This document shows positions 1 through 64,000 of a stretch of DNA of 64,000 nt, piece by piece. The stretch comes from a candidate division FCPU426 bacterium (GTDB lineage: Bacteria; Oederibacteriota; JAAXVQ01; JAUVAV01): the NCBI GenBank assembly GCA_040756875.1, contig JBFLYH010000003.1, forward strand, positions 128,001 through 192,000, read 5' to 3'. The notes beneath the pieces were generated by a model. The model did no database searches and was not told the DNA's origin. It saw only the letters and a program-made list of their open reading frames with translations. The position numbers were made by a program, and so were the translations under genes. How positions within the stretch are numbered: the first letter of the stretch is position 1; each line of letters opens with the position of its first letter.

Positions 1-372
1 ATCGGCCTGGGCGAAACCATGGCCGAGCGCATCGAACTGGCCCTGGCTCTGCGCGACCTGGACGTGGACGTGGTTCCCCTGAACGTGCTCCTGCCCCTGC
101 CTGGCACGGCCCTGGAGCGCCAGCCGCCGGTGCCAATCGCGGACGTCGTCAAGACCTTCGCCCTTTTCCGCCTGCTCCTGCCCGGCAAGGTGATCAAGTT
201 CGCGGCCGGCCGCGAAACCAAGCTCAAGGATTTCCAGGGCCTGCTGATGCTGTCCGGCGCGAGCGGTTTCTTGACCGGCGGGTATCTCACGACCCGTGGC
301 CGCGACATCGCTGAGGACCAGGCCCTGGCGCGCGAACTGGCCGCGTTCGATAAAACCGGCAACCGCAATTGA
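1..372 (+). CDS. bioB: Biotin synthase, C-terminal part (5' end outside window)
   Basis: [20 protein letters not shown] and GGYLTTRGR motifs typical of the BioB C-terminus; first gene of the bio cluster. Confidence 0.9.
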
Positions 373-373
373 T

Positions 374-470
374 CCGCCACGAAGGACACGAAGGAAAGCC
401 AAAGATAGTCCGGGGTTAAAAGCTTTAACCCCAATCCCTCTTCGTGTCAGCTTCGTTTTCTTCGTGGCGA
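374..470. repeat. ACGAAG/CTTCGT palindromic intergenic element, copy 1
   Basis: CGCCACGAAGGACACGAAG...GGGGTTAAAAGCTTTAACCCC...CTTCGTGTCAGCTTCGTTTTCTTCGTGGCG; related copies elsewhere in the window. Confidence 0.85.
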
Positions 471-506
471 TATTTTTCAGGTCATGTTTCGACAGAGGAG
501 ACGACC

Positions 507-1889
507 ATGTACGACAAAACCAAGACCCTGGACAGCGACCGCCGGCACCTGTGGCATCCGTACACGCAGATGCAGGATTACGCCGGGCGCGACCCGCTGG
601 TCATCGTGCGCGCCGAAGGCCACAAACTTTTCGACGCCGACGGCCGGGAATATTTCGACACCCTTTCCTCCTGGTGGTGCAATCTCCTCGGCCACAACCA
701 GCCGCGCCTCAACCAGGCCCTGATCGACCAGGTCGGCCGGCTGGAACACACGCTCTTCGCCGGCATCACGCACCCCTGGGCCGCCGAGGTGGCGGACCGC
801 CTGAGCCGCCTGCTTCCGCCGGCTTTGGGCCGGTTTTTCTTCTCGGACAACGGCTCCACCGCCGTGGAAGTGGCGCTGAAGATGGCGTTCCAATACTGGC
901 AGAACCGCGGGCAGCGCCGCAAAACCCGCTTCGTTTTCCTGGAGGATTCCTATCACGGCGACACGGTGGGCGCCATGAGCGTGGGCGGCATCGCGCTCTA
1001 CCACAAGCTCTACGCGCCCCTGCGCTTCAAATCCTTCCAGGCCCCGGCGCCGGCCTGCCTCCGCTGCCCCTACCGCCGCTCGCACTTCACCTATGACGCG
1101 CGCGACACGGGCTGCGGCCTGCAGTGCTTCGCGGGCATGGAGCGGATCCTGCGCGCGCAGCACCGCGACCTCGCGGCCGTGATCGTGGAGCCCCTGCTGC
1201 AGGGATCGGCCGGCATTTCCGTGTATCCGCCGGCCTACCTGGACCGCCTGCGGCAGCGCACCCGCGAACTGGACGTGCTCCTGGTTTGCGACGAGGTGGC
1301 CACGGGCTTCGGCCGCACGGGAACGCTGTTCGCCTTCCAGCAGACCCAGGCCGTGCCGGATTTCGTCTGCCTGTCCAAAAGCCTGACCGCGGGCTACCTG
1401 CCCCTGGCCCTCACCGCCACGCGCGAGGACATCTACCAGGCCTTCCTGGGCGACTACGCCTCCGGAAAAACTTTTTTCCACGGGCACACCTACACCGCCA
1501 ACCCCCTGGCCTGCGCCGTGGCCTGCGCGAACCTGGAACAGCTGGAAACGGACCGCCTGCCCGAAAGCCGGGCCAAAGTCGCGGAGTACTTCCGCAAGCG
1601 CCTGGCTGATTTCGAAGCCTTCGATTTCGTCGGCGACATCCGCCACCTCGGCTTCGTGGGCGCCGTGGACATCGTCAAAAGCCGGGCGGCCAAAAAAGCC
1701 TATGCCCCGCAAACCCGCATCGGCTTCAAAATTTATCTGGAGGGGCTGCAGCGCCAGGTGCTGCTGCGGCCGCTGGACAATACGATCTACTGGTTTCTGC
1801 CCCTCACCATCACGCCCGAGGAAATCGACCTGATTCTGGCCAACAGCCGCGAATCCATCCGCGCCGCCGTGGCCAACCTGGAGGCCTGA
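507..1889 (+). CDS. bioA: Adenosylmethionine-8-amino-7-oxononanoate aminotransferase
   Basis: HLWHPYTQM, SSWWCNLLGH, DNGSTAVEVALKMA, DEVATGFGRTG, LSKSLTAGY; ATG at 507 after GAGGAG. Confidence 0.95.
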   Translation: MYDKTKTLDSDRRHLWHPYTQMQDYAGRDPLVIVRAEGHKLFDADGREYFDTLSSWWCNLLGHNQPRLNQALIDQVGRLEHTLFAGITHPWAAEVADRLSRLLPPALGRFFFSDNGSTAVEVALKMAFQYWQNRGQRRKTRFVFLEDSYHGDTVGAMSVGGIALYHKLYAPLRFKSFQAPAPACLRCPYRRSHFTYDARDTGCGLQCFAGMERILRAQHRDLAAVIVEPLLQGSAGISVYPPAYLDRLRQRTRELDVLLVCDEVATGFGRTGTLFAFQQTQAVPDFVCLSKSLTAGYLPLALTATREDIYQAFLGDYASGKTFFHGHTYTANPLACAVACANLEQLETDRLPESRAKVAEYFRKRLADFEAFDFVGDIRHLGFVGAVDIVKSRAAKKAYAPQTRIGFKIYLEGLQRQVLLRPLDNTIYWFLPLTITPEEIDLILANSRESIRAAVANLEA

Positions 1890-1892
1890 AAC

Positions 1893-3071
1893 GTGCCCGC
1901 CTGGCCCGAACTGGCCGAGGAACTGAAGCAACTGGAGGCGGCCGGCGCGTTCCGTCGCCTGCGCGGCTTCGAACGCCGCGAAGGGCCTTATGTCTGGCTC
2001 GCAGGCCGGCGCCTGCTGAATCTCTCCTCCAACGATTATCTCGGCCTGGCCGGGGACCCCGAATGGCTGAGGGCCTTCCTGGCCCAGGCCGCGGACGCCG
2101 TTGACGTCGACCGTTCCGGCCTGGGCGCCACGGCCTCGCGCCTGCTGGCCGGCAACCATCCCGGCTACCAGAAGCTCGAGGAAAACCTGGCCCGCGCTTA
2201 CGGGCGCGAGGCCGCGCTGGTCGCCTCCTCCGGCTATCACGCCAACTGCGGGTTGCTGCCGGCGCTGGCCGGCCCCCAGGACGCGGTGTTTTCCGACCGG
2301 CTCAACCACGCCAGCCTGTGGGACGGCCTGCGCCTCTCCGGCGCGCAAAGCCACCGCTTCCGCCACCGCGATTACGGGCACCTGGAATCCCTGCTCGCGC
2401 GCCACCGCGGCCAGGCCCGGCGCGCCCTGATCGTGTCGGAAAGCGTGTTCAGCATGGACGGCGACCGCGCGGACCTGGACGCCCTGATCGCGCTCAAAAC
2501 GCGCTGGAACGCGCGCCTGATCCTGGACGAGGCGCACGCGGTGGGCGTGCTCGGCCCCACGGGCCTGGGGCTGGCCGAAGCGCAGGGCCGCATCGCGGAC
2601 GTGGACGTCCTGGTCGGCACGTTCGGCAAGGCCCTGGCCGGATTCGGCGCCTTCCTGGTGTCCGAGCGCGAACTGGCCGACTATCTTGTGAACAAAATGC
2701 GCACGCTGATTTTCACCACCGCGCTGCCGCCCCTGCAGGTGGCGTGGCTGGACTGGATGTGGTCGCGGCGCGGGGAGTGGGCCGGCCGCCGCGAACGCCT
2801 GGCCGCGCTGGCCGCCGGGCTGCGCCGGAGCCTGCAGGCCGAAGGGCTGGCGGTGCCCGGCGACACGCACATCGTGCCCGTGACGCTCGGCGAAAACGAG
2901 GCTGCGGTCCGGACCGCGGCCCTTCTGCAGGCCGAAGGCTTTTGGGTCCTGCCCATCCGGCCGCCGACCGTGCCGCAGGGTTCTGCCCGGGTGCGCCTGT
3001 CCCTGACCGCAGCCATGGACCCGGCTGACCTGGAGCGCGTGCCCGGGCTGATCCGCGCGGCGGCCGCATGA
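1893..3071 (+). CDS. bioF: 8-amino-7-oxononanoate synthase
   Basis: LNLSSNDYLGLA, DRLNHASLWDG, ESVFSMDGD, DEAHAVG, GTFGKALAGFG, IRPPTVP. Confidence 0.95.
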   Translation: MPAWPELAEELKQLEAAGAFRRLRGFERREGPYVWLAGRRLLNLSSNDYLGLAGDPEWLRAFLAQAADAVDVDRSGLGATASRLLAGNHPGYQKLEENLARAYGREAALVASSGYHANCGLLPALAGPQDAVFSDRLNHASLWDGLRLSGAQSHRFRHRDYGHLESLLARHRGQARRALIVSESVFSMDGDRADLDALIALKTRWNARLILDEAHAVGVLGPTGLGLAEAQGRIADVDVLVGTFGKALAGFGAFLVSERELADYLVNKMRTLIFTTALPPLQVAWLDWMWSRRGEWAGRRERLAALAAGLRRSLQAEGLAVPGDTHIVPVTLGENEAAVRTAALLQAEGFWVLPIRPPTVPQGSARVRLSLTAAMDPADLERVPGLIRAAAA

Positions 3072-3748
3072 AGTCCCATTGGCTTTTTCAACAGGGCCGG
3101 CCCGAGCTGATTCTTTTTTTCAACGGCTGGGGCATGGACCCGCGGCCCCTGGGCCACCTGGCCTGCCGGGAGTACGACGTGCTGGAGCTGCACGGGTATG
3201 ATGCCCGCGACCTGCCGGCTTCGGCGCTCGCCGCCTGGCCGCGTTATGGCCGCATCCACGTGGCCGCCTGGTCCCTGGGCGTGTGGATGGCAGGCGCGGT
3301 CCGCGCCCAGCTTCCTTCCCACGCCCGCCTGGCCCTGGCCGTGAACGGCACCTTGCGGCCCGTGGACGGGCGTTACGGCATTGCGCCCGGCATTTTCCAG
3401 CAGACCCTGGAATCCTGGTCCCCTGAGGTGCGCGGGCAATTCTACGCCAATTGCTTCGACCGGCCCGAAGAAGCTGAACGCTTTTCGGCCTGCGCGCCGG
3501 AGCGGAGCGTCGAAGACCAGCAGCAGGAACTGGGCTGGCTGTGGTCCGGAATCCTGCGCGACCCCGAACCCGCCGCCGGCTTCGCGGCCGCGTTCATCGG
3601 CCGGCGGGATTTAATTTTCACGGCCAGGAACCAGCTCCGTTTCTGGCAGGACCGCTGTCCGCACCAGGCGCAGACATGCGGCCACTTCCCCTTTTTCGCC
3701 TGGTCAAGCTGGGAGGACGTGCTGAGGCTGACATGGACAAAACCCTGA
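3068..3748 (+). CDS. bioG: Pimeloyl-ACP methyl ester esterase, BioG/DUF452 type
   Basis: LILFFNGWGMD, AWSLGV nucleophile elbow, AVNGT...YGI; lies between bioF and bioC. Confidence 0.85.
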   Translation: MKSHWLFQQGRPELILFFNGWGMDPRPLGHLACREYDVLELHGYDARDLPASALAAWPRYGRIHVAAWSLGVWMAGAVRAQLPSHARLALAVNGTLRPVDGRYGIAPGIFQQTLESWSPEVRGQFYANCFDRPEEAERFSACAPERSVEDQQQELGWLWSGILRDPEPAAGFAAAFIGRRDLIFTARNQLRFWQDRCPHQAQTCGHFPFFAWSSWEDVLRLTWTKP

Positions 3749-4497
3749 TCCAAACCCGCTTTCGCCGCGCCCTGGACCACTATGACCAACACGCCGGCGT
3801 GCAGGCGGACGCGGCCAAGCGCCTGGTTGATTTAGTGCTGTCCCGGCTCGGCGCGGAGTTCCCGCGCGTGCTGGAGGTCGGCTGCGGCACCGGGCTGCTC
3901 ACGCGGCGCCTCATCGCCTCCCTGCGCATGCAGACTTTGTATGCGAATGACCTGGTCCCGGAATGCGGCCAGCGGCTCCCCGCGGTGCAGACGCCGCGTC
4001 TGGTTTTCCTTCCCGGCGACGCGGAGGCCGCGGCCGAGTGGCCGCCTGAACTGGACCTGGCCGTCTCGAACGCGGCGTTCCAATGGCTGCAAAACCCGGC
4101 GGCCCTGCTTGCGTCCCTGGCCGCGGCCCTGCGGCCCGGCGCCGGCCTGGCGTTCGCGGTTTTCGGTCCCGGGCACTGCCGCGAACTGCGCGACACGCTC
4201 GGCGTGGGCCTGGATTACCTCGGCCCGGCGCAGTGGCAGGAGCTGGCCGGGCGCGATTTCGAGTTCCTGTTCGCCGAAGAAGAGGAGCGCGCCCTCGTCT
4301 TCACCGGGCCGCGGGAGGTGCTCCGCCACCTGCGGGGCCTGGGCGCCACCGGCCTGGCCGGCTGGCGCTGGCGCAAGGAAAGCCTGCGCGCCTGGGAAAC
4401 CGAATACCGCCGGGCCCATGCGGCGCCCGGCGGGGTGCGCCTCAGCCAGCGCATCCTGTATCTGGTTTTCAAGAAACGCGGGGGGCTGGCGGCATGA
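3733..4497 (+). CDS. bioC: Malonyl-ACP O-methyltransferase
   Basis: MDKTLIQTRF...YDQHAGVQ, VLEVGCGTG SAM motif, SNAAFQW. Confidence 0.9.
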   Translation: MDKTLIQTRFRRALDHYDQHAGVQADAAKRLVDLVLSRLGAEFPRVLEVGCGTGLLTRRLIASLRMQTLYANDLVPECGQRLPAVQTPRLVFLPGDAEAAAEWPPELDLAVSNAAFQWLQNPAALLASLAAALRPGAGLAFAVFGPGHCRELRDTLGVGLDYLGPAQWQELAGRDFEFLFAEEEERALVFTGPREVLRHLRGLGATGLAGWRWRKESLRAWETEYRRAHAAPGGVRLSQRILYLVFKKRGGLAA

Positions 4498-5174
4498 ACA
4501 TCGTCTTTGTCACGGGCATCGACACGGGCGTGGGCAAAACCGTGGTCACCGGTTTGTGGGCCCGCCGCCTGCTGGGCCAGGGCCGGCGCGTGCTCACCGC
4601 CAAACTGGTCCAGACCGGCGCCGCGCCGGGCGAAGTGGCCGAGGACATCCGCACGCACCGCCGCCTGATGGGCTTGCCGCTGTTGCCCTGCGACGAGCAG
4701 GGCTGGACCTGCCCGTATGTTTTCCGCTTCCCGGCTTCGCCGCACCTGGCCGGCCGCCTGGAAAACCGCAGCGTGGAGCCCGGAGTCCTGGACCGGTCCT
4801 GGCAGCGGCTCGCGGACCAGTGCGACTGGCTGCTGCTCGAGGGCGCGGGCGGGCTCGAAGTCCCGCTGCGAGGGGACCTGACGATTCTGGATTACGTGGC
4901 TGACCGCGGGTTCCCTGTCCTGGTGGTGACCGGCCCCCGCCTGGGCAGCCTGAACCACACCCTCCTGACCGTGTACGCGCTCCAAACCCGCGGCTTACGG
5001 GTGCTGGGCCTGGCCTACAACCTGGCGCTGGCCGCCGAGCCGGAAATCACGGCAGATACGCGGGCTTTTTTCAGGCAGCGCTGGCCCGGCCTGCCGCTGT
5101 GGGACGTGCCGGCCTGCGACCCTGCCCTGCCGGAGGCAGTTGATCTCCGGCAGGTTCCTGACTGGCTCCCCTGA
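4494..5174 (+). CDS. bioD: Dethiobiotin synthetase
   Basis: FVTGIDTGVGKT P-loop, KLVQTG, PASPHLA, LEGAGGL, LGSLNHTLLT. Confidence 0.95.
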   Translation: MNIVFVTGIDTGVGKTVVTGLWARRLLGQGRRVLTAKLVQTGAAPGEVAEDIRTHRRLMGLPLLPCDEQGWTCPYVFRFPASPHLAGRLENRSVEPGVLDRSWQRLADQCDWLLLEGAGGLEVPLRGDLTILDYVADRGFPVLVVTGPRLGSLNHTLLTVYALQTRGLRVLGLAYNLALAAEPEITADTRAFFRQRWPGLPLWDVPACDPALPEAVDLRQVPDWLP

Positions 5175-5396
5175 ACCGCCCTCCTGACATGCTGATAACT
5201 ATAGTCGATCGCGTTGCGTGGAATGCCCCATGAAAAATCAGCGATTTTTCATGGGGTAGCAGGGCGCTAGCGGAATATATATGGTTTATTCAGCGCCCTG
5301 TTAACTTGTCTTTCCCCCCCGTGTGTTCTAAAATAAAAGCTCTGTTTCCTTTAACGGGCCGCTGATTCTGCCGTTGCTGTGGGGGAAGAGGTGCCT

Positions 5397-6413
5397 ATGG
5401 CTTTTCCGACGCCCGACCAATTCGAAGGCTGCCTGCTGGGGCAGGCCCTGGGCGACGCGGTGGGTTATCCGGTGGAAGGATACCCGCCGCTGATTTGCCA
5501 GCGGTACGTGGACGACATTCTCAACCGCGGACTGGCGGGAGAATGGTCCCATTACCCGTATCCCTTCGGCCAATACAGCGACGACACCCAGCTGGCCCGG
5601 GAACTGCTGCTGTCCCTCCTGCACAGCGAACGCTTCGAACCCGAGGACTTCGCGCAGCGCCTGTCGGGCCTGTTCAAAACCCATAAAATCGTCGGCCAGG
5701 GCAAAGCCACCGAGGCCGCGGCCAAGCGGCTGCTCCTGGGTTTTTCCTGGACCGATTCCGGCATCTACCCGCCCGCGGCCGGAAACGGCAGCGCCATGCG
5801 GGCCGCGCCCCTGGGGCTGTTTTACTTCGACCGGCCCGAGCAGCTGCAGCGGGCGGCTCATGACCAGGGCCGGATCACCCACCGCGACCCGCGCTGTTCA
5901 GCCGGCGCGGTGGCGATGGCCGGCGCCGTAACCCTGGCCTTGGACAACCAGCCGCCGGATCCCGAGGCCTTCGCCAACCAGTTGGCCCAGTGGATGGAAG
6001 CCTATGACCAGGACTTCGCCCGCCTGGTGAAACAGCTGCCCAACTGGGTTCCGCTTTCGATCGACGAGGCCTTTGCCGCGGTCTCGCCCCTGGGCGTGGA
6101 CCCGGAGTACCAGGGCATCTGGCAGGGCGTTTCGCCGTTCGTGGTCACCAGCGTGCTGTGGAGCCTGCTGTCCTTCCTGCGCACGCCCGAGGATTACTGG
6201 CAGACGATTTGCACCGCCATCCGGGTCGGCGGCGACGTGGACACCACCGCGGCCATGGCCGGCGCGGTGAGCGGCGCGCACCTGGGTTTCTCCGCCCTGC
6301 CCCAGCACCTGGTCAAGCGCCTGACCGACCAGGGCACGTGGAGCTTCGACCAGCTCCGCGGCCTGGCCCAAAAACTTCACGCCCTCAAAATACGCCTGCA
6401 GGAAGCCGCCTAA
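5397..6413 (+). CDS. ADP-ribosylglycohydrolase family protein (DraG-like)
   Basis: GCLLGQALGDAVG, QYSDDTQL, GNGSAMRAAPLG, GGDVDTTAAMAGA. Confidence 0.9.
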   Translation: MAFPTPDQFEGCLLGQALGDAVGYPVEGYPPLICQRYVDDILNRGLAGEWSHYPYPFGQYSDDTQLARELLLSLLHSERFEPEDFAQRLSGLFKTHKIVGQGKATEAAAKRLLLGFSWTDSGIYPPAAGNGSAMRAAPLGLFYFDRPEQLQRAAHDQGRITHRDPRCSAGAVAMAGAVTLALDNQPPDPEAFANQLAQWMEAYDQDFARLVKQLPNWVPLSIDEAFAAVSPLGVDPEYQGIWQGVSPFVVTSVLWSLLSFLRTPEDYWQTICTAIRVGGDVDTTAAMAGAVSGAHLGFSALPQHLVKRLTDQGTWSFDQLRGLAQKLHALKIRLQEAA

Positions 6414-6450
6414 AAACCTGAGTTTTTAAACCCGGAGAGATGACTGTTTT

Positions 6451-7029
6451 TTAAGGATGGGATTGAACCGGCAGCCGGTAGTGCCTGGCCATTTGCCGGG
6501 TGTAAGGATGGAGGGCCAGGCCGGCTTTTCTCAGGTAGGCGAGTTTGGCCTGCAGCACCCGGCGCGCGGCCGCGTCCAAATCCTTCTCCGCCAGGCGGCG
6601 CAAGGCGGCCGTGCCTGGATAGGTCCGGCCGGGTTCGCTGTAGTCGGCGATGAAAATGAGCTTGTCCCAGGCCGTGGGCCGGGCCGCGCCCGTGGAATGC
6701 AAGGCAATGGCGCGGAGGAGCAAAGGATCGCGGAGTCCGAAACGGCGGCGGGCCAGATAAGCGCCCGCGGGGTTGTGCCAGAGGCGGGGGTTGGAGCGGG
6801 TGGCGGCCGGACAATGCCGGCCGCGGTAGCGCCGCAGGAGGCTGCGGAGTTCGCGTTCGGGCAGGTCGCGCGCCACGTCGTGCAGCCACCCAAGCGTTGA
6901 CGCGCGTTCAGGCGACAGGCCGTGCCGGCGCGCCAGCCGGGCCGCCAGCCCGGCGGTCCCGCGCGCGTGCGCGAAACGCCGGGAAGTCAGCCAGGGGCGG
7001 ACGCGGCGCGCCAGGGCCGCGCCGATCAC
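6451..7029 (-). CDS. yqeK: HD-domain Ap4A hydrolase, YqeK family
   Basis: RFAHARGTA, GWLHDVAR, LWHNPAGA, AIALHSTG, DKLIFIADYSEPGR. Confidence 0.85.
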   Translation of the reverse strand: MIGAALARRVRPWLTSRRFAHARGTAGLAARLARRHGLSPERASTLGWLHDVARDLPERELRSLLRRYRGRHCPAATRSNPRLWHNPAGAYLARRRFGLRDPLLLRAIALHSTGAARPTAWDKLIFIADYSEPGRTYPGTAALRRLAEKDLDAAARRVLQAKLAYLRKAGLALHPYTRQMARHYRLPVQSHP

Positions 7030-7205
7030 CGGCCCAGCGCCAGCCAGGCCAGGGCGAACATCAGGATTCCGGCCGCCACCCAGACGGCCAGGGTCCGCAA
7101 GGCCTCCCAGGGCGTGCCCGGAAGCGCCCGCAAGCGGGCGGCGTGTTCCGCCAGGTCCAGCTCCTGCTGCACGTCCTTGGCTTCCTGTCTCCTGCGTTTG
7201 GCCAT
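7026..7205 (-). CDS. Small membrane protein (59 aa, one C-terminal TM helix)
   Basis: ATG after GGAGG; stop overlaps the yqeK start; hydrophobic C-terminus. Confidence 0.55.
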   Translation of the reverse strand: MAKRRRQEAKDVQQELDLAEHAARLRALPGTPWEALRTLAVWVAAGILMFALAWLALGR

Positions 7206-7289
7206 GCCTGCCTCCAGTCGGGGGATAGTCGATCGCCTACAATCTACCACAGCGGCCGCAGAGTTCAAGCACGCATTTTGGGGAGGACG

Positions 7290-8180
7290 CTACACCTGCA
7301 GGCCGGTGAAGACCACGCCGCGGACGATGTATTTCTGGAAGGCGAAATACAGCAGAATCGTCGGCAGGGTGGTCAGGGTGACCACGGCCATGACGATGTT
7401 CCAGGGCTCGCCGGCTTCCACCATTTTCTGGACGCCCACCATCAGCGTGTACATCTTGGGGTCGTTGAGCACGATCAGCGGCCAGAAAAAGCTGTTCCAG
7501 GTGGTGATGAAACCGAAGATCCCGAGCACCACCAGGATGGGGCGCGAGATGGGGATCACGATTTTGCGGAAAATCATCCATTCCGAGCAACCGTCCAGGC
7601 GGCCGGCGTCGATCAAGTCGGTGGGCAGCCGCTCGAAGAAGCTCTTCATGATCAGGATGTTGAACGCCGAGACCACGGTCGGCAGGATCAGGCCCCAGAA
7701 GGTCGAGATCAGGTTCACGTTCGGCGTCTGGCTGGCCGGGAAATTCCTCATCACCAGGTACAGGGGGATCAGCAGGCTCTCGATCGGGATCATGAGCGTA
7801 AGCAGGAACAGGATGAGCAGGGTTTTTCCGAACGGCGGCTTGAGCTTGGCGAACGCGTACGCCGCCAGGGCGGAGATCAGCAGCTGGCCGATCACCACGC
7901 CGAAGCAGTGGATCAGGGAGTTGAAGATATAGGTGGCGAAAGGCACGTGCTGCCAGGCCACGAGATAGGAAGACCAGTCCAGCTGCCCGTAGAACCAGCG
8001 CGGCGGCCAGCTGAACATGGCCTGCGCCGGGGCCAGGGAGGTGGCCACCATCCACAGGAACGGCACCAGCACGAGCGCGGCCAGCAGGCAGGCGCCCAGG
8101 GTGCCGATCCACATGAAGGCGTTGACGCCCCAGTGCTTGCGGTCGGCCGAGGACAGCAACCCGCGCGGATAGATGATCAT
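7290..8180 (-). CDS. Carbohydrate ABC transporter permease (MalG/UgpE-like)
   Basis: Multiple TM segments, EAA-like loop LIDAGRLDGCS, WNSFFWPLI. Confidence 0.9.
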   Translation of the reverse strand: MIIYPRGLLSSADRKHWGVNAFMWIGTLGACLLAALVLVPFLWMVATSLAPAQAMFSWPPRWFYGQLDWSSYLVAWQHVPFATYIFNSLIHCFGVVIGQLLISALAAYAFAKLKPPFGKTLLILFLLTLMIPIESLLIPLYLVMRNFPASQTPNVNLISTFWGLILPTVVSAFNILIMKSFFERLPTDLIDAGRLDGCSEWMIFRKIVIPISRPILVVLGIFGFITTWNSFFWPLIVLNDPKMYTLMVGVQKMVEAGEPWNIVMAVVTLTTLPTILLYFAFQKYIVRGVVFTGLQV

Positions 8181-8181
8181 T

Positions 8182-9993
8182 TCAGCCCACCTCCGGTTCC
8201 AGGCGGCGCAGCCTGAACAGCGTGATGAGCAGCAGCATCAAGAGCAGGAGCATGGACAGGGCGGCCGCGTACCCGATGTCCATGTAGAAGAAGGCCTGGC
8301 GGTAGATGTAGGTCGCGATCACCTCGGTGGAGTTGACCGGCCCGCCGTTGGTCATGATGTAAATTTCCGTGAACAGCTGCAGGGTGTTGATCACGGTGAT
8401 GATGAACATGACCGCGATCACCGTGCGCATGGCCGGCAGAGTGACGTGCCGCAGCTTGTCCCCCACGGTCGCGCCGTCGATTTCGGCCTCCTCGTACAGG
8501 GTCTCGTCGATGTTCCCGAGGGCGGCGGAATAGATCAGGATCGCCCAGCCGGTGTTCTTCCAGATGTACACCAGGGCGATCGAGACCAGCGCCAGGCGGG
8601 GGTCGGTCAGCCAGCCGATGTGGGGGTTGGGCAGGGAGAGGAACGCCAGCACCGCGTTGAGCAGCCCGAAGCCCTGGTCCATGATCCACTTCCAGAGAAT
8701 GGCCGCCGGAACGGTCGGCATGAGGAACGGCAGGAAAAATAGGAACTTCAGCATGCCCCGGCCGAGGCGCAGTTCGTGGATGAAGATCGACAGGATGATG
8801 GGCAGCCAGAAGCCGAGCGCCAGGACGATCAAGCAAAAACCGCCCGCGTGGAAGACCAGGGCGCGCCAGAACATTTCGTCCTGAAACGCCCGCACATAGT
8901 TGGCCACGCCCACGAAGACCGAAGGCCGGGTGGGCAGGTAGTTGAAGAACGAGATCAGCAGGCCCTTGAGCATGGGGTACCAGGAAAAGAGCGAAAACGC
9001 CAGAAACGCCGGCAACAGGAACACCAGGGCCGCGCGCTGGTACTTGGCCATGGGCACGCGTTCCTTCTGCGGCGCGGGCTCGCCGAACAGGCCCCGCATG
9101 CGGTCGGGCTTGGGAGGGGCGAAGGTGATGGGCGGCGTGTATTTCGCCAGTTTGGGCTGCTTGGGCTTGCGCTGGACCCGGCCCAGGCGGGCCAGAATCC
9201 GGCGCTTCAATATGTCCGTGTGGCTGATCTTCTCCTGGGCCGCGGCGGAAACCGGCGCCGGCGGTTCGGCGACCGGGATCGGGGAGGCGGGCGGCTCGGC
9301 GGCCGGTTCGGCATGGGCCGGCGCCATGAACGGTTCGAAGTCCTGCGCCATGGGGACCCATTCGATGTCCGGGGCGGACGGCTCGGCGGCCGGAGGGGCC
9401 GGCGCGACCGGTTCAGCCGGCGCAGCCGGCGGCGCAGGGGGAACCGGAGGGTGCGCGGCAGCCGGGGACAGGTCCGCCGGAACCGCGGGCCTGGGTTTGG
9501 GTTCTTTCACCGGCTGCGGCTTGGGTTCGGCCAGGAGCTCGGGCGGAACCTCCAGGGTCTCCCAGCTCTGCGGCTTCGCGACCGGGGGTTTCTGGGGCGG
9601 TTCGGCGACCGGCGTTTCGCTTCGGCCGCGGGACGCAGCGCCCGGAGCCGGCCGCTTGCCGCGGGACGCGGCGGCGGACTGCATGCGCGCGGTGCGCGGG
9701 ATCAGCCCGTCCAAATCGGATTCGCGTTCCTGGCCCGAGGGTTCGGCGTCGAGTTCCTCGTCCCGGGCCAGGATGGAGTCCTCGATTTTTTCGCGGTGGA
9801 AGCCGCGGCGGGGCGCCCGGCTGGACGGCGGCGCGGGGCGGTCCGCCTGGGCCGGCGGTTCCTCGACAGCCGGCGAAATCTGTTCGTCCACCAGCGAATT
9901 GAGGAGGTCGTTGATCTGGTCGTCCGTCTGGTTGGACAGCAGGCGGTCGAAGAAATCCGTGGGCAGCCGTTTGGGGCGTTGGGGCGGCATCAT
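8182..9993 (-). CDS. Carbohydrate ABC permease (UgpA/MalF-like) with a ~310-aa Pro-rich N-terminal extension
   Basis: C-terminal permease with LYEEAEIDGA and TNGGP; ATG at 9993 overlaps the stop of the upstream gene. Confidence 0.8.
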   Translation of the reverse strand: MMPPQRPKRLPTDFFDRLLSNQTDDQINDLLNSLVDEQISPAVEEPPAQADRPAPPSSRAPRRGFHREKIEDSILARDEELDAEPSGQERESDLDGLIPRTARMQSAAASRGKRPAPGAASRGRSETPVAEPPQKPPVAKPQSWETLEVPPELLAEPKPQPVKEPKPRPAVPADLSPAAAHPPVPPAPPAAPAEPVAPAPPAAEPSAPDIEWVPMAQDFEPFMAPAHAEPAAEPPASPIPVAEPPAPVSAAAQEKISHTDILKRRILARLGRVQRKPKQPKLAKYTPPITFAPPKPDRMRGLFGEPAPQKERVPMAKYQRAALVFLLPAFLAFSLFSWYPMLKGLLISFFNYLPTRPSVFVGVANYVRAFQDEMFWRALVFHAGGFCLIVLALGFWLPIILSIFIHELRLGRGMLKFLFFLPFLMPTVPAAILWKWIMDQGFGLLNAVLAFLSLPNPHIGWLTDPRLALVSIALVYIWKNTGWAILIYSAALGNIDETLYEEAEIDGATVGDKLRHVTLPAMRTVIAVMFIITVINTLQLFTEIYIMTNGGPVNSTEVIATYIYRQAFFYMDIGYAAALSMLLLLMLLLITLFRLRRLEPEVG

Positions 9994-11309
9994 TCGCTCC
10001 GCTGCAGGGGGAAGAATTGTTCGTTCACCTTGAGGTTGAACGTCTGCACGTAGCTGTTCAGGTCCAGGGCCGGGTCCACCATCAGGGCCTGCAGCAGGTC
10101 GCGGTCCAGCGAGTCCTTGATCAGCGTCCACTCGGGAAAGAGCGGCTCATTGCGCACGTACTGCAGTTCCTCCTTCACCATGGCGAACTCGGGGAGGTTG
10201 AGCAGGTTGGTGGAGGCGGAAAAGGCGCCCGGAAAAATCGTCATCTTCAGTTCGTTCATGCGCACCCACTTCCACAGCTGGGTGGCCGGCGAGAGTTCGA
10301 AGCGGATGTATTTCCAGGCCGCGTCGCGCCGCGCCTTGGGAATCTGGGCGTTGATGATGTACACCTCGCCGCCCGCGTGGCAGGCCCGGACGCCGTCCGG
10401 CCCGGCCGGCAGGGGCGCCACGCCCGTGGCCGAAAAATCCAGGCCGTACTTGTTGATCAGCACAGGCAGCTGGATGGCCACGCCGGTCATCATGGCCACT
10501 TTGCCCAGCGCGAACATCTGCGAAATGTCCTCGTGGCTGGCCAGGGTGTTGGGCGGCAGGATGTGGTACTCGCGCCTGAGGTCGCGCCAGAACTGCAGGG
10601 TCTGGATGACTTCGGGCGAGGCCAGGTTGACCTGCCATTGCCCGCGCGGGTCGCGCTGCACCAGTTCCCCGCCGTTCTGCCACACGAAATCCATCAGGTC
10701 CCAGGTCGTGGAGGGCAGGCCCAGGCCGTACTGCCCTTTGGCGGGCACGGTGAGCAGCTTGGCGAACTCGACCAGCTCCTCCCAGTTCTTGGGCGGCTTT
10801 TCCGGGTCCAGCCCGGCTTCGCGGAACAGGTCCTTGCGGTAGAAGAGCACCGTGAAGTAGGTGTCGCGCGGCACGCCGTAGGTTTTGCCGTCGATCTGGG
10901 TGGGCTCCCAGACGCTTTTGGGAATATAGTCCCGCTGGTCCCAATCCACCAGGTAATCGTCCATGGGCGTGATGAACCCCTGCCGCGCCAGGATGGAAAG
11001 AGTGCCGACCCAGATGTGCATGACGTCCGGCCCCTTGCCGCCGGCCATGGCTGTGACGAACTCCTGGGGCGAAAACTCGCGCTCAATGCTGTTGATCTTG
11101 ATGTCCGGCTCTTCCTGCTCGAAGCGCAGGATATTTTCCTTCCACAATTGCGCTTCTTTTTCCTGGCGGGAGGGGGGTTTGTTCCAGACCTGGAGCGTCA
11201 GCCCCCGGGAGGTGACTTCGTTGACGAAATAATAATTTTGGAACCACACGGCCAGCATAAAGACACCCAGCAGGATGAAGAACAGGGTGCCGATGATTTT
11301 TCTCAGCAT
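9990..11309 (-). CDS. Sugar ABC transporter substrate-binding protein
   Basis: N-terminal hydrophobic anchor, GPDV, DGKTYGVP, LFYRKDLFREAGLDP..PPKNWEEL. Confidence 0.9.
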   Translation of the reverse strand: MLRKIIGTLFFILLGVFMLAVWFQNYYFVNEVTSRGLTLQVWNKPPSRQEKEAQLWKENILRFEQEEPDIKINSIEREFSPQEFVTAMAGGKGPDVMHIWVGTLSILARQGFITPMDDYLVDWDQRDYIPKSVWEPTQIDGKTYGVPRDTYFTVLFYRKDLFREAGLDPEKPPKNWEELVEFAKLLTVPAKGQYGLGLPSTTWDLMDFVWQNGGELVQRDPRGQWQVNLASPEVIQTLQFWRDLRREYHILPPNTLASHEDISQMFALGKVAMMTGVAIQLPVLINKYGLDFSATGVAPLPAGPDGVRACHAGGEVYIINAQIPKARRDAAWKYIRFELSPATQLWKWVRMNELKMTIFPGAFSASTNLLNLPEFAMVKEELQYVRNEPLFPEWTLIKDSLDRDLLQALMVDPALDLNSYVQTFNLKVNEQFFPLQRSE

Positions 11310-11353
11310 AAACTGCTCCTTGCGGCGCGCTTCCCTGCCGCCCGATCGTTACG

Positions 11354-11382
11354 ATCATACAAGGGCCCGGCGCGGGTGTCAA
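11354..11382 (-). promoter_or_regulatory. Sigma70-type promoter for the ABC operon
   Basis: TTGACA-N17-TATGAT on the minus strand. Confidence 0.65.
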
Positions 11383-11425
11383 GCCGCCGGGCCCTGGCAT
11401 TCCTCGGAGATCGCCGCGGAAGGCT

Positions 11426-13726
11426 TTACTTCTGGATGATCAGCACGATTTCAGCCCGCCGGTTCTTGGCCCGGCCGGCCGGCGTGGTCTCCGGCGCCAA
11501 GGGGAGGCGGGCGCCGTAACCCACGATCTCCATCTTATCTGTCGGTATCTTGCAGGAATAATGTAGGTACTCTTTCACCTTGCGCGCCCGTTCCCAGGCC
11601 AGTTCCAGTTCCTGGCCCTTGGCTTCCTGGGTGTCGGTGTAGCCCTTGATCTGCAGCCGGTACTTGGTGGCGTATTTATTGACCGTCTCGGCCGCCTGCT
11701 GCAAGCGGCGGAAGTCGCCCACCTGGATGGTCGTCGAGCCGGAGGCGAAATTGACCAGCGTCAGGTGCAGGGCCAGGGCCCGGGCGGTTTCCTCCACGCC
11801 CACGTCCGTGCCCACGGCCAGCATGGGCCCGGTGAAGGCAAAGGCGCCGGCAAAGGTCACGGTGGCCTGGGTCTGGAAGTAGGAGCCCATGCCGACCACC
11901 TGGCCGTTTTGGTCGCGGCAGTTCCAGACCACGCGGGCCGGCGGAGAACCGGCGCCCGCCAGGCGGCGGACCAGGTTCTTGTCCTCGGCCCCGCGGATCT
12001 CGACCTTCCAGGAGGACACTTCCTCCTTGGGCGCGATGTTCAGGGTGAAGGTCACGGCCGCGCCGCCCTTGGCCTTGAGGTCCACCAGCCTGGGTGCGGC
12101 TTCCATGCGGATCTTCGGTTCGACCGGCACCACGGCAAAAGTCTGGCCCGCGCTCTGGGCCTGGCCCTGCTCGTCCGTGACCACCATCACCGCCTCGTAA
12201 CCGCCCTCGTCCAGGGTCCGGCCGGCCAGCACCGGCACCCAGGGAATTTCCCGAGGCACCTTGCCTTCGCCGCTGAAGGTCTGCAGTTCCCGGCCCTCGC
12301 GCGAACGCACGGACAGCGTCCAGCGCACGGGCGGCAGGTTCTCGGCCTGGCGCGTCCGGAAGTACAGGGTCTGGGGCTTGCGGTCCGCGAACACCAGCAG
12401 CCGCTTGGGCACCACCTGCAGGGCGATGCCGGGCAGGGCCGAGCGGATCAGGACCGCGGCCAAGGCCTGGCCCAGCAGCCCGTTCTGCGCGTCGAACAAC
12501 TCCAGGCGCGCCTGGTAGGTGCCTTCGGGGCACAGGCTGCCGGCCTGGTCTTTTCCGTCCCAGGGGAACTGCTCGGTGTATTCCTGGCCGGTCCATTCGC
12601 GGGCCACGGTCCCGTCCGACCGGGCGACGGTCAGCCGCCAGTGGTGGACCAGGCTCAGATCGCCTTCCATCAGCTTGAGCTGGAACACCACGGAATCCGT
12701 CAACGTGCCGCCGCGCGGCGAGAAGACCTCGGGCAGGGCCAGCAGCTCCAGCTTGATCTCCGGCCGGGCCGCCGGCGCGGCGGCTGGGGTCGGTTCGGGC
12801 GTGGGCGCAGGCGGCGCCAGCTGCGGCAGGCCGTAGCTGGCGGCCAGGCGGTGCGACCACCCCAGTTCCGCGATCTGCCCCACCAGCGAATACTGGATGT
12901 CCCAGTCCGCCACCCGCACGCCCGCGCCGAAAGTGAACGTGCTGGCGTAGGAACTGTTGACCATGTAGCCCGCGCGCACGCCCACGATGTCCTGGAACCA
13001 CCGCTCCACGCCCAGGCGCAGCAGGCGGGTTTCCCGGGCCTGCTGGCCGGAGCCGATCCACTCCAGGTCCACGGCCGCGACCGTGGAGGCGTCGGGCCGC
13101 CAGGCCGATCCCAGGACCGCGCTTTGCGGCACCTGTTCGCTGAACCCGTTGTTCCAGGCCAGGCGGGTGTCCAGGTCCGCGAGCGTCAGGGACACGGCCA
13201 GCTGCTGGCCCGGCGCCGGAGCCGGCAGTAGATAGCGCAGGCCCACGTCCACGCCCAGGCCCGAATAATTCAGCTCGGCCTTGGGGATGAACCCGAAGAG
13301 GAATTTCAGGCCCGCGCCCAGGCGCAGGCGCTCGTCCGGCGTGAACGGCAGGCTGCCGGCCAGGTGCAGGGCGTCGGCGTTGATCTCCGCGGCCTGGGAA
13401 AAATATTCGTGCTGCCAGTTGAAGCCGGCGGCCGCGCCCGCGGGCAGCGGCCCGCCGGCCGCGAAGTTCACCACCCGCAGCCGGCCGTCGTACAGGGACC
13501 CGAATGACGTCCCGAAGCGCCAGGCCGAAAGGTCGCCCAGGCCCGCGGGGTTCCACGCCACCGCGGTCTCGTCGCCGGCCACGGCCGTATAAGCGCCGGC
13601 CATGCCCATGGCGCGCGCGCCCAGGCCGTTGGCCCCGCCCTTCTCATACAGGCCCGCGTTCAGCGCCTGCGGCCACAGCAGGGCCGCGGCCAGCAGCCAT
13701 CCCCATCCGGAGCCGGGCCGCCTCAT
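11426..13726 (-). CDS. PorV/FadL-like beta-barrel + FlgD-type Ig repeats + OmpA-like peptidoglycan-binding domain
   Basis: Signal peptide; [26 protein letters not shown]; repeated W.G.D..G....G.Y motifs; C-terminal NFASGS...IKGYTD...[10 protein letters not shown]. Confidence 0.75.
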
Positions 13727-16700
13727 CGCACCACCGCCAGCTTGAGGATCTGCCGTTCGGTCTGGCCGCTGGACGGATCGGTCGCCGTCACCACCACCAG
13801 GTAGACGCCGCTGGCCAGGCGCTCGCCGCGGGCGTTGGTCATGTTCCAGGTCAGCATGTCAGAGGAGCCGAAGTCCAGCTTGGCCAGCAGCTCGCCCGTG
13901 ATCGTGTACACCTTGGCCTTCACCTGCGCGCCGGCCAGTCGCGTGCGCACCCAGATGACGACCGTGTCGCGCGCCGGGTTGGGCGAGAGTTTCGCCGCGC
14001 TCACCACCCGGGCCGCGGACCGGATCACGGTCACGGCCTTGGTGACCACGGTGCGACGGTCCAGGCGGTCCGTGCTGATCGCCTGGATGTAATACTGGCC
14101 GCTCGCGACCAGCTGGTTCTCCTCGTTGGTCCCGTCCCAAGTGCCCTGGAACAGGTTGTCCGCCCAGATCTGCAGCTGCTCCCGGCCGTCGGCGTTCAGG
14201 AGCTCGCTGGAAAGCTGGAAGTCGTTGGCCGTCTGGATGATCGGCGTCTCCAGCAGGGTGCGGACGCGGGTGCCGGCCGTATCCAGCACCAGCAGCACCA
14301 GGCGCACGCCCGCGATCTCGGTCGGCGTGGGCGACGCCGTGGGCGAGGCCGTGATGGTCGGGGTGATGGTCGGCGTGGGCGTGATCGTGGGCGTGGGCGT
14401 GATGGTCGGCGTCGCGGTCGCCGTGGGCGTGACTGTGAAGGTCTGGGTCACGGTAAACGTTTCGGTGACGGTCGGTGTGTCCGTATCCGTCGGTGTGACC
14501 GTGGGCGTGGGCGTGACCGTGTACGTCGGCGTCTGGGTCGGGGTCTCGGTGTCCGTGGGGGTCGAGGTCAGGGTCGGTGTGACCGTATACGTCGGCGAAT
14601 CCGTGGGCGTGAAGGTGGATGTCGGCGTGTCCGTCGGCGTCATGGTGATGGTTTCCGTCTCGGTAATGGTCAGGGTCGGCGTGGACGTGGGCGTATCCGT
14701 GGAAGTCCAGGTGTCGGTCGGCGTGGCGGTCGAGGTCGCGGTGTCCGTGTCGGTCGGTGTGGCGGTCGAGGTCGAGGTTCCGGTCGGCGTCATGGTCGCG
14801 GTATCCGTGTCCGTGGGCGTGGCCGTGGGCGTCTGCGTGCAGGTGGCGGTGGCAGTGGGGGTATCCGTCGGCGTCATCGTATAGGTACCCGTATCCGTCG
14901 GCGTGACGGTGGAGGTCGGCGTGTCCGTCGGCGTCATGGTCGCCGTGGCCGTATCCGTCGGCGTGGCGGTGGAGGTCGGCGTGTCGGTCGGCGTCACGGT
15001 CACGGTATCCGTGTCCGTGGGCGTGGCCGTGTAGGTCGGCGTATCGGTCGGGGTCATGGTATCAGTTTCGGTCTCTGTGGGCGTAGCCGTAGACTCCGGC
15101 GTATCCGTCGGCGTGACGGTGTAAGTCGGCGTATCTGTCGGCGTCATGGTCACGGTATCCGTGTCCGTGGGCGTGGCCGTGTACGTCGGCGTGTCCGTCG
15201 GCGTCATGGTCACGGTGTCCGTGTCCGTGGGCGTGGCCGTGTACGTCGGCGTGTCCGTCGGCGTCATGGTCGGCGTGTCCGTGTCCGTGGGCGTGGCCGT
15301 GTACGTCGGCGTATCGGTCGGCGTCATGGTCGACGTGTCCGTGTCCGTGGGCGTGGCCGTGTACGTCGGCGTGTCCGTCGGCGTCATGGTCGACGTGTCC
15401 GTGTCCGTGGGCGTGGCCGTAGAGGTCGGCGTGTCCGTCGGCGTCATGGTCGACGTGTCTGTGTCCGTGGGCGTGGCTGTGGACGTCGGCGTGTCCGTCG
15501 GCGTCATGGTCGCGGTATCTGTATCCGTGGGCGTGGCTGTGTACGTCGGCGTGTCCGTCGGCGTCATGGTCGACGTGTCCGTATCCGTGGGCGTGGCCGT
15601 GTACGTCGGCGTGTCCGTCGGCGTCATGGTCGACGTGTCCGTATCCGTGGGCGTGGCCGTGTACGTCGGCGTGTCCGTCGGCGTCATGGTCACTGTGTCC
15701 GTATCCGTGGCTGTGGCCGTGTACGTCGGTGTGTCCGTCGGCGTCATGGTCACGGTGTCCGTGTCCGTGGCTGTGGCGGTGTAGGTCGGCGTGTCCGTGG
15801 GCGTCATGGTCGACGTGTCCGTGTCCGTGGCTGTGGCCGTATACGTCGGCGTGTCCGTGGGCGTCATGGTCGCGGTATCCGTGTCCGTGGGCGTCACGGT
15901 CGGCGTGGATGTGGAGGTGTCTGTATCCGTCGGCGTAGCCGTGAACGTCGGCGTATCGGTCGGCGTCACCGTAAACGTCGGGGTGTCCGTCGGCGTAGCC
16001 GTAGAGGTCGGCGTATCCGTCGGCGTTACCGTAAAGGTCGGCGTGTCCGTCGGGGTTACCGTAAAGGTCGGTGTGTCGGTCGGCGTCACTGTAAACGTCG
16101 GGGTGTCCGTCGGCGTAGCTGTAAAGGTCGGCGTGTCCGTCGGGGTTACCGTAAAGGTCGGCGTGTCCGTCGGCGTCACCGTGTCCGTCGGCGTGTCGGT
16201 CGGCGTCGCCGTAGAGGTCGGGGTGTCGGTCGGCGTGGTGGTAAACGTCGGCGTGTCCGTGGGCGTGATGGTCGCGGTATCCGTGTCCGTGGGCGTCGCC
16301 GTAGAGGTCGGGGTGTCGGTCGGCGTGGTGGTAAGCGTCGGCGTGTCCGTGGGCGTATCCGTGGGCGTGACCGTGGAGGTGTCGGTATCCGTCGGCGTGG
16401 CCGTGGACGTGGGCGTGTCCGTCGAAGTCGGCGTGAACGTGGGCGTGTCGGTACAGGTCGCGGTATCCGTATCCGTCGGCGTCACGGTATAGGTTCCCGT
16501 GTCCGTGGGTGTGACCGTGAAAGTCGGCGTATCCGTGGATGTTTCCGTAATGGTCGGGGTCGGGGTGTGGGTGACGGTGTTGGTGATCGTATCCTTCAGG
16601 GTCGGCGTATCCGTGGGCGTCTCGGTGTTCGTGGGCGAAATGGTCGAGGTGAGGGTAATGGTATCCGTAGGCGTGGCCGTGCTGGTGTCCGTATCCGTGG

Positions 16701-19700
16701 GCGTGACTGTATACGTCGGGGTGTGCGTGGGGGTATCCGTGGGTGAAGCCGTGGAGGTCCAGGTATCGGTCGGCGTCGCCGTAGAGGTCGGGGTGTCGGT
16801 CGGCGTCACGGTGTAAGTATCCGTGTCCGTGGGCGTGGCTGTGTACGTCGGCGTATCGGTCGGCGTCGCGGTACTGGTTGAAGTGTCAGTGGGCGTCACG
16901 GTAACGGTCAGCGTATCCGTCGGTGTCACGGTGAAAGTTGGCGTATCCGTCGGCGTTACGGTGTACGTACCCGTATCCGTGGGCGTCACCGTATAGGTCG
17001 GCGTGTCCGTGGGCGTCGTCGTATCCGTGGGCGTATCGGTTGGCGTGACGGTATAGGTCGGCGTGTCCGTCGGCGTCACGGTAAAGGTCGGCGTGTCCGT
17101 CGGCGTCACGGTAAAGGTCGGTGTATCCGTCGGCGTCACGGTGAAAGTTGGCGTATCCGTCGGGGTCACCGTATACGTCGGGGTGTCCGTCGGCGTCACG
17201 GTAAAGGTCGGGGTATCCGTCGGCGTCACCGTATACGTGGGGGTATCGGTCGGCGTCACGGTATACGTCGGGGTATCGGTCGGCGTCACCGTAAAAGTCG
17301 GCGTGTCCGTCGGGGTCGCTGTATACGTCGGCGTATCCGTGGGTGTCACGGTAAAGGTCGGCGTGTCCGTCGGCGTCACCGTATACGTCGGGGTATCGGT
17401 CGGCGTCACCGTAAAAGTCGGTGTGTCCGTCGGCGTCACCGTATACGTCGGGGTATCTGTCGGCGTTACCGTATACGTCGGGGTATCCGTTGGGGTCACG
17501 GTATAGGTCGGCGTGTCCGTCGGCGTCACCGTATACGTCGGTGTATCCGTCGGCGTCACGGTAAAAGTCGGGGTATCTGTCGGCGTCACCGTATACGTCG
17601 GTGTATCCGTCGGCGTCACCGTATACGTCGGTGTATCCGTCGGCGTCACGGTATACGTCGGTGTATCCGTCGGCGTTACGGTATACGTCGGTGTATCCGT
17701 CGGCGTCACCGTATACGTCGGTGTATCCGTCGGCGTCACGGTAAAAGTCGGGGTATCTGTCGGCGTCACCGTATACGTCGGTGTATCCGTCGGCGTCACC
17801 GTATACGTCGGGGTATCCGTTGGGGTCACGGTATAGGTCGGCGTGTCCGTCGGCGTCACCGTATACGTCGGTGTATCCGTCGGCGTCGCCGTAAAGGTCG
17901 GGGTGTCGGTCGGCGTGGTGGTAAACGTCGGCGTGTCGGTCGGCGTGGTGGTAAACGTCGGCGTATCCGTCGGCGTCACGGTATAGGTCGGCGTGTCCGT
18001 CGGGGTCACCGTGTAAGTCGGTGTGTCCGTCGGCGTTACCGTGTAGGTCGGCGTGTCGGTCGGCGTGGTGGTAAACGTCGGCGTGTCCGTCGGTGTCACC
18101 GTGAAGGTCGGCGTGTCGGTCGGCGTGGTGGTAAACGTCGGCGTATCCGTCGGCGTCGCCGTAAAGGTCGGGGTGTCGGTCGGCGTGGTGGTAAACGTCG
18201 GCGTGTCGGTCGGCGTGGTGGTAAACGTCGGCGTATCCGTCGGCGTCGCCGTAAAGGTCGGGGTGTCGGTCGGCGTGGTGGTAAACGTCGGCGTGTCGGT
18301 CGGCGTCGCCGTAAAAGTCGGGGTGTCGGTCGGCGTGGCGGTATCTGTCGGCGTGTCCGTGGGCGTGGTGGTGAAGGTCGGGGTGTCGGTCGGCGTGGCG
18401 GTATCTGTCGGCGTGTCCGTCGGCGTCATCGTACCGGTCGGCGAATCGGTCGGGGTCTCGCTGGCCGTGTTGGTCGGCGTCGGGGTGAAGGTAAACGTGC
18501 CGGTGGCAGAGGCGGTCGGCGTCGGCGTGGGCGTAAAGGTCCGGCTGGCCGAAGGCGAAGGCGTGATGGTGGGCGTCAAGGTCACCGTGGCTGTGGGCGG
18601 GTTGTTGCTCCAGGAAATAATGCCGGGAATATTGGCCGTCAAGGCCGGGAACCCGGCGCCGCTGGCGGTCACGGTGTTGGTTTCCGGATTTTCATTGTGC
18701 ACGAGCACTTGCGCCCAGCCGTTGGCGTCGGCCACGCCGGTCAGGCTGTTGAAATAATAGGCGCCGGGCCTCAGCAGCGTGCTGTCGATAAAGAAGCTGG
18801 TGCCCGTGGTGGTCACGGTCAGGACCGCGGCGGACGAGGTGACGTTGCCGTAGCGGTCCGTGATCTGCAGGTCCACGTAAGCCGGGTTGCTGGTCAGCAC
18901 GTATTGCAGGGCCGGCGTGGCCACCACGTGGTCAGGCGCGCCGGCGATGAAAAGCACGCTTTCCGGCACGTCGCGGTCCGGCACGGCCGTGGAGCCGGGC
19001 AGGGTGGCTGAATGCGGGGTGGCCCAGGCGGTTTCCGCGGTCTGGTCGGTGATGGTAATGGTCGCCGCGCCCGTGCCGGCTGTGGTGCCGGTCACGTAAT
19101 TGGTGCCCACCCCGGCCGGGCCGGTGAGCGACGTGGCCGTGAACCAGGCGTTGCCGCTGGCGGTCACGGTAATGGCCTGGGCGCTGGCCACGTTGTTGCC
19201 GTCCGCGTCCACCACCTGGATGTTCAACACCCGCGTGTTGCCGGCCGTGACCGGCGTGCCCGTGGGATCGGTGATCACCAGATGGTCCGCGCCGCCCGAG
19301 GCAAACACCACGGTCGCGGACACGTCCAGGGCGGGATTGCCCCACAAGCCGCTATTCGGGGTCACGGTCACGGTCTGCGCGACCAGGTCGCGCAGGTTCA
19401 GAACCGCCTGGCCGCTGGCATTGGTGAACCCGAACGCCAGGTTGGTGCCCGCGCCGGTCCAGCCGCCGGGCACGCTGGCGAAATAGGCCGAGCCGCTGGC
19501 CGTGACCGTCACCGGGTAGCTGGCGCCCACGGCCGCGCCCGTGCTGTCATAGAGTTGCAGGGTGATGTCCTCGCCCGGCCCGCCGGCGCCCACGGCCGCG
19601 CTGCCGTCCACCGCGGTGGCCACCGTGTACAGCGGCGGCCGGAACGTGGTCTGGGCCGTTACGTCCCGGCCGGGCGTGCCCCAGGCGTGAGAGGGCGAAA

Positions 19701-22700
19701 CGGTCACGGTTTCGGCTGCAGCGTCGGTCAGGGTCGCGGTTGCGGAACCGTCGCCGCCGGTGGTGACCGCGATCGGGTTGCCGGCCGCGGGCGCGGTGAA
19801 AGTGGCCGAACCGGTGGACGTCAGGTTGAAGGTCTGCACGCCGGACAACGAATTGCCCAGGCTGTCGAACACCTGGCAGGTGAAGACCCGGGAAGCGTTC
19901 ACGGGCTGGGCCGACGTGGCCGGGAACACCGCGACGTAGTCCGCGGCCATCACGTAAAACTCGTAGAACCGGTCCTGGGTCACGCCGTTGCTTTCCGTGG
20001 CGGTCACGAACGCCGCCCATTTCCCGGTCGGGCTGTTGGGGAAGGTGTAGTTGTAGCGGTACCAGCGCCACACGGCCGGGCTGCCGGAGTCCGTGGCCAG
20101 CAGGGTCATAGCCGCGTTCAGCACCCGGGTGGTCCCGGCTGAATCCACGATGGTGATGACCGCGCCGGTGATGTCGTAGGCGCCCAGGGGGTCGGAGATC
20201 CGCGCGCCGAACGAGCCGGCGTAGCCTCCGGCCTGGGCCGCGATGGATTGGCGGGTGTTGCCCGACGCGTCGAAAACCTGGATGGCGTCCACCCGGATGT
20301 AAGTGGTGGTCGTCATCTGAACGCGGGAGCGCTGGGTGGTGGAGTGATAGACCCGGAAATAACCGGTGGTGCTGCCGTAGCCCAGGTGCGTGAACCGCAT
20401 GGCCAGGGCGTACCCGGCCGGCACGGTGACCGGCGAAGCCACGGGAATGGTGAACGTCCGGGTGGCCGGCGTGCTGTTGGGAATCTGGATGGCCGTCAGC
20501 GTGGTTTCGCCGATCACCACGGTGTTGAAGCCATTGGTGTAAAAGAGCGTGACCGTGGCGTCCACGGAGCGGTTGTTGGTGGCGAGGATCAGCGGGATGG
20601 TCACGTTGGCCGTAATGGTGAAATCATCGGCCAGGGCCGGCTGCATGGACCAGGTTTGCTGGGAGAAAATCGGAATCAGCGTGTAGGTGCCGGTCGCGCT
20701 GGGGTCCGGCGTCGTGTCCAGGGAATAATTGGAAGCGCTGGGATGCAAATACAATGTCTTGGTTCTCGCGGCGGGCGCGAGCGATGTGGTGGTGAAGGTG
20801 GCGGTGCCCTGCAGGGACCCGCTTTGCTGCTGGGCGGTCAGGTGGATGACGTCCGTCACCCCGCCGCGTTCGCTGGCCGGGATGGACTTGCCCACCAGCA
20901 GGAACGTCGGCGTGCCGGCGGCCACGTTCACGTCCGGCCGGCTGTTGCCGTTGGTGTCATAGCCCCCCAGGACCCAATCCCAGGTGCCGTCGCCCGCCGC
21001 GTCCGCGGCAATGGTCACGCCCGCAGGCGTCAGCAAGTACGTGGCCCAGCCCGCGGTGGAGGGCGTGACCGTCAGGTCCCAGCGGTCCGTGACCGCGCTG
21101 CTGGTCAGGGACACCCCGTAATACACGGTCCGGCCCGGGTTGGCGGACGCGCTCCCGTCCGGCGCCAGGGAAAAGCCGCTGACCACGAAGGTCACGGTCC
21201 GGGAGTCGTTGCCCGTGTTCTGGTCCGTGTAGCCGGTGTCCGCGGCCAGGTTGGTGTACAGCTTGGCCGTGTAGGTGCCGGCCGGGACCGAGGAAATATC
21301 GAAGGCGCAGGTCACGGTCGCGGTCTCGGCGTCCGGCACGCTCAGGTCCACGGCCGTGAAGGTGACGTCTACGGGCGTGAAGGACGGGGCCGTGGACGTG
21401 ATCGAAATGTGCACCGGCAGGCCGAAGAAATCCTGCAGGCCGTACAGGGCTACCAGGCCCTGGATGTTGACCAGGGGGGTGACGCTGGGGTTGTACACCG
21501 TGCCGTCCGCCGGCGCGCTCAGGCTGTGGATGCCCGTGTCGTGCATCTTGCTCATGCCGTAGTCAATGCCGTCCTTCATGTCCTGGTAGGCCGTGCCGTT
21601 GGGCGTGTTGCTGTAGGACCAGACCACGGGCATGACCCAGGTGGACTGGGCGTTGAGGCTGGCGCGGTCCCAGGCCAGGGCTGTGCCCGCGTCGCCGAAA
21701 TAGTTGTTGTTGTTCTGCAGGTTGTCGTCGCGGATCCGCTGCCACATGGGAATGTACGCGGAGACGTCGTGCTGCGAGGAAGTTTCCCAGCCCCTGAATC
21801 CGCCGTAAGAAATCGGGCTGCCCGAGGGCTTGTAGCCGTACACGATGTCGTCCGTGGCGTTGTAGGCGCAGCTGTCGCCGGTGTTGTCGCCGCTGAAGTT
21901 CCAGTCCAGGCCCTGGAAGAACCTGAGGCTGGTTGCCTGCGTGCTGGCGTGGAGGTTTTTAATGTAATAGATGGCGGTGAACCACTTGAGGTTGCCGCGG
22001 ATGATGACCTTCTGGGTGATCGAGACCGGGACCGGCGCGCCCGCGGGCGCCGCCAATTCCGTGACAATGACCGATTCCAGCTTGCCGTTGGGCGTCTCGT
22101 GCAATTGCGTGTACGTCCGGGAAAGGTCGGTGAAATCGCCGTCGGCGCCGGTGTTGATGCCGCCGGGATTCCCGTACTGCCGGGTGAGGCCGCCGGCCGT
22201 GTAGCGCAGGGCGAGCTTGCTGCCGGCCATGTTGTCGTAGTTGGTGCCCAGGTTGTTGTCGCCCGTGCGGCCCAAGTGGTCGTCCGCGGCCGAGGGCATG
22301 CCGCCGTTGTAGGGCCAGATGATGGCCGAAATCTGGCCGCCGTAATCATTGCTGGCCGTGCCGGCGATCTCCACCATCAGGGAGTTGCTCGGCCCGGGGG
22401 GCGAAAGGAAGACCGTGTAGCCGGTGATCGGGTCGTCGTAGAAAACCAGCTGGCTGCCTTCCATGTACCACTGCAGGTTCTCGCCCTGGACCTTGCCGGT
22501 GGCGCGGTCCTGCGTGCCGCGGTTGGCGATTACCAGGCCGTCCGCGCGGCGGATCTCCCGCACGCGGTACCCGGCCGGGATGTCCGCGGTCAGGCGGTAC
22601 CACTGGCCCTCGAGCTTGTCGCTGAGCGTGAGTTCCAGGCAATTGTCCGCCAGGCGGTTGGCCTGGCGCAGGCGGGCGCGTTCCAGCCCGGCCGCGGGGC

Positions 22701-23100
22701 GCAGGGCGCCGCGGTAGCCGGACAGGTCCTGGTAGGCGTGCTCCACGTACAGCCGCCGGCCGGGCTTCAGCTGGCGGCCGCGGCCCAGGCGCAGGCCCGG
22801 GCGGAAGGCGCTGGTTTCCACCTGGCCTTCGCTCACGCTGCGCACGCGCACCGGCGTCAGGGCCCCCAGGCCCTGCGGCACCGCGGCGTCGGCGGCCACG
22901 CCCTGGCTGCGCAGCTGGCCGGGCTCGGGCGCCACGGCCTGGCGCACCACGTACTCGCGGCTGGCCGGGTCCCAGGCCAGCACCTGGTCCGGCGGCGCGG
23001 GCGCGTACGCGGCCTGGCTGGCCGCAGCCGCAGCTAGCAGCGCGATTACGCCGGCTGCCGAGGCCAGGAATCTGATTGTCGGTCGAACGTCACAGCTCAC
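13723..23100 (-). CDS. Giant secreted/surface protein (3125 aa): Ig-like beta domains, Thr/Pro repeat stalk, T9SS-like C-terminal domain
   Basis: Signal peptide; GTG after GGAGGG; ~1400 aa of TPTDTPT repeats; C-terminal SPNPARD...YTITGE...LASGVYLV...KLAVVR. Confidence 0.85.
14320..18595 (-). repeat. Coding tandem repeat with a 30-bp unit (TPTDTPT[FY]T[VAT]) and 60-bp higher-order blocks
   Basis: Directly visible periodicity, e.g. gtcggcgtgtccgtcggcgtcaccgtatac; 60-bp register at about 15130-15880. Confidence 0.95.
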
Positions 23101-23147
23101 CGACGGCCCTCCGGAAAAATACGGTTAGCGTACAGGTCCCCCCTGCT

Positions 23148-23414
23148 TTAGTGCCTGGGGTTGGCGCACACGTGCTTGATCGCCTTGCTCAAGGCCACCA
23201 CCAGATCAGCCCCGAACTGCTGCTGCATCTCCGCCACGCGCGTGAAGGTGTGGCCCTTGTCGGTCACCACGTACTTGGGCGGCAGATGGTTCAGCGCGTG
23301 GGCCAGGATGTCCAGCCGGCACCGGCTGCACTTGCATACCTCGGGCCTGCGTTTTTCCAACAGCTCGTCCAGGGCGTTGCGTGCCGCGTCTTCCATATAA
23401 TTCTTCAGTCTCAT
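23148..23414 (-). CDS. ComFB (late competence development) family protein
   Basis: LKNYMED, CKCSRCRLDILAHALNHLPPKYVVT, terminal NPRH. Confidence 0.9.
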   Translation of the reverse strand: MRLKNYMEDAARNALDELLEKRRPEVCKCSRCRLDILAHALNHLPPKYVVTDKGHTFTRVAEMQQQFGADLVVALSKAIKHVCANPRH

Positions 23415-23662
23415 GCTGCTCCTCCGTTTTCGGGTTTGCCTACCGGTTCGGCGCCGTTTAAGCGCAGCAATTCCTTGATTCCTCGGATATGGATGCCGCG
23501 GCCCGAGTATTCCCTGATTTTTTTGAGCCGCTGCAGGTCATAGGTGGAATACACCCGCACCTGGCCGATGCGATTGGGCCGGATCAGGCCCTGGCGTTCC
23601 CAATTGCGGAGTGTCTGCGTGTGGACATTGAGCATTTTGGCCACTTCGCCGATGGATCTCAT
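23411..23662 (-). CDS. Small MerR-family HTH regulator
   Basis: SIGEVAKMLNVHTQTLRNWERQGLIRP.R....RVYS; ATG 8 nt after AGGAG. Confidence 0.9.
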   Translation of the reverse strand: MRSIGEVAKMLNVHTQTLRNWERQGLIRPNRIGQVRVYSTYDLQRLKKIREYSGRGIHIRGIKELLRLNGAEPVGKPENGGAA

Positions 23663-23759
23663 GATCATCACTCCTTTTAAAATGATAATGAATAGTGTTT
23701 GTAATAAGCTTTTGGTATCAATAGTCTCGATTGTTTTTGTCAACAACTTAACAAAACTA

Positions 23760-23788
23760 ATTATATCAACTAACAGATTTTTTGTCAA
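23760..23788 (-). promoter_or_regulatory. Consensus sigma70 promoter for the merR-comFB-(giant protein) direction
   Basis: Perfect TTGACA-N17-TATAAT with a TGn extended -10 in an AT-rich intergenic region. Confidence 0.8.
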
Positions 23789-23985
23789 TTTTAGTGGAGT
23801 TATTTTAATCATTTGCTGCACCATTAAACCATTATTTTTAAAGGGTTTTTAGTAATCTCTTTTAAATCCAACAAAAAACCTGCTTCATACTTTATAGACT
23901 TTCTTTCCTACAATATAGGTTCCGGTTTTTCTTAACAAAACGCTTATCCTGCCGTAACTAATCCAGTGAATCCATAGGGAGACAA

Positions 23986-26328
23986 ATGCCCATGAAAAAA
24001 ACCTTATTGTTCTCGTTTCTATGCCTCCTGGCCTGGCAGCCTGCGCTGAGCCTGGCTTCCATGATCGACGCCCAGCCCCAGCCGGTCGGGTTCGACGGCC
24101 AGCGCTACAGCGCCTCGTCCCGCTACAATGTCGTGGCGCGCGTGGAACTGACTGCCGATGCCTCGGGCGGCACGCTCAATTCCATCTTCTTCTACAACGA
24201 CTTGCACGCCCTGGCGGCCGAGGAAGGCCTGGACATCGTGTCCGGCAGCACCCGGCTGTGGTACGCCTATCCGGACACCGGGAGCCTCAACACCACCACG
24301 GCCCAGCTGGTCGGGACCTTCACCTACTACTCCCCCACGTTCTGGGAGCTGGTGTCCCTGAACCAATGGGTCCGCGACAGCGGCTGCCTGTATGTGACCG
24401 TGGACATTACAGCCGGGCCGCGCGAGAACGCCATTTGCGCGTTCTACACCAAGGCCTACGAAATGGAATTCGACAATTATTCCTTCACCGCCCCCAGCAG
24501 CGACTCGCCCGCCTCTCCGCCCGCGATTTACCTCACCTCCTACACCGCGCCCACGCAGCTGGACGCTTCCGCAAGCAAGCTGCACCCCCCGACCGTGTCC
24601 ACGGGGCAGACCGCCACTTTCCTGGAATTCACGCTGGACAACGTGGGCGGCGGCCTGACCGGGCCCGTGTTTCTCAGCGGCCTGACCGTCACGGTGCGTG
24701 ACCAGGGCGGCGCCGTGCTCGCGCCCAACCAGCTGTTCGACAGCCTGGGCCTGCGCGACAGCGTGACCGACGCGGTGCTGTCCTTCGTGGCCGCGCCGCC
24801 GTCCGCAGCCACGGGCGTGTACTTCCCGCTCGCGGTCTCAATATCCGCGGCCGTGGACCGCAGGCTCAAGCTGTTCGGCACGGTCACGTCCAACACGGCC
24901 ACGGCCGTGGCGTTCCGCCTGGGCTGGGAGCAGGCGGCTGACGCCGACGCCCGGTACCTGTACACCGGCGCGCCGGTCACCGTGGCGCCGGCTTCGGGGT
25001 TCGCTTTCCCCCTGCAGACCGACCTGATCCCCGTGCAGCTGGCCGCCTCGCAGCTGCAGGTGTACCACACGCCGGGCCTGCCCGACCAAACCGTGGTCCT
25101 GCGCGGCGACACCAACGTCGCGCCCGTTTACTTCACGTTCCTCAATCCGGGCACCACCGGCACGTCGCGCGTGGATGTCACGCACCTGACCCTGACGGTC
25201 ACGGACGGGTCGGGCAACACCCTGTCGCCGGCCTCGGTCTTCACGCGCGTGGCCGTGACCGGCAGCCTGCTGTACGGCGAAATCACGTCCCTGCCCGCCA
25301 CGGGCAGCGACATCACCATTTCCCTGAGCAACAGCTACATCGGCGTGCCGGTGTACCAGCCGGTCACGGTCACCGTGCAGGCGGACATCCATCCCACGGC
25401 CAACACCGTGGCCTTCAGGCTGCAACTGGCCGGTTCCGGCGCCGTGGTGGCGCAGGACGCCAACACCCTGCAGGGCGTGCCCGTGGTGGCGGCGTTCGCC
25501 TCGGACCCGTTCCCCATGATCTCTCCCACCGTGCGCCTGGCCAGTTCTTTCCTGGTCACCAGCCAGTCCCTGGCGCCGGCCACGCTGTATCCCGGCCAGC
25601 AGACCGCCCTGCTGGACCTGACGTTCACGCATCCCGGGCCCGCGGACCTCGGGCCCCTGGTCCTGCTCGGCCTGACCCTGACCAGCCGGGACCAAAACCA
25701 GAACCCCGTGATCCTCTCGGCTGTGTGCAGCGAGGTCCTGCTGCGCGCGGCGGACAACACCCTCCTCGGCCAGGCGGCTCCGCCCGCGGCCGGGAGCCAG
25801 GTGTTCCTGGCCGTGCCCGCGCTGTCCGTGGCGCCCTTTGCCTCGGCGCGCGTCCGCGTGGAAGTGAAGCTGCTCAGCCAGCCGCAGGCCGGCACGTTCA
25901 GCCTGGGCCTGGAAGCCGCGGCCTCGGTCAGCGTCACCCAGCCGCTCGATCCCACGCGGCCGGTGTACGTGTCCGCTAGCTGGCCCCTGTTCTCCGCGGC
26001 GGCGGCCGTGGGCGGCGGCGAAGGCAGGCTGCGCCTGGCGAATTACCCCAATCCCTTCGGCGCGGGCCGGGAAAGCACGCGGATCGCGTATTACCTGGCC
26101 TCGCCTTCCACGGTCACGGCCGTGCTCTACACCCTGGCCGGCGACCAGGTCTGCACCCTGGCCCAGGGCGCCTACCAGGCGGCCGGCGAGCAGGTGCTGG
26201 TGTGGAACGGCCGCACGGCCAGCGGCGCGGTGGTGAGGAACGGCGTTTACCTTCTGCGCTTGGAGGCAGTGCCCGCGGCTGACGGCAGCGCGGTCATCCA
26301 AGTCCGCAAAGTGGCGGTGGTGAAATGA
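23986..26328 (+). CDS. Secreted beta-rich protein with FlgD-Ig/T9SS-like C-terminal domain
   Basis: Signal peptide; internally repeated beta domains; NYPNPF...YTLAGD...WNGRT..G..VRNGVYL...KVAVVK. Confidence 0.8.
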   Translation: MPMKKTLLFSFLCLLAWQPALSLASMIDAQPQPVGFDGQRYSASSRYNVVARVELTADASGGTLNSIFFYNDLHALAAEEGLDIVSGSTRLWYAYPDTGSLNTTTAQLVGTFTYYSPTFWELVSLNQWVRDSGCLYVTVDITAGPRENAICAFYTKAYEMEFDNYSFTAPSSDSPASPPAIYLTSYTAPTQLDASASKLHPPTVSTGQTATFLEFTLDNVGGGLTGPVFLSGLTVTVRDQGGAVLAPNQLFDSLGLRDSVTDAVLSFVAAPPSAATGVYFPLAVSISAAVDRRLKLFGTVTSNTATAVAFRLGWEQAADADARYLYTGAPVTVAPASGFAFPLQTDLIPVQLAASQLQVYHTPGLPDQTVVLRGDTNVAPVYFTFLNPGTTGTSRVDVTHLTLTVTDGSGNTLSPASVFTRVAVTGSLLYGEITSLPATGSDITISLSNSYIGVPVYQPVTVTVQADIHPTANTVAFRLQLAGSGAVVAQDANTLQGVPVVAAFASDPFPMISPTVRLASSFLVTSQSLAPATLYPGQQTALLDLTFTHPGPADLGPLVLLGLTLTSRDQNQNPVILSAVCSEVLLRAADNTLLGQAAPPAAGSQVFLAVPALSVAPFASARVRVEVKLLSQPQAGTFSLGLEAAASVSVTQPLDPTRPVYVSASWPLFSAAAAVGGGEGRLRLANYPNPFGAGRESTRIAYYLASPSTVTAVLYTLAGDQVCTLAQGAYQAAGEQVLVWNGRTASGAVVRNGVYLLRLEAVPAADGSAVIQVRKVAVVK

Positions 26329-28055
26329 TGAAGCCTCTCCTTCTCATTGGTTTGGGCCTGGGATTGACGCTGGCCGCGCCGCAGGTTGCGCCTGCCGGCC
26401 AGGACGCGGGCAGCGACTCGGTGCTGGAAATGGGAGCCGGCGCGCGGGCCGTGGCCATGGGCCGCACGGGCGTGGTCGAGGACCAGTCCGCCTATGCCGC
26501 GCAGTGGAACCCCGGCAGCCTGGGCTTCCTGCCCAGGCCGGCGGCGGCCGTGCAGCACGCGGCCCTGTTCGGCGACGCCAGGCACGAAAGCCTGGCCGTG
26601 GTTTATCCCACCCTGGATTACGGCACGTTCTCCCTGATCCTCATGCGCCTGGACCTGGCCGGCGTCGAAGGCCGGGACGCGGACAACCTTCCGACCGGCG
26701 AATTTTCCTTCGTGGAGCAGCAGGCTTCCCTGGGCTACGGCTACCCGGTGTGGGGGCCCTTGTCCCTGGGCGCGGCGCTCAAGGTGCACGACCTGCGCCT
26801 GGCCGGTTACGCGGGCACGGGCGTGGGCGTGGATGCCGGCGCACTGGCCCGCTTCCCCCTGGAAACCGTGTGGCTCGAGGAAGTGGCCGTGGCCGCGGCC
26901 TGCCGCAACCTGGTCGGGCCGTCCCTGCGCCTGCACCAGGAAACCGATCGCCTGCCGGCCGGCTACCGCGCGGGCGCGGCTGCGCGCTTCTCGTTCATCG
27001 ACTCGATCCCCGACTCCCTGTGGGTGCGGGCCGAGGCGGAAAAAGGCGAGCAATCCGACTGGCGCCTGCACGCGGGCGTGGAGTACAGCCTGTACGACAG
27101 CGTGGCCGTGCGCGGCGGCTGGGACCAGGAATATTTTTCCGCCGGCGCAGGCGTGACCTACGCGGGCTTCAGCCTGGACTACGCGGTCAGCTTTCCGGTC
27201 CTGGGCCTGCGCCATTTGGTGACCCTGTCCGTGGCCCTGGGCAAGGACATGGCCGCCCAGCGCGCCGAGCGGACCTCGCAGGAAGAAAAGCGGCGCCAGG
27301 AAATCGTGGCCAACCTGCAGAAGAAGATCATTGCGGACTACCGGCGCCAGGCCCAGGCCAGCGCGGCCAAGCGCGACTTCAGCGAGGCGGCCAAGGGTTG
27401 GGAAAAGATCCTGGATTGGGACCCGAACGACGCCGAGGCCCGCGAGCAGCTGGCCGTGGCCCAGCGCGAAATCATCCGCCAGCAAAACGCGCAGGACATC
27501 CAGGACGCGCAGGAGCAAATGCGCAAGCAGGAGTACATCGACGTGCTGGTTTCCTGCCAGCAGGTGCTGGAGCGCGATCCTGAAAACGAAATCGCCAAGG
27601 CCCTGTACGACCAGGCCGAGAAAAAGGCCTCGCGCCTGGGCAGTTACTCCCTCAACACCAACTTCAAGCAGCTGGAAAACATCCGCGAGGAGTACCAGCT
27701 GGGCTTGAAGGCCTATACCCAGCGCCGGTTCAGCGAAGCCATCACGCACTGGGAAAAGGTCATCGAAACCACGCCCCTGCAGAAGCAGGTGTACCGCTAC
27801 CTGCAGAGCGCCCGGCAGCGCGTGCTCGCGGCCCAGGAGAAAAAGACCGCCCCAACCGCGCCGGCCGAGCCCACCAAGCAGCAGAAGCTGTACAAGGAAG
27901 CGGTCGAGCAGTCGCGCAACGGCAACCTGAAAGCCGCGGTGCGGACGTGGGAAAAACTGGTCAAGGAGAACCCCGAGGACCAGGACGCCAAGCAGAATTT
28001 CGAGGAGACGAGGAAGAACCTGATCGACAGCCAGAAGAAAGGGATCAGCTGGTAG
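26325..28055 (+). CDS. PorV/PorQ-like beta-barrel with C-terminal TPR repeats
   Basis: GAGARAVAMG...A..WNPGSL; helical WEKIL.WDP.D.EA repeats. Confidence 0.75.
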   Translation: MMKPLLLIGLGLGLTLAAPQVAPAGQDAGSDSVLEMGAGARAVAMGRTGVVEDQSAYAAQWNPGSLGFLPRPAAAVQHAALFGDARHESLAVVYPTLDYGTFSLILMRLDLAGVEGRDADNLPTGEFSFVEQQASLGYGYPVWGPLSLGAALKVHDLRLAGYAGTGVGVDAGALARFPLETVWLEEVAVAAACRNLVGPSLRLHQETDRLPAGYRAGAAARFSFIDSIPDSLWVRAEAEKGEQSDWRLHAGVEYSLYDSVAVRGGWDQEYFSAGAGVTYAGFSLDYAVSFPVLGLRHLVTLSVALGKDMAAQRAERTSQEEKRRQEIVANLQKKIIADYRRQAQASAAKRDFSEAAKGWEKILDWDPNDAEAREQLAVAQREIIRQQNAQDIQDAQEQMRKQEYIDVLVSCQQVLERDPENEIAKALYDQAEKKASRLGSYSLNTNFKQLENIREEYQLGLKAYTQRRFSEAITHWEKVIETTPLQKQVYRYLQSARQRVLAAQEKKTAPTAPAEPTKQQKLYKEAVEQSRNGNLKAAVRTWEKLVKENPEDQDAKQNFEETRKNLIDSQKKGISW

Positions 28056-28071
28056 GAGGGTAGCAAAAACC

Positions 28072-28110
28072 AAAGGGGACAGCAGGCATTCAGCCTGCTG
28101 TCCCCTTTTT
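28072..28110. terminator. Bidirectional intrinsic terminator
   Basis: AAAGGGGACAGCAGGC-ATTCA-GCCTGCTGTCCCCTTTTT between convergent genes. Confidence 0.85.
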
Positions 28111-28126
28111 CATTTCCCGGCCCGGT

Positions 28127-28543
28127 TCACAGCTTCGCGGCAAACTCCTCGAAGGCTGCGTCAGGCTGGGGCCCGCGAAATTTGAATATAGCGGCCACCC
28201 GGCCGCCGTGACTGGACACCGTCTCGGCCATTTTTTTCAGAGACGAGCCCACGGCCAGCTTGTAGGTGCAGAAGAGCGCCACCTTTTTCCCCGCCAGGTC
28301 AGGCAGGGTCCGGGCAAACTGCCGGAAGGGTTTGCTGGGCTGCTGCAAAATGATGAACAGCCCGCTGATCCAGCACCCCAGGAAAAGCATGTCCGCCCGC
28401 TTCAAGGCCGCGGGATCAGCGGCCTGCACGTCCACCGCTGAGCATTGATGGCCTTTAGCCTTCAGGATGTTGGCCATGGCTTCCGCGGCTTTTTTGGTGA
28501 TGCCGGTCTTGCTGTCGTACACGATCGAGATGTTCATGCGCAA
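28127..28543 (-). CDS. Flavodoxin-like protein
   Basis: IVYDSKTGITKKAAEAMA, LAGKKVALFCT. Confidence 0.8.
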   Translation of the reverse strand: MRMNISIVYDSKTGITKKAAEAMANILKAKGHQCSAVDVQAADPAALKRADMLFLGCWISGLFIILQQPSKPFRQFARTLPDLAGKKVALFCTYKLAVGSSLKKMAETVSSHGGRVAAIFKFRGPQPDAAFEEFAAKL

Positions 28544-28672
28544 CCCCTCCTCCTGGTTTTAAGTGGGTTGTATTGTACCATAGTCCAGCCGGCTGGAAGG
28601 CAAGACTGCGCTTGGCCGTGCCATTCGGACATCCAACCAACGTCCCCCATTATTCCGGCCCCATGCGCCGGT

Positions 28673-29251
28673 TCAGAATTGCGCCTTGACCCTCCAGCGG
28701 GATTCCTGTTTCAGATGATAATCCCGCGGTGTTTCGATGGCCAGGATCTTCCCGCGGGCATACTCCACCAGCGCCGTAAAGTAGCCCGCCAGGTATTCCT
28801 TGCGCACCTCGCTGAATTCGGGGAAATCGCGCACCACAAAATCGCAGGTCATGAACCGGTTTTCCATTTTATAATTTTCAATCACGGCCACGCCCTGGTC
28901 ATTGTATTGGCGCCAGATTTTCGCCACGCGGTTGAGGACAAACTCCATGCTCGCCATGCGAAAAAATATTCTATACACGCCTTTGATTTCGCAATTGGCG
29001 ATGGCCTTGCCCAATTCCCTGACAGGCTTGGCGGCTTCTGGGAAGAGCATCCGGGCCGCGACATAAAAAATGCTTTTTTCGCCTGAACTGGTGTCATCTT
29101 CAACGCGCGTCACGGCCAGGGCGTTGAGATAGACCTCTTTTTCCTTGGGCAGCAATTTTTCCAAAAAAACCTGCTCGAACTCGGGACCGCGGGCCCGGAT
29201 CAATTCCCGCATGCTGACGAACGGCGCCCCTTTAAAGCTGGTCGCGGACAT
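28673..29251 (-). CDS. Hypothetical protein (possibly DUF2378-like ligand-binding fold)
   Basis: ATG after GGAGGAG; KG..F...R, W.QY.D.G pattern. Confidence 0.55.
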   Translation of the reverse strand: MSATSFKGAPFVSMRELIRARGPEFEQVFLEKLLPKEKEVYLNALAVTRVEDDTSSGEKSIFYVAARMLFPEAAKPVRELGKAIANCEIKGVYRIFFRMASMEFVLNRVAKIWRQYNDQGVAVIENYKMENRFMTCDFVVRDFPEFSEVRKEYLAGYFTALVEYARGKILAIETPRDYHLKQESRWRVKAQF

Positions 29252-29483
29252 GGCAGCTCCTCCCACCGGCAGATGGCGTTATTATACCACCAAACCCGCA
29301 AGGGATATGGATGTCTGCCATAAAGGAATGCGCCTCCGGCAGCAGGGATCACTGCAGGAGAAAAACCAATTGACGGTTGAAAAAGGCGGATATAGAATCG
29401 CATTGAAATTTGATTTTTATCAAGTGACCAGGCCCCTGAAGCGCCATTCACTAGTCTCACTTTAACGAAGGACTCTCATTATC

Positions 29484-30665
29484 ATGCTGCGGCTTATCGG
29501 GTGGTTCATCTACTATGTGCTGTTATGGCCGTGGCGCCTGGCAGGGCTTTTCGTCAAGTACCCCGACCTTTCCCGGCTCTATCGTTTCCCCTTCGGCGTC
29601 TTCGAGGCCCCTAATGTCGTGATCGAGCCCACCGCCGCATGCAATCTCAGGTGCGTGGACTGCTACCGGGGGAGCAACCTCCCGGACAAGCAGCATGCCG
29701 TGATGACCTTGCCGGAGATCAAAAAGTACGTCGACGACGCCCTGGCCCTCCGTAACTTCCATACCCTCTCCATCCTCGGCGGCGAACCGCTCCTCTACGA
29801 CCAGCTCGACGAAGTCATTGCCTATGCCGCGGGCAAGTGCGGCAGCGTGGGCATGTATACCAATGGCGTGCTGCTCGACGAGCAGCGGGCCCGGAAGCTC
29901 AAGGCGGCCGGGCTGGGCAGCTGTTACATCCACGTCGACCGGCATCAAGGCCGCGGGTCCGACGAGGATCAGATCATGCGCCTCCGGCAGCAGTACTGCG
30001 ACATGTTCCGCGCCCTGGGCGGCGTCAACCTCAGCCTCGGCGTCACCTTCCACCGGGAGGACTTGCCCTACCTCGATCAGATGGTCAGCCTGACGCGGCA
30101 AAACGCCGATGTGGTGAAAGTCGTGGGGCTCAGTTTGGTGGGGGCTTCTTATTTGCCGCGGTCCACGCAGCTGTCCACCTTCATCCATTTTCTCAAAGAG
30201 AGCGATCAGGTCGACCTCTTCCAGCGGCAGATGATCAAGCGCATCCAGGAGGCTTTTGGCATTGAATATTCCGCCTATTTGGGCAGCAAGTTCCGCCCGA
30301 AAGTGCCGGGCAAGATCGTGGCGCTCAGCGCCTACCGGCAGGGAAAGCTGCTCGGCTCAATGACAGGCGAGGAATTCAAGGCTGCCACTGACGCCTATTT
30401 CCAGGAACACGGCAAGTACCCCTACGTGCTGAGCCGCGAGGGGTTCAGCGCCATAGGGTCTCATTGCCGCCGGTTTGGCGACAATGTCGACTGGCAGTTA
30501 GTGGCGGTCTCGTTAAGCCCGCTTCTGCTGCCCGAACTGGCGGTGAATGTTTGCCATACGTGCATGGACTGCGTGCTCTATCAGGGCCATTTCGTCCCTA
30601 TGTGCGTGCTGGAGCATGTCAAACAGGACAATCCGGTGGTGCTTAACAGCGTGCGCTATTGGTGA
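29484..30665 (+). CDS. Radical SAM protein
   Basis: CNLRCVDC (CxxxCxxC), GGEPLL, YTNG; C-terminal CHTCMDC. Confidence 0.9.
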   Translation: MLRLIGWFIYYVLLWPWRLAGLFVKYPDLSRLYRFPFGVFEAPNVVIEPTAACNLRCVDCYRGSNLPDKQHAVMTLPEIKKYVDDALALRNFHTLSILGGEPLLYDQLDEVIAYAAGKCGSVGMYTNGVLLDEQRARKLKAAGLGSCYIHVDRHQGRGSDEDQIMRLRQQYCDMFRALGGVNLSLGVTFHREDLPYLDQMVSLTRQNADVVKVVGLSLVGASYLPRSTQLSTFIHFLKESDQVDLFQRQMIKRIQEAFGIEYSAYLGSKFRPKVPGKIVALSAYRQGKLLGSMTGEEFKAATDAYFQEHGKYPYVLSREGFSAIGSHCRRFGDNVDWQLVAVSLSPLLLPELAVNVCHTCMDCVLYQGHFVPMCVLEHVKQDNPVVLNSVRYW

Positions 30666-30674
30666 GGGGTCAGG

Positions 30675-30899
30675 CTATTTATAATAGGCGACATAATAGT
30701 CCAAAACCCTGCGGATCATCTTTTGGTAATGGAATCGTTTTTTCTTCGCATGCGCCTTAAAAAATTCCACACTGGCCTTGCTGAGCGTGATCGTCACCTT
30801 GACCTGGTCGGATTTTTCCGCCAGTTTTTCGGGCGGTGGCAGAAAATCATCCACCACTTTCAGCTTCATGGGCTCATGGGTATATTTTATTTTTTTCAT
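30675..30899 (-). CDS. BrnA/CopG-type antitoxin
   Basis: DFLPPPEKL, KVTITLS...VEFFK..A....YQKMIRRVLD.Y. Confidence 0.8.
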   Translation of the reverse strand: MKKIKYTHEPMKLKVVDDFLPPPEKLAEKSDQVKVTITLSKASVEFFKAHAKKKRFHYQKMIRRVLDYYVAYYK

Positions 30900-30963
30900 G
30901 ATACACCTTCCTTCCGCGCCTCCAGTATCCCGCTCCGATGATCCTGATTTTATGATTGCGGAT
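30874..30963 (-). pseudogene. 3' remnant of a BrnT-type toxin
   Basis: Manual translation IRNHKIRIIGAGYWRRGRKVYHEKNKIYP* overlaps the antitoxin start; in-frame stop shortly upstream and no start codon. Confidence 0.7.
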
Positions 30964-31073
30964 TGATAGTGTTTTATCGATTAGACCGGGTATATTGGAT
31001 TTTCATGCGGGGATTTTGTACTGGAAGGCCTTATAGAATGGTCATTTTGACATTTAAACAACGTCCCGGTTTA

Positions 31074-31325
31074 CTATTTACTTTTTTTTCGCGGCTTTTC
31101 GGACTTCTTTATGAGGGTTGACAGGTTGGTGCCTAAGGCTTTGGCAATAAGGTTGGCGACATGCAGCGATGGAATGCGCTTTTTACGTTCCAACAGCCCG
31201 ATGGTGGTCTTGTGCACCCCGGCTATTTGGGCCAGCTTTTCCCGGGTGATTCCCTTCTCTTCCCTGATTTCCTTGATAAGCGTTAAAAACGAGGATGTAA
31301 GCGGGTCCGTATTGGGCTGATCCAC
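31074..31325 (-). CDS. XRE-family HTH regulator (controller-protein-like)
   Basis: IKEIREEKGITREKLAQIAGVHKTTIGLLERKKRIPSL. Confidence 0.85.
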   Translation of the reverse strand: MDQPNTDPLTSSFLTLIKEIREEKGITREKLAQIAGVHKTTIGLLERKKRIPSLHVANLIAKALGTNLSTLIKKSEKPRKKSK

Positions 31326-31384
31326 AAGCTTTCCTCCGGGATTAGATAAACTTAGTAAATGCTTTTACCTGGCAAATTGCTAGT

Positions 31385-31422
31385 AGACTATTGTCTTTCT
31401 GTATGCTAGGTTGACTATAGTC
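31385..31422. promoter_or_regulatory. Paired palindromic operator (C-box-like)
   Basis: AGACTATTGTCT at 31385 and GACTATAGTC at 31413, between the divergent XRE gene and a small ORF. Confidence 0.6.
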
Positions 31423-31433
31423 TTTCCCGGAGG

Positions 31434-31718
31434 ATGCCCTTGCCTTCCCAGCCCCTTCTCGATATCCATATCAGACCCGCCCCTGCCCCGGCCCCCTACA
31501 GAGCCGCTGTTGCGCAGGTGGTTTTATGTCAGAATATTTTTTTAAAGGAAATAGCGATTTTGAAATATAAGGAAGGGGTGTGGGTCCTGCTGCCAGAGCA
31601 GTTCGTAAATCGCTGCAGGAACCCAAGGGCGAAAAGGGTTTTAGAGGAGGTTGTTAGGGGGTTGGAGGGGGAGTTGAGGGAAGTAATAGTTAGCTATGTA
31701 TTTCAGGACTTCAGTTAA
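31434..31718 (+). CDS. Small hypothetical protein with weak SpoVG-like pattern
   Basis: GGAGG immediately before the ATG (atypically close); A.A.V.L...I.LKEI.I.....GVWV.LP pattern. Confidence 0.45.
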   Translation: MPLPSQPLLDIHIRPAPAPAPYRAAVAQVVLCQNIFLKEIAILKYKEGVWVLLPEQFVNRCRNPRAKRVLEEVVRGLEGELREVIVSYVFQDFS

Positions 31719-31849
31719 TTTTTCCGATGCAGCCTGACAGTTCGACCGGCAAGTGGAGTGATCGTCAGGTGAGTACCATCACTATAACCACCACTTCACA
31801 TTAGACTTAATGGGGAACATTACACAGTTCCGTTCAAACCGTTCACTTT

Positions 31850-31952
31850 ACAAATAAAAAGCAGCCCGTCCCTGCCGCTTTTGTTTTATTCCCAATGTAT
31901 ATGAGAATAAAACCCATGCATGTGTGTGATTTTATTTTAGACGGAGCATGGT
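31850..31952 (-). ncRNA. Candidate DRT3 non-coding RNA with ACACAC template loop (boundaries approximate)
   Basis: Directly after the drt3b stop: CCATGC/GCATGG stem enclosing ATCACACACAT, then a GTTTTATTCTC/GGGAATAAAAC hairpin, then an AAAAGCGGC/GCTGCTTTTT hairpin. Confidence 0.7.
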
Positions 31953-34013
31953 TTAATACACTTCTTGGCTTTTTTTAGCCTCGAGTTCTTTCCCAAAATC
32001 AAAATCACTCCAGTTGGTGAAACTGAAATTACTATTGATAAATATTTCATCTTGCTCATTTTTATCACTAATATCATAGATACTCAATATCTTTCTTTTG
32101 AAATCTTTAGTGAAAAAAGGGCACGAAAGAAGATCAAAAAGTAGTAGTGTCAATTCCGCTTTTTTTATTCTTTTTTCCTGCGGAACTTCAGAGATGGTTT
32201 CACAAATATACTGTTGCAATATACATTTCAACATATTATAACGTGGTTTATTTTCTATATAGAACAACAGAACAGTTATCGAGAAATAATTCAGTTTATA
32301 TTTAACCTGTTTTTCCTCAAGATCAATATTAAAACACTTGCCCAACACTTCTTCTTCTAACCGGTAATCCCTCCCCAGTTCTTTTAATGCCGTAAGAAGA
32401 TAAAGCGTTTCAATTTGATAATACTCCGTATTTTTATTTTTATTGATAATAATAAATATATTGTCATATATTTTTTTAAATATTACGTTTTTATTTTCAT
32501 TGTTAAAATTGCCTTTAATTTTTGCTGCCTTAATCACTTTACTAATTATCATACATAATTTAATCGTCGTATTAACTCTCGGCGATACAGAATATATAAA
32601 AAATACGAATTCCAGTAATTCTAATATTGCTTTAGTCACCTTCTTTTCCTGAGCACGTTTATCTTCAATACCGCAATATATTTTAATAAGTTTCAATATC
32701 CTTCTATCAATACCAGCAAGTGTATAATTCAAAACATCCTTATATTCGATTCCGGCGTTATAAATAATTATTTTAAATTTTGTGATCAACTTATTCGAAC
32801 TGATATATATTGAGTACTTTTTATCACCTTCATCAGTATCATCAGCAGCATCTGTATCAATATTATCTTTTAATTCAGCAGATACTTTGTATTTCATATA
32901 TTTATTCAGCAAGTCGCTAATATTTGATTTCGCAATTGTTATTTTAGTAATAATGGGTTTTTTAAATAACATTGTTTTCGAGTCGTTAATATATAAATTG
33001 TATTCTTTTAATTGACGTCTATATTCTTTTACTATTTCAGTTTTGGTTTTTTCATCATTAAAATAAACAAAATAGTCATCTACATAACGGTATATTTCGT
33101 AGTCATTTTTATAATATATTCTATTTTTCTCTAATCCGCGTAAAACATTCAAATCAATTTTTTGCATTATTATTTCAGCAAATATTCTTGAAAACTCAGG
33201 ACCAATAACAATTCCATTGGTTTCTCCATAGTTCATGTTCTGCATCATAGTATCGAACTTCCCACCAAATGTAGCTTTAGATTCTTCCGTCTTTTCTTTT
33301 ACTATTTCCTTATTCAATATTGCCCAAGAAATGGAGTGGCTATAAATACTATCAAAGCACTTTAAGATATCGAATTTCATCATTTCGTTATATTTTTTTT
33401 CACATTCATGATACTTGTATGATTCGTAAAATTTGTATACATTGCTAAATTCTTTATATGTGAAATATGTTTTCAAACTTTCATATTCTTTATCATATTC
33501 TTCCATCGATTTGTGCTCGTGATCATGAGCTAACAATTCCAAATGTGTTTTATCTTTATAGTAGATATGTTTTGCCGTTTTATATGGTCTCCTGATTGAG
33601 AAAGGGCTAATATTACAATAATATAAAATCATTTCCTTATATTTATCATAGTGTTCAATTACTGCCAGTTGATTCTTTGGATGGATAATTGTTAATTGTC
33701 TAAAATCATTTTCATTATGGGATATCCTATAATTAAATGGTATCGTTGTGTAGTCCTTCGCACATTTCAGAGATATACTTTGATTTACAATAGGCATGTT
33801 TTTTGGAAAACCAAATAATAATTTTATAACTGACCCAAAAGACGGTTCGCTATTTCCCCATTTTAGTTTATTTTCCGCAAGGCATATTTTGTTACGATTA
33901 ATAAATTCTCGAAAACGCCGGTTTGAAAATGATATCGGAATTTCATATGGTAAAACATCGGAAAGAATCACTCTTTCTTTTTTCATACTTATCTTTTTTT
34001 TCTTGTGCTTCAT
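31953..34013 (-). CDS. drt3b: Antiviral reverse transcriptase Drt3b (UG8-type)
   Basis: ERVILSDVLPYEIPISFSN, KFDILKCFDSIYSHSISWA, GETNGIVIGPEFSRIFAEII, catalytic YRYVDD; long helical C-terminus; AT-rich. Confidence 0.88.
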   Translation of the reverse strand: MKHKKKKISMKKERVILSDVLPYEIPISFSNRRFREFINRNKICLAENKLKWGNSEPSFGSVIKLLFGFPKNMPIVNQSISLKCAKDYTTIPFNYRISHNENDFRQLTIIHPKNQLAVIEHYDKYKEMILYYCNISPFSIRRPYKTAKHIYYKDKTHLELLAHDHEHKSMEEYDKEYESLKTYFTYKEFSNVYKFYESYKYHECEKKYNEMMKFDILKCFDSIYSHSISWAILNKEIVKEKTEESKATFGGKFDTMMQNMNYGETNGIVIGPEFSRIFAEIIMQKIDLNVLRGLEKNRIYYKNDYEIYRYVDDYFVYFNDEKTKTEIVKEYRRQLKEYNLYINDSKTMLFKKPIITKITIAKSNISDLLNKYMKYKVSAELKDNIDTDAADDTDEGDKKYSIYISSNKLITKFKIIIYNAGIEYKDVLNYTLAGIDRRILKLIKIYCGIEDKRAQEKKVTKAILELLEFVFFIYSVSPRVNTTIKLCMIISKVIKAAKIKGNFNNENKNVIFKKIYDNIFIIINKNKNTEYYQIETLYLLTALKELGRDYRLEEEVLGKCFNIDLEEKQVKYKLNYFSITVLLFYIENKPRYNMLKCILQQYICETISEVPQEKRIKKAELTLLLFDLLSCPFFTKDFKRKILSIYDISDKNEQDEIFINSNFSFTNWSDFDFGKELEAKKSQEVY

Positions 34014-34024
34014 TCCATTACCCT

Positions 34025-35344
34025 TTACCACATCTCAATTATTTTTTTTAATTCATATGATTCGAAAGGCGAATATCTCTTTGTCTCAAAACCTTCGCTA
34101 AAACTATACTTCAATAACCTAGCTTTAAGTTGGGAAGTATGTATTTCATTAATAATTTTAGTTCGTAAATAGTTATCCAAGTGTTGTAAATCTATCTTGT
34201 CCGTCAAATGACAATTAGAATAGTAAATACCCACTAATATATTTTGTTTATTGCCCTTTAACCGAGTATTTCCAGTTAAATATCTCACCCTTTTAACGAG
34301 TATTTTCCTCGCTTCTTTTTCATTAATTCTGCTTAAATTATTATAGTGATCGAATGACACATTTATTTTCTTGATATATTTCATATATTTTTGCTTAGTT
34401 AATTTTGTTTTGACCTGACCATCTTTAAACTCAATTCTATATCCAAGGTAATCAAATTCGCAAGATTGCTTTTTATCTAACAGGTTAAAGATAGTTGTTT
34501 TATCAATATTTATTTTTAATTCATATTTTTGTTCGATTATATCTTTTACTTGTGCTATGTAATCCGTTTTATCGCCCATTGAACTTGGAGTGAAAATAAT
34601 AACAATATCGTCAACATATCTTGAATAATATGCAAGATTAGGTAGCTTGTTGATTTCTTTATCAATTTGACTCATATATATTTCTGCAAAATAAGCGCTA
34701 ACTCCAATTCCCCTCGGAATGCCTTTTTCACTCCCGGATAATTTTTTATACTCACTAAATATTTGTCGTACAATTTTTTTCGAAGTAGGTGTTAATAGAT
34801 CATTCTCATTTATTTGATTTATCAATCTATCTCGCGGGATACTTTCATAAAAATTGCTTATATCCGTTCTTAATACCTGTTTCGGGAACTTGTCTCCAAT
34901 GATTTTCAATAATTGATCTATTATTGTATTTCTGCTTGATTGTTTAACACCAAATAGTTTCGAAACATTCATTTGCAATTGTTTCATAATAAAATACTGC
35001 TCCGGCTTATCTCTAATAACGTAAATAAATTTACCGTCTTTATTTTTATTTGCTATTATTTCTACTTTAAAATCAGTCATCAATGCTTTTTGACTGACCT
35101 CCTCCAATTTCGCAGTTAGTTCTTTTTCCTTTTGTTCTTTTAGTTTTATTCTTTCACAATATATTTTATTACTTTCATCTTTAGTTAATTCTTTATTTTC
35201 TCTCAGCCGTATCGAATACTGTTTAATTTGTTCGGAGATTTTCTTAAGATCCGGAAAATATCTTCCCTCGAGATATATTCCTTTCCTATTTTCCAGATCC
35301 AATATTCTTCTAAAATTTTCTGCTGAAAACGATTGGCTTAGCAC
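34025..35344 (-). CDS. drt3a: Antiviral reverse transcriptase Drt3a (UG3-type)
   Basis: MLSQSFSAENFR, RTDISNFYESI, GIPRGIGVSAYFAEIYM, catalytic YSRYVDD, FDYLGY; directly upstream of drt3b. Confidence 0.88.
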   Translation of the reverse strand: MLSQSFSAENFRRILDLENRKGIYLEGRYFPDLKKISEQIKQYSIRLRENKELTKDESNKIYCERIKLKEQKEKELTAKLEEVSQKALMTDFKVEIIANKNKDGKFIYVIRDKPEQYFIMKQLQMNVSKLFGVKQSSRNTIIDQLLKIIGDKFPKQVLRTDISNFYESIPRDRLINQINENDLLTPTSKKIVRQIFSEYKKLSGSEKGIPRGIGVSAYFAEIYMSQIDKEINKLPNLAYYSRYVDDIVIIFTPSSMGDKTDYIAQVKDIIEQKYELKINIDKTTIFNLLDKKQSCEFDYLGYRIEFKDGQVKTKLTKQKYMKYIKKINVSFDHYNNLSRINEKEARKILVKRVRYLTGNTRLKGNKQNILVGIYYSNCHLTDKIDLQHLDNYLRTKIINEIHTSQLKARLLKYSFSEGFETKRYSPFESYELKKIIEMW

Positions 35345-35447
35345 GGGTTAAAAGCCACCCCCTCTATATGACAATACCGAGAATATCTAGATTCAAAATA
35401 TCGAAAGAAGTATAATGACCTCAGTTTCTATTTACTTCGTTGCCTTT

Positions 35448-36284
35448 TCATCCTAGATATGCTAAAAGTGCCCCAGTAAAATGTAATGCTAATTGAGCAT
35501 CTTTAGGTTCCATAATTACACTATTTTGCTGTTCATGTCTTGCCAAGTGTAGATACCCAGAAAGTTCAACAATTATAGAATTAATTTTATCTGCTTTCTG
35601 ATGATCAGACACAATTTTATTTATAGCTTCTAAACCCCGCCCCATATCATCGCTTCCCGATGTATCTTTTATTAATGCTTCAAATGCTTTTCGACAATTC
35701 ATTAATGTTTCATCCCACAAGCCTCGCCGATAACAATTTATAGCATCATTAAATCGATCCAATGCCCGAGCTACATTTGGTTTTCGTTGAATACTACGCG
35801 CAGGTAATTCTATCAATTCAACTTCTGACCACGCAAACATTCTAAGGTGCTTAATCCATTCCGATTGAGGAATATGATAGTCTATCCTTGTATCTTCGGT
35901 TATTTGTTTATAAACCGGTTGTCCAAGTACAATCGGTTTAGGTTCCGTCTCAACTTGACATACTAGTGCTTGGGCATAAATTGTAAAATCAACATCGCCT
36001 CCCGCACGCTGCTCTTCAATATATTTCAAGACATTAGGCGTAAACTGAATCTCAATTGATCCTTGGGTGACTGTTCCTGGTTGTATTATTGGGGATAATA
36101 TATTCATTATTTTACCTTCAGCAATTGATGTTCCAGTTTTGCCGATAACCTTTACCCACACATCTAGAATGCATATAGCACACGTAGATTGGTTTCTTAT
36201 TTCACATTTTAATTCAAGAAGTCTAAGCGGAAGGCCACTTGAATAGCATTCCTTAATGGTTGTTGATAGCCTAACTTGTTCCAT
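35448..36284 (-). CDS. Hypothetical protein: beta-rich N-terminus plus HEPN/Abi-C-like helical C-terminus
   Basis: AT-rich; NCRKAFEALIK...YLHLARHE...DAQLAL pattern; co-oriented upstream of drt3a. Confidence 0.6.
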   Translation of the reverse strand: MEQVRLSTTIKECYSSGLPLRLLELKCEIRNQSTCAICILDVWVKVIGKTGTSIAEGKIMNILSPIIQPGTVTQGSIEIQFTPNVLKYIEEQRAGGDVDFTIYAQALVCQVETEPKPIVLGQPVYKQITEDTRIDYHIPQSEWIKHLRMFAWSEVELIELPARSIQRKPNVARALDRFNDAINCYRRGLWDETLMNCRKAFEALIKDTSGSDDMGRGLEAINKIVSDHQKADKINSIIVELSGYLHLARHEQQNSVIMEPKDAQLALHFTGALLAYLG

Positions 36285-36420
36285 CAGTCACCTCATTGTA
36301 ATTGGGAACGTTGTTTGAATGATTAGGGCCGGAGTTAACTTATTAACTTAATCGCCGCGCTAGCTCCGCCCTTTTATCGATTATAACGGCTAGTATTGCC
36401 AGTTTGCCGCACAGTTTGCT

Positions 36421-37587
36421 TTACTTAATAATTGCCAACCTTGCTTTTCCAAGTTCTTTACCATCCATCATCAAATACGCCAGATAAATCCCATGTGGTA
36501 TATCTGAGCAATCCCAAATCACCGCTTGCCCTCTACCAGCCGATAGTGACTTTTCAATACTACTAACCGGTTCACCAACTACATTAAATATCAGGATTTG
36601 AATCTTTACCGCTCTATCCAAATTCATGATAAACCGCACTTGGTCTCTGGCGGGATTAGGCGAAACCATAAATAACTTCCCCGTCATATCAATATCTGCA
36701 AGTGTTCTTCCGGAGGTGGGAGTACGAGTCGCGGTATTGGAAATCGTAGTACTAGTAGGGGATACGTAAGGAGTCACAGTAAAAGAAGGCGAAATTGTCG
36801 GTGAAATGGTTATTGAAACAGAAGGAGTCAGAGTTAATGTTGGTGTTGAAGTGAGTGTGCCCGAATAGGTAAAGGTAGGCGTAATAGTTGGAGACGGAGT
36901 AAAAGTAGGAGAAATAGTATAAGTCGGAGTAATAGTCGGTGTTGGTGTAATGGTGGGGGTATTGGTTTTGGTGGCAGTGATCACGTCCAGGGTTATATCA
37001 TCCACGCGGATGAAACTAGCATCCGAAATGCCGTCGTCATAGGCGCGAAAAACCAGTTGGACGTTCTGGCCGCTATATACGCTTAAATTGAGATATTTGT
37101 CGATCCGTGTCCAGCCAGGTGTGGGTGTGGGCTGGACTAAAAACCCGTTGCCCTGCTCCCTGAAAAGCTGGATACCACCAAATGTGGCATCGGCATACAT
37201 CTGGGTCCCGAAAATATAGGTCACAAACCACTGATAGTAAGCGGTCAAGGTTGCGCCTAGTGCATCCCGAGGTATATCAATGTACTGAATAATACAAGAA
37301 TCAGAATAGCCGCCTAGACTGTTACCAGGCGCCACTACTGCAGTATTAGTAACGCCTGTGTGGTGGATCACGCCTTCATGCTGAGTGGGATAGAAAGTGG
37401 ACGGGCTAGCGGCAGTTACCCAGTTGGGAATACCACCCGCACCCGTAGTTTCAAAGTTGCCGTTTATAATAAGCTCTGTCGCCCAAGTTGTATTTACTCC
37501 GCCGATCAATACCAGTAAGAGAATGGATATAATTGAAGTTACTAACCAAGAAAGTAAAATGGGCAATTTACTTCTTTTAGGAGGCAA
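36421..37587 (-). CDS. Secreted protein: carbohydrate-binding-like domain, Thr/Pro linker, T9SS-like CTD
   Basis: Signal/TM segment; ELIINGNFETT; TPTITPT linker; SPNPARDQ...FNVVGE...GIYLA...ARLAIIK. Confidence 0.75.
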   Translation of the reverse strand: MPPKRSKLPILLSWLVTSIISILLLVLIGGVNTTWATELIINGNFETTGAGGIPNWVTAASPSTFYPTQHEGVIHHTGVTNTAVVAPGNSLGGYSDSCIIQYIDIPRDALGATLTAYYQWFVTYIFGTQMYADATFGGIQLFREQGNGFLVQPTPTPGWTRIDKYLNLSVYSGQNVQLVFRAYDDGISDASFIRVDDITLDVITATKTNTPTITPTPTITPTYTISPTFTPSPTITPTFTYSGTLTSTPTLTLTPSVSITISPTISPSFTVTPYVSPTSTTISNTATRTPTSGRTLADIDMTGKLFMVSPNPARDQVRFIMNLDRAVKIQILIFNVVGEPVSSIEKSLSAGRGQAVIWDCSDIPHGIYLAYLMMDGKELGKARLAIIK

Positions 37588-37690
37588 GCAGGGGTCCTCC
37601 TGGGGTGATTTTGGCTTATTATCTACCGATTAGACTCGAATTCCACCCCAAAATAACATAAATTGCATATTTTTTTAAACAGTCAAAATC

Positions 37691-37880
37691 TCACCACGAA
37701 GGCACGAAGGTTGACACGAAGGACACGAAGGAAGCCGAGGGTAAAGTCCTAAATCTAAACCTGTAACTTCTCACCACGAAGGTACGAAGACTGACACGAA
37801 GAACTCGAAGGAGTTCAGGGTTAAAGCTTTTAAACTCCAGACTAGTCTTACGCTTTCCTTCGTGGCTTCGTGGTGAAGCC
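37691..37880. repeat. ACGAAG/CTTCGT palindromic element, copy 2 (composite)
   Basis: Two TCACCACGAAGG.ACGAAG arms plus CTTCGTGGCTTCGTGGTGA. Confidence 0.85.
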
Positions 37881-37899
37881 TTGTTTGGATAATGGGGAC

Positions 37900-37970
37900 G
37901 TTGTTTAAATGTCAAAATGACGACTAACCCAGATTGCTTCGGGCCTTTCGGCCCTCGCAATGATGCGCAA
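37900..37970 (+). repeat. ~70-bp direct repeat, left flank of the Fic gene
   Basis: GTTGTTTA..GTCAAAATGAC...CAGATTGCTTCGGGCCTT..GGCCCTCGCAATGA; recurs at 39064-39135. Confidence 0.8.
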
Positions 37971-37973
37971 ACG

Positions 37974-38981
37974 TCAGCTTAAATAATACTTTGTCGCCCG
38001 GGCTTTCCCTGCCATCCCGACGATTCCGGCTTTGATCAAAGGCGCGATCAGTTGATTGACCCTGGCCCGGTTGATTTTCATGGCTGCGCCGATGTCTTTG
38101 GAACTGCAGCCCGCGTTTTGCTTGATAAAATGAATAAGCTCTTCCTGCTTGCCTGAAAGCGCGATCTCCTTTTTAGGCGAAACCGCCAACTGGTAGATCC
38201 TGCCCAGGGCGCTCTCCAGGGTTTCCAAAACGCCCTGGGCGAGGTAATCCAGCCAGTAGGTCAAATCGTAATCCAGCTCCCGGGCCTGGCGGATTTTCTG
38301 GTAGTATTTTTCCCGGTCTTGGGCGAAATATTCATCCAGCGCGGCAATATGCGACGGATCGTACTGCCCGTGGTAGAGAATCCACAGCGAAACCGCCCTG
38401 GCCAGCCTGCCGTTGCCGTCGGCAAAGGGGTGGATGGTCACGAACTGGTGGTGGAACACGGCGCTGGCGATGACAGGGTTCATACCTTTTGCGCGCGCGA
38501 GCCATGCCAATAAATCGCGCATGAGTTTCGGAACCGCGGGCGCAGCGGGGGGGGTGTATGCCGTGCGGCCCTTGCCATCGAGCACGTAGTTCTGCACTTC
38601 GCGGTAGCGGCCGCATTTCTCGGGGTTGACCAATCCCCGGGTGATCATGCGGTGCAGGCGCAGCAGGTCCTTTTCAGCCACGGGTTTGTCCGCGTGGTCC
38701 AGCACCCATTGCAGGGCCTGGATATAATTGGCGACTTCCCTTTTCTGCCTTTCGTCCGCCCTGACCTCTTTTCGCCCGCGCAAGGCGGCCACCTGTTCGA
38801 GCGAAAGCCGGTTCCCCTCGATCCAGGTCGAAGAATGGACGTTGCGGTTGAATGCTTCGGTTTGGAGCATCAGCTTGGCCGGCAGACGAACGCGGCTCTT
38901 GCGGATATCCGCCTGGAGCGCCGCGATCTTTTCGATGCAGCCGAGGAAATATTCGGTAATGCGGTAATTGGGTCGGTACAT
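37974..38981 (-). CDS. Fic-domain protein with C-terminal winged HTH
   Basis: Canonical HPFADGNGRLAR Fic motif; STWIEGN inhibitory-helix-like motif. Confidence 0.92.
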   Translation of the reverse strand: MYRPNYRITEYFLGCIEKIAALQADIRKSRVRLPAKLMLQTEAFNRNVHSSTWIEGNRLSLEQVAALRGRKEVRADERQKREVANYIQALQWVLDHADKPVAEKDLLRLHRMITRGLVNPEKCGRYREVQNYVLDGKGRTAYTPPAAPAVPKLMRDLLAWLARAKGMNPVIASAVFHHQFVTIHPFADGNGRLARAVSLWILYHGQYDPSHIAALDEYFAQDREKYYQKIRQARELDYDLTYWLDYLAQGVLETLESALGRIYQLAVSPKKEIALSGKQEELIHFIKQNAGCSSKDIGAAMKINRARVNQLIAPLIKAGIVGMAGKARATKYYLS

Positions 38982-39063
38982 GTCCGGCCTCCAGACTGGA
39001 TTATGACATATCGTATAGGTATTGTCTAGGGTATTGTCTAGGGCTGCTGGCGGGCCAAGGGAT

Positions 39064-39135
39064 GTTGTTTAGAGGTCAAAATGACAGGTAGCACAGATTG
39101 CTTCGGGCCTTCAGGCCCTCGCAATGACGTGCGAA
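39064..39135 (+). repeat. ~70-bp direct repeat, right flank of the Fic gene
   Basis: Matches 37900-37970. Confidence 0.8.
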
Positions 39136-39275
39136 AAGCAACTCCCCCCCACCTGTCCCTTGAAAGTAGATAGGAGAAAGTTGACCGCATTTGAGGCTCT
39201 ATCCACTATCTCCTATCGCCTCTCAAATGCTCTGCTGCTCGTAGTGCGAGCAGCTAGAGGGGGATTAAGGAGGAG

Positions 39276-39587
39276 TTATGCCGCTAATCTCGGATGCCTT
39301 TTCCCTTCCACTTTCAAGCGCAGCCCGATGCATTTGATCATTTTCATGATGTTCTCAATGCTGGGATTGCCTGTTTTCGAGGTCATGCGGTACAGGCTGG
39401 CGCGGTGAACCTTGCATTCCTTCGCCAAGCGGCTTATGCTTCCCTGCGCTTCCGCGACATCCCGCAGGGCCAGCAGAAACACTTTGGGATCGCCGTCTTC
39501 CAGGGCGGCGTTGAGGTACCCCACAGCCTCCTTGGGGTCCAGTAATTCTTTCATCAGGTCTTGTTTGTATTTGCGGTAGGGTTTCAT
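39276..39587 (-). CDS. Addiction-module antidote (HigA-like HTH antitoxin)
   Basis: YLNAALEDGDPKVFLLALRDVAEAQG, RASLYRM...GNPS. Confidence 0.88.
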   Translation of the reverse strand: MKPYRKYKQDLMKELLDPKEAVGYLNAALEDGDPKVFLLALRDVAEAQGSISRLAKECKVHRASLYRMTSKTGNPSIENIMKMIKCIGLRLKVEGKRHPRLAA

Positions 39588-39910
39588 AGCATTCGCTCCT
39601 TGAAGTCCGCCCAGTATTGCTTCGCTTTATCGAGGTCCTTTTTCTGTGTTCCTTTGTCTCCACCGCAAAGTAAAAGGACAATCCGGTCTTTCCAATAACC
39701 AAAATAAGTTCTATAACCAGGGCCAAAATGAAGCCGCAGTTCCCAAACTTCCCCTGCGATGTGCCTGGCGTCGCTTTGAGCGCCCAAGCGCAACCTGTTC
39801 AACCCGGCCTCAACTCGCTTCTTTGTCACCCATTCCAAGTTGTACAGCCATTCACGAAACGGTGATTTTCCCGCGGGTGTTCGGTATATCCATAGTTCCC
39901 TAGTCTCTAC
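39584..39910 (-). CDS. RelE/ParE-family addiction-module toxin (start codon uncertain; GTA at the expected position)
   Basis: GKSPFREWL, GEVWELRLHFGPGYRTYFG, VLLLCGGDKGTQKKD. Confidence 0.85.
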   Translation of the reverse strand, partial: VETRELWIYRTPAGKSPFREWLYNLEWVTKKRVEAGLNRLRLGAQSDARHIAGEVWELRLHFGPGYRTYFGYWKDRIVLLLCGGDKGTQKKDLDKAKQYWADFKERML

Positions 39911-39927
39911 CCTGCCGCCTCCCCGAG

Positions 39928-39954
39928 TGTCGCATATAAGCGACATCCTGTCAA
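39928..39954 (-). promoter_or_regulatory. TA promoter -35 box with palindromic operator
   Basis: TTGACA (39954-39949) followed by the palindrome TGTCGC-ATATAA-GCGACA (39928-39945). Confidence 0.65.
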
Positions 39955-40031
39955 ACCACAAAAGATGGTTTATAGGAAGTTAGACCGGCAGAACCTCTTT
40001 TTCATGCGCAGAAAATGCAAGGGAACCCAAA

Positions 40032-40310
40032 CTCACCACGAAGGCACGAAGGTTGACACGAAGGACTCGAAGGAGTTCAGGGTTAAAATCATTAACCCTA
40101 GCCCTGCTTTTCTTCGTGCTCTTCGTGGCTTCGTGGTGAGATTGAAAGCCTTTACCACGAAGGCACGAAGGCTGACACAAAGGACACGAAGGAGTTCGGG
40201 GTTTAAGTCTTAAATCCAATCCACTTTTTTACCTTTTATTATTCATTCGTGCTCTTCGTGATCCATCTTTAAATGCGGACCCCGAAGGCGCGAAGATTGA
40301 CGCGAAGCCA
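40032..40310. repeat. ACGAAG/CTTCGT palindromic element, copy 3 (composite)
   Basis: TCACCACGAAGGCACGAAGGTTGACACGAAG...CTTCGTGCTCTTCGTGGCTTCGTGGTGA plus a second unit. Confidence 0.85.
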
Positions 40311-40512
40311 GCCCCCCCTGTCCTGGCGGCTGCGGTCAACCGGCGCCTGGCATTGGCAACAAATTTTACCCTCCGGAAGACCTTTCGCTTTCGAGACTGA
40401 ATGTGAAATGATATAGTAAATTTAATGATTGGCCCGGGTTCAGGGCCGGCGGGCAGGACGGAAACCGGCCAAGACGAATTGAGCTTCCATTCTTCGGAGA
40501 GGCGGGCGAGAG

Positions 40513-42579
40513 ATGCGACAAGGGGCAAGGTTGGCTGTGCTGGTGTTTTTAGGAAGCCTGGTGTCCGGCATGGCCTGGGCGGCAACGACGGATTATTTCG
40601 TCATCACGGTGAAAACCGACAATGCCGGGAGCTCGGCGTCGAACGCCTTCACCATTCCCACCACGGGCGCAGGATACAGCTACGACGTGGACCTGCAAGG
40701 GCTGAATGCCTGGGAGTACATTGGCATCGCGGGCAACACGACCTGTGTTTACGCCGCGCCGGGAACGTACACCCTCCGCATCCGGGGGACCTTTCCGAGG
40801 ATCTACTTCAACAACACGGGTGACATCTTGAAGATCCTCTCCATCGACCAATGGGGCACGGGCGCCTGGGCCTCCATGGGCCACGCGTTTCATGGCTGCG
40901 CCAACCTGACGGGCCAGGCCGCGGATGCGCCCAATCTGGCCGCGGTCACGGACCTGAGCTACATGTTTGCCGGCGGATCGCTGTATTTCGGCACGACCGT
41001 GAACGCCAACACCTTCGACCAAGCCATCGGAAACTGGAACACGGCCAATGTCACCACCATGGAGGCCATGTTCAAGAACGCCAAGTTCAACCAGCCCATC
41101 GGAACCTGGAACACCGCGCAGGTCGCTAACATGTCGAGCATGTTCATGAACGCCCTGGCTTTCAACCAGGACCTTAATGCCTGGGATACGGGCAGCGTGA
41201 CGAACATGAACAACATGTTCAAGTACGCCGTCGCCTTCAACGGGCCGATCGGGAGCTGGGACACGTCCAGCGTGACGACGCTATTCGGCATGTTTTACCA
41301 GGCGGGCGCGTTCAACCAGAACATCAACGCCTGGGACATGTCCCACGTGACCACCACGCTCCAAATGTTCTATCAAGCCGCGGCGTTCAACCAACCCCTC
41401 GGAAGCTGGCAAACCGGGAACATGACCTCGATGGCGAGCATGTTTAACGGCGCGCGTGCGTTCAACCAGGACATCAGCGGCTGGAACACGGGCCAGGTGA
41501 CCACCATGTCCGGCATGTTCTCCTATGCGGATGCCTTCAACCAGGACATCAGCGCATGGGACGTGTCCCATGTGGCGGACATGAGCGACATGTTTCTCAG
41601 CGCCGACACCTTCAATCAACCGCTGGCCGGGTGGAACACGAGCGCGGTGACCGACATGGGCAATATGTTCAGGAGCGCCGTGGCGTTCAATCAGCCCATC
41701 GGCGCCTGGAACATTGGCGCGGTGACCGACATGAGCTATATGTTCATGGGCGCCACGGCGTTCAACCAGCCGCTCAGCACGTGGGACACCGGCGCGGTGA
41801 CCGACATGAACGGTATGTTTTTCAGTGCCACGGCTTTCAACCAGTCCCTCAGCGCCTGGGACACGTCGGCCGTGACGACCATGGCGTACATGTTCCAGGC
41901 CGCGTCTTCCTTCAACCAGGACCTCAGCGCCTGGAACACGGGGAGCGTGAACACCATGACCGCCATGTTTGCCAACGCCGCGGCCTTCGACCAGGACCTC
42001 GGCGGCTGGGATATCACGTCGCTGCTTACGGCCGGCTCCATGTTCGCCGGCCATGCCCTTTCGCTGGCTAATTACGAAGCGCTGTTGAACGGCTGGGGCG
42101 TGCAGAACGTCCACAGCAATGTGGTCTTTGACGGCGGGAACAGCCAATATACCAGCTTCGAGGCCACCACTCGCCGCAATGCCCTGATCGTGAACAAGAA
42201 CTGGACCATCACGGACGGCGGCGTCTATGCCACGCCTACGCCGACGCCCACCATTACCCCGACGATCGCCGCCACGCCGGCCCCCACGCCGCGCAACCCC
42301 CTGGAGGACGTGGACCTGACCGGCAGGCTGTTCCTGGTGTATCCCAATCCCGGCCGCGACCAAATAAAGTTTCTGGTCAATCCCGAGCACCCAGCGGCCG
42401 TGAAGGTCGTGCTGTTCAACCTGGGTGGTGAGCGGGTGTCCGAGGTGGAGGATTCCGTGCCCGCCGGAAAGAGCGCCGTGGCCTGGGATTGCCGCCAGGT
42501 TGCGTCCGGCTTCTACCTGGCGCGGCTCTTCCTGGATGGCCGGGAAATCGGCACGGCCAAGGTGGCGGTGGCGAGATAA
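40513..42579 (+). CDS. BspA-like/DUF285 repeat surface protein with Thr/Pro linker and T9SS-like CTD
   Basis: Many 25-aa FNQ.I..W.T..VT.M..MF repeats; YPNPGRD...KVAVAR. Confidence 0.9.
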   Translation: MRQGARLAVLVFLGSLVSGMAWAATTDYFVITVKTDNAGSSASNAFTIPTTGAGYSYDVDLQGLNAWEYIGIAGNTTCVYAAPGTYTLRIRGTFPRIYFNNTGDILKILSIDQWGTGAWASMGHAFHGCANLTGQAADAPNLAAVTDLSYMFAGGSLYFGTTVNANTFDQAIGNWNTANVTTMEAMFKNAKFNQPIGTWNTAQVANMSSMFMNALAFNQDLNAWDTGSVTNMNNMFKYAVAFNGPIGSWDTSSVTTLFGMFYQAGAFNQNINAWDMSHVTTTLQMFYQAAAFNQPLGSWQTGNMTSMASMFNGARAFNQDISGWNTGQVTTMSGMFSYADAFNQDISAWDVSHVADMSDMFLSADTFNQPLAGWNTSAVTDMGNMFRSAVAFNQPIGAWNIGAVTDMSYMFMGATAFNQPLSTWDTGAVTDMNGMFFSATAFNQSLSAWDTSAVTTMAYMFQAASSFNQDLSAWNTGSVNTMTAMFANAAAFDQDLGGWDITSLLTAGSMFAGHALSLANYEALLNGWGVQNVHSNVVFDGGNSQYTSFEATTRRNALIVNKNWTITDGGVYATPTPTPTITPTIAATPAPTPRNPLEDVDLTGRLFLVYPNPGRDQIKFLVNPEHPAAVKVVLFNLGGERVSEVEDSVPAGKSAVAWDCRQVASGFYLARLFLDGREIGTAKVAVAR

Positions 42580-42644
42580 GCACGTCCGAAACCAAGAAGG
42601 TTTAGGGCTTTGTTCGTCGGATTTCCTGGTTGGGATAGAAAAGT

Positions 42645-42755
42645 CTCACCACGAAGGCACGAAGATTGACGCGAAGCACACGAAGTGGCATCAGGGTTAA
42701 AATCTTATCCCCAGCCCCTGTTCTCCTTCATGCGCTCCGCGGCTTTGGGGTGAAC
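42645..42755. repeat. ACGAAG/CTTCGT palindromic element, copy 4 (degenerate right arm)
   Basis: CTCACCACGAAGGCACGAAGATTGACGCGAAG...CAGGGTTAAAATCTT. Confidence 0.75.
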
Positions 42756-42933
42756 AGGTTGGACAGTGTTTTTTCTCAAATAACAGGTGCTTTTGCGGCA
42801 ATCCCACTATACAATCCAGTTGATTCCTGGGCGAACCCCGCCTTGCCCCGCTGTTTATTGCCCTTCCTTGCGTCGCTTCCCTGCCTGGGATAACGCGCGC
42901 CAGCCCTCAGCTGGCGCCCTGCGCGGGGGGATC

Positions 42934-44625
42934 ATGATCAAAAGCATGCGCATCGGGTTCGCGGCTTTGGCCGGCATCCTGCTGGCAGCTTCACTGGCAC
43001 AGGCAGACTGGGTCTCGGACAACGGCAGCCTGAATGTCAGCAACACCCTGACCGCGGAAACCGGTCCCAGTCTTTTCATCAACGGCAGTACGCCCTACGC
43101 GGCTTTCAGCGAGTACACCGGAGGAACGAGCAACCGGATTTTCGTCAAACACCTCAACGGCAGCTCCTGGATCCAGGACGGCGGGAGCGTGAACCTCAGC
43201 CCTGTCAACAACGCCAGCTCCCCCAGCCTCTGCTTTTCAGGCAGCACGCCTTACATCGCCTGGCAGGGGCTGAATTTGTCCTCTCCCCCGGCTCAGATCT
43301 ATGTCTCCTATTGGAACGGCCTCGGCTGGCAGCAGGAGGGCGGCAGCCTGAACCTGGACCCCACTAAAAACGTTTACGATCCCAACCTGGCGATCTACAG
43401 CAACACGCCCTGGGTGGCCTGGTATGAATACACCGTGACCATGGGCATCGGCCGGCTGTACGTGAAGCACTGGAACGGCATGGGCTGGCAGCAGGACGGC
43501 GGCTATCTGAATCTGGACCCGGGGATGGGGGCCACTGCGCCCAGCATAACGATTTACAACGGCACGCCCTATGTCGCGTGGGCCGAATATGCCTCGTCGC
43601 ATCCGCAGATCAACGTAAAAAGCTGGGGCGGCGCCAGCTGGTCGTCGCTGGGCTCGAGCTTGAACATCAACCCGGCCATGGATGCGGGAGGCCCTCAGGT
43701 GGGCGTTTACAACGGCACGCCCTACGTCGCGTGGCACGAGAACAGCATCACGTCCTTCACGCAGATCAACGTCAAGTACTGGACCGGAGGCGCCTGGGCG
43801 CCGACCGGCGGCAGCCTGAACGTCAGCGCCAGCCAGAACGCCTCGAACCCAAGCCTGTACCTCTACAACGGCGTTCCTTATGTCGCCTGGCAGGAATCCA
43901 ACGGAACAGCCGATCAGATCTACGTCAAATTGTGGAACGGCAGCGCCTGGGTGCAGGTGGGATCGAGCCTGAACGTGGACACCGGCCGGAACGCCATGTC
44001 AGCCAGCCTGTTTTTCAGCGGCGACAAGCCTTATGTGGCCTGGCGGGAGACCGATGCCTCGGGGTATAACCAGGTGTATGTGAAGCATTATGATTCCCCC
44101 ACCTTCACTCCTACCCGCACGCCCACCCCGACCCGGACAGCGACCCGCACGGCCTCGCCCACCAGCACCTCAACCCGCACCGCAACCTCCACGGCCACCA
44201 TCTCCCCCACCCCGACTTCCACGGCCACTTACGTGACGCCGACCTATACCGGCACCAGCACCATCACACCCACGTCGACTAAAACCCCGACCGCCACCTC
44301 CACGCCGGTTTCCACCAGCACACCGACCACGACCGCGACCAGCGCGGTCTCGGCCGTGGACCTGGCCGGCAGGGAAGTCATCGCCTATCCCAATCCCGCG
44401 CGCCAGAGCATGCGCTTTATCATGAACCTGACCCGGCCGGCGGCCGTGAAGGTCGAGATCTATAACTCGGCCGGCGAGCGCGTGGCCACCCTGGCTGACA
44501 CCCTCACTGGCCCGGGCGCCTACCTGACCTGGAATTGCGCGGACTGCGCGCCAGGCGCCTACCTCGCGCGGGTCTTCAAGAACAACGCCGAGCTCGTTAC
44601 GCTTAAAGTGGCGTTAGTGAAATAA
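42934..44625 (+). CDS. Secreted beta-propeller-like repeat protein with Thr/Pro linker and T9SS-like CTD
   Basis: About seven G.SLN...P.L....GTPYVAW.E...I.VK.W.G..W repeats; YPNPARQ...KVALVK. Confidence 0.8.
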   Translation: MIKSMRIGFAALAGILLAASLAQADWVSDNGSLNVSNTLTAETGPSLFINGSTPYAAFSEYTGGTSNRIFVKHLNGSSWIQDGGSVNLSPVNNASSPSLCFSGSTPYIAWQGLNLSSPPAQIYVSYWNGLGWQQEGGSLNLDPTKNVYDPNLAIYSNTPWVAWYEYTVTMGIGRLYVKHWNGMGWQQDGGYLNLDPGMGATAPSITIYNGTPYVAWAEYASSHPQINVKSWGGASWSSLGSSLNINPAMDAGGPQVGVYNGTPYVAWHENSITSFTQINVKYWTGGAWAPTGGSLNVSASQNASNPSLYLYNGVPYVAWQESNGTADQIYVKLWNGSAWVQVGSSLNVDTGRNAMSASLFFSGDKPYVAWRETDASGYNQVYVKHYDSPTFTPTRTPTPTRTATRTASPTSTSTRTATSTATISPTPTSTATYVTPTYTGTSTITPTSTKTPTATSTPVSTSTPTTTATSAVSAVDLAGREVIAYPNPARQSMRFIMNLTRPAAVKVEIYNSAGERVATLADTLTGPGAYLTWNCADCAPGAYLARVFKNNAELVTLKVALVK

Positions 44626-44697
44626 AGGCGGAATTGCGCAGGGGGATGGTATCAATCTAAAAGATTGTCTAATGCGCGGTGAAATCTAGCCGCAGGC

Positions 44698-44727
44698 CTT
44701 TTTCTTCGTGCCCTTCGCGGCGAAGCG
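44698..44727. repeat. Right-arm fragment of the ACGAAG/CTTCGT element (copy 5)
   Basis: CTTTTTCTTCGTGCCCTTCGCGGCGAAGC. Confidence 0.55.
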
Positions 44728-44739
44728 TTTTTTATCCGC

Positions 44740-45411
44740 TTACTGCCACTGGTCCACGGACATCAGTCTGACGCCTTCCTGCTGGTACTGTTTTAGCATT
44801 CCTTCCTTTTTCTCCACGGTGCCTGAAAGCAGCGCGTCCGCGAGCGCGGTCACGGTATAGCCGCGCTGGAGAGCGCCTTTGATGGTGCGGTCCACGCACT
44901 GGGAGGCATCCAGACCGGTCATGTACAAATGATTGACGTTCAGGCTCCGCAGGTAGGCGTCGAGCTCCGGGTTGCTGAAGGCGTCCATGACGTGCTTGAT
45001 GTACGTCGGGCCGGGCACTGCCTTGACGCGCGGGTCCAGGGCCGTGGGGGGCGTGCCGGCCTTGAGGAACTTTCCGCCCGTGAGAAAATTGGCGATTGGA
45101 TCAATGGTCTCCTGCCGGATATAAATCACCGGGATCTGGCGGGCCTGCGCCTTGTCGATCGCGGCATTGACCGCCTGGATGAACGCCCCGGATTGCCGCA
45201 CCATGTTCCGATTGAACTGGGGGGCCGACTGGCCGGTAATCCCTTCCTGGATATCGATCACCAGGAGCGCCGGCCGGTCTTCGGCCTCGCGGGTAATCGG
45301 CGCGCCGGTGGTCACGACGGCCATCCGGTGGAAGAAAAAGCCCATATAAACAAAAGCGAACAGAATGAACGCAACCACGGCCGAGACAATAATGAATATT
45401 AATTTTTTCAT
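44740..45411 (-). CDS. Isochorismatase-family cysteine hydrolase with N-terminal TM anchor
   Basis: ALLVIDIQ, K..MDAFSNPELD, GLDASQCVDRT. Confidence 0.88.
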   Translation of the reverse strand: MKKLIFIIVSAVVAFILFAFVYMGFFFHRMAVVTTGAPITREAEDRPALLVIDIQEGITGQSAPQFNRNMVRQSGAFIQAVNAAIDKAQARQIPVIYIRQETIDPIANFLTGGKFLKAGTPPTALDPRVKAVPGPTYIKHVMDAFSNPELDAYLRSLNVNHLYMTGLDASQCVDRTIKGALQRGYTVTALADALLSGTVEKKEGMLKQYQQEGVRLMSVDQWQ

Positions 45412-45422
45412 GGCTGATCTCC

Positions 45423-47330
45423 TTATTGCACTTCCACGGCCAGTTCCGCGATCTGCGACTGGTGCTCTTGGCCGGGCGTGGGATAGGCCAGGTCGCGGGC
45501 CCGGCCGCAAACTTTATACGTCCCCGGCTCGGGAAAGCTCACGTAGTAGCGGACCGTGGAAACGCTGCTGCCGTACAGGTCGTGCCAGTACCCCAGCCCG
45601 GGCACGTATTCCCACTGCCCGTTGGCCCCCTGCTTCTCCACCCACCACCACATGGCTTTCAACCCGGCCCGCGCCCGGGCCTGGAGATCGAAACTCTGGT
45701 ATTTGCCCGCGGGAACCGGGGAGGAAGCGTAGGCCCAGGTCAGCTGGGCGGTCGGCACGACCGGCTGGTCGGCGGCCACGCGGGTGACGAACAGCAGGCG
45801 CGGGTGGCTGCGCTTGCCGGCTTTCATCTGGCTGATTTCGAACGCGTTTTGCCCCAGGGCCAGGTTGACCGTGGCAGTCCAGGTGGTCAGGGTGTTTCCC
45901 GAAGCGGCCAAACTGCCGTTGATGTAAACCGCGGCCTGGCTGTCTTTCGTGCCCCTGAGGGTCCACGTGGCCTGGTTGAGCGGGTCGCCGACCGGATCGA
46001 TGAACGGGATGGTCATCAGCGTCGCGCCGGCCGGCAGCGCGGCCGGGGCGACCAGGCTCGCAATCGAATCGTCCCGGTAAAACAGCTGCTCCATATAGGG
46101 GAGGCTGTCCGCCTGGCGCATGATGTCATGATCGTGGTCGATGGTGTCGCCGATTTGGACGGTCCAGTCCTCGTGCGTGGGCAGTTCGATCACCGGCGGG
46201 TGGTCCGTGAGTGCATGCGCGTATTCATGCAGCAGGGTTTTGACGATGTACGAGTCAAGCTGGAAGCCGAAATCCGGATGGAGCCCGTACTGCAGCACGC
46301 CGCTTTTATCCGCAGTGAATCCCACGTTGTTGTAGATGCCCGAAAAATCGACGCTGCCGCTGGAGCCGCCGCCGCTGCCCGAGGGCAGGTCCACCAGCAC
46401 TTGATAGGACGGCGGAGGCGTCCAGCCGAACAGTTCCAAAGCATCCCGGCGGATCTGCAGGGTATGGACCGGCTGGTAGTACCACGCGATTTTGATGATT
46501 GCCAGGTCCTGGGGAACGGCCGGATCCAGGGGCAGCAGGCTTGTGCCCTCCAGGTCGTGCGGAAGGCTGTTCCACCATTCGGAATAGGCGTGGATCGTGT
46601 TGCCGACAAAAGCGTTGTCGTCCGGAAACGCCCGCCGGCCTTGGTCGTCCACGGTCAGGGCCGCGTACCCCTTGGTGGCCTTGAGACAGGCGGCGGAAGC
46701 CTGGGCGTGCAGGGAGGCAATGTCCGCCTCGGTCTTCTGCCCCCCCAGATACCCGAGCCTCAAGGTCCGGGTAATGAGCGGCGCCTGGGTGTTGAAGACG
46801 ATAAGGCGATCCGGCGTGGGGTCCGTCAGGTTGAAATACTTGTAAGCGTAGTAAAACGCGGTCTCGCCGGCGGGCTTGTATTTCAATTCCAGCCTCATCA
46901 CCATCAGTTCCTGGACCATGGGATCGTCCGGCAGGGTGAATTTCCACCAGCGCCAGTTGTCCGGCGAATTGCTCACGTCCACCTGGGCATCGTCCGCCGC
47001 GGCGGGATCCACCCGGAAGCAGACGTGCCGGGTGATTATTTGCAGGTCACGGATCTTCTTGGAAAACAAAATAAAGCGGTTGCCCAAGACGCTCAGGTTC
47101 GTGGTGTTGACCGCCAGCAGGTATTCTTTGCCCACCACCAGGTTGGTCTGGGCCGGCTGGCCGTAGGTGGTCTCGTAAATATCGAACAGCTTCGAATTCA
47201 GGTCCGCATGGATCCGGTCCATGACCGCGTCCGCCGCCTGCGCCGTCCCGGCGGCCGCCAGCAGGACGGCCAGCGCCCCCAGCTTCAGCCAACGGCTGCC
47301 CCAGCTTGATAACCGGCATTCGTTCCGCAT
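45423..47330 (-). CDS. Secreted protein, putative zinc metallopeptidase with C-terminal Ig-like domains
   Basis: Signal peptide; LLHEYAHAL (HExxH) with downstream DIM Met-turn-like motif; ATG after GGAGGGG. Confidence 0.6.
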   Translation of the reverse strand: MRNECRLSSWGSRWLKLGALAVLLAAAGTAQAADAVMDRIHADLNSKLFDIYETTYGQPAQTNLVVGKEYLLAVNTTNLSVLGNRFILFSKKIRDLQIITRHVCFRVDPAAADDAQVDVSNSPDNWRWWKFTLPDDPMVQELMVMRLELKYKPAGETAFYYAYKYFNLTDPTPDRLIVFNTQAPLITRTLRLGYLGGQKTEADIASLHAQASAACLKATKGYAALTVDDQGRRAFPDDNAFVGNTIHAYSEWWNSLPHDLEGTSLLPLDPAVPQDLAIIKIAWYYQPVHTLQIRRDALELFGWTPPPSYQVLVDLPSGSGGGSSGSVDFSGIYNNVGFTADKSGVLQYGLHPDFGFQLDSYIVKTLLHEYAHALTDHPPVIELPTHEDWTVQIGDTIDHDHDIMRQADSLPYMEQLFYRDDSIASLVAPAALPAGATLMTIPFIDPVGDPLNQATWTLRGTKDSQAAVYINGSLAASGNTLTTWTATVNLALGQNAFEISQMKAGKRSHPRLLFVTRVAADQPVVPTAQLTWAYASSPVPAGKYQSFDLQARARAGLKAMWWWVEKQGANGQWEYVPGLGYWHDLYGSSVSTVRYYVSFPEPGTYKVCGRARDLAYPTPGQEHQSQIAELAVEVQ

Positions 47331-47416
47331 GAGCCCCTCCGGACATGGAATGGCTTTCAGGCTCAAGCTTAGCATAGCTTCAGCCGCTGATCCATGCCTG
47401 TCATCTCATTTAAAAC

Positions 47417-47660
47417 CTCACCACGAAGGCACGAAGATTGACGCGAAGGACACGAAGGGGGGCCAGGGTTAAAGCCTTTAAACCCAGAACCGCCTTTGGC
47501 TTTTCTTCGTGCTCTTCGCGGCTTCGTGGTGAGATCGAAAGTCTTTACCACGAAGGCACGAAGGCTGACACGAAGGACACGAAGGGAGGCCAGGGTTAAT
47601 ATCTTTAACCCCGGACCTTGCTTTTCTTCGTGCTCTTCGTGGCTTCGTGGTGAAGCCTTT
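47417..47660. repeat. ACGAAG/CTTCGT palindromic element, copy 6 (two full units)
   Basis: Two complete left-arm / GGGTTAA..TTTAACCC / right-arm units. Confidence 0.9.
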
Positions 47661-47718
47661 TTGAGGGAGGAGTGCCTCGCAACGAGGCGCGGAGAAACAG
47701 CGGGTTGGTCTGCGGCTT

Positions 47719-48093
47719 TTATTCCTTGCGCAGGATCTCGGCGATCTGCTCGCCCAGCTCGTAGGGATCGAAGGGCTTGATGATGTAGTCGTCGGCCCCG
47801 ACTTTGAGGCCCTGTTCCGCGTCGCCCTTCTGGCCTTTGGCGGTCAGCATGACCACCGGCACGTTCTTCGTGCGGTCGTCGGCCTTGAGGCGCTCGCAGA
47901 CTTCGTAGCCGTTCATATCCGGCATCATGATGTCCAGCAGATAGAGCGACGGCACCACGCCCTTGCTCTTTTCCAGGGCTTCGAGCCCGGAAAACGCCTC
48001 GATGACCTCGTAGTTGGCCATCTCCAGCGAGATTTTCACGAGCTTGACGATATCCGGCTCGTCGTCCACCACCATAATCTTATGCTTGGCCAT
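47719..48093 (-). CDS. Single-domain response regulator
   Basis: VVDDE, LLDIMMPDMNG, MLTA, YIIKPF. Confidence 0.92.
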   Translation of the reverse strand: MAKHKIMVVDDEPDIVKLVKISLEMANYEVIEAFSGLEALEKSKGVVPSLYLLDIMMPDMNGYEVCERLKADDRTKNVPVVMLTAKGQKGDAEQGLKVGADDYIIKPFDPYELGEQIAEILRKE

Positions 48094-48103
48094 CACGTCC
48101 TCC

Positions 48104-48475
48104 TTAACGCGTGATCCAGCGGTAATAGAAGCCCCCGCCGAGCAGGGACAGCAGGCCGCCGGCCAGAATCCCGGCCAGGGACCACGCGCGCCACTGGAGA
48201 ATGAATGCGCTCATCTGAGAAATCTCGTCCACGCTGACCAACTGCTCCATCTGGGGCAGCAGCACCACGTAAGCGAAGGAATGCATGCCCACGGACAGCA
48301 GCAGGAACAGCGATCCCGCCAGCGGCAGCAGCCAGACCGGCTTCTCGCGAATGACGCCGACCAGCCGCCTGAGCACGATACTATACCAGATCATGGACAG
48401 GGCCAACAGGACAAACCCGATCTCGTACGGCAGCGCTTCGCGCGGGTAATTTTGCACCACGGCCATCCAGTCCAT
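48104..48475 (-). CDS. Small multi-pass membrane protein
   Basis: Three hydrophobic segments; GGAGG RBS; translationally coupled. Confidence 0.7.
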   Translation of the reverse strand: MDWMAVVQNYPREALPYEIGFVLLALSMIWYSIVLRRLVGVIREKPVWLLPLAGSLFLLLSVGMHSFAYVVLLPQMEQLVSVDEISQMSAFILQWRAWSLAGILAGGLLSLLGGGFYYRWITR

Positions 48476-48831
48476 CACGCCACCTCCTTGGGCTGTGCGG
48501 ACCGCAGCACGCTCTGCAGCACGCTGGCAAAGCGCCCCACGCCCAGCAGGCAGAAAAAGCCGGACGCCAGCAGGGCGATGTAGGCCAGGAGCTGGGCGAA
48601 GGACGCCAGCTTGGGGTCGCTCAAAAGCGGCGTGGCCTTGAAAATGAGGAACAGGGTGTACACCAGCAGCCCGGTCGGGGCCAGGATCAGCAGCGTGCTG
48701 TACGTGGCGCGGTGGAAGACCTGGCTGTAGCGGTGCGCGATCAGCCCCACCAGCGCGTAGTTGATCCACAGGAGCAGGCTGCCGCCGATGGCCACCAGGT
48801 AGCTGGCGCCTTCCCACAGTTGTTCAGGCAT
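48475..48831 (-). CDS. Small multi-pass membrane protein
   Basis: Three hydrophobic segments starting at MPEQLWEG. Confidence 0.7.
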   Translation of the reverse strand: MPEQLWEGASYLVAIGGSLLLWINYALVGLIAHRYSQVFHRATYSTLLILAPTGLLVYTLFLIFKATPLLSDPKLASFAQLLAYIALLASGFFCLLGVGRFASVLQSVLRSAQPKEVA

Positions 48832-48854
48832 GGGTTCCACCTCTTCCCTTCGCT

Positions 48855-49619
48855 TCAGCGCTTGGAGCCTTCCCACATCAGGCCGATCACGTGCTGGGCG
48901 CGGGTCGGGCCCACCAGCAGCGTGATGTTGCGTTCCAGCTCGTTGAGCAGCGCGATGAGTTCGCGCATGTGCATGCGGTTCTGGTCCAGCCGCAGTTTGC
49001 GGAACGCCTCCCGCACCAGGGCCTCGCCCAGGTTGCCGAGCTCGCGGGTGGCGATTTCGATGACTTTGGGGATGCGGAAGCGGATCTTGCGCACGATGCC
49101 CGCGGACAGCAGCCCGTAGAGCACCTGCAGGGCCCGGCCCTTGCGCAGCCCGCTCTTCTCGCGCACCATGGCCATGGAGTCTTCGCCGTTGACGCGGATC
49201 AGAAGGTTCCACTCGTCGCGCTGGAGCTGCAGGCGCACCCACTCGCGTTCGCCGGCCACGGGCGCCAGCTGCAGCACCACTTCCTCGCCGGGCAGGTACT
49301 CGGCCGCTTCCTCGGGCGGGATTTGCCGCGAGGACTCCATGATCAGGTTTTCGATGTCCTCGTCCTTGCCCTGGACGTGTTTGGCCGGGATGGTTTCCAG
49401 GTTTTGGAAATGGAAGAAGCCTTTTTTCAGCAGCAGCAGGCGCATCACTTCCTCGTGCAGCTGTTTGCCCGGCTTGCTGGTGCCGACCAGCTGGCCGTTC
49501 TGCAGGTAGATCTCGCCCTCGCCGTCCTCGCCGCGCACGCGCAGGCTTCCGGTCTGGTGGTAGATCGCGAGCAGCCGCAGCATGCCGCCGATGCTGACAT
49601 TGGTGACTTCGCCGAACAT
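48855..49619 (-). CDS. DUF4388 (PatA-N-like) domain protein
   Basis: G.V..VSI..MLRLL.....TGSL.V....GEIYLQNGQLV...GFFHF; EWNLL.RVNG winged-helix-like segment. Confidence 0.75.
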   Translation of the reverse strand: MFGEVTNVSIGGMLRLLAIYHQTGSLRVRGEDGEGEIYLQNGQLVGTSKPGKQLHEEVMRLLLLKKGFFHFQNLETIPAKHVQGKDEDIENLIMESSRQIPPEEAAEYLPGEEVVLQLAPVAGEREWVRLQLQRDEWNLLIRVNGEDSMAMVREKSGLRKGRALQVLYGLLSAGIVRKIRFRIPKVIEIATRELGNLGEALVREAFRKLRLDQNRMHMRELIALLNELERNITLLVGPTRAQHVIGLMWEGSKR

Positions 49620-49700
49620 GAGGTCCTTCCCCGGTGACTGTTTGCCTACGCAGAGAGTAACGGATGGAAAGCAGGGGGACTTGAGCGGGAAAAAACGGGA

Positions 49701-50306
49701 TTAACGCTGGGAATACAAGCGGAAACGCCGGATGTAGCGCAGCACGGCCTCGGGCAGCAGGTAGCGGGCGCCCGTTCCGGCGCGCAGGCCGGCGCGGATG
49801 AGCGTGGAAGACACGTCGAGTCCCGGAATGGGCACGAAGGTGCAGGCGCGGCGCAGGGCCGGCGGGAAGGTCCGCCGCACCTGGCGCTGCACCGCGGTCT
49901 TGGCCGCGCCGGGCCGGGAGATGATCACGAGGCGCGCGTAGCGGACCAGGCGCAGGGGCTCGTGCCAGGACGGCAGGTGCAGGCTCTGGTCCGCGCCCAG
50001 GATCAGGAAGCGCTCGGCCCGGGGCCAGCGGGCCGCGAGCCGTTCCAGGGTGTCCACGGTGTAGGAGACGCCCGGACGCCGGACCTCCCAGTCCAGGCAG
50101 CCGAAGCGGGGGTTGCCGGCCACGGCCAGCCGGGCCATGGCCAGGCGGTGCCTGGCCGCGGTCTGGGGGTGCGCACGGTGCGGCGGCCGGCCGGCCGGGA
50201 CGAACCAGACGCGGTCCAGCTCCAGGCGCACGGCCACTTCCTCGGCCGCGCGCAGGTGCCCGATGTGGATGGGATCGAACGTTCCGCCCAGCACCCCGAT
50301 GCGCAA
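49701..50306 (-). CDS. nadD: Nicotinate-nucleotide adenylyltransferase
   Basis: GGTFDPIHIGH, SYTVDTL, ILGAD, VSSTLIR. Confidence 0.95.
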   Translation of the reverse strand: MRIGVLGGTFDPIHIGHLRAAEEVAVRLELDRVWFVPAGRPPHRAHPQTAARHRLAMARLAVAGNPRFGCLDWEVRRPGVSYTVDTLERLAARWPRAERFLILGADQSLHLPSWHEPLRLVRYARLVIISRPGAAKTAVQRQVRRTFPPALRRACTFVPIPGLDVSSTLIRAGLRAGTGARYLLPEAVLRYIRRFRLYSQR

Positions 50307-50366
50307 GGGTTGATCCTTTCTGTTGGACGCGTCGGACCTGTCAGACAGGTCGGACCGGTCCGATGG

Positions 50367-51623
50367 TTATGATCTGATCTGCCCTTGCCCCCGCACCACG
50401 AACTTGGTGGTGGTGAGCTCGCGCAGGCCCATGGGGCCGCGGGCGTGGAGCTTCTGGGTGGAGATGCCGATTTCCGCGCCCAGGCCGAACTGCCCGCCGT
50501 CCACCAGGCGCGTGGAGGCGTTCACCAGCACGGCCGCGGCGTCCACTTCGCGCAGCCAGCGCTCGGCGTGGAAATAATCCGTGGTGACGATGGCCTCCGA
50601 GTGCCCGCTGCCGTAGCGCGCCACGTGGTCCAGGGCCGCGTCCAGGTCCGGCACCACGCGCACGGCCAGGATCAGGTCCAGGTATTCGGTGCTCCAGTCC
50701 TTCTCCACCGCGGCCTTGGCCCCGGGGTACAGGGCCCGGGCGGCTTCGTCCGCCCGCAGCTCCACCCCGGCCGTGGCCAGGCGCGCCAGCATGGCGGGCA
50801 GGAACGCCGAGGCCGCCCGCTCGTGTACCAGCAGGGTCTCGGCTGCGTTGCACACGCCCGGCCGCTGCACCTTGGCGTTGAATACGATCTCCTGGGCCAT
50901 GGCCAGGTCGGCCGGATAATCCACGTACACGTGGCAGTTGCCCTCGCCGTGCTGGATCACCGGCACGGTGGCCGTGTCCGCCACCCACTTGAGGAAGGAC
51001 TGCCCACCGCGGGGGATCACGCAGTCGATCCAGCCGTCCAGGGTCAGGAGCTCGGTCACGGCCTGCCGCTCCGCGGTGCTGACCACCTGCAGGGCCGCGG
51101 CCGGCAGTCCGCTCGCGGCCACGCCTTGGGCCACCAGTTCGCCGATGGCGCGGTTGCTGTGGAGCGACTCGCTGCCGCCCCGCAGGATGACCGCGTTGCC
51201 GGCCTTGAGGCACAGCCCGGCCGCGTCGGCCGTGACATTGGGGCGCGCCTCGTACACCATGCCGATCACGCCCAGGGGCACGCGCATGCGCCCCACGCGC
51301 AGGCCGTTGGGCCTCACCCATTCGGACTCGATCTCGCCCACCGGGTCCGGCAGGGCCACGAGTTCGCGCAGGCCGGCCGCCATGTTGCTGATCCGCTTGG
51401 GATTCAGGGCCAGGCGGTCGAGCAGGGCGCCGCTCAGGCCGGCGGCTTTGGCCGCCTCCAGGTCCTTGGCATTGGCGTCGAGCAATCGCTTCTGCCCTGC
51501 TTCCAAGCCCTCGGCCATGGCCAGCAGGGCCCGGTTTTTCTGTTCGGCGCCGGCCTTGGCCAGGACCCGGCTTGCCTCGCGGCCGGCTTTGGCCAGGGCC
51601 AACACATCGTCGCGTATGCTCAT
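50367..51623 (-). CDS. proA: Gamma-glutamyl phosphate reductase
   Basis: VPLGVIGMVYEARPNVT, GVCNAAETLL, EIGISTQKLHARGPMGL. Confidence 0.97.
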   Translation of the reverse strand: MSIRDDVLALAKAGREASRVLAKAGAEQKNRALLAMAEGLEAGQKRLLDANAKDLEAAKAAGLSGALLDRLALNPKRISNMAAGLRELVALPDPVGEIESEWVRPNGLRVGRMRVPLGVIGMVYEARPNVTADAAGLCLKAGNAVILRGGSESLHSNRAIGELVAQGVAASGLPAAALQVVSTAERQAVTELLTLDGWIDCVIPRGGQSFLKWVADTATVPVIQHGEGNCHVYVDYPADLAMAQEIVFNAKVQRPGVCNAAETLLVHERAASAFLPAMLARLATAGVELRADEAARALYPGAKAAVEKDWSTEYLDLILAVRVVPDLDAALDHVARYGSGHSEAIVTTDYFHAERWLREVDAAAVLVNASTRLVDGGQFGLGAEIGISTQKLHARGPMGLRELTTTKFVVRGQGQIRS

Positions 51624-51642
51624 GATCTCCTCCTTATAACAT

Positions 51643-51730
51643 CCGCCACGAAGACACGAAGAGTTTCAGGGTTATAGTTTTTAAACCCCAGACTAGTCTT
51701 TCGCTTTCCTTCGTGGCTTCGTGGTGAATG
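51643..51730. repeat. ACGAAG/CTTCGT palindromic element, copy 7 (between proB and proA)
   Basis: CCGCCACGAAGACACGAAG...CCAGACTAGTCTTTCGCTTTCCTTCGTGGCTTCGTGGTGAA; near-identical to part of copy 2. Confidence 0.85.
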
Positions 51731-51745
51731 GTTGTGTTTTACCGG

Positions 51746-52879
51746 TCAGCCCAGCAGGGCCAGGTCGTCGCGGTGGATGATTTCGTCCGCGTTCTTGTAG
51801 CCCAGGATGTCCTCGATCTGGCTGCTCTTGGCCCCGCACAGCTTTTGGATCTCCTCCGCGCCGTAGTTCACCAGCCCGCGCGCGAATTCGCGACCGTGCT
51901 CGTCCTTTACGCCCACGCAGTCGCCCTGCTTGAAGCGCCCTTCCACGGCCTTGACGCCCGACGGCAGCAGGCTCTTGCCGCGCTGCTTGAGGGCTGCGCT
52001 GGCGCCCGCGTCCAGAACCACGGCCCCGCGGCGCCGGAGCGCGTACGCGATCCAGCGCTTGCGGCTGGCCAGCTTGTCGCCCTGCGGGAAAAAGACCGTG
52101 CCCAGGCGCTCACCGGCGAGGAGCCGCGCCAGCACTTTGGGCTGGCGGCCGTCGGCAATGGCCATTTTCTCCCCCATGCCGGTCACCATCTTGGCTGCGC
52201 GCACCTTGGTGACCATGCCGCCGGTCCCGAGCGCGGTGCCCGGGCCGGCCGCCATCTCCTCGACGCAGCGGTCGACCGCGTCCACCTCGTGCTGCAGGCA
52301 GGCGTCCGGACGCTCGGCGGGGTTCGCGTCGTACAACCCGGCCACGTCGGTCAAAATGACGAGCAGGTCCGCGCGGGCCAGGTTGGTCACGTGGGCCGAG
52401 AGCGTGTCATTGTCCCCGAACTTGATCTCGTCCACGGCCACGGTGTCGTTTTCGTTGAAGACCGGGACCACGCCCAGCCGCAGGAGCTCCTCGAGGGCGG
52501 CGCGGGCGTGCGCGTAACGCTGGCGGTCGTGGATGTCGTCCGAGGTCAGCAGCACCTGCGCCGTGGTCAGCTGCTCCTGGCCGAACACCTGGGCGTACAC
52601 GCGCATGAGGTGGGGCTGGCCGATGGCGGCCAGGGCCTGTTTGCCGGGAATGGTGCGGGGGCGTTCCTGAAGGCGCATGACCGAAAGGCCCATGCCGATG
52701 GCGCCGGAAGTGACCAGGATGACCTCGCGGCCCGCGCGGCGCTGCTCCGCCACCTCGGCGGCCAGTTTGGCCATAAAGGACTGGTCCGGCTCGCCGCCGC
52801 CGGCGGTGAGCAGGCTGGTGCCGACCTTGACCACCAAACGCTTGGTTTTTCCCAATTGCTGACGGCGCTGCATGTCCAT
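51746..52879 (-). CDS. proB: Glutamate 5-kinase
   Basis: VVKVGTSLL, VTSGAI, NENDTV, FGDNDTLSA, GTGGMVTK, PUA domain. Confidence 0.97.
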   Translation of the reverse strand: MDMQRRQQLGKTKRLVVKVGTSLLTAGGGEPDQSFMAKLAAEVAEQRRAGREVILVTSGAIGMGLSVMRLQERPRTIPGKQALAAIGQPHLMRVYAQVFGQEQLTTAQVLLTSDDIHDRQRYAHARAALEELLRLGVVPVFNENDTVAVDEIKFGDNDTLSAHVTNLARADLLVILTDVAGLYDANPAERPDACLQHEVDAVDRCVEEMAAGPGTALGTGGMVTKVRAAKMVTGMGEKMAIADGRQPKVLARLLAGERLGTVFFPQGDKLASRKRWIAYALRRRGAVVLDAGASAALKQRGKSLLPSGVKAVEGRFKQGDCVGVKDEHGREFARGLVNYGAEEIQKLCGAKSSQIEDILGYKNADEIIHRDDLALLG

Positions 52880-52920
52880 TCGACCCTTTCGGCCGGAATC
52901 AGGGGATTTCGGCCATTATA

Positions 52921-54204
52921 TTATAAATCTTCGTGAAAGACGAACTCCTCCTTGCCCACCTGGATGGTGTCGCCGGGCGCCACCTGCTGGCGCTCGAATT
53001 CCGCGCTGACGCCCAGGCGGCTGAAAATGTGGCGCAGCTTCTGCACGGCCTCGCGGTTGTTGAAGTCCGTCATGGCCACCCACTTCTCCACTTCGCGCCC
53101 CGAGAGCCGCCAGTGTCGGGGCCCGGCCGGTTCCAGCGTGAAGCGGGGCGGCAGGCCGCGGACGATCTTGACCGGCACATCCAGGCCGCCGGCCGCGGGT
53201 TTGAGGGTCCGCAGCAGGCGCCGGACCCGGTCGAGCAGTTCGTCCAGGCCCTGCCGCGCGGCCGCGGAAATGGCCAGCACGTCGTACCCTGCTTCCTTGA
53301 ACCGCTTTTTCCAGGCCGCCACGGCCTTGGGGTCAATCACCAGGTCGGTCTTGGTCAGGACCACCACCTGCCGCCGCTTGGACAGGCGGGGGTTGTAGGC
53401 CTTGAGCTCCTGGTTGATCGTGGCAAAATCCTCCCACGGCTTCACGCCCGGGTAGCCCACGTCCACCAGGTGCAGCAGCAGCCGGGTGCGCTCCACGTGG
53501 CGCAGGAATTCGTGGCCCAGGCCCGCGCCCTGCGACGCGCCCTCGATCAGGCCGGGGATGTCCACCATTACGAAATGCTCCTCTTCGCCCAGGCGCACCT
53601 GGCCCAGGTTGGGCGAGAGCGTGGTGAAGGGATAGTCGGCGATTTTGGGGCGCGCGGCCGACACCGCGGCCAGCAGGGTGGACTTGCCCGCGTTGGGCAG
53701 GCCGACCAGCCCCACGTCCGCCAGCAGCTTGAGCTCCAGCACCAGCTCGCGCTCCTCGCCGGGCTCGCCTTTTTCCATGAGGCGCGGCGCCTGGCGCGTG
53801 GGCGTGGCGAAATGCATGTTGCCCCGGCCGCCCCGGCCGCCTTTGGCCGCGAGCAGACGCTGGCCGGTCTGGCGCAGGTCGCCCACCAGCTCGCCTCCGG
53901 GCGTGAGCACCACCGTGCCCACGGGCACGCGGACCACCAAGTCCTGCGCCTGCTTGCCGGCCATGCGCTTGCCGGTCCCGGGCTGCCCGCTGTCCGCGGC
54001 GAAATGCTTGCGGTAGGTGAAATCCAGCAGGGTCTTGAGGTTGGCGTCGGCCACGAACCACACGCTCCCGCCCCGGCCGCCGTCGCCGCCGTCCGGCCCG
54101 CCCAGGGGCACGAACTTCTCGCGGTGGAAGTGCATGCTGCCGTTGCCGCCCCGGCCGCCGCTGACCTGGATGGCCACGCGGTCCACAAACTGGTGCCTGC
54201 TCAT
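52921..54204 (-). CDS. obgE: GTPase Obg/CgtA
   Basis: Gly-rich N-terminus, GLPNAGKST, DYPFTTL, DIPG, C-terminal OCT domain. Confidence 0.97.
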   Translation of the reverse strand: MSRHQFVDRVAIQVSGGRGGNGSMHFHREKFVPLGGPDGGDGGRGGSVWFVADANLKTLLDFTYRKHFAADSGQPGTGKRMAGKQAQDLVVRVPVGTVVLTPGGELVGDLRQTGQRLLAAKGGRGGRGNMHFATPTRQAPRLMEKGEPGEERELVLELKLLADVGLVGLPNAGKSTLLAAVSAARPKIADYPFTTLSPNLGQVRLGEEEHFVMVDIPGLIEGASQGAGLGHEFLRHVERTRLLLHLVDVGYPGVKPWEDFATINQELKAYNPRLSKRRQVVVLTKTDLVIDPKAVAAWKKRFKEAGYDVLAISAAARQGLDELLDRVRRLLRTLKPAAGGLDVPVKIVRGLPPRFTLEPAGPRHWRLSGREVEKWVAMTDFNNREAVQKLRHIFSRLGVSAEFERQQVAPGDTIQVGKEEFVFHEDL

Positions 54205-54234
54205 TTCAATCCCCCGCTCATTTTAAAAAGAATG

Positions 54235-54365
54235 ACCACGAAGCTCACGAAGCTGAACACGAAGCCCACGAAGGAAAGAGAAAAACGGGTCCGGGGTTAA
54301 AATCTTTAACCCTAATCCCTCTTCGTGTCAACTTCGTGCCCTTCGTGCCTTCGTGGTGAAGCCTT
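54235..54365. repeat. ACGAAG/CTTCGT palindromic element, copy 8 (between rpmA and obg)
   Basis: ACCACGAAGCTCACGAAG...GTCCGGGGTTAAAATCTTTAACCCTAATCCCTCTTCGTG...; near-identical core to copy 1. Confidence 0.85.
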
Positions 54366-54375
54366 TATGTTTTGT

Positions 54376-54410
54376 AAAAAAAAAGAGCCCTAAGGCAGGC
54401 CTTAGGGCTC
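54376..54410 (-). terminator. Intrinsic terminator after rpmA
   Basis: GAGCCCTAAGG-N4-CCTTAGGGCTC followed by a T-run on the minus strand. Confidence 0.85.
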
Positions 54411-54427
54411 GAAAAGCGTCGGCGCGC

Positions 54428-54700
54428 CTAGGTGCGGGCGGTCTCCTCTTGAGGCAGCACGGTAATGTACCGGCGCCCCTTTTCCTGGCCCAAATACTTC
54501 ACCACGCCGCTCACCTTGGCGTACAAGGTGTCGTCCTTGCCCTGGCCGACATTGGCGCCCGGCTTGAAACGGGTGCCCCGCTGCCGCACCAGGATGCTGC
54601 CCGCGGACACGTACTGGCCGCTGAAACGCTTGCAGCCCAGCCGTTGCCCCGCGGAGTCGCGGCCGTTTGTCGTTGAACCTTGACCTTTTTTATGCGCCAT
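54428..54700 (-). CDS. rpmA: 50S ribosomal protein L27
   Basis: [26 protein letters not shown]. Confidence 0.97.
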
Positions 54701-54787
54701 GATTGACCTTTCCGGCAAGCCGCAGAATCCGATAAGGGGCGGCCTGCCATCCCCGAAAAGAGCTTTTCAGGGACCTGCGCCGAATGC

Positions 54788-55099
54788 TCAGCTTTTGATG
54801 TCCAGAATACGGACCTGGGTGTAATACTGCCGGTGCCCGCGGATTTTGGCCGAGTGCTTGCGGGCCCTATACTTATAGGAAAACACTTTGCGCGCGCGGC
54901 CCTGCCGCACGACTTCGGCGATCACTCTCGCGCCTTCGAGCAGGGGGCGGCCGACCTTGATGGCCTGCCCGTCGTTCACGAGCAGCACGCGGTCCAGTTC
55001 CACTTTCTGGCCCACGCCCGCTTCGAGGCGCTCGATTTTCAGCAGCGCGCCCTTGTCCGTCTTGTATTGTTTGCCGCCGGTTTCCACCACTGCGTACAT
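54788..55099 (-). CDS. rplU: 50S ribosomal protein L21
   Basis: MYAVVETGGKQY, GHRQYYT. Confidence 0.97.
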   Translation of the reverse strand: MYAVVETGGKQYKTDKGALLKIERLEAGVGQKVELDRVLLVNDGQAIKVGRPLLEGARVIAEVVRQGRARKVFSYKYRARKHSAKIRGHRQYYTQVRILDIKS

Positions 55100-55135
55100 A
55101 ATTATTGTTCCTCCTGATGGCGAAAAAGAGAGGAT

Positions 55136-55164
55136 ACTATACTCAAGCGCCTGGGGGAAGTCAA
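55136..55164 (-). promoter_or_regulatory. Sigma70 promoter for rplU
   Basis: TTGACT-N17-TATAGT. Confidence 0.65.
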
Positions 55165-55306
55165 GGGGATTTTAGGGAGGAAAAACGCGCCGTTGGAAAA
55201 CATTCACCTCCCTTGAGGGGAGGGTGATGAAATGCCTCTCCGGGAGGGAGAATTCCCGGTGTCCGGACAAGGCAATCGCCTTTTAAACAAAGGGTTTTCC
55301 GGACCA

Positions 55307-55714
55307 CTACACTTTGGATTTAGGCAACAGCCCGAGCTCCCTGATCTCTTCCACCAGGGTTTCCTGGTCAAACGGCTTGACGAGGTAGGAATCGCAATGG
55401 TGGATGAAGGCGCGGACCACGCTCCGGGTCTCATCCCGGGCGGTCATGATGATGATTTTCACGCCGTCCGCTTCCTGGCGGCCCTGGGCGTGCTCCAGGC
55501 CGCGGATCTTTTCCAGCACCTGGTGGCCGTCGAGGCGCGGCAGCATGAGGTCCAAAAGCACCAGGTCGAAGCCGCGGCCGCTCTTGAGGGCCGCGGAAAA
55601 CTTCTCCACGGCCGTTTGGCCGTCCAAGGCGGCCTCGCACGTGGCCAGGGAGGCAAGATAATAGCTGACCAGTTTCTGGATATCCGGCTCGTCTTCCACC
55701 ACCAGGATTCTCAT
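55307..55714 (-). CDS. CheY-like response regulator
   Basis: ILVVEDE, LLDLMLPRLDG, YLVKPF. Confidence 0.9.
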   Translation of the reverse strand: MRILVVEDEPDIQKLVSYYLASLATCEAALDGQTAVEKFSAALKSGRGFDLVLLDLMLPRLDGHQVLEKIRGLEHAQGRQEADGVKIIIMTARDETRSVVRAFIHHCDSYLVKPFDQETLVEEIRELGLLPKSKV

Positions 55715-56577
55715 GACCCGCTCCTCGCTTCAGGTTGCGCCCCGCCCCATTCCTCTTCCACCTTGGCCAGGCGCTGTTTGACCGTTTCGCACAAGCCGTC
55801 CCACTGCTCCTGTTCCAGGCCGTAGCGCCGCATGGCCGTTTCCAGCACGCCGGCCAAGGACGTGCCGCAGACCGAGCCGAAGCCGATTTGCTTGGCAGCG
55901 GCGTTGGCGATGATCACGGCGTCGAGCAGGCTGTCCTCCCGGGGGGCGGGGTCATGGTGCCGCTCGATGGCCTTCACCAGTTCCTCGGGAAACTTCAAGT
56001 ACCCGGCGATGGCGGCCCCGACCTCCGCGTGGTCGGTCTCCAGCAGGCGGCGTTCGGCCTCGATATAACACAGGCCTTCCTGCTGCTGCAGCTGCTGCAG
56101 CTGCTGGAACATTTCCTTCTGCAGGTGCTGCCCCAGCACCACCTTCCCGATGTCGTGGATCAGGGCCGCGGTGAACGCGGCCGGGGGCACGGGCCGGCGC
56201 GTCAGGGCGCCCAGGCTTTCCACGGTCAGGGCCGCGGCCACGTTGTGCCGCCACAGCTCCTGCTCGGCCAGGCGGTATCCGGGCACGGACTGTTTCATGG
56301 ACCCGGCCAGGCAGCTGCCGATGGACAGGCGGATGATGTTGTTCATGCCCAGGCGGATCACGGCGCCGCGCACGCTTTCCACGGGCATGTGGGCGCCGTA
56401 AAAAGCCGAGTTGGCCCAGCGCAGCACGTTGACCGTCAGGACCGAATCCAGTTCGATCACCCGGGCGATGTCCGAGGTCTTGGCGTTGATGTCGGACATC
56501 AGGTTCGTCAGCCGGCTGAGCGTGGCTGACATGGGCACCAGGGTCTTGATTTCCGAGGGGTGGATCTTCACTCGCAT
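55711..56577 (-). CDS. HDOD domain protein
   Basis: D..LT..VLR.ANSAFYG, LWRHN, ALIHDIGK, DHAEVGA, AIERHH. Confidence 0.9.
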   Translation of the reverse strand: MRVKIHPSEIKTLVPMSATLSRLTNLMSDINAKTSDIARVIELDSVLTVNVLRWANSAFYGAHMPVESVRGAVIRLGMNNIIRLSIGSCLAGSMKQSVPGYRLAEQELWRHNVAAALTVESLGALTRRPVPPAAFTAALIHDIGKVVLGQHLQKEMFQQLQQLQQQEGLCYIEAERRLLETDHAEVGAAIAGYLKFPEELVKAIERHHDPAPREDSLLDAVIIANAAAKQIGFGSVCGTSLAGVLETAMRRYGLEQEQWDGLCETVKQRLAKVEEEWGGAQPEARSGS

Positions 56578-56707
56578 GGAAAGCGCCGGCTCCCTTGGTT
56601 GCGTTTGCACCCTTGTCCTTCAGTGTCGTCATTTTTCAGGGGGGGATAAAAGGCGTTTTGCGGGAAGGCTTCCAAAAAACGCCGGAACGTCCGATACTCC
56701 TGGCACC

Positions 56708-56736
56708 TTGACAGAGTTTCAGCCGCCCTCTATGAT
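56708..56736 (+). promoter_or_regulatory. Sigma70 promoter for the epimerase gene
   Basis: TTGACA-N17-TATGAT. Confidence 0.65.
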
Positions 56737-56766
56737 AACAGGAACCCCTTCGCTTCACGGAGAGAC

Positions 56767-57747
56767 ATGGCTGAAACGCTCGTCACCGGCGCCACCGGCT
56801 TCATTGGCAGCCACCTGGTGGAATCCCTGCTCGCGGACCGGCACGCGGTCCGCTGCCTGGTGCGCAGGACGTCCAATCCGCGCTGGCTGCCGGTTGACCG
56901 CGTCCGCCTGGTTCAGGCGGACCTGGAATCCGGCGAGGGGCTGGACGCGGCCCTGGCCGGGGTGGAAGTCGTTTTCCATCTGGCCGGCGCGACCAAGGCC
57001 CTGTCCCGCCGCGAGTACCAGGCCAGCAACGTGGCGGCCACGCGGCGGCTGCTGGCGGCCGTGGCGCGGAACGCGCCGCACCTCAAGCGCTTCGTGTTCC
57101 TGAGCAGCCAGGCCGCGGCCGGGCCGGCGCCGGCCGCGCAGGTGCGCGACGAGAGCCACGCGTGCTCGCCGCTCACGCATTACGGCGCCAGCAAGCTGGA
57201 AGCCGAGCGGGTGCTGGCCGAGCACCCGGAAATTCCGGCCGTGGTCCTGCGCAGCGTGTCCGTGTACGGCCCGCGCGACCGGGATATGCTCGAACTGGTC
57301 AAGCCCTTCCGGCGCGGCTTCGCGCCGGTGATCGGCCAGGCGGACAAGCGCCTGACTTTCGTGCACGTGGCGGACCTGGTGCAGGCCCTGCGCCTGGCCG
57401 CCGAACATCCGGCCGCCGTCGGGCAGACGTATTTCGTGACCGACGGCCGGCAGTACAACTGGGCCGAAGTCAAGGCCGTGCTGGAGCGGGTCGCGGGCCG
57501 GCGCGCGCGTTCGCTGCGCATTCCCCTGCCCGCGGTGTGGCTCGTGGCCGCGGCAGCCGGCGCCTGGGCGCGGATCACGGGCAGGCCCTCGATCCTGAAT
57601 TTGAACCGGTTCCGCGAATTCCGCGCGGCCAACTGGAGCTGCAGCAGCGAGAAACTGCAGCGCGAACTGGGATTCAAGCCGCGCTTTGACCTGGAAACCG
57701 GGCTGCGCGAAACCGTGGCTTGGGCCCGGGAAAACCGCTGGTTCTAG
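56767..57747 (+). CDS. NAD-dependent epimerase/dehydratase (extended SDR); candidate ceramide reductase
   Basis: VTGATGFIG, catalytic YGASK, VYGPRD. Confidence 0.85.
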   Translation: MAETLVTGATGFIGSHLVESLLADRHAVRCLVRRTSNPRWLPVDRVRLVQADLESGEGLDAALAGVEVVFHLAGATKALSRREYQASNVAATRRLLAAVARNAPHLKRFVFLSSQAAAGPAPAAQVRDESHACSPLTHYGASKLEAERVLAEHPEIPAVVLRSVSVYGPRDRDMLELVKPFRRGFAPVIGQADKRLTFVHVADLVQALRLAAEHPAAVGQTYFVTDGRQYNWAEVKAVLERVAGRRARSLRIPLPAVWLVAAAAGAWARITGRPSILNLNRFREFRAANWSCSSEKLQRELGFKPRFDLETGLRETVAWARENRWF

Positions 57748-57781
57748 CCAGAAATTTACCAGGGATACAAAAGGAGCTGAC

Positions 57782-58867
57782 ATGACCGCTGTCCCCCGCT
57801 TTTTCCGCCTCCTGCTGCCCGCGGTCCTGCTGCTGGCCGCCGGGTGCTCGCCCATCAGCCAGTGGTCGGGCTTGAACCGCCAGATCAGCCGCTACTTTTC
57901 CGAAGGCAAATACCTGCAGGCCACCGAGACCGCCCAAAAGGCCCTGGAGCTGGCCGAGCGGGCTTTCGGCCGCAACCACCTGCACGTAGCCACTTCACTG
58001 GGCAACCTGATCTTCCTGTACAACCTGCAGGGCGAATATCCCAAGGCGCGGACCCTGCTCCAGCGCGCCCTGGCCATCAAGGAACTGGAGCTCGGGCCGG
58101 ACCACATCGAAACCGGCATGCTGCTGCTGTACCTCTCCGAGAACCACCGCTTTGCCGGCCAATATCAGGAAGCCCTGGGCTTCGGCCAGCGGGCCCTGGC
58201 GATTTTGCAGAAGCAGCTGGATGAGAAGGATTTGCTGCTGACCGAGGCGCAGAACAACCTGGCGTTCATCTACGACGCGCTCAACGACAACGCGCGGGCC
58301 GAGGCCCTGTACCGCCAGGTGCTGGCGGCCCGGGAGCAGCAGCTCGGCCAGACCAGCCCGGCCCTGCAGCCGTACCTGAGCAACCTGGAAAACATCTACC
58401 GCCGCCAGGGAAAAACCAACGAAGCGATCGAGCTGTCCGTGCGCTCCCTGCTCCTGGAAAACCAGGACGCCGGACCCTCGCGCCACGATTACGTGCAGTC
58501 CGTGCTGAACCTCGCGACCCTGTACTTCAAAACCGGCCGCTACGCCGAAGCCGAGCCCCTGGCCCGCCAGGCCCTGGAACACCATCAAAAGAACCTGGGC
58601 AAACTCAACCCGCGCCTGGCTTTGGACCTGGATTTATTGGGGGAAATTTTAGTGAAACTGGGGCGGCTGGACGAGGCTGAAGCCGTGTACCGCCGCGCGC
58701 TCTCCTTGCAGCGCAGCGTGCTGGACGCCGGCCACCCCCACCGCGTGCAGGTGACCAAACACTTCATTCAGCTTTTGAAATCAATGGGCAAGGACAAGGA
58801 AGCTCAGGACCTGCAGCAGGAAATCCAGCTCAACAACGGCACGCAGAAGAAATCACCTTCCAAATAG
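57782..58867 (+). CDS. TPR-repeat lipoprotein
   Basis: Lipobox LAAGC; kinesin-light-chain-type TPR repeats. Confidence 0.85.
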   Translation: MTAVPRFFRLLLPAVLLLAAGCSPISQWSGLNRQISRYFSEGKYLQATETAQKALELAERAFGRNHLHVATSLGNLIFLYNLQGEYPKARTLLQRALAIKELELGPDHIETGMLLLYLSENHRFAGQYQEALGFGQRALAILQKQLDEKDLLLTEAQNNLAFIYDALNDNARAEALYRQVLAAREQQLGQTSPALQPYLSNLENIYRRQGKTNEAIELSVRSLLLENQDAGPSRHDYVQSVLNLATLYFKTGRYAEAEPLARQALEHHQKNLGKLNPRLALDLDLLGEILVKLGRLDEAEAVYRRALSLQRSVLDAGHPHRVQVTKHFIQLLKSMGKDKEAQDLQQEIQLNNGTQKKSPSK

Positions 58868-58949
58868 CAATAACCTCTCGGATTTTCCTCGCAGGGATAG
58901 CTCATATATTTTCCCGGGCAAAAAGTACTACCCTCTATCCATGAGGCAA

Positions 58950-59678
58950 TTAAAAATTATTGATATAACTTAAGCCATATTTAAAAACAAAAGGCATTTC
59001 AAAGTTATCCATTTCAATAGTAAGGCGATTGACTCCAAAGTGGGCACCCAGCGAGGAAGACTCCGAGATTTGAGTCCTCAATTGGATGCCGATATCAATA
59101 CACGGTAGTAAATTTTGCACTTCGTCATTTCCGGAATATACGGTATTCGTCGGGTCAGTGGGATCCCTCCATTCCCAGCTTAAATGATTCCGAAAATATC
59201 CATATCCAATTCCATTGAAGATTTCTATATTAATGTTTTCCAAAGTAACTCCAAACATATATTTAACCATCAGGAGGGTTGCCACACTGGATGTGTTTAC
59301 ATCCCAATTTTGACTTCGTAAAGGAAGCGTAGGCGAAACTTGCTCATTAATGATGAAACTTTTTGCACCTGTTAGTGAATAGAAGGCGGGAGCAAACCCA
59401 ATTTTCATGTTTTCAACCGAAGGGATCTGTACGCCATAAAATGGTTCAACCATTATTCCTATATTACTGATATTATTACTCCGAGTATCCACTGTATAGC
59501 TTCCCACACCGGAAACTATGCTCCAATTAATCTCTATAAATCCTTGATTACATGACTTCTTCTCCTTAAATGCATTAAAAGCCTCTATTTCGCTCTCTGG
59601 TAAATTCATTACTTCTTCTGCCCAAGTCAGATTAAAAAATGTCATTAATATAATTAACCAAAGCAACGCAATTTTCAT
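58950..59678 (-). CDS. AT-rich putative outer-membrane beta-barrel protein
   Basis: Signal peptide, alternating beta strands, terminal Phe (GLSYINNF). Confidence 0.6.
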   Translation of the reverse strand: MKIALLWLIILMTFFNLTWAEEVMNLPESEIEAFNAFKEKKSCNQGFIEINWSIVSGVGSYTVDTRSNNISNIGIMVEPFYGVQIPSVENMKIGFAPAFYSLTGAKSFIINEQVSPTLPLRSQNWDVNTSSVATLLMVKYMFGVTLENINIEIFNGIGYGYFRNHLSWEWRDPTDPTNTVYSGNDEVQNLLPCIDIGIQLRTQISESSSLGAHFGVNRLTIEMDNFEMPFVFKYGLSYINNF

Positions 59679-59747
59679 AGCTTCACTCTCCTCAATATTT
59701 ATTACAACTAAAAATAACTCACCACATGAATATCAGACATAATAATG

Positions 59748-59845
59748 CCCTTCCCCGTACTTGGCGGGAGGTTCTAGAGAAGGGGAAAAACCTGAATGGC
59801 ATACTCTACACCCTCCCCTTCATCCCCTCCCGTCGAGGGAGGGGA
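59748..59845. repeat. CCCTCCCC/GGGAGGGG palindromic REP-like element
   Basis: CCCCTCCCGTCGAGGGAGGGG hairpin; related to 60709-60840 and 55205-55250. Confidence 0.55.
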
Positions 59846-59956
59846 ATGTTATTAATGTGACGACTCCTATAAGTAGTGCGCGTTTAAGGAATAACTTGCA
59901 CTGTTCAATGAGAACATTGTTTGATAAGCAAGGTGACTTTGATTGCCACGCAAAAC

Positions 59957-60658
59957 TCAGATATTGTCTTTTTTTCTGTTACATTTTCCCTGCGCCCATC
60001 TTTCCCCCACCCACGGATACTCCTCCCGCCGCCGCGCGAAGGCGCGTCGCAGGGCAGGGGTCACGAAGGTTTCCCGCAGCCAAGCCTGCCAGCCATACCT
60101 GCGCTTTTGCTCCACGGCCCGCACCAGCGTGCGGGCAAGCCTGCCGGCGCGCGCATACACTTTCTTTTCCTGCTCAAACCCTTTTTTGTCGCGATGCTTG
60201 GAAATCCCCCAGGCCGACCCCACGGAGCTTCCGCCGCACAGCCAGATTGCCTGGCCCAGGCGCCGCGCGATGCTCCGGGTGCCGAACCAGTGCCCGGCCA
60301 CGCACAGCCCCGCGCCGTACTTGCCGGCCAGGGCCTGGCGGTAATAAAGGAAGGCGTGGCTGCGGTCCATGACCGCTTTGATTTGCGCGGAAACGTCGAA
60401 AGCGTAATTGGGGGTGGCCAGGACCAGGGCGTCGGCCGCGAGGATTTTGGGAAGCAGGGGGAGGTAATCATCCGGCACCGGGCAAGTGCCCTGGCGCATG
60501 CACTGTTCGCAGGCCCGGCAGAACTCCACCCAGCGATCCGCGGCGGTGAAAAGTTCGGTTTCCGCGCCCAGGCGGCGGCATTCCGCGAGAAAGAATTCCA
60601 GCAGGCGGCGGGTGTTGCCTTGCGGCCGGGGCGAGGCGCACAGACCGATGATCTTCAT
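59957..60658 (-). CDS. Flavodoxin-family / iron-sulfur flavoprotein (NADPH-dependent FMN reductase-like)
   Basis: ASPRPQGNT, CRACEQC.....C, LATPNY..VSAQIKAVMDR. Confidence 0.88.
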   Translation of the reverse strand: MKIIGLCASPRPQGNTRRLLEFFLAECRRLGAETELFTAADRWVEFCRACEQCMRQGTCPVPDDYLPLLPKILAADALVLATPNYAFDVSAQIKAVMDRSHAFLYYRQALAGKYGAGLCVAGHWFGTRSIARRLGQAIWLCGGSSVGSAWGISKHRDKKGFEQEKKVYARAGRLARTLVRAVEQKRRYGWQAWLRETFVTPALRRAFARRREEYPWVGERWAQGKCNRKKDNI

Positions 60659-60708
60659 GGCAATCGTCACCTCGCCCGGTTGGACTTTTCGTGGCATCAA
60701 TTGATTGA

Positions 60709-60840
60709 ATTCCCCTCCCCGAGATTAATGGCGGGAGGGGATGAAGGGGAGGGGGTGTCTAGCCTGTGACATCCGGAATAAAATCAGATTGAGGGACCCC
60801 TCACCCTCTCCCTCTCCCCGCTTGCGCGGGGCGAGGAGAA
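60709..60840. repeat. CCCTCCCC/GGGAGGGG palindromic REP-like element
   Basis: TTCCCCTCCCC...GGGAGGGGATGAAGGGGAGGGG...CCCCTCACCCTCTCCCTCTCCCC. Confidence 0.6.
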
Positions 60841-60883
60841 AATAGTATTGGGGTAACCGCGGGATGCGCGGTCATTTCGCTGT

Positions 60884-63271
60884 TCACGCCAGCGGCGATT
60901 CCTCGTGCGCGGCCACCGGCATTTCGTACACCCGGTAGGTTTTGATGCGGCGGCCGCCGTTCTCCGCAATCTCCTGGTTGAGCTGCTGGTTGTCCTCCGG
61001 GACCCACGACAGCTCCCCGTGGGAATAGCCCAGGTGCTTGGCCGCACGGAACGACTCGAAATACAGCAGGGTTTCCAGCCCCCGGCGGCGGAATTCCTTT
61101 TTCACCGCCAGCAGGGCGAAGCGGATGGACTTGATCTTGCGGGAATAAAGGTAGAAGCTCAGCATGTCCGTGATCCCGACCTTGCCGTTGAAGCGCTTGA
61201 GCACCTCGCTGTAATTGGGCAGCAGCAGGGAGAACGCCACGGGCTTGCCCTGGACCTCCACGAAATGGACCAGGTCCGGCTCGATCAGGGGCTTGAGCTT
61301 GGTGCTGAGGTATTTCAGGTCCCCGGTGCCGAGGGAGGTGTAGCCCAGGGCCTCGGCGCCCACGTCGGTCAAAATGTCCATCAAGGCCTGCATCTCGCTG
61401 CGGAAGCGGCTCTTGCGGAAGCGGCGGGTGGTGACGCCCTCTTTTTGGCGCGTGCGCTCGGCCAGGCTGACCAGCCGGTCGGACAAGGAGCTGCGCGCCT
61501 CCAGTTGGAAGGCATAGAGGTCCTTGGCTTTGGCCAGGCCGAATCGCTCGAAAAACCCGGCGTAATAACCGGGATTGTAGGGCATCATGATCGCCGGCGG
61601 ATAATCGAAGCCTTCCACCTGGCAGCCCAGCCCGTCCAGGGGCGAAAACGCCATGGGGCCGCGCATAAGGGTCAGGCCCTTGTCCGCGAGCCAGGCGCGG
61701 GCCGCTCCCAGCAGCGCGGCCGCGGCGCCGTAGTCCTCGTCCACCTCGAAGTAGCCGAAGAAGCCGGTTTTTTCGTTGCGCTCGGTGTTGGCGCGATGGT
61801 CCACGGCCGCCACGATGCGGCCCACCACGTCGCTGCCCCGCCGGGCCAGGAACGCCTGGGCCTCGCCGTGGCGGTAGAAGGCGTTCTTGTCGCGCCGGAA
61901 CAGGATCTCCACCTCGGAAAGCAGGGGCGGAACCCACTGCTTGTCGCGGTGATAGATGGTCCACGGCACCTTGAGGAACTGCTTTTGGGGCGAGGCGTCC
62001 TTCTCGCGGCTCATGAGCGCCTTGGCCCGCGAAGGCACGCGCATGGGCACGCTCACGACCTCGACCGGCGCTCCGGGCGCGTTGGGGCCGATAATGCCGA
62101 GCTCCGTGCCCACGAGCTGGAGTTTTTCCAGGGCGAAGTCCAGCTCCTCGCGCTTGTGGGTGGCGGTGTACGAGGTGCGCACGCAGGCCAGGCCCGGCGG
62201 CACGGCCGGCGAGACCACGGGGTTCACGTACACGCCCTCCTGCTCCAGGCGCTTGGCGAACTGGAAGGTCTTCAAATCGTCGCCGATGATGATGGGGATA
62301 ATGGCCGACTCCGTGGGCCAGGTGCGGAAGCCCAGGGCCTTGACGCGCTCCAGCATGTAGGCCACGTTTTCCCGCAGCTTCACCAGGCGCTCGGGCTCCC
62401 GTTCGAGGATGTTCAGGGCCGCCAGGGTCGCGGCCACGGCGGCCGGGGGCGGCGCGGCCTGGAAAATGAAGGCGCGCGAGTTGTGCTTGAGGAACGAAAT
62501 GACCTTGGCCTCGCCGGCGATGAAGCCGCCCAGGCTGGCGAAGGACTTGGAAAACGTGGCCATGACCAGGTCCACGTCGTCGAGCACGCCCAGTTCCTCG
62601 CAGGTGCCGCGGCCGCGCTTGCCGAGCACGCCGATGCCGTGCGCCTCGTCCACCATCAGGCGGGCGCCGTATTTCTTGGCCAGGGGCACGATGCGCTTGA
62701 GGTCCGCCAGGTCGCCTTCCATGGAAAACACGCCGTCCACCACGATCAGCTTGCCCACGTCCTTGCCTTCCAGGTTCTGCAGGATGCGCTCCAGGTCTTC
62801 CATATCGTTGTGGCGGAACTTCAGCAGCTTCCCGTAGGCCAGCCGGCAGCCGTCCAGGATCGAGGCGTGGTTGGTGCGGTCCGAGATCACCACGTCGCCG
62901 CGCGACACCAGGGTGGAGATGACCCCCTGGTTGGTGGTGAAGCCCGTGGTGAAGACCAGAGCCGCCTCTTTCTGCATGAACTTGGCCAGGCGCTCCTCGA
63001 GCTCCACGTGCAGGTCGATGGTGCCGTTTAAAAAGCGCGAGCCCGTGCAGCCGGTGCCGTATTTTTCCACGGCCGCGACAGCCGCGGCCTTGACCTCGGG
63101 ATGCGTGGTCAGGCCCAGGTAATTGTTCGAACCGATCATGACGGTCTTCTTGCCGTTCATGATGGAGGTGGTGTCCACGGCGGCCTGATTCATCCGGAAA
63201 TACGGATATAAGCCCAGGGCCATGACTTTTTCAGCGTCCTGGTAATCGTAGGCTTTCTTAAAAAGATCCAT
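60884..63271 (-). CDS. spt: Serine palmitoyltransferase-like PLP enzyme fused to a GNAT domain of the bacterial ceramide synthase type
   Basis: N-terminal: YPYF, GSNNYLGLT, GTGCTGSRFLNGT, DEAHG, TFSKSFASLGG. C-terminal: WVPPL, VGRI.A, GFFG.FE, RGP, MMPYNP.YY, ELSWV.EDN. Confidence 0.85.
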   Translation of the reverse strand: MDLFKKAYDYQDAEKVMALGLYPYFRMNQAAVDTTSIMNGKKTVMIGSNNYLGLTTHPEVKAAAVAAVEKYGTGCTGSRFLNGTIDLHVELEERLAKFMQKEAALVFTTGFTTNQGVISTLVSRGDVVISDRTNHASILDGCRLAYGKLLKFRHNDMEDLERILQNLEGKDVGKLIVVDGVFSMEGDLADLKRIVPLAKKYGARLMVDEAHGIGVLGKRGRGTCEELGVLDDVDLVMATFSKSFASLGGFIAGEAKVISFLKHNSRAFIFQAAPPPAAVAATLAALNILEREPERLVKLRENVAYMLERVKALGFRTWPTESAIIPIIIGDDLKTFQFAKRLEQEGVYVNPVVSPAVPPGLACVRTSYTATHKREELDFALEKLQLVGTELGIIGPNAPGAPVEVVSVPMRVPSRAKALMSREKDASPQKQFLKVPWTIYHRDKQWVPPLLSEVEILFRRDKNAFYRHGEAQAFLARRGSDVVGRIVAAVDHRANTERNEKTGFFGYFEVDEDYGAAAALLGAARAWLADKGLTLMRGPMAFSPLDGLGCQVEGFDYPPAIMMPYNPGYYAGFFERFGLAKAKDLYAFQLEARSSLSDRLVSLAERTRQKEGVTTRRFRKSRFRSEMQALMDILTDVGAEALGYTSLGTGDLKYLSTKLKPLIEPDLVHFVEVQGKPVAFSLLLPNYSEVLKRFNGKVGITDMLSFYLYSRKIKSIRFALLAVKKEFRRRGLETLLYFESFRAAKHLGYSHGELSWVPEDNQQLNQEIAENGGRRIKTYRVYEMPVAAHEESPLA

Positions 63272-63314
63272 TCCTAATCACCTCTGTCAACAGCAACATT
63301 CTCAAACGAGGGCG

Positions 63315-63343
63315 ATTGTAGAAGGTTCGCCCGGCCTTGTCAA
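63315..63343 (-). promoter_or_regulatory. Sigma70 promoter for the spt fusion gene
   Basis: TTGACA-N17-TACAAT. Confidence 0.65.
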
Positions 63344-63478
63344 TCCCTTCGCAAAATATACATATAGGATTGCAGGATTGGTATGCGAAGAGAGGGAGCC
63401 CCCACCGGATCTATATGTACTTTCGGCGCCGGGGGATTTCCTGCGGTCGCCCAGATCATCGGTCCCATTTAGGGAACT

Positions 63479-64000
63479 TTAGGCCGGGGGAGCGCTCCGC
63501 TGCCCTTGCCCCGGCTGGCCCTCTGGCCGCGGTTCCTGCTCCAGGAAATTTTCGATCTGCCGCTCTTCTTCCTGCATGTGCCGCTGCTCGAATTCTTTTT
63601 GCGTAAAGCAGTTTTTCTCGAGCATGAGCTGGGTCAGGGCAATGATCCGGTTGTCCAGGTGGCGCACCACGTCCAGCACCGGGTCAGGCAGCTGGTTGTG
63701 GTCCAGGGGCGAAGGCGGCCGCTCGCCCGAGGGCAGGCGCACGACCTTGCCGGGATTTCCGACCACCGTGCAGCCGGCCGGCACGTCGCGCACCACCACG
63801 GCCATGGCGCCGATCTTGGCGCCCCGGCCGACGGTCAGCGCGCCGAGCACCTTGGCCCCCACGCCGATGACCACGTCCGGCTCGATGGTGGGATGGCGCT
63901 TGACCTTTTGCAGGGAGGTGCCGCCCAGGGTCACGCCCTGGTAGAGGAGCACGTTGTCCCCCACCTCGGCCGTCTCGCCGATGACCACGCCCTGGCCGTG
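63479..64000 (-). CDS. cysE: Serine O-acetyltransferase, C-terminal part
   Basis: [39 protein letters not shown]. Confidence 0.93.

Follow-up and report, generated by a model that had tools for sequence, protein, structure and literature searches.

In E. coli, the ncRNA of the DRT3 defence system is encoded downstream of drt3b and, according to the text of Wang et al. 2026 (PMC13174585), its conserved 5'-ACACAC-3' loop templates the synthesis of poly(dTdG) by DRT3a. The same text reports that this synthesis needs the ncRNA plus only dGTP and dTTP, that mutation of the ACACAC loop abolishes both poly(dTdG) and defence, and that DRT3b makes poly(dCdA) without a template. A 6:6:6 Drt3a:Drt3b:RNA complex was described by Deng et al. 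2026 (Science), and six RNAs lie at its centre according to the reviews that report it (PMC13314766 and PMC13213688). In passages of Mestre et al. 2022 (PMC9226505), an exposed 'CACACA'-like motif is placed downstream of UG8 in groups 1-17, with RNA structures that are group-specific and a distance between the motif and the end of the RT that varies. Passages of a preprint (10.64898/2026.06.29.735271) describe two anchored stem-loops which frame the template in DRT2, DRT3, DRT9 and DRT10, and argue that the template boundary is set by the distance from the 5' anchor. A stem-loop or a pseudoknot can be the template boundary element of telomerase RNA (text of PMC12632851).

The window analyzed here, which is the whole stretch of 64,000 nucleotides, carries on its minus strand a drt3a-drt3b pair followed by a structured element. 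This element is very probably a compact version, about 100 nt long, of the ncRNA that DRT3 defence systems encode in cis. Its kind is already known, since the E. coli DRT3 work gives the same template role to ACACAC (text of PMC13174585).

The DRT3 genes and their neighbourhood

The gene drt3b lies directly 3' of drt3a on the same strand, and both open reading frames abut or overlap at 34025-34031 (Table 1). Drt3a was identified by PADLOC (E 8e-113) and by the NCBIfam equivalog NF041747 (375.5 bits, cut-off 200), and Drt3b by PADLOC (E 2e-208) and by the equivalog NF041748 (742 bits, cut-off 350). The window proteins are only distantly related to those studied in E. coli; for example, Drt3a matches the Drt3a chain 9z6y_A of PDB with E 5e-23, with a YVDD motif in the alignment. 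Residue Y419 of DRT3a is said to contact the 5' stem-loop (passages of 10.64898/2026.06.29.735271); in the window alignment no Tyr is found at 419 of 9z6y_A, whose chain numbering is possibly offset from the published one.

Among solved structures, the one closest to Drt3b is the EcoDRT3b chain 26cz_A (E 1.8e-88), which the window protein matches at E22, R71, D182, F187 and R241, as well as in the YVDD motif (residue numbers are those of the chain minus 108, to account for a 108-residue tag). E22 and R241 are described as gates, and the roles of the EcoDRT3b residues are those given in the text of PMC13174585. The window Drt3b ends with EVY, followed by a TAA stop at 31955-31953. This C-terminal Tyr is invariant in the alignment of 24 homologs and is the positional counterpart of the priming Tyr, Y666, in the E. 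coli protein of 667 aa. As judged from these sequences, the protein side of the window's DRT3 system looks intact and the genome carries what looks like a complete DRT3 system.

Directly upstream of drt3a and on the same strand is an ORF of 278 aa (35448-36284, minus), with no match in Pfam, PADLOC or NCBIfam. Other genes of the neighbourhood encode a radical SAM protein whose viperin-like matches are weak and far under the cut-offs (29484-30665, plus), an XRE-type HTH protein (31074-31325, minus) and a Fic/DOC protein (37974-38981, minus), and these three may form a small defence or mobile neighbourhood. Furthermore, an open frame of 3125 aa (13723-23100, minus) shows only a sub-threshold extensin-like, low-complexity match and is overlapped by long plus-strand ORFs, such as 20248-23037; it represents either a giant protein with repeats or an artefact of the frame.

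Table 1. Coordinates of the DRT3 genes and of the predicted elements of the RNA in the window.
Feature	Position	Strand	Description
drt3a	34025..35344	minus	UG3, Class 2 reverse transcriptase; 439 aa, GTG start
drt3b	31953..34031	minus	UG8, Class 1 reverse transcriptase; 692 aa from GTG, 686 aa from ATG
Predicted DRT3 ncRNA, compact class	31856..31951	minus	Covariance-model match 31958-31845
P1 5' arm	31946..31951	minus	CCAUGC; pairs with 31919-31914
Pseudoknot 5' strand	31939..31944	minus	CCGUCU; pairs with 31871-31866
Linker	31929..31938	minus	AAAAUAAAAU; unstructured, 10 nt, A/U; between pseudoknot and template
Predicted template	31921..31928	minus	CACACACA; single-stranded in P1 loop
P1 3' arm	31914..31919	minus	GCAUGG; 1 nt past the CACACACA tract, 2 nt past its last C
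P2 hairpin	31883..31913	minus	12 bp, 7-nt loop UAUACAU (RNAfold)
P2 strands	31913-31903 / 31893-31883	minus	GTTTTATTCTC / GGGAATAAAAC
P3 hairpin	31857..31882	minus	8-nt loop AGGGACGG; GC core 31878-31874 with 31865-31861
P3 loop bases	31871-31866	minus	Pseudoknot 3' strand
U-tract	31852..31860	minus	UUUUUAUUU; likely 3' end by intrinsic termination (predicted)

Predicted fold of the RNA downstream of drt3b

The RNA elements begin one base past the drt3b stop, at 31951 and on the same strand, which is the position right after this gene that a previous reading of the sequence alone (the sequence-only reading) had given them. Folding of 31955-31850 with RNAfold shows the same three hairpins (P1, P2 and P3) in the MFE and in the centroid structure, and the fold energy of -32.2 kcal/mol compares with -16.2 +/- 2.8 kcal/mol in 200 dinucleotide shuffles (z -5.68), none of which was as stable (0/200).

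The P1 helix, proposed by the sequence-only reading as CCATGC with GCATGG on the minus strand, is borne out base for base. It closes a loop of 26 nt that contains, from 5' to 3', the 6-nt pseudoknot strand, the 10-nt linker and then the template; the AC repeat which had been placed at the end of this loop is found at 31928-31921 and is single-stranded in RNAfold. For the next hairpin (31913-31883) a stem of about 11 bp had been claimed; the hairpin is there, and RNAfold gives it one pair more. The GC hairpin with a U-tail claimed at 31882-31856 is present as well, with TTTTT. The apical loop of P2 (31895-31901) is conserved in the closer relatives of alignment A2 (see below) as AUAnACA-like loops, which hints at a protein or tertiary contact.

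A promoter scan of 31600-32500 found three sigma-70-like sites, compared with 3.3 expected from shuffles, and one of them is on the minus strand (32102-32073), inside drt3b. Among the sequencing runs listed for this DNA there is a single DNA run, possibly that of the source sample, and no RNA run.

Conservation and covariation in homologous loci

The sequence-only reading had expected ACACAC and the stems to recur behind drt3b homologs and to be captured by a covariance model of these regions, and they do. Homologs of Drt3b were collected, 24 were aligned, and the best 80 loci were taken from contigs of one genome per species. An ACACAC was found 3' of the drt3b stop in 80 out of 80 of these best loci, which come from many phyla; its distance from the stop is at most 60 nt in 77 of them, and 78, 127 and 134 nt in the other three. 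Furthermore, it is present in the seven plasmid loci (7/7). The window and 24 downstream regions were aligned with MAFFT (alignment A2, 25 regions). In A2, ACACAC is invariant and 91.2% of the cells are paired, compared with 78.1% in shuffles (0/500 equal it).

The covariance model R1 was built from A2 with the nested helices P1, P2 and P3 only. In the 64-kb window, R1 matches the RNA (Table 1) with 109.5 bits and E 1.7e-30, an E-value that is rough by the tool's own statement, and the next best match has 12.9 bits. In the genome of 3.2 Mb it is the sole strong match, the rest having at most 24.3 bits. A search of 83 sources (606,196 nt, both strands) gave 80 plus-strand matches with E<0.01, one per source, and all of them sit at the 3' flank of drt3b. 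The remaining matches are five weak antisense ones of 20-22.8 bits, which overlap the same hairpins. At this threshold, R1 missed three of the 83 sources (L002, L059 and L075); in a smaller search L075 and L059 reached 19.2 and 17.4 bits, respectively, and L002 gave no match. A search of 31000-36000 with Rfam 15, at E up to 1, returned only a chance snoRNA match of 20.6 bits, and Rfam 15 contains no DRT3 RNA family.

The 79 R1 matches with E<0.001 form alignment A4, in which all pairs (32/32) have double-sided changes. Its cells are 91.6% paired, compared with 65.4% in shuffles, a difference that relatedness of the sequences can inflate, and with 42-52% when the partner is slid, a control which argues against such inflation and is not formal in the way that R-scape is. 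P1 is 91.2% paired, P2 87.6% and P3 97.1%, and changes on both sides are found in all 6, 12 and 8 pairs, respectively. The compact class is spread over Bacteroidota, Pseudomonadota, Acidobacteriota, several candidate phyla and integrative elements of E. coli.

Candidate pseudoknot between the P3 loop and the template loop

The P3 loop AGGGACGG and the segment CUCCGUCU, just past the P1 5' arm, are both conserved, complementary and co-varying. Six of the eight loop nucleotides take part in the pairing (Table 1), with a predicted duplex of -10.4 kcal/mol. Among the co-varying examples are CCGUC/GACGG, UCGUC/GACGA, CCGCUC/GAGCGG and CAGUCC/GGACUG, as well as CUGCC/GGCAG, CCAGA/UCUGG and CUAGUC/GACUAG. 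In the 79 RNAs of A4, these six pairs are 92.2% paired, compared with 75.3% in shuffles, and the covariation score is 0.481, compared with 0.211; neither value was equalled in 500 shuffles (0/500 each). With slid partners, pairing ranges between 35 and 64%. All six pairs have double changes, and the change from CG to UA is found in 25 sequences and that from UA to CG in 16. Because this pairing is not part of R1, the R1-guided alignment is unbiased towards it.

In an alignment-free analysis, the duplex of the P3 loop with its own 5' region has a mean of -8.6 kcal/mol, compared with -6.07 kcal/mol for the loops of other loci and -6.13 kcal/mol for the own loop reversed, and the own loop is within the best quarter of the different loops at 61 of the 79 loci. 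The four worst loci are L054, L055, L060 and L079; by eye, the R1 alignment appears to have put P3 on a separate downstream terminator in these, with the pseudoknot hairpin just upstream. The covariation thus gives good support to a predicted pseudoknot in the compact class, being blind to whether the pairing is in cis or between neighbouring RNAs of a multimeric complex. We infer that the pseudoknot would fix the geometry of the template loop.

The word pseudoknot is absent from the text of the Wang preprint (PMC13174585) and from the text passages on UG8 RNAs in PMC9226505, whose structures are in supplementary figures. Among the full-text matches listed for DRT3 together with pseudoknot, PMC12632851 uses the word for telomerase RNA and the other is, by its title and abstract, a paper on DRT2. 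A pseudoknot as tertiary core is therefore absent from the searchable DRT3 text, and figures, supplements or the Science cryo-EM paper may hold it.

P3 hairpin and termination

The last hairpin had been read as a possible 3' end or terminator. P3 is indeed terminator-like: the terminator scan flagged it with a stem of 9 pairs, a loop of 8 nt and a T-rich tail, as one of two sites compared with 0.6 expected from shuffles. It is probably more than that and has a function in the RNA beyond marking the 3' end, because its loop is conserved and forms the pseudoknot. The loop has 8 nt in 58 of the 79 sequences. At least five T within the 8 nt after P3 are found in 56 of the 79 homologs; in the other 23 there is no strong T-run and the P3 hairpin is still present, so P3 appears to be kept for a reason other than termination. 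By eye, P3 is followed by a separate terminator in some loci, among them L037, L054, L055, L060 and, in E. coli, L084 and L092. The P3 of the window probably does both jobs, terminator and pseudoknot.

P3 (31857-31882) lies between an A-run and a T-run, and it is terminator-like on the plus strand too, where it could serve the convergent small ORF 31434-31718 (plus), which shows a weak SpoVG-like Pfam match below the cut-off. The same symmetry of A-run and T-run hairpins explains the weak antisense R1 matches in other loci.

Template-adjacent stem-loop and the 10-nt linker

A stem-loop of 4-7 bp, located 0-2 nt upstream of the template, is found in 52 of the 79 RNAs of A4. Twenty-three RNAs, among them that of the window, show no such hairpin and have an unstructured linker of 9-15 nt instead, which is exactly 10 nt long in 17 of them; the remaining four are ambiguous. 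On a Drt3b tree of 77 rows (IQ-TREE quick search, LG+G4; L003, L059, L061, L075 and L076 left out), the hairpin trait needs at least seven changes, five of which are forced by well-supported branches. On this tree, the window has as its nearest neighbours MAGs labelled Bacillota, Omnitrophota and Margulisiibacteriota, none of which has the hairpin. This comparison shows the template-adjacent stem-loop to be an apparently dispensable module within the compact class. The closest Drt3b relatives of the window are MAGs labelled Bacillota, Omnitrophota, Margulisiibacteriota and Chloroflexota, which points to frequent horizontal transfer of the whole DRT3 module, RNA included.

In the window, the 3' flank of the template consists of the P1 3' arm with P2 stacked on it, and 5' of the template there are only 10 unstructured nucleotides and then the pseudoknot strand, which differs from the two stem-loops of Class 2 UG systems. 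By analogy, the pseudoknot may act as the 5' anchor in this hairpin-less variant, setting the template boundary at a fixed distance of 10 nt; this is our own inference. We tentatively place the window in a compact DRT3 class that has a pseudoknot core, about one third of which lacks the template-adjacent stem-loop and has an approximately fixed linker of 10 nt, a reading that may well hold in all its parts but falls somewhat short of being probable. If the pseudoknot takes over the role of the 5' boundary, as one can in some telomerase RNAs, no smaller natural scaffold for iterative repeat synthesis would be known than this RNA, which would also be, if the reading is true, a natural test of the model in which the template is defined by its distance from an anchor.

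Proposed mechanism and alternative explanations

The RNA would be transcribed on the minus strand behind drt3a and drt3b, probably ending at P3 and the U-tract. P2 would stack directly on P1, and six bases of the P3 loop would pair with the 5' part of the loop closed by P1. [quoted passage not shown] The proposal of the sequence-only reading that the AC loop is the template for poly(GT) synthesis by Drt3a gains support from this comparison, as it agrees with the text of PMC13174585 and as motif and stems are conserved, with covariation, among relatives of the window.

The region could instead be a mere 3' untranslated tail of the drt3ab operon, with mRNA-stabilising hairpins, an intrinsic terminator and an incidental CA repeat. 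P3 and the T-run fit the terminator consensus and the symmetric hairpin could also terminate the convergent ORF 31434-31718, but an incidental repeat does not sit easily with an ACACAC that is invariant in the 80 loci from many phyla, nor a plain tail with the covariation of P1, P2, P3 and the loop-loop pairing. A plain terminator needs neither a conserved loop nor one of 8 nt, and the ncRNA is essential in E. coli DRT3 (texts of PMC13174585 and of Mestre 2022, PMC9226505), all of which makes such a tail highly improbable. Only slightly better placed, and still improbable, is the explanation in which the RNA is a true DRT3 cofactor whose CACACA tract serves as a recognition or scaffold site for protein and is not copied. 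A role in recognition or attachment was proposed by Mestre et al. 2022 (passages of PMC9226505), a scaffold role in the 6:6:6 complex is also given to the RNA in the text of the review PMC13314766, and the window lacks the stem-loop that flanks the template 5' in the published model. However, the requirement of E. coli DRT3a for the ncRNA with dGTP and dTTP, and the loss of product upon mutation of the loop (text of PMC13174585), speak for copying; the tract lies single-stranded beside a helix, an arrangement shared with other Class 2 template RNAs (passages of 10.64898/2026.06.29.735271), and an invariant AC repeat is precisely what copying into poly(GT) calls for.

The pairing of 31944-31939 with the P3 loop could also join different RNA molecules, as a kissing contact that assembles the Drt3a-Drt3b-RNA particle. 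The 6:6:6 complex with its six central RNAs (texts of PMC13314766 and PMC13213688) would suit such a contact, covariation does not separate cis from trans, and the fixed 8-nt loop and 10-nt linker fit both readings. Direct counter-evidence is lacking for this contact, but pairing within one molecule is the simpler assumption when the strands lie about 70 nt apart in a single small RNA, and we regard the contact between molecules as unlikely, while giving it clearly more weight than the two explanations above.

With the DRT3 ncRNA and its intramolecular pseudoknot as the preferred reading, the analysis is mostly a confirmation, in that the sequence-only reading had correctly anticipated the mechanism published for DRT3. 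What the comparison of loci adds is a concrete structural model for a compact class of DRT3 RNAs that is widespread. The pseudoknot and the stem-loop module could be of use in designing minimal template RNAs with which to synthesise repeat DNA.

Comparison with known systems

E. coli loci were reached by tblastn on plasmids and with an Enterobacter drt3b as blastn query; when a compact ncRNA of proteobacterial origin (L043) was the query against E. coli genomes, blastn gave no match. One of the loci, L091, is taken to be the studied EcoDRT3 locus, and the N-terminus of its Drt3b is identical to the 26cz chain over 42 comparable residues. On the E. coli chromosome, the DRT3 genes of L091 (locus coordinates 860-4250) are located between an integrase and psu and ogr/delta genes, and these neighbours point to a P4-like satellite element.

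The RNAs of the window and of L091 are both directly downstream of drt3b on the same strand, with a terminator hairpin after. Both show a closing helix round a loop with a single-stranded ACACAC 1-2 nt before the 3' arm of the helix, and their partner proteins Drt3a and Drt3b have the same key residues. They differ in length, about 155 nt in L091 and about 100 nt in the window, and in content: the predicted closing helix of L091 surrounds three stem-loops, with the third directly next to the template, whereas P1 of the window holds none. The window RNA has an extra hairpin after P1 (P2) and the P3-loop pseudoknot, whereas the terminator of L091 has a GAAA loop without complementarity, by eye, to the 5' region. 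R1 gave no match on L091, so the case for homology of both RNAs is made by position, topology and motif and not by an alignment. With its P2, P3 and pseudoknot, the compact fold forms a class distinct from the RNA of L091, overall topology and motif being in common.

E. coli also contains the compact class: L084, L092 and L093 belong to it, with 18-20 bits for R1 and, by eye, a pseudoknot complementarity UCAGGC/GCCUGA. The more distant plasmid loci L085, L086, L089 and L090 are of a long class, which R1 did not match and in which the template is 121-224 nt after the drt3b stop. In L089 and L090, from Acetobacter and Novosphingobium plasmids, a segment CUCCCGU(U/C)(U/C)AAAGG is found 60-75 nt after this stop; it resembles the pseudoknot strand CUCCGUCUAAA of the window, so that the long class may have a related tertiary contact. 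Another locus from the phylum of the window (L002, genome G055), again without an R1 match, shows CACACAC about 100 nt past the end of the Drt3b match, with a GGGCGGGAAACCGC-type hairpin before and a short terminator after, and its RNA is probably another ncRNA class.

The varying distance of the motif in the UG8 RNA groups of Mestre et al. 2022 (passages of PMC9226505) matches the compact and long classes seen here; the difference is that recognition, not templating, was the role proposed for the motif. Compared with Rho-independent terminators, the P3 of the window is likewise a GC-rich hairpin followed by a U-tract, but its loop is conserved in length and sequence and covaries with an upstream segment. 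The RNAs of DRT10, DRT9 and DRT2 and telomerase RNA belong to other RT families and have no sequence relation to the DRT3 RNA. The likeness to all four is that a short internal template is copied iteratively with resetting by microhomology, and that anchored RNA elements set the template window (passages of 10.64898/2026.06.29.735271).

Follow-up and report, generated by a model that had tools for sequence, protein, structure and literature searches.

Do two reverse transcriptase (RT) genes, lying side by side in an AT-rich block of the GC-rich genome of a candidate division FCPU426 bacterium, form with the RNA encoded behind them a DRT3 anti-phage system, and did that system come from elsewhere? 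(The window, as the term is used here, is the whole 64,000-nucleotide stretch of DNA that was analysed.) We put at about 85% the probability that this is a true DRT3 anti-phage system, intact in structure and gained by horizontal transfer. DRT3 is a known family, already characterised and routinely annotated (the NCBI models would name both genes automatically), and the locus is an ordinary additional member of it. What is remarkable about DRT3 is its mechanism, in which amino-acid side chains are the template for one of the polymerases. What is of interest in this locus is a well-documented recent transfer across phyla, into one that is small, GC-rich and mostly uncultured and among whose searched members the system is rare, and the natural pairing of a compact RNA with a host that has no canonical RecBCD. 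That pairing makes the locus a useful test of the generality of the RecBCD/Gam trigger and of the 'two flanking stem-loops' model of the template. Deng and colleagues are said to have reported a DRT3 structure in Science in 2026.

Layout and composition of the locus

Both genes are on the minus strand, drt3a first and drt3b directly after it. drt3a (34025..35344) encodes a class 2 (UG3) RT of 439 amino acids, with a GTG start and its YVDD motif at residues 243-246; drt3b (31953..34013) encodes a class 1 (UG8) protein-primed RT of 686 amino acids, counted from the ATG at 34013. An in-frame GTG further upstream, at 34031, gives drt3b a longer form (ORF 31953..34031, 692 amino acids), of which the ATG codon is residue 7; the 686-residue form is the one in the protein database (P0004) and its start coincides with the start of the homologs' consensus (alignment A1). 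An earlier sequence-only reading of this DNA described two adjacent, co-oriented and intact ORFs, each with a YVDD motif, and the ORF list and translations agree with it: one protein has 439 residues and the other 686 (692 from the GTG), with RYVDDIVIIF and RYVDDYFVYF as the motif contexts. The gene order is that of the family: a Drt3a match lies upstream of drt3b in 80 of 83 loci, and of the three loci without one at least two (L006 and L014) are cut by contig ends.

The same reading placed the genes in a sharply AT-rich block, and the composition is as it said. The GC fraction is 0.26-0.30 over 31750-35500 and 0.55-0.72 in the flanks. The DRT3 core has 28.8% GC against 60.2% for the genome, more than 5 SD under the mean of 6395 windows of 3.5 kb (mean 0.602, SD 0.058), and is the region of second-lowest GC in the genome.

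The two reverse transcriptases

Both RT ORFs exceed the Pfam RVT_1 cut-off and, in the PADLOC and Drt3a/Drt3b HMM searches that the sequence-only reading had proposed as a check, Drt3a and Drt3b came out as their best families. Drt3a scores 373 bits with the NCBIfam equivalog NF041747 (cut-off 200, model positions 2-412 of 412); its PADLOC Drt3a match has an E-value of 4.5e-112, with RT_UG17 next best at 104 bits, and its top PDB match is 9z6y_A, 'Drt3a' (E 5.5e-23). At 50 of the 51 columns that are at least 95% conserved among 74 other Drt3a proteins it has the conserved residue. Drt3b scores 742 bits with the equivalog NF041748 (cut-off 350, model positions 1-647 of 647); its PADLOC Drt3b match has an E-value of 2.1e-208, with Drt6 next best at 156 bits, and its top PDB matches are 26cz_A (E 2e-88) and 9z6y_H, 'Drt3b' (E 2.1e-64). 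It is 65% identical to its nearest relative overall and ~41% identical to the closest plasmid-borne E. coli copy. With both proteins above equivalog cut-offs, and operon order and RNA in agreement, the assignment of the locus to type DRT3 holds.

As described by Wang et al. 2026 (PMC13174585), who also published its essential residues, Drt3b makes poly(dC-dA) by protein-templated synthesis, with E22 and R241 of the E. coli protein (EcoDRT3b) as nucleotide gates. The key residues here (692-residue numbering) are E30, R111, D221/I222/F226, R282, the motif Y316-V-D-D319 and the C-terminal Y692; their counterparts in that paper are E22, R71, D182/I183/F187, R241, Y276-D278 and the priming tyrosine, in a mapping made by hand from the PDB alignment with a tag offset of 108, which fits the published residues. 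E30, R111, D221/I222/F226, R282, Y316, D318, D319 and Y692 are invariant across the 19 homologs of alignment A1. By this alignment, every residue published as essential for poly(dC-dA) synthesis by Drt3b is present. A C-terminal tyrosine is found in 82 of 82 Drt3b proteins, as the last residue in 66 and as the penultimate one in 16; it is last here and, in the available text on the E. coli system, penultimate there. In-frame stops in the drt3b of several relatives were apparent only, an artefact of the first-ATG rule.

The non-coding RNA and its template

The title of the sequence-only reading named a downstream non-coding RNA that its text did not describe. No relevant Rfam match was obtained in 28000-40000 at E<=1, nor any at gathering score across the 64-kb window, and the RNA was therefore modelled from relatives. 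The resulting covariance model (R1), built from 14 relatives with the window left out and containing no pseudoknot, gives one match, directly after the drt3b stop codon (31958..31856, minus strand; 104.6 bits, E 1.3e-24); the next in the 64 kb has 8.2 bits (E 3.9). At E<=0.01 the model finds matches in 71 of 83 sources, every one of them directly after the drt3b stop, and the window's RNA ranks within the top 8 of these 71. The search misses the RNA in the other 12 sources and in the E. coli plasmid locus.

The RNA of ~95 nt (31857..31951, minus strand, as are all of its elements below) has its putative 5' end 2 nt past the drt3b stop codon. Its minimum free energy is -32.2 kcal/mol (z -4.27) and none of 200 shuffled sequences is as stable. 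The 5' arm of helix P1, CCAUGC (31946..31951), pairs with GCAUGG (31914..31919) to close a loop that contains 5'-ACACAC-3' (31922..31927, within CACACACA, 31921..31928), the sequence that Wang et al. 2026 (PMC13174585) identify as the template of Drt3a. ACACAC is invariant in an alignment of 15 sequences (A2) and present in all rows of an alignment of 71 family RNAs (A4). All 83 of 83 loci have it within 260 nt past the drt3b stop; among 4519 control windows, 103 (2.3%) contain it. On the 3' side of the template lies a stem-loop of 12 bp (31883..31913) with the loop UAUACAU (31895..31901), followed by a terminal hairpin and U run (31857..31882) with the 8-nt loop AGGGACGG (31866..31873). The latter is a terminator-like site and probably serves also as an intrinsic terminator.

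The fold is carried by the family as a whole. On A4 the fold pairs 93.1% of cells; slid along the alignment, it pairs 36-54%. P1 is paired in 91.9% of cells, with 6 of 6 pairs changed on both sides; helices 2 and 3 are paired in 89.6% and 90.3%, with 10 of 10 pairs changed on both sides, and helix 5, in the terminal hairpin, in 98.6%, with 7 of 7. In a MAFFT alignment, 17 of 24 pairs are compensatory.

A probable pseudoknot and a compact class of RNA

A box inside the template loop, CCGUCU (31939..31944), is complementary to GGACGG (31866..31871), which is supplied by the loop of the terminal hairpin. On A4 these six pairs are formed in 91.8% of cells, against 21-61% when slid, and 6 of 6 have changed on both sides; their covariation score is reached by none of 500 shuffles. 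The pairing was also examined on A2, where a seventh pair (columns 28/123) was rejected, being unpaired in 14 of 15 sequences. The covariation makes it very probable that RNAs of the DRT3 family form a six-pair H-type pseudoknot between template-loop box and terminal-hairpin loop, by which the ends of the molecule would be tied around the template. For the RNA of the E. coli plasmid, complementarity of box and partner was recognised by eye alone.

According to the available text on the solved DRT3 complex (PDB 9Z6Z), a stem-loop flanks the template on its 5' side and is anchored by a tyrosine of Drt3a. That stem-loop is missing here: the 10-nt linker from pseudoknot box to template, AAAUAAAAUC, has no predicted pairs. 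The window's RNA shares this feature with a compact class, without the 5' template-flanking hairpin, that takes in 26 of the 71 family RNAs; the 5' stem-loop is thus a variable feature of the family and not a defining one. In the compact class 8-13 nt separate the pseudoknot helix from the ACACAC downstream of it. A tentative suggestion, which we regard as possible but doubtful, is that in compact RNAs the pseudoknot stands in for the missing stem-loop as 5' boundary or anchor, in a telomerase-like manner so far undescribed. The telomerase RNA core likewise has a short template, enclosed in a loop, and a pseudoknot that uses the strand 5' of the template, and telomerase template boundary elements are described, in the sources at hand, as stem-loop or pseudoknot. 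The likeness is drawn as an analogy, not as a claim of RNA homology, and the role of the pseudoknot here is putative. When Drt3a columns were compared with RNA class (compact or hairpin) in 64 systems, none differed at 70% or more in each class, in a comparison in which the published Y419 has no fixed column, PDB chain numbering being offset.

In the search of Rfam 15 the DRT3 RNAs matched no family, and the family-wide results (covariance model, pseudoknot, two classes) can be reused for annotating them.

Intact or silent?

A locus may be true DRT3 by descent and yet be inactive where it now lies, as a recent passenger that is poorly expressed or has been crippled by substitutions. We consider this unlikely here, but several observations point that way. 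Drt3b differs at 4 of the 109 columns that are at least 95% conserved among the other 81 homologs, and two changes at highly conserved columns are non-conservative: R41, where 77 of the 81 have tyrosine, and S670, where 78 of the 81 have tryptophan, the latter within the C-terminal tail that bears the priming tyrosine. The mismatch of composition with the genome is extreme, a gap of 31 points in GC that implies strongly mismatched codon usage. The intergenic region upstream of drt3a (35345..35447) has a Shine-Dalgarno-like GAGGGGG at 35358..35364, and a sigma-70-type scan of the same region found zero promoter-like sites on the minus strand. Some relatives are pseudogenised: one (L068) carries a frameshift, and the drt3b of E. 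coli plasmid CP083496.1 is broken into two CDS. The missing 5' template-flanking stem-loop also counts among the points against function.

So does the host. The DRT3 of E. coli is under the control of RecBCD and of Gam, a phage inhibitor of RecBCD, as described by Wang et al. 2026 (PMC13174585). In contrast, the search for RecBCD in this host did not find RecC, left RecB and AddA under cut-off, and turned up just one helicase-nuclease of RecB/AddA type; the canonical partner thus appears to be lacking.

Against a silent locus stand the two full-length ORFs, with no internal stops, the retention of all experimentally essential residues, and an RNA that keeps its template, all of its helices and its pseudoknot and scores among the best of its family. 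GC below that of the flanks is, moreover, normal in DRT3 loci (0.36 against 0.61-0.64 in L076, for example), and low GC is therefore not in itself a sign of decay. These features favour an intact DRT3 system; that it is functional in this host, as the sequence-only reading has it, is an inference.

Evidence for horizontal acquisition

The sequence-only reading took the system to have been horizontally acquired, and to the GC gap already described can now be added an empty site in a sister species, a scattered distribution within the phylum and a tree that crosses phyla. Of 99 genomes of the phylum, 3 (this one counted) have a Drt3b match that passes the cut-off; Drt3b was not found in a 100%-complete genome of the same genus, and in the sister genome G001 the DRT3 insertion site is empty. 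The tree gives a Bacillota MAG as nearest relative, within a clade of five rows (SH-aLRT 99) spread over four phyla, and the three copies from this phylum require three changes. The junctions are marked by a 27-nt motif, at 31041..31067 on the plus strand and, as a perfect inverted copy, at 37895..37921, the two arms being 100% complementary and 6827 nt apart. In G001 the motif directly adjoins the homolog of window positions 37587..37674. It occurs 15 times in the genome, which has ~15 further regions of low GC. Horizontal acquisition of the DRT3 block is thus supported by comparison of sequences.

A very sharp break in composition, with nearest relatives in other phyla, is also what would be seen if the AT-rich block came from another organism through chimeric assembly or binning. 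This is very improbable: the block lies within a contig of 431,916 bases with host-like sequence on either side, the motif that flanks it recurs through the genome and also marks the empty site of the sister species, the other low-GC regions are such as islands would give, and the contamination of the genome is given as 0.09%. That the RTs belong instead to other UG/Abi families (DRT10/UG17 together with AbiK/DRT4/DRT6), or to a retron, a group II intron or a DGR, is already refuted by the score margins, the weaker matches to RT_UG17, Drt6, Drt4, AbiK and group II intron RT being expected for any RT, scoring 3-5 times lower and under their own cut-offs (Drt4 107 against 450; group II 78 against 300), and the RNA being of DRT3 type. 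The absence of intron, retron, cas1 or DGR context was likewise confirmed: Rfam, with its group II intron and retron RNA families, gives no match at gathering score in the window, there is no TR/VR-like repeat pair in 27000-41000, and neither Cas1 nor a retron effector was found among the neighbouring ORFs scanned (7 and 8 by Pfam, 8 by PADLOC).

Relation to known systems and a proposed mechanism

With E. coli DRT3, as described by Wang et al. 2026 (PMC13174585) and in PDB entries 26cz, 9z6y and 9z6z, the locus shares gene order and orientation, both RT families, the YVDD motif twice over, the glutamate and arginine gates, stacking arginine and C-terminal priming tyrosine of Drt3b, and an RNA encoded right behind drt3b, whose ACACAC template is looped. 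The known system is a 6:6:6 assembly of Drt3a, Drt3b and RNA (solved in 9z6y).

What the locus itself holds is two RTs of the right families with their key residues and an RNA that has the template and in which three helices and a pseudoknot covary; the DNA products, complex, defence phenotype and expression in the host would follow by homology with the characterised systems of E. coli. On that basis, Drt3a would bind the RNA and copy the looped ACACAC over and over into poly(dT-dG). Drt3b would use its C-terminal tyrosine, Y692, as primer and make poly(dC-dA) without a nucleic-acid template, E30 and R282 imposing the alternation of A and C. The two strands would anneal to (GT/AC)n duplex DNA, and its build-up during infection would abort phage growth. 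Phages T5 and lambda-vir proved sensitive to EcoDRT3. The mechanism given in the sequence-only reading (an ACACAC template, and Drt3b working without a nucleic-acid template) agrees with Wang et al. 2026 (PMC13174585), and DRT3 is also treated in the available text of two reviews (PMC13314766, PMC13213688).

Drt3a has its closest parallel outside DRT3 in DRT10, which is described as a UG17 RT with a non-coding RNA and a SLATT protein, capable of telomerase-like synthesis of tandem repeats (PMC12632851; 10.64898/2026.06.29.735271). RT_UG17 is the second-best family of Drt3a, and both systems have a short looped template that is bounded by structured elements and repeatedly copied; DRT10 has a SLATT effector, whereas here there is no SLATT effector but a second, template-independent RT, and the repeat is a dinucleotide. 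Drt3b resembles the class 1 UG/Abi RTs AbiK, DRT4 and DRT6, which are its next-best matches at scores far under the family cut-offs: all are described as thumb-less RTs with alpha-helical repeats and protein priming on tyrosine. In contrast to Drt3b, AbiK, DRT4 and DRT6 are single enzymes with random or other products.

Two neighbouring genes were considered as further components. A radical SAM neighbour was rejected as a viperin, with just 46.6 bits and a partial match. The upstream gene P0003 (35448-36284) was rejected as a third component, with homologs in 0 of 82 related loci (3-kb flanks); PADLOC assigns it to no family, its HEPN match is sub-threshold, and the ESM Atlas yields Abi-like leads that are weak.

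The two reverse transcriptases

Two adjacent open reading frames on the minus strand, drt3a (35344..34025; 439 aa from a GTG start) and drt3b (34013..31953; 686 aa from its ATG, or 692 aa from an in-frame GTG at 34031), lie where the sequence-only reading had placed them, and both translations carry the YVDD motif and match Pfam RVT_1 above its cut-off. The start of drt3b is taken as 34013 because the 686-aa form in the protein database and the consensus start of its homologs agree. The AT-rich block in which that reading set the pair is equally evident: GC content is 0.26-0.30 over ~31750-35500 vs 0.55-0.72 in the flanks.

The proposed DRT3 type is borne out as well. Along its whole length, Drt3a matches the NCBIfam equivalog of that name at 373 bits (cut-off 200), and Drt3b matches its own at 742 bits (cut-off 350), with all other NCBIfam RT models far under their cut-offs (Drt4, 107/450; group II intron RT, 78/300; Drt2, 58/390). 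PADLOC concurs, placing Drt3a at E 4.5e-112 (second-best RT_UG17, 104 bits) and Drt3b at E 2.1e-208 (second-best Drt6, 156 bits). On these scores neither RT belongs to a retron, Abi or different UG family, the outcome that the sequence-only reading had named as refuting its proposal. The closest solved structures are likewise of DRT3 proteins: chains 26cz_A (E 2e-88) and 9z6y_H (E 2.1e-64) for Drt3b, and 9z6y_A (E 5.5e-23) for Drt3a. Judged by its sequence, this is a real and complete DRT3 locus.

Wang et al. 2026 (PMC13174585) describe Drt3a as producing poly(dT-dG) by copying an RNA template, 5'-ACACAC-3', that is held in a loop. Drt3b, which is protein-primed on its penultimate residue, Y666, makes poly(dC-dA) with no nucleic acid as template. 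In Drt3b the gates are E22 and R241, R71 stacks on the incoming base, and the active site includes D182/I183/F187 and Y276-V-D278. Hand mapping on the printed 26cz_A alignment, for which a tag offset of 108 fits all landmarks, places E30, R111, D221/I222/F226, R282 and Y316-V-D-D319 of the window protein (numbered on the 692-aa form) at these key columns; the mapped residues are invariant across 19 homologs of 53-65% identity (alignment A1 of Drt3b homologs). The window protein ends in tyrosine (Y692), likewise invariant in A1, and a C-terminal tyrosine is found in 82/82 Drt3b sequences, as the last residue in 66 and as the penultimate one in 16. A stricter test of intactness is confined to columns with a conservation of at least 95% in the other homologs. 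Drt3a agrees at 50 of 51, its sole departure being a conservative L-to-F change, and Drt3b at 105 of 109; M289 and Y323 are conservative departures, and the non-conservative ones are R41 (Y in 77/81 others) and S670 in the C-terminal tail (W in 78/81 others).

The downstream RNA

The sequence-only reading had named a downstream ncRNA without describing it. There is a single strong match to a covariance model (CM) of the DRT3 ncRNA directly after drt3b. From 2 bases past the drt3b stop, the minus strand has, in 5' to 3' order, a 6-nt arm (CCAUGC), the box UCCGUCUAAA, an A/U linker, C-ACACAC-A and GCAUGG, the complement of the first arm; next come a hairpin of 12 bp, a hairpin with the loop AGGGACGG and a run of U. 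The ACACAC template (31927..31922) occupies the loop enclosed by the helix P1, and the last hairpin is terminator-like. The fold is -32.2 kcal/mol (z -4.27); Rfam 15 has no match at this RNA.

The related DRT3 loci sampled comprise two from the host's phylum and 80 from a genome collection in which 531 stretches were confirmed. ACACAC occurs within 260 nt downstream of the drt3b stop in 83/83 loci, usually at +24 to +56, vs 103 of 4519 control 260-nt windows from the same loci (2.3%). For 15 near relatives aligned with MAFFT, the RNAalifold consensus has P1 around the template loop, then a middle and a terminal hairpin; two-sided changes preserve 17 of its 24 pairs, and 95.5% of cells are paired vs 36-53% when the partners are slid along the alignment, with none of 500 shuffles equalling the observed values. 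The CM, which was built on 14 relatives with the window excluded, has one match in the 64-kb window (31958..31856, minus strand; 104.6 bits, E 1.3e-24), the only other being at 8.2 bits (E 3.9). Over 675 kb of loci it makes 71 matches at E<=0.01, in 71/83 sources, all of them directly 3' of drt3b on the coding strand. In the 71-sequence alignment all 24 pairs have two-sided changes and 93.1% of cells are paired (36-54% slid), a pairing figure that is biased towards the modelled structure because this alignment was fitted to the CM. CM match, conservation and covariation together confirm the RNA component of the DRT3 locus.

A family-wide pseudoknot and two classes of RNA

Only two features go beyond routine annotation: a pseudoknot that is found family-wide and a compact class of RNA. 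The box CCGUCU (31944..31939, minus strand) is complementary to GGACGG in the terminal loop (31871..31866, minus strand), a pairing that was not an input to MAFFT or to the CM. In the 71-sequence alignment its six pairs hold in 91.8% of cells vs 21-61% slid, and each of the six has two-sided changes (69 cells). Covariation scores 0.484 vs 0.238 in shuffles, none of 500 attaining the observed value. The 15-sequence MAFFT alignment supports the same six pairs and rules out a seventh. The geometry appears to be that of a classical H-type pseudoknot, with two loop nucleotides before the six-pair helix and zero after. The CM has no match to the RNA of the E. coli plasmid locus (L093); by eye, UCAGGC (4520-4525) is complementary there to GCCUGA (4611-4616). 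Wang et al. do not use the word pseudoknot in their main text, and the papers listed by a literature search on pseudoknots in DRT3 concern DRT2 or DRT10; a 2.6 Å structure of the DRT3 6:6:6 complex is reported by Deng et al. 2026 (Science).

According to a DRT10 preprint, two stem-loops frame the template in the solved DRT3 complex and Y419 of Drt3a contacts the 5' one. A 4-9-bp hairpin stands immediately 5' of ACACAC in 45/71 family RNAs. The remaining 26, which include the window RNA and its four nearest tree relatives, have only an unstructured A/U-rich linker of 8-13 nt at this place; in this compact class, the first structure met on the 5' side of the template is the pseudoknot helix, which may set the template boundary. 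No Drt3a column separates the two classes.

Proposed mechanism and host setting

By homology, Drt3a and the RNA would generate poly(TG), Drt3b would generate Tyr-linked poly(CA), and a duplex of the two would build up upon infection. PMC13174585 has RecBCD limiting DRT3 DNA in E. coli and the phage inhibitor Gam triggering the system. RecC is not detected in the host genome, and RecB and AddA are under their cut-offs; the only RecB/AddA-type candidate is a UvrD-like helicase of 974 aa that carries a PD-(D/E)XK nuclease domain at its C-terminus (contig C1:656345-659270). The control node of DRT3 in this host may therefore differ from the RecBCD/Gam node of E. coli. Upstream of drt3a, a scan for sigma-70-like promoters gave no hit.

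Horizontal acquisition

The locus is horizontally acquired, as the sequence-only reading had held, on the combined evidence of base composition, an empty site, a sparse distribution and a tree that crosses phyla. The host genome (3.22 Mb in 7 contigs) has 60.2% GC; the DRT3 core has 28.8%, more than 5 SD under the mean of 3.5-kb windows, and is the genome's second-lowest region. Low GC relative to flanks is common among DRT3 loci, this one being an extreme case. Some 15 regions of the host genome are below 42% GC; the lowest (contig C2:812001-827000, ~15 kb in total, to 25% over 3.5 kb) is presumably another foreign island.

In the same-genus sister genome G001, the counterpart of window 31040-31071 directly adjoins that of 37587-37674, and 31072-37586 is therefore extra in the host. 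This segment holds an XRE-type HTH gene, a 94-aa ORF, the RNA, drt3b, drt3a, the orphan gene P0003 and the gene of a secreted protein belonging to a large host family; homology to the G001 contig picks up again only at about 47719. Drt3b is above cut-off in 3/99 genomes searched in the phylum, the host included, and was not found in the 100%-complete same-genus genome or in nine other genomes of the family. In a tree of 82 Drt3b sequences (L068 excluded as a pseudogene, L005 on a very long branch), the window copy is sister to one from a Bacillota MAG (SH-aLRT 93), within a five-member clade from four phyla (SH-aLRT 99), and the three copies of the host's phylum require three changes. Drt3b-like genes are on 11 plasmids at E<=1e-30, five covering at least 80% of the query; only two phage records have matches, both partial and at 27%.

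Neighbourhood and repeats

The neighbourhood resembles a small island of defence and toxin-antitoxin genes, with a Gp49-like toxin gene, a BrnA-like antitoxin and a gene for a SoFic-like Fic protein with a C-terminal winged-helix domain (37974-38981, minus strand; PADLOC SoFic E 3.2e-58, 195.8 bits). SoFic is a single-gene defence model in PADLOC, and the match makes this a second candidate defence gene ~2.6 kb from DRT3. P0003 (35448-36284, minus strand; 37% GC), directly upstream of drt3a and co-oriented with it, encodes a 278-aa orphan protein that falls in uncharacterised clusters of ~300-aa proteins. Its C-terminal part matches HEPN below threshold, and there are weak leads to Abi-like proteins. 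Homologs are absent from 82/82 related DRT3 loci, and it may be a separate gene of the abortive-infection type.

The host genome has 15 copies of a motif of some 25-27 nt, CATTTTGACATTTAAACAACGTCCC. Sites recorded for it are 31041-31067 (+), 37895-37921 (-), 39059-39085 and 28622-28647 in the window, 109106-110821, 1033667-1034731 and 1273627-1274125 on contig C1, and 196346-198392 and 398598-398705 on C2. Two perfect inverted copies flank a 6.8-kb segment with DRT3, and the motif marks the empty site in G001. Right after the motif the flanking sequence diverges, and regions under 42% GC adjoin several of the copies; the motif may signal a hotspot of recombination or insertion, or belong to a small repeat element. 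A direct repeat of 69 nt, rich in ACGAAGG units, has four copies (37693-37761, 37773-37841, 40035-40103, 40154-40222), and a separate ~75-nt element (39160-39235) has three copies in the host genome and many in the related G001 and G002; neither has an Rfam match.

Other DRT3 loci

L068 (JADIYW010000034.1, a Bacteroidota MAG) looks like a decaying DRT3 locus: drt3b is frameshifted with many in-frame stops, and the ncRNA (5078-5180) still scores 87.4 bits, with a deletion in its terminal hairpin. L005, from genome G061 of the host's phylum, may be a divergent subtype with a different RNA; its Drt3b is above cut-off (618 bits), its Drt3a has only 28% identity to the window protein, and ACACAC is at +104 with no CM match. 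In L093 (E. coli plasmid CP083496.1), drt3b (2465-4508 of the locus) is annotated as two hypothetical proteins, its tblastn match is in two pieces and an integrase gene adjoins; DRT3 has probably been disrupted on this IncY plasmid. L052/L053 and L043/L060 are two further Drt3b pairs. A Henriciella and a Sneathiella genome have near-identical Drt3b genes (branch lengths 0.0035 and 0.0067), and a copy from Agrobacterium and one from a Bacteroidia MAG form a sister pair; both cases point to recent transfers across distant hosts, or to errors of MAG binning.
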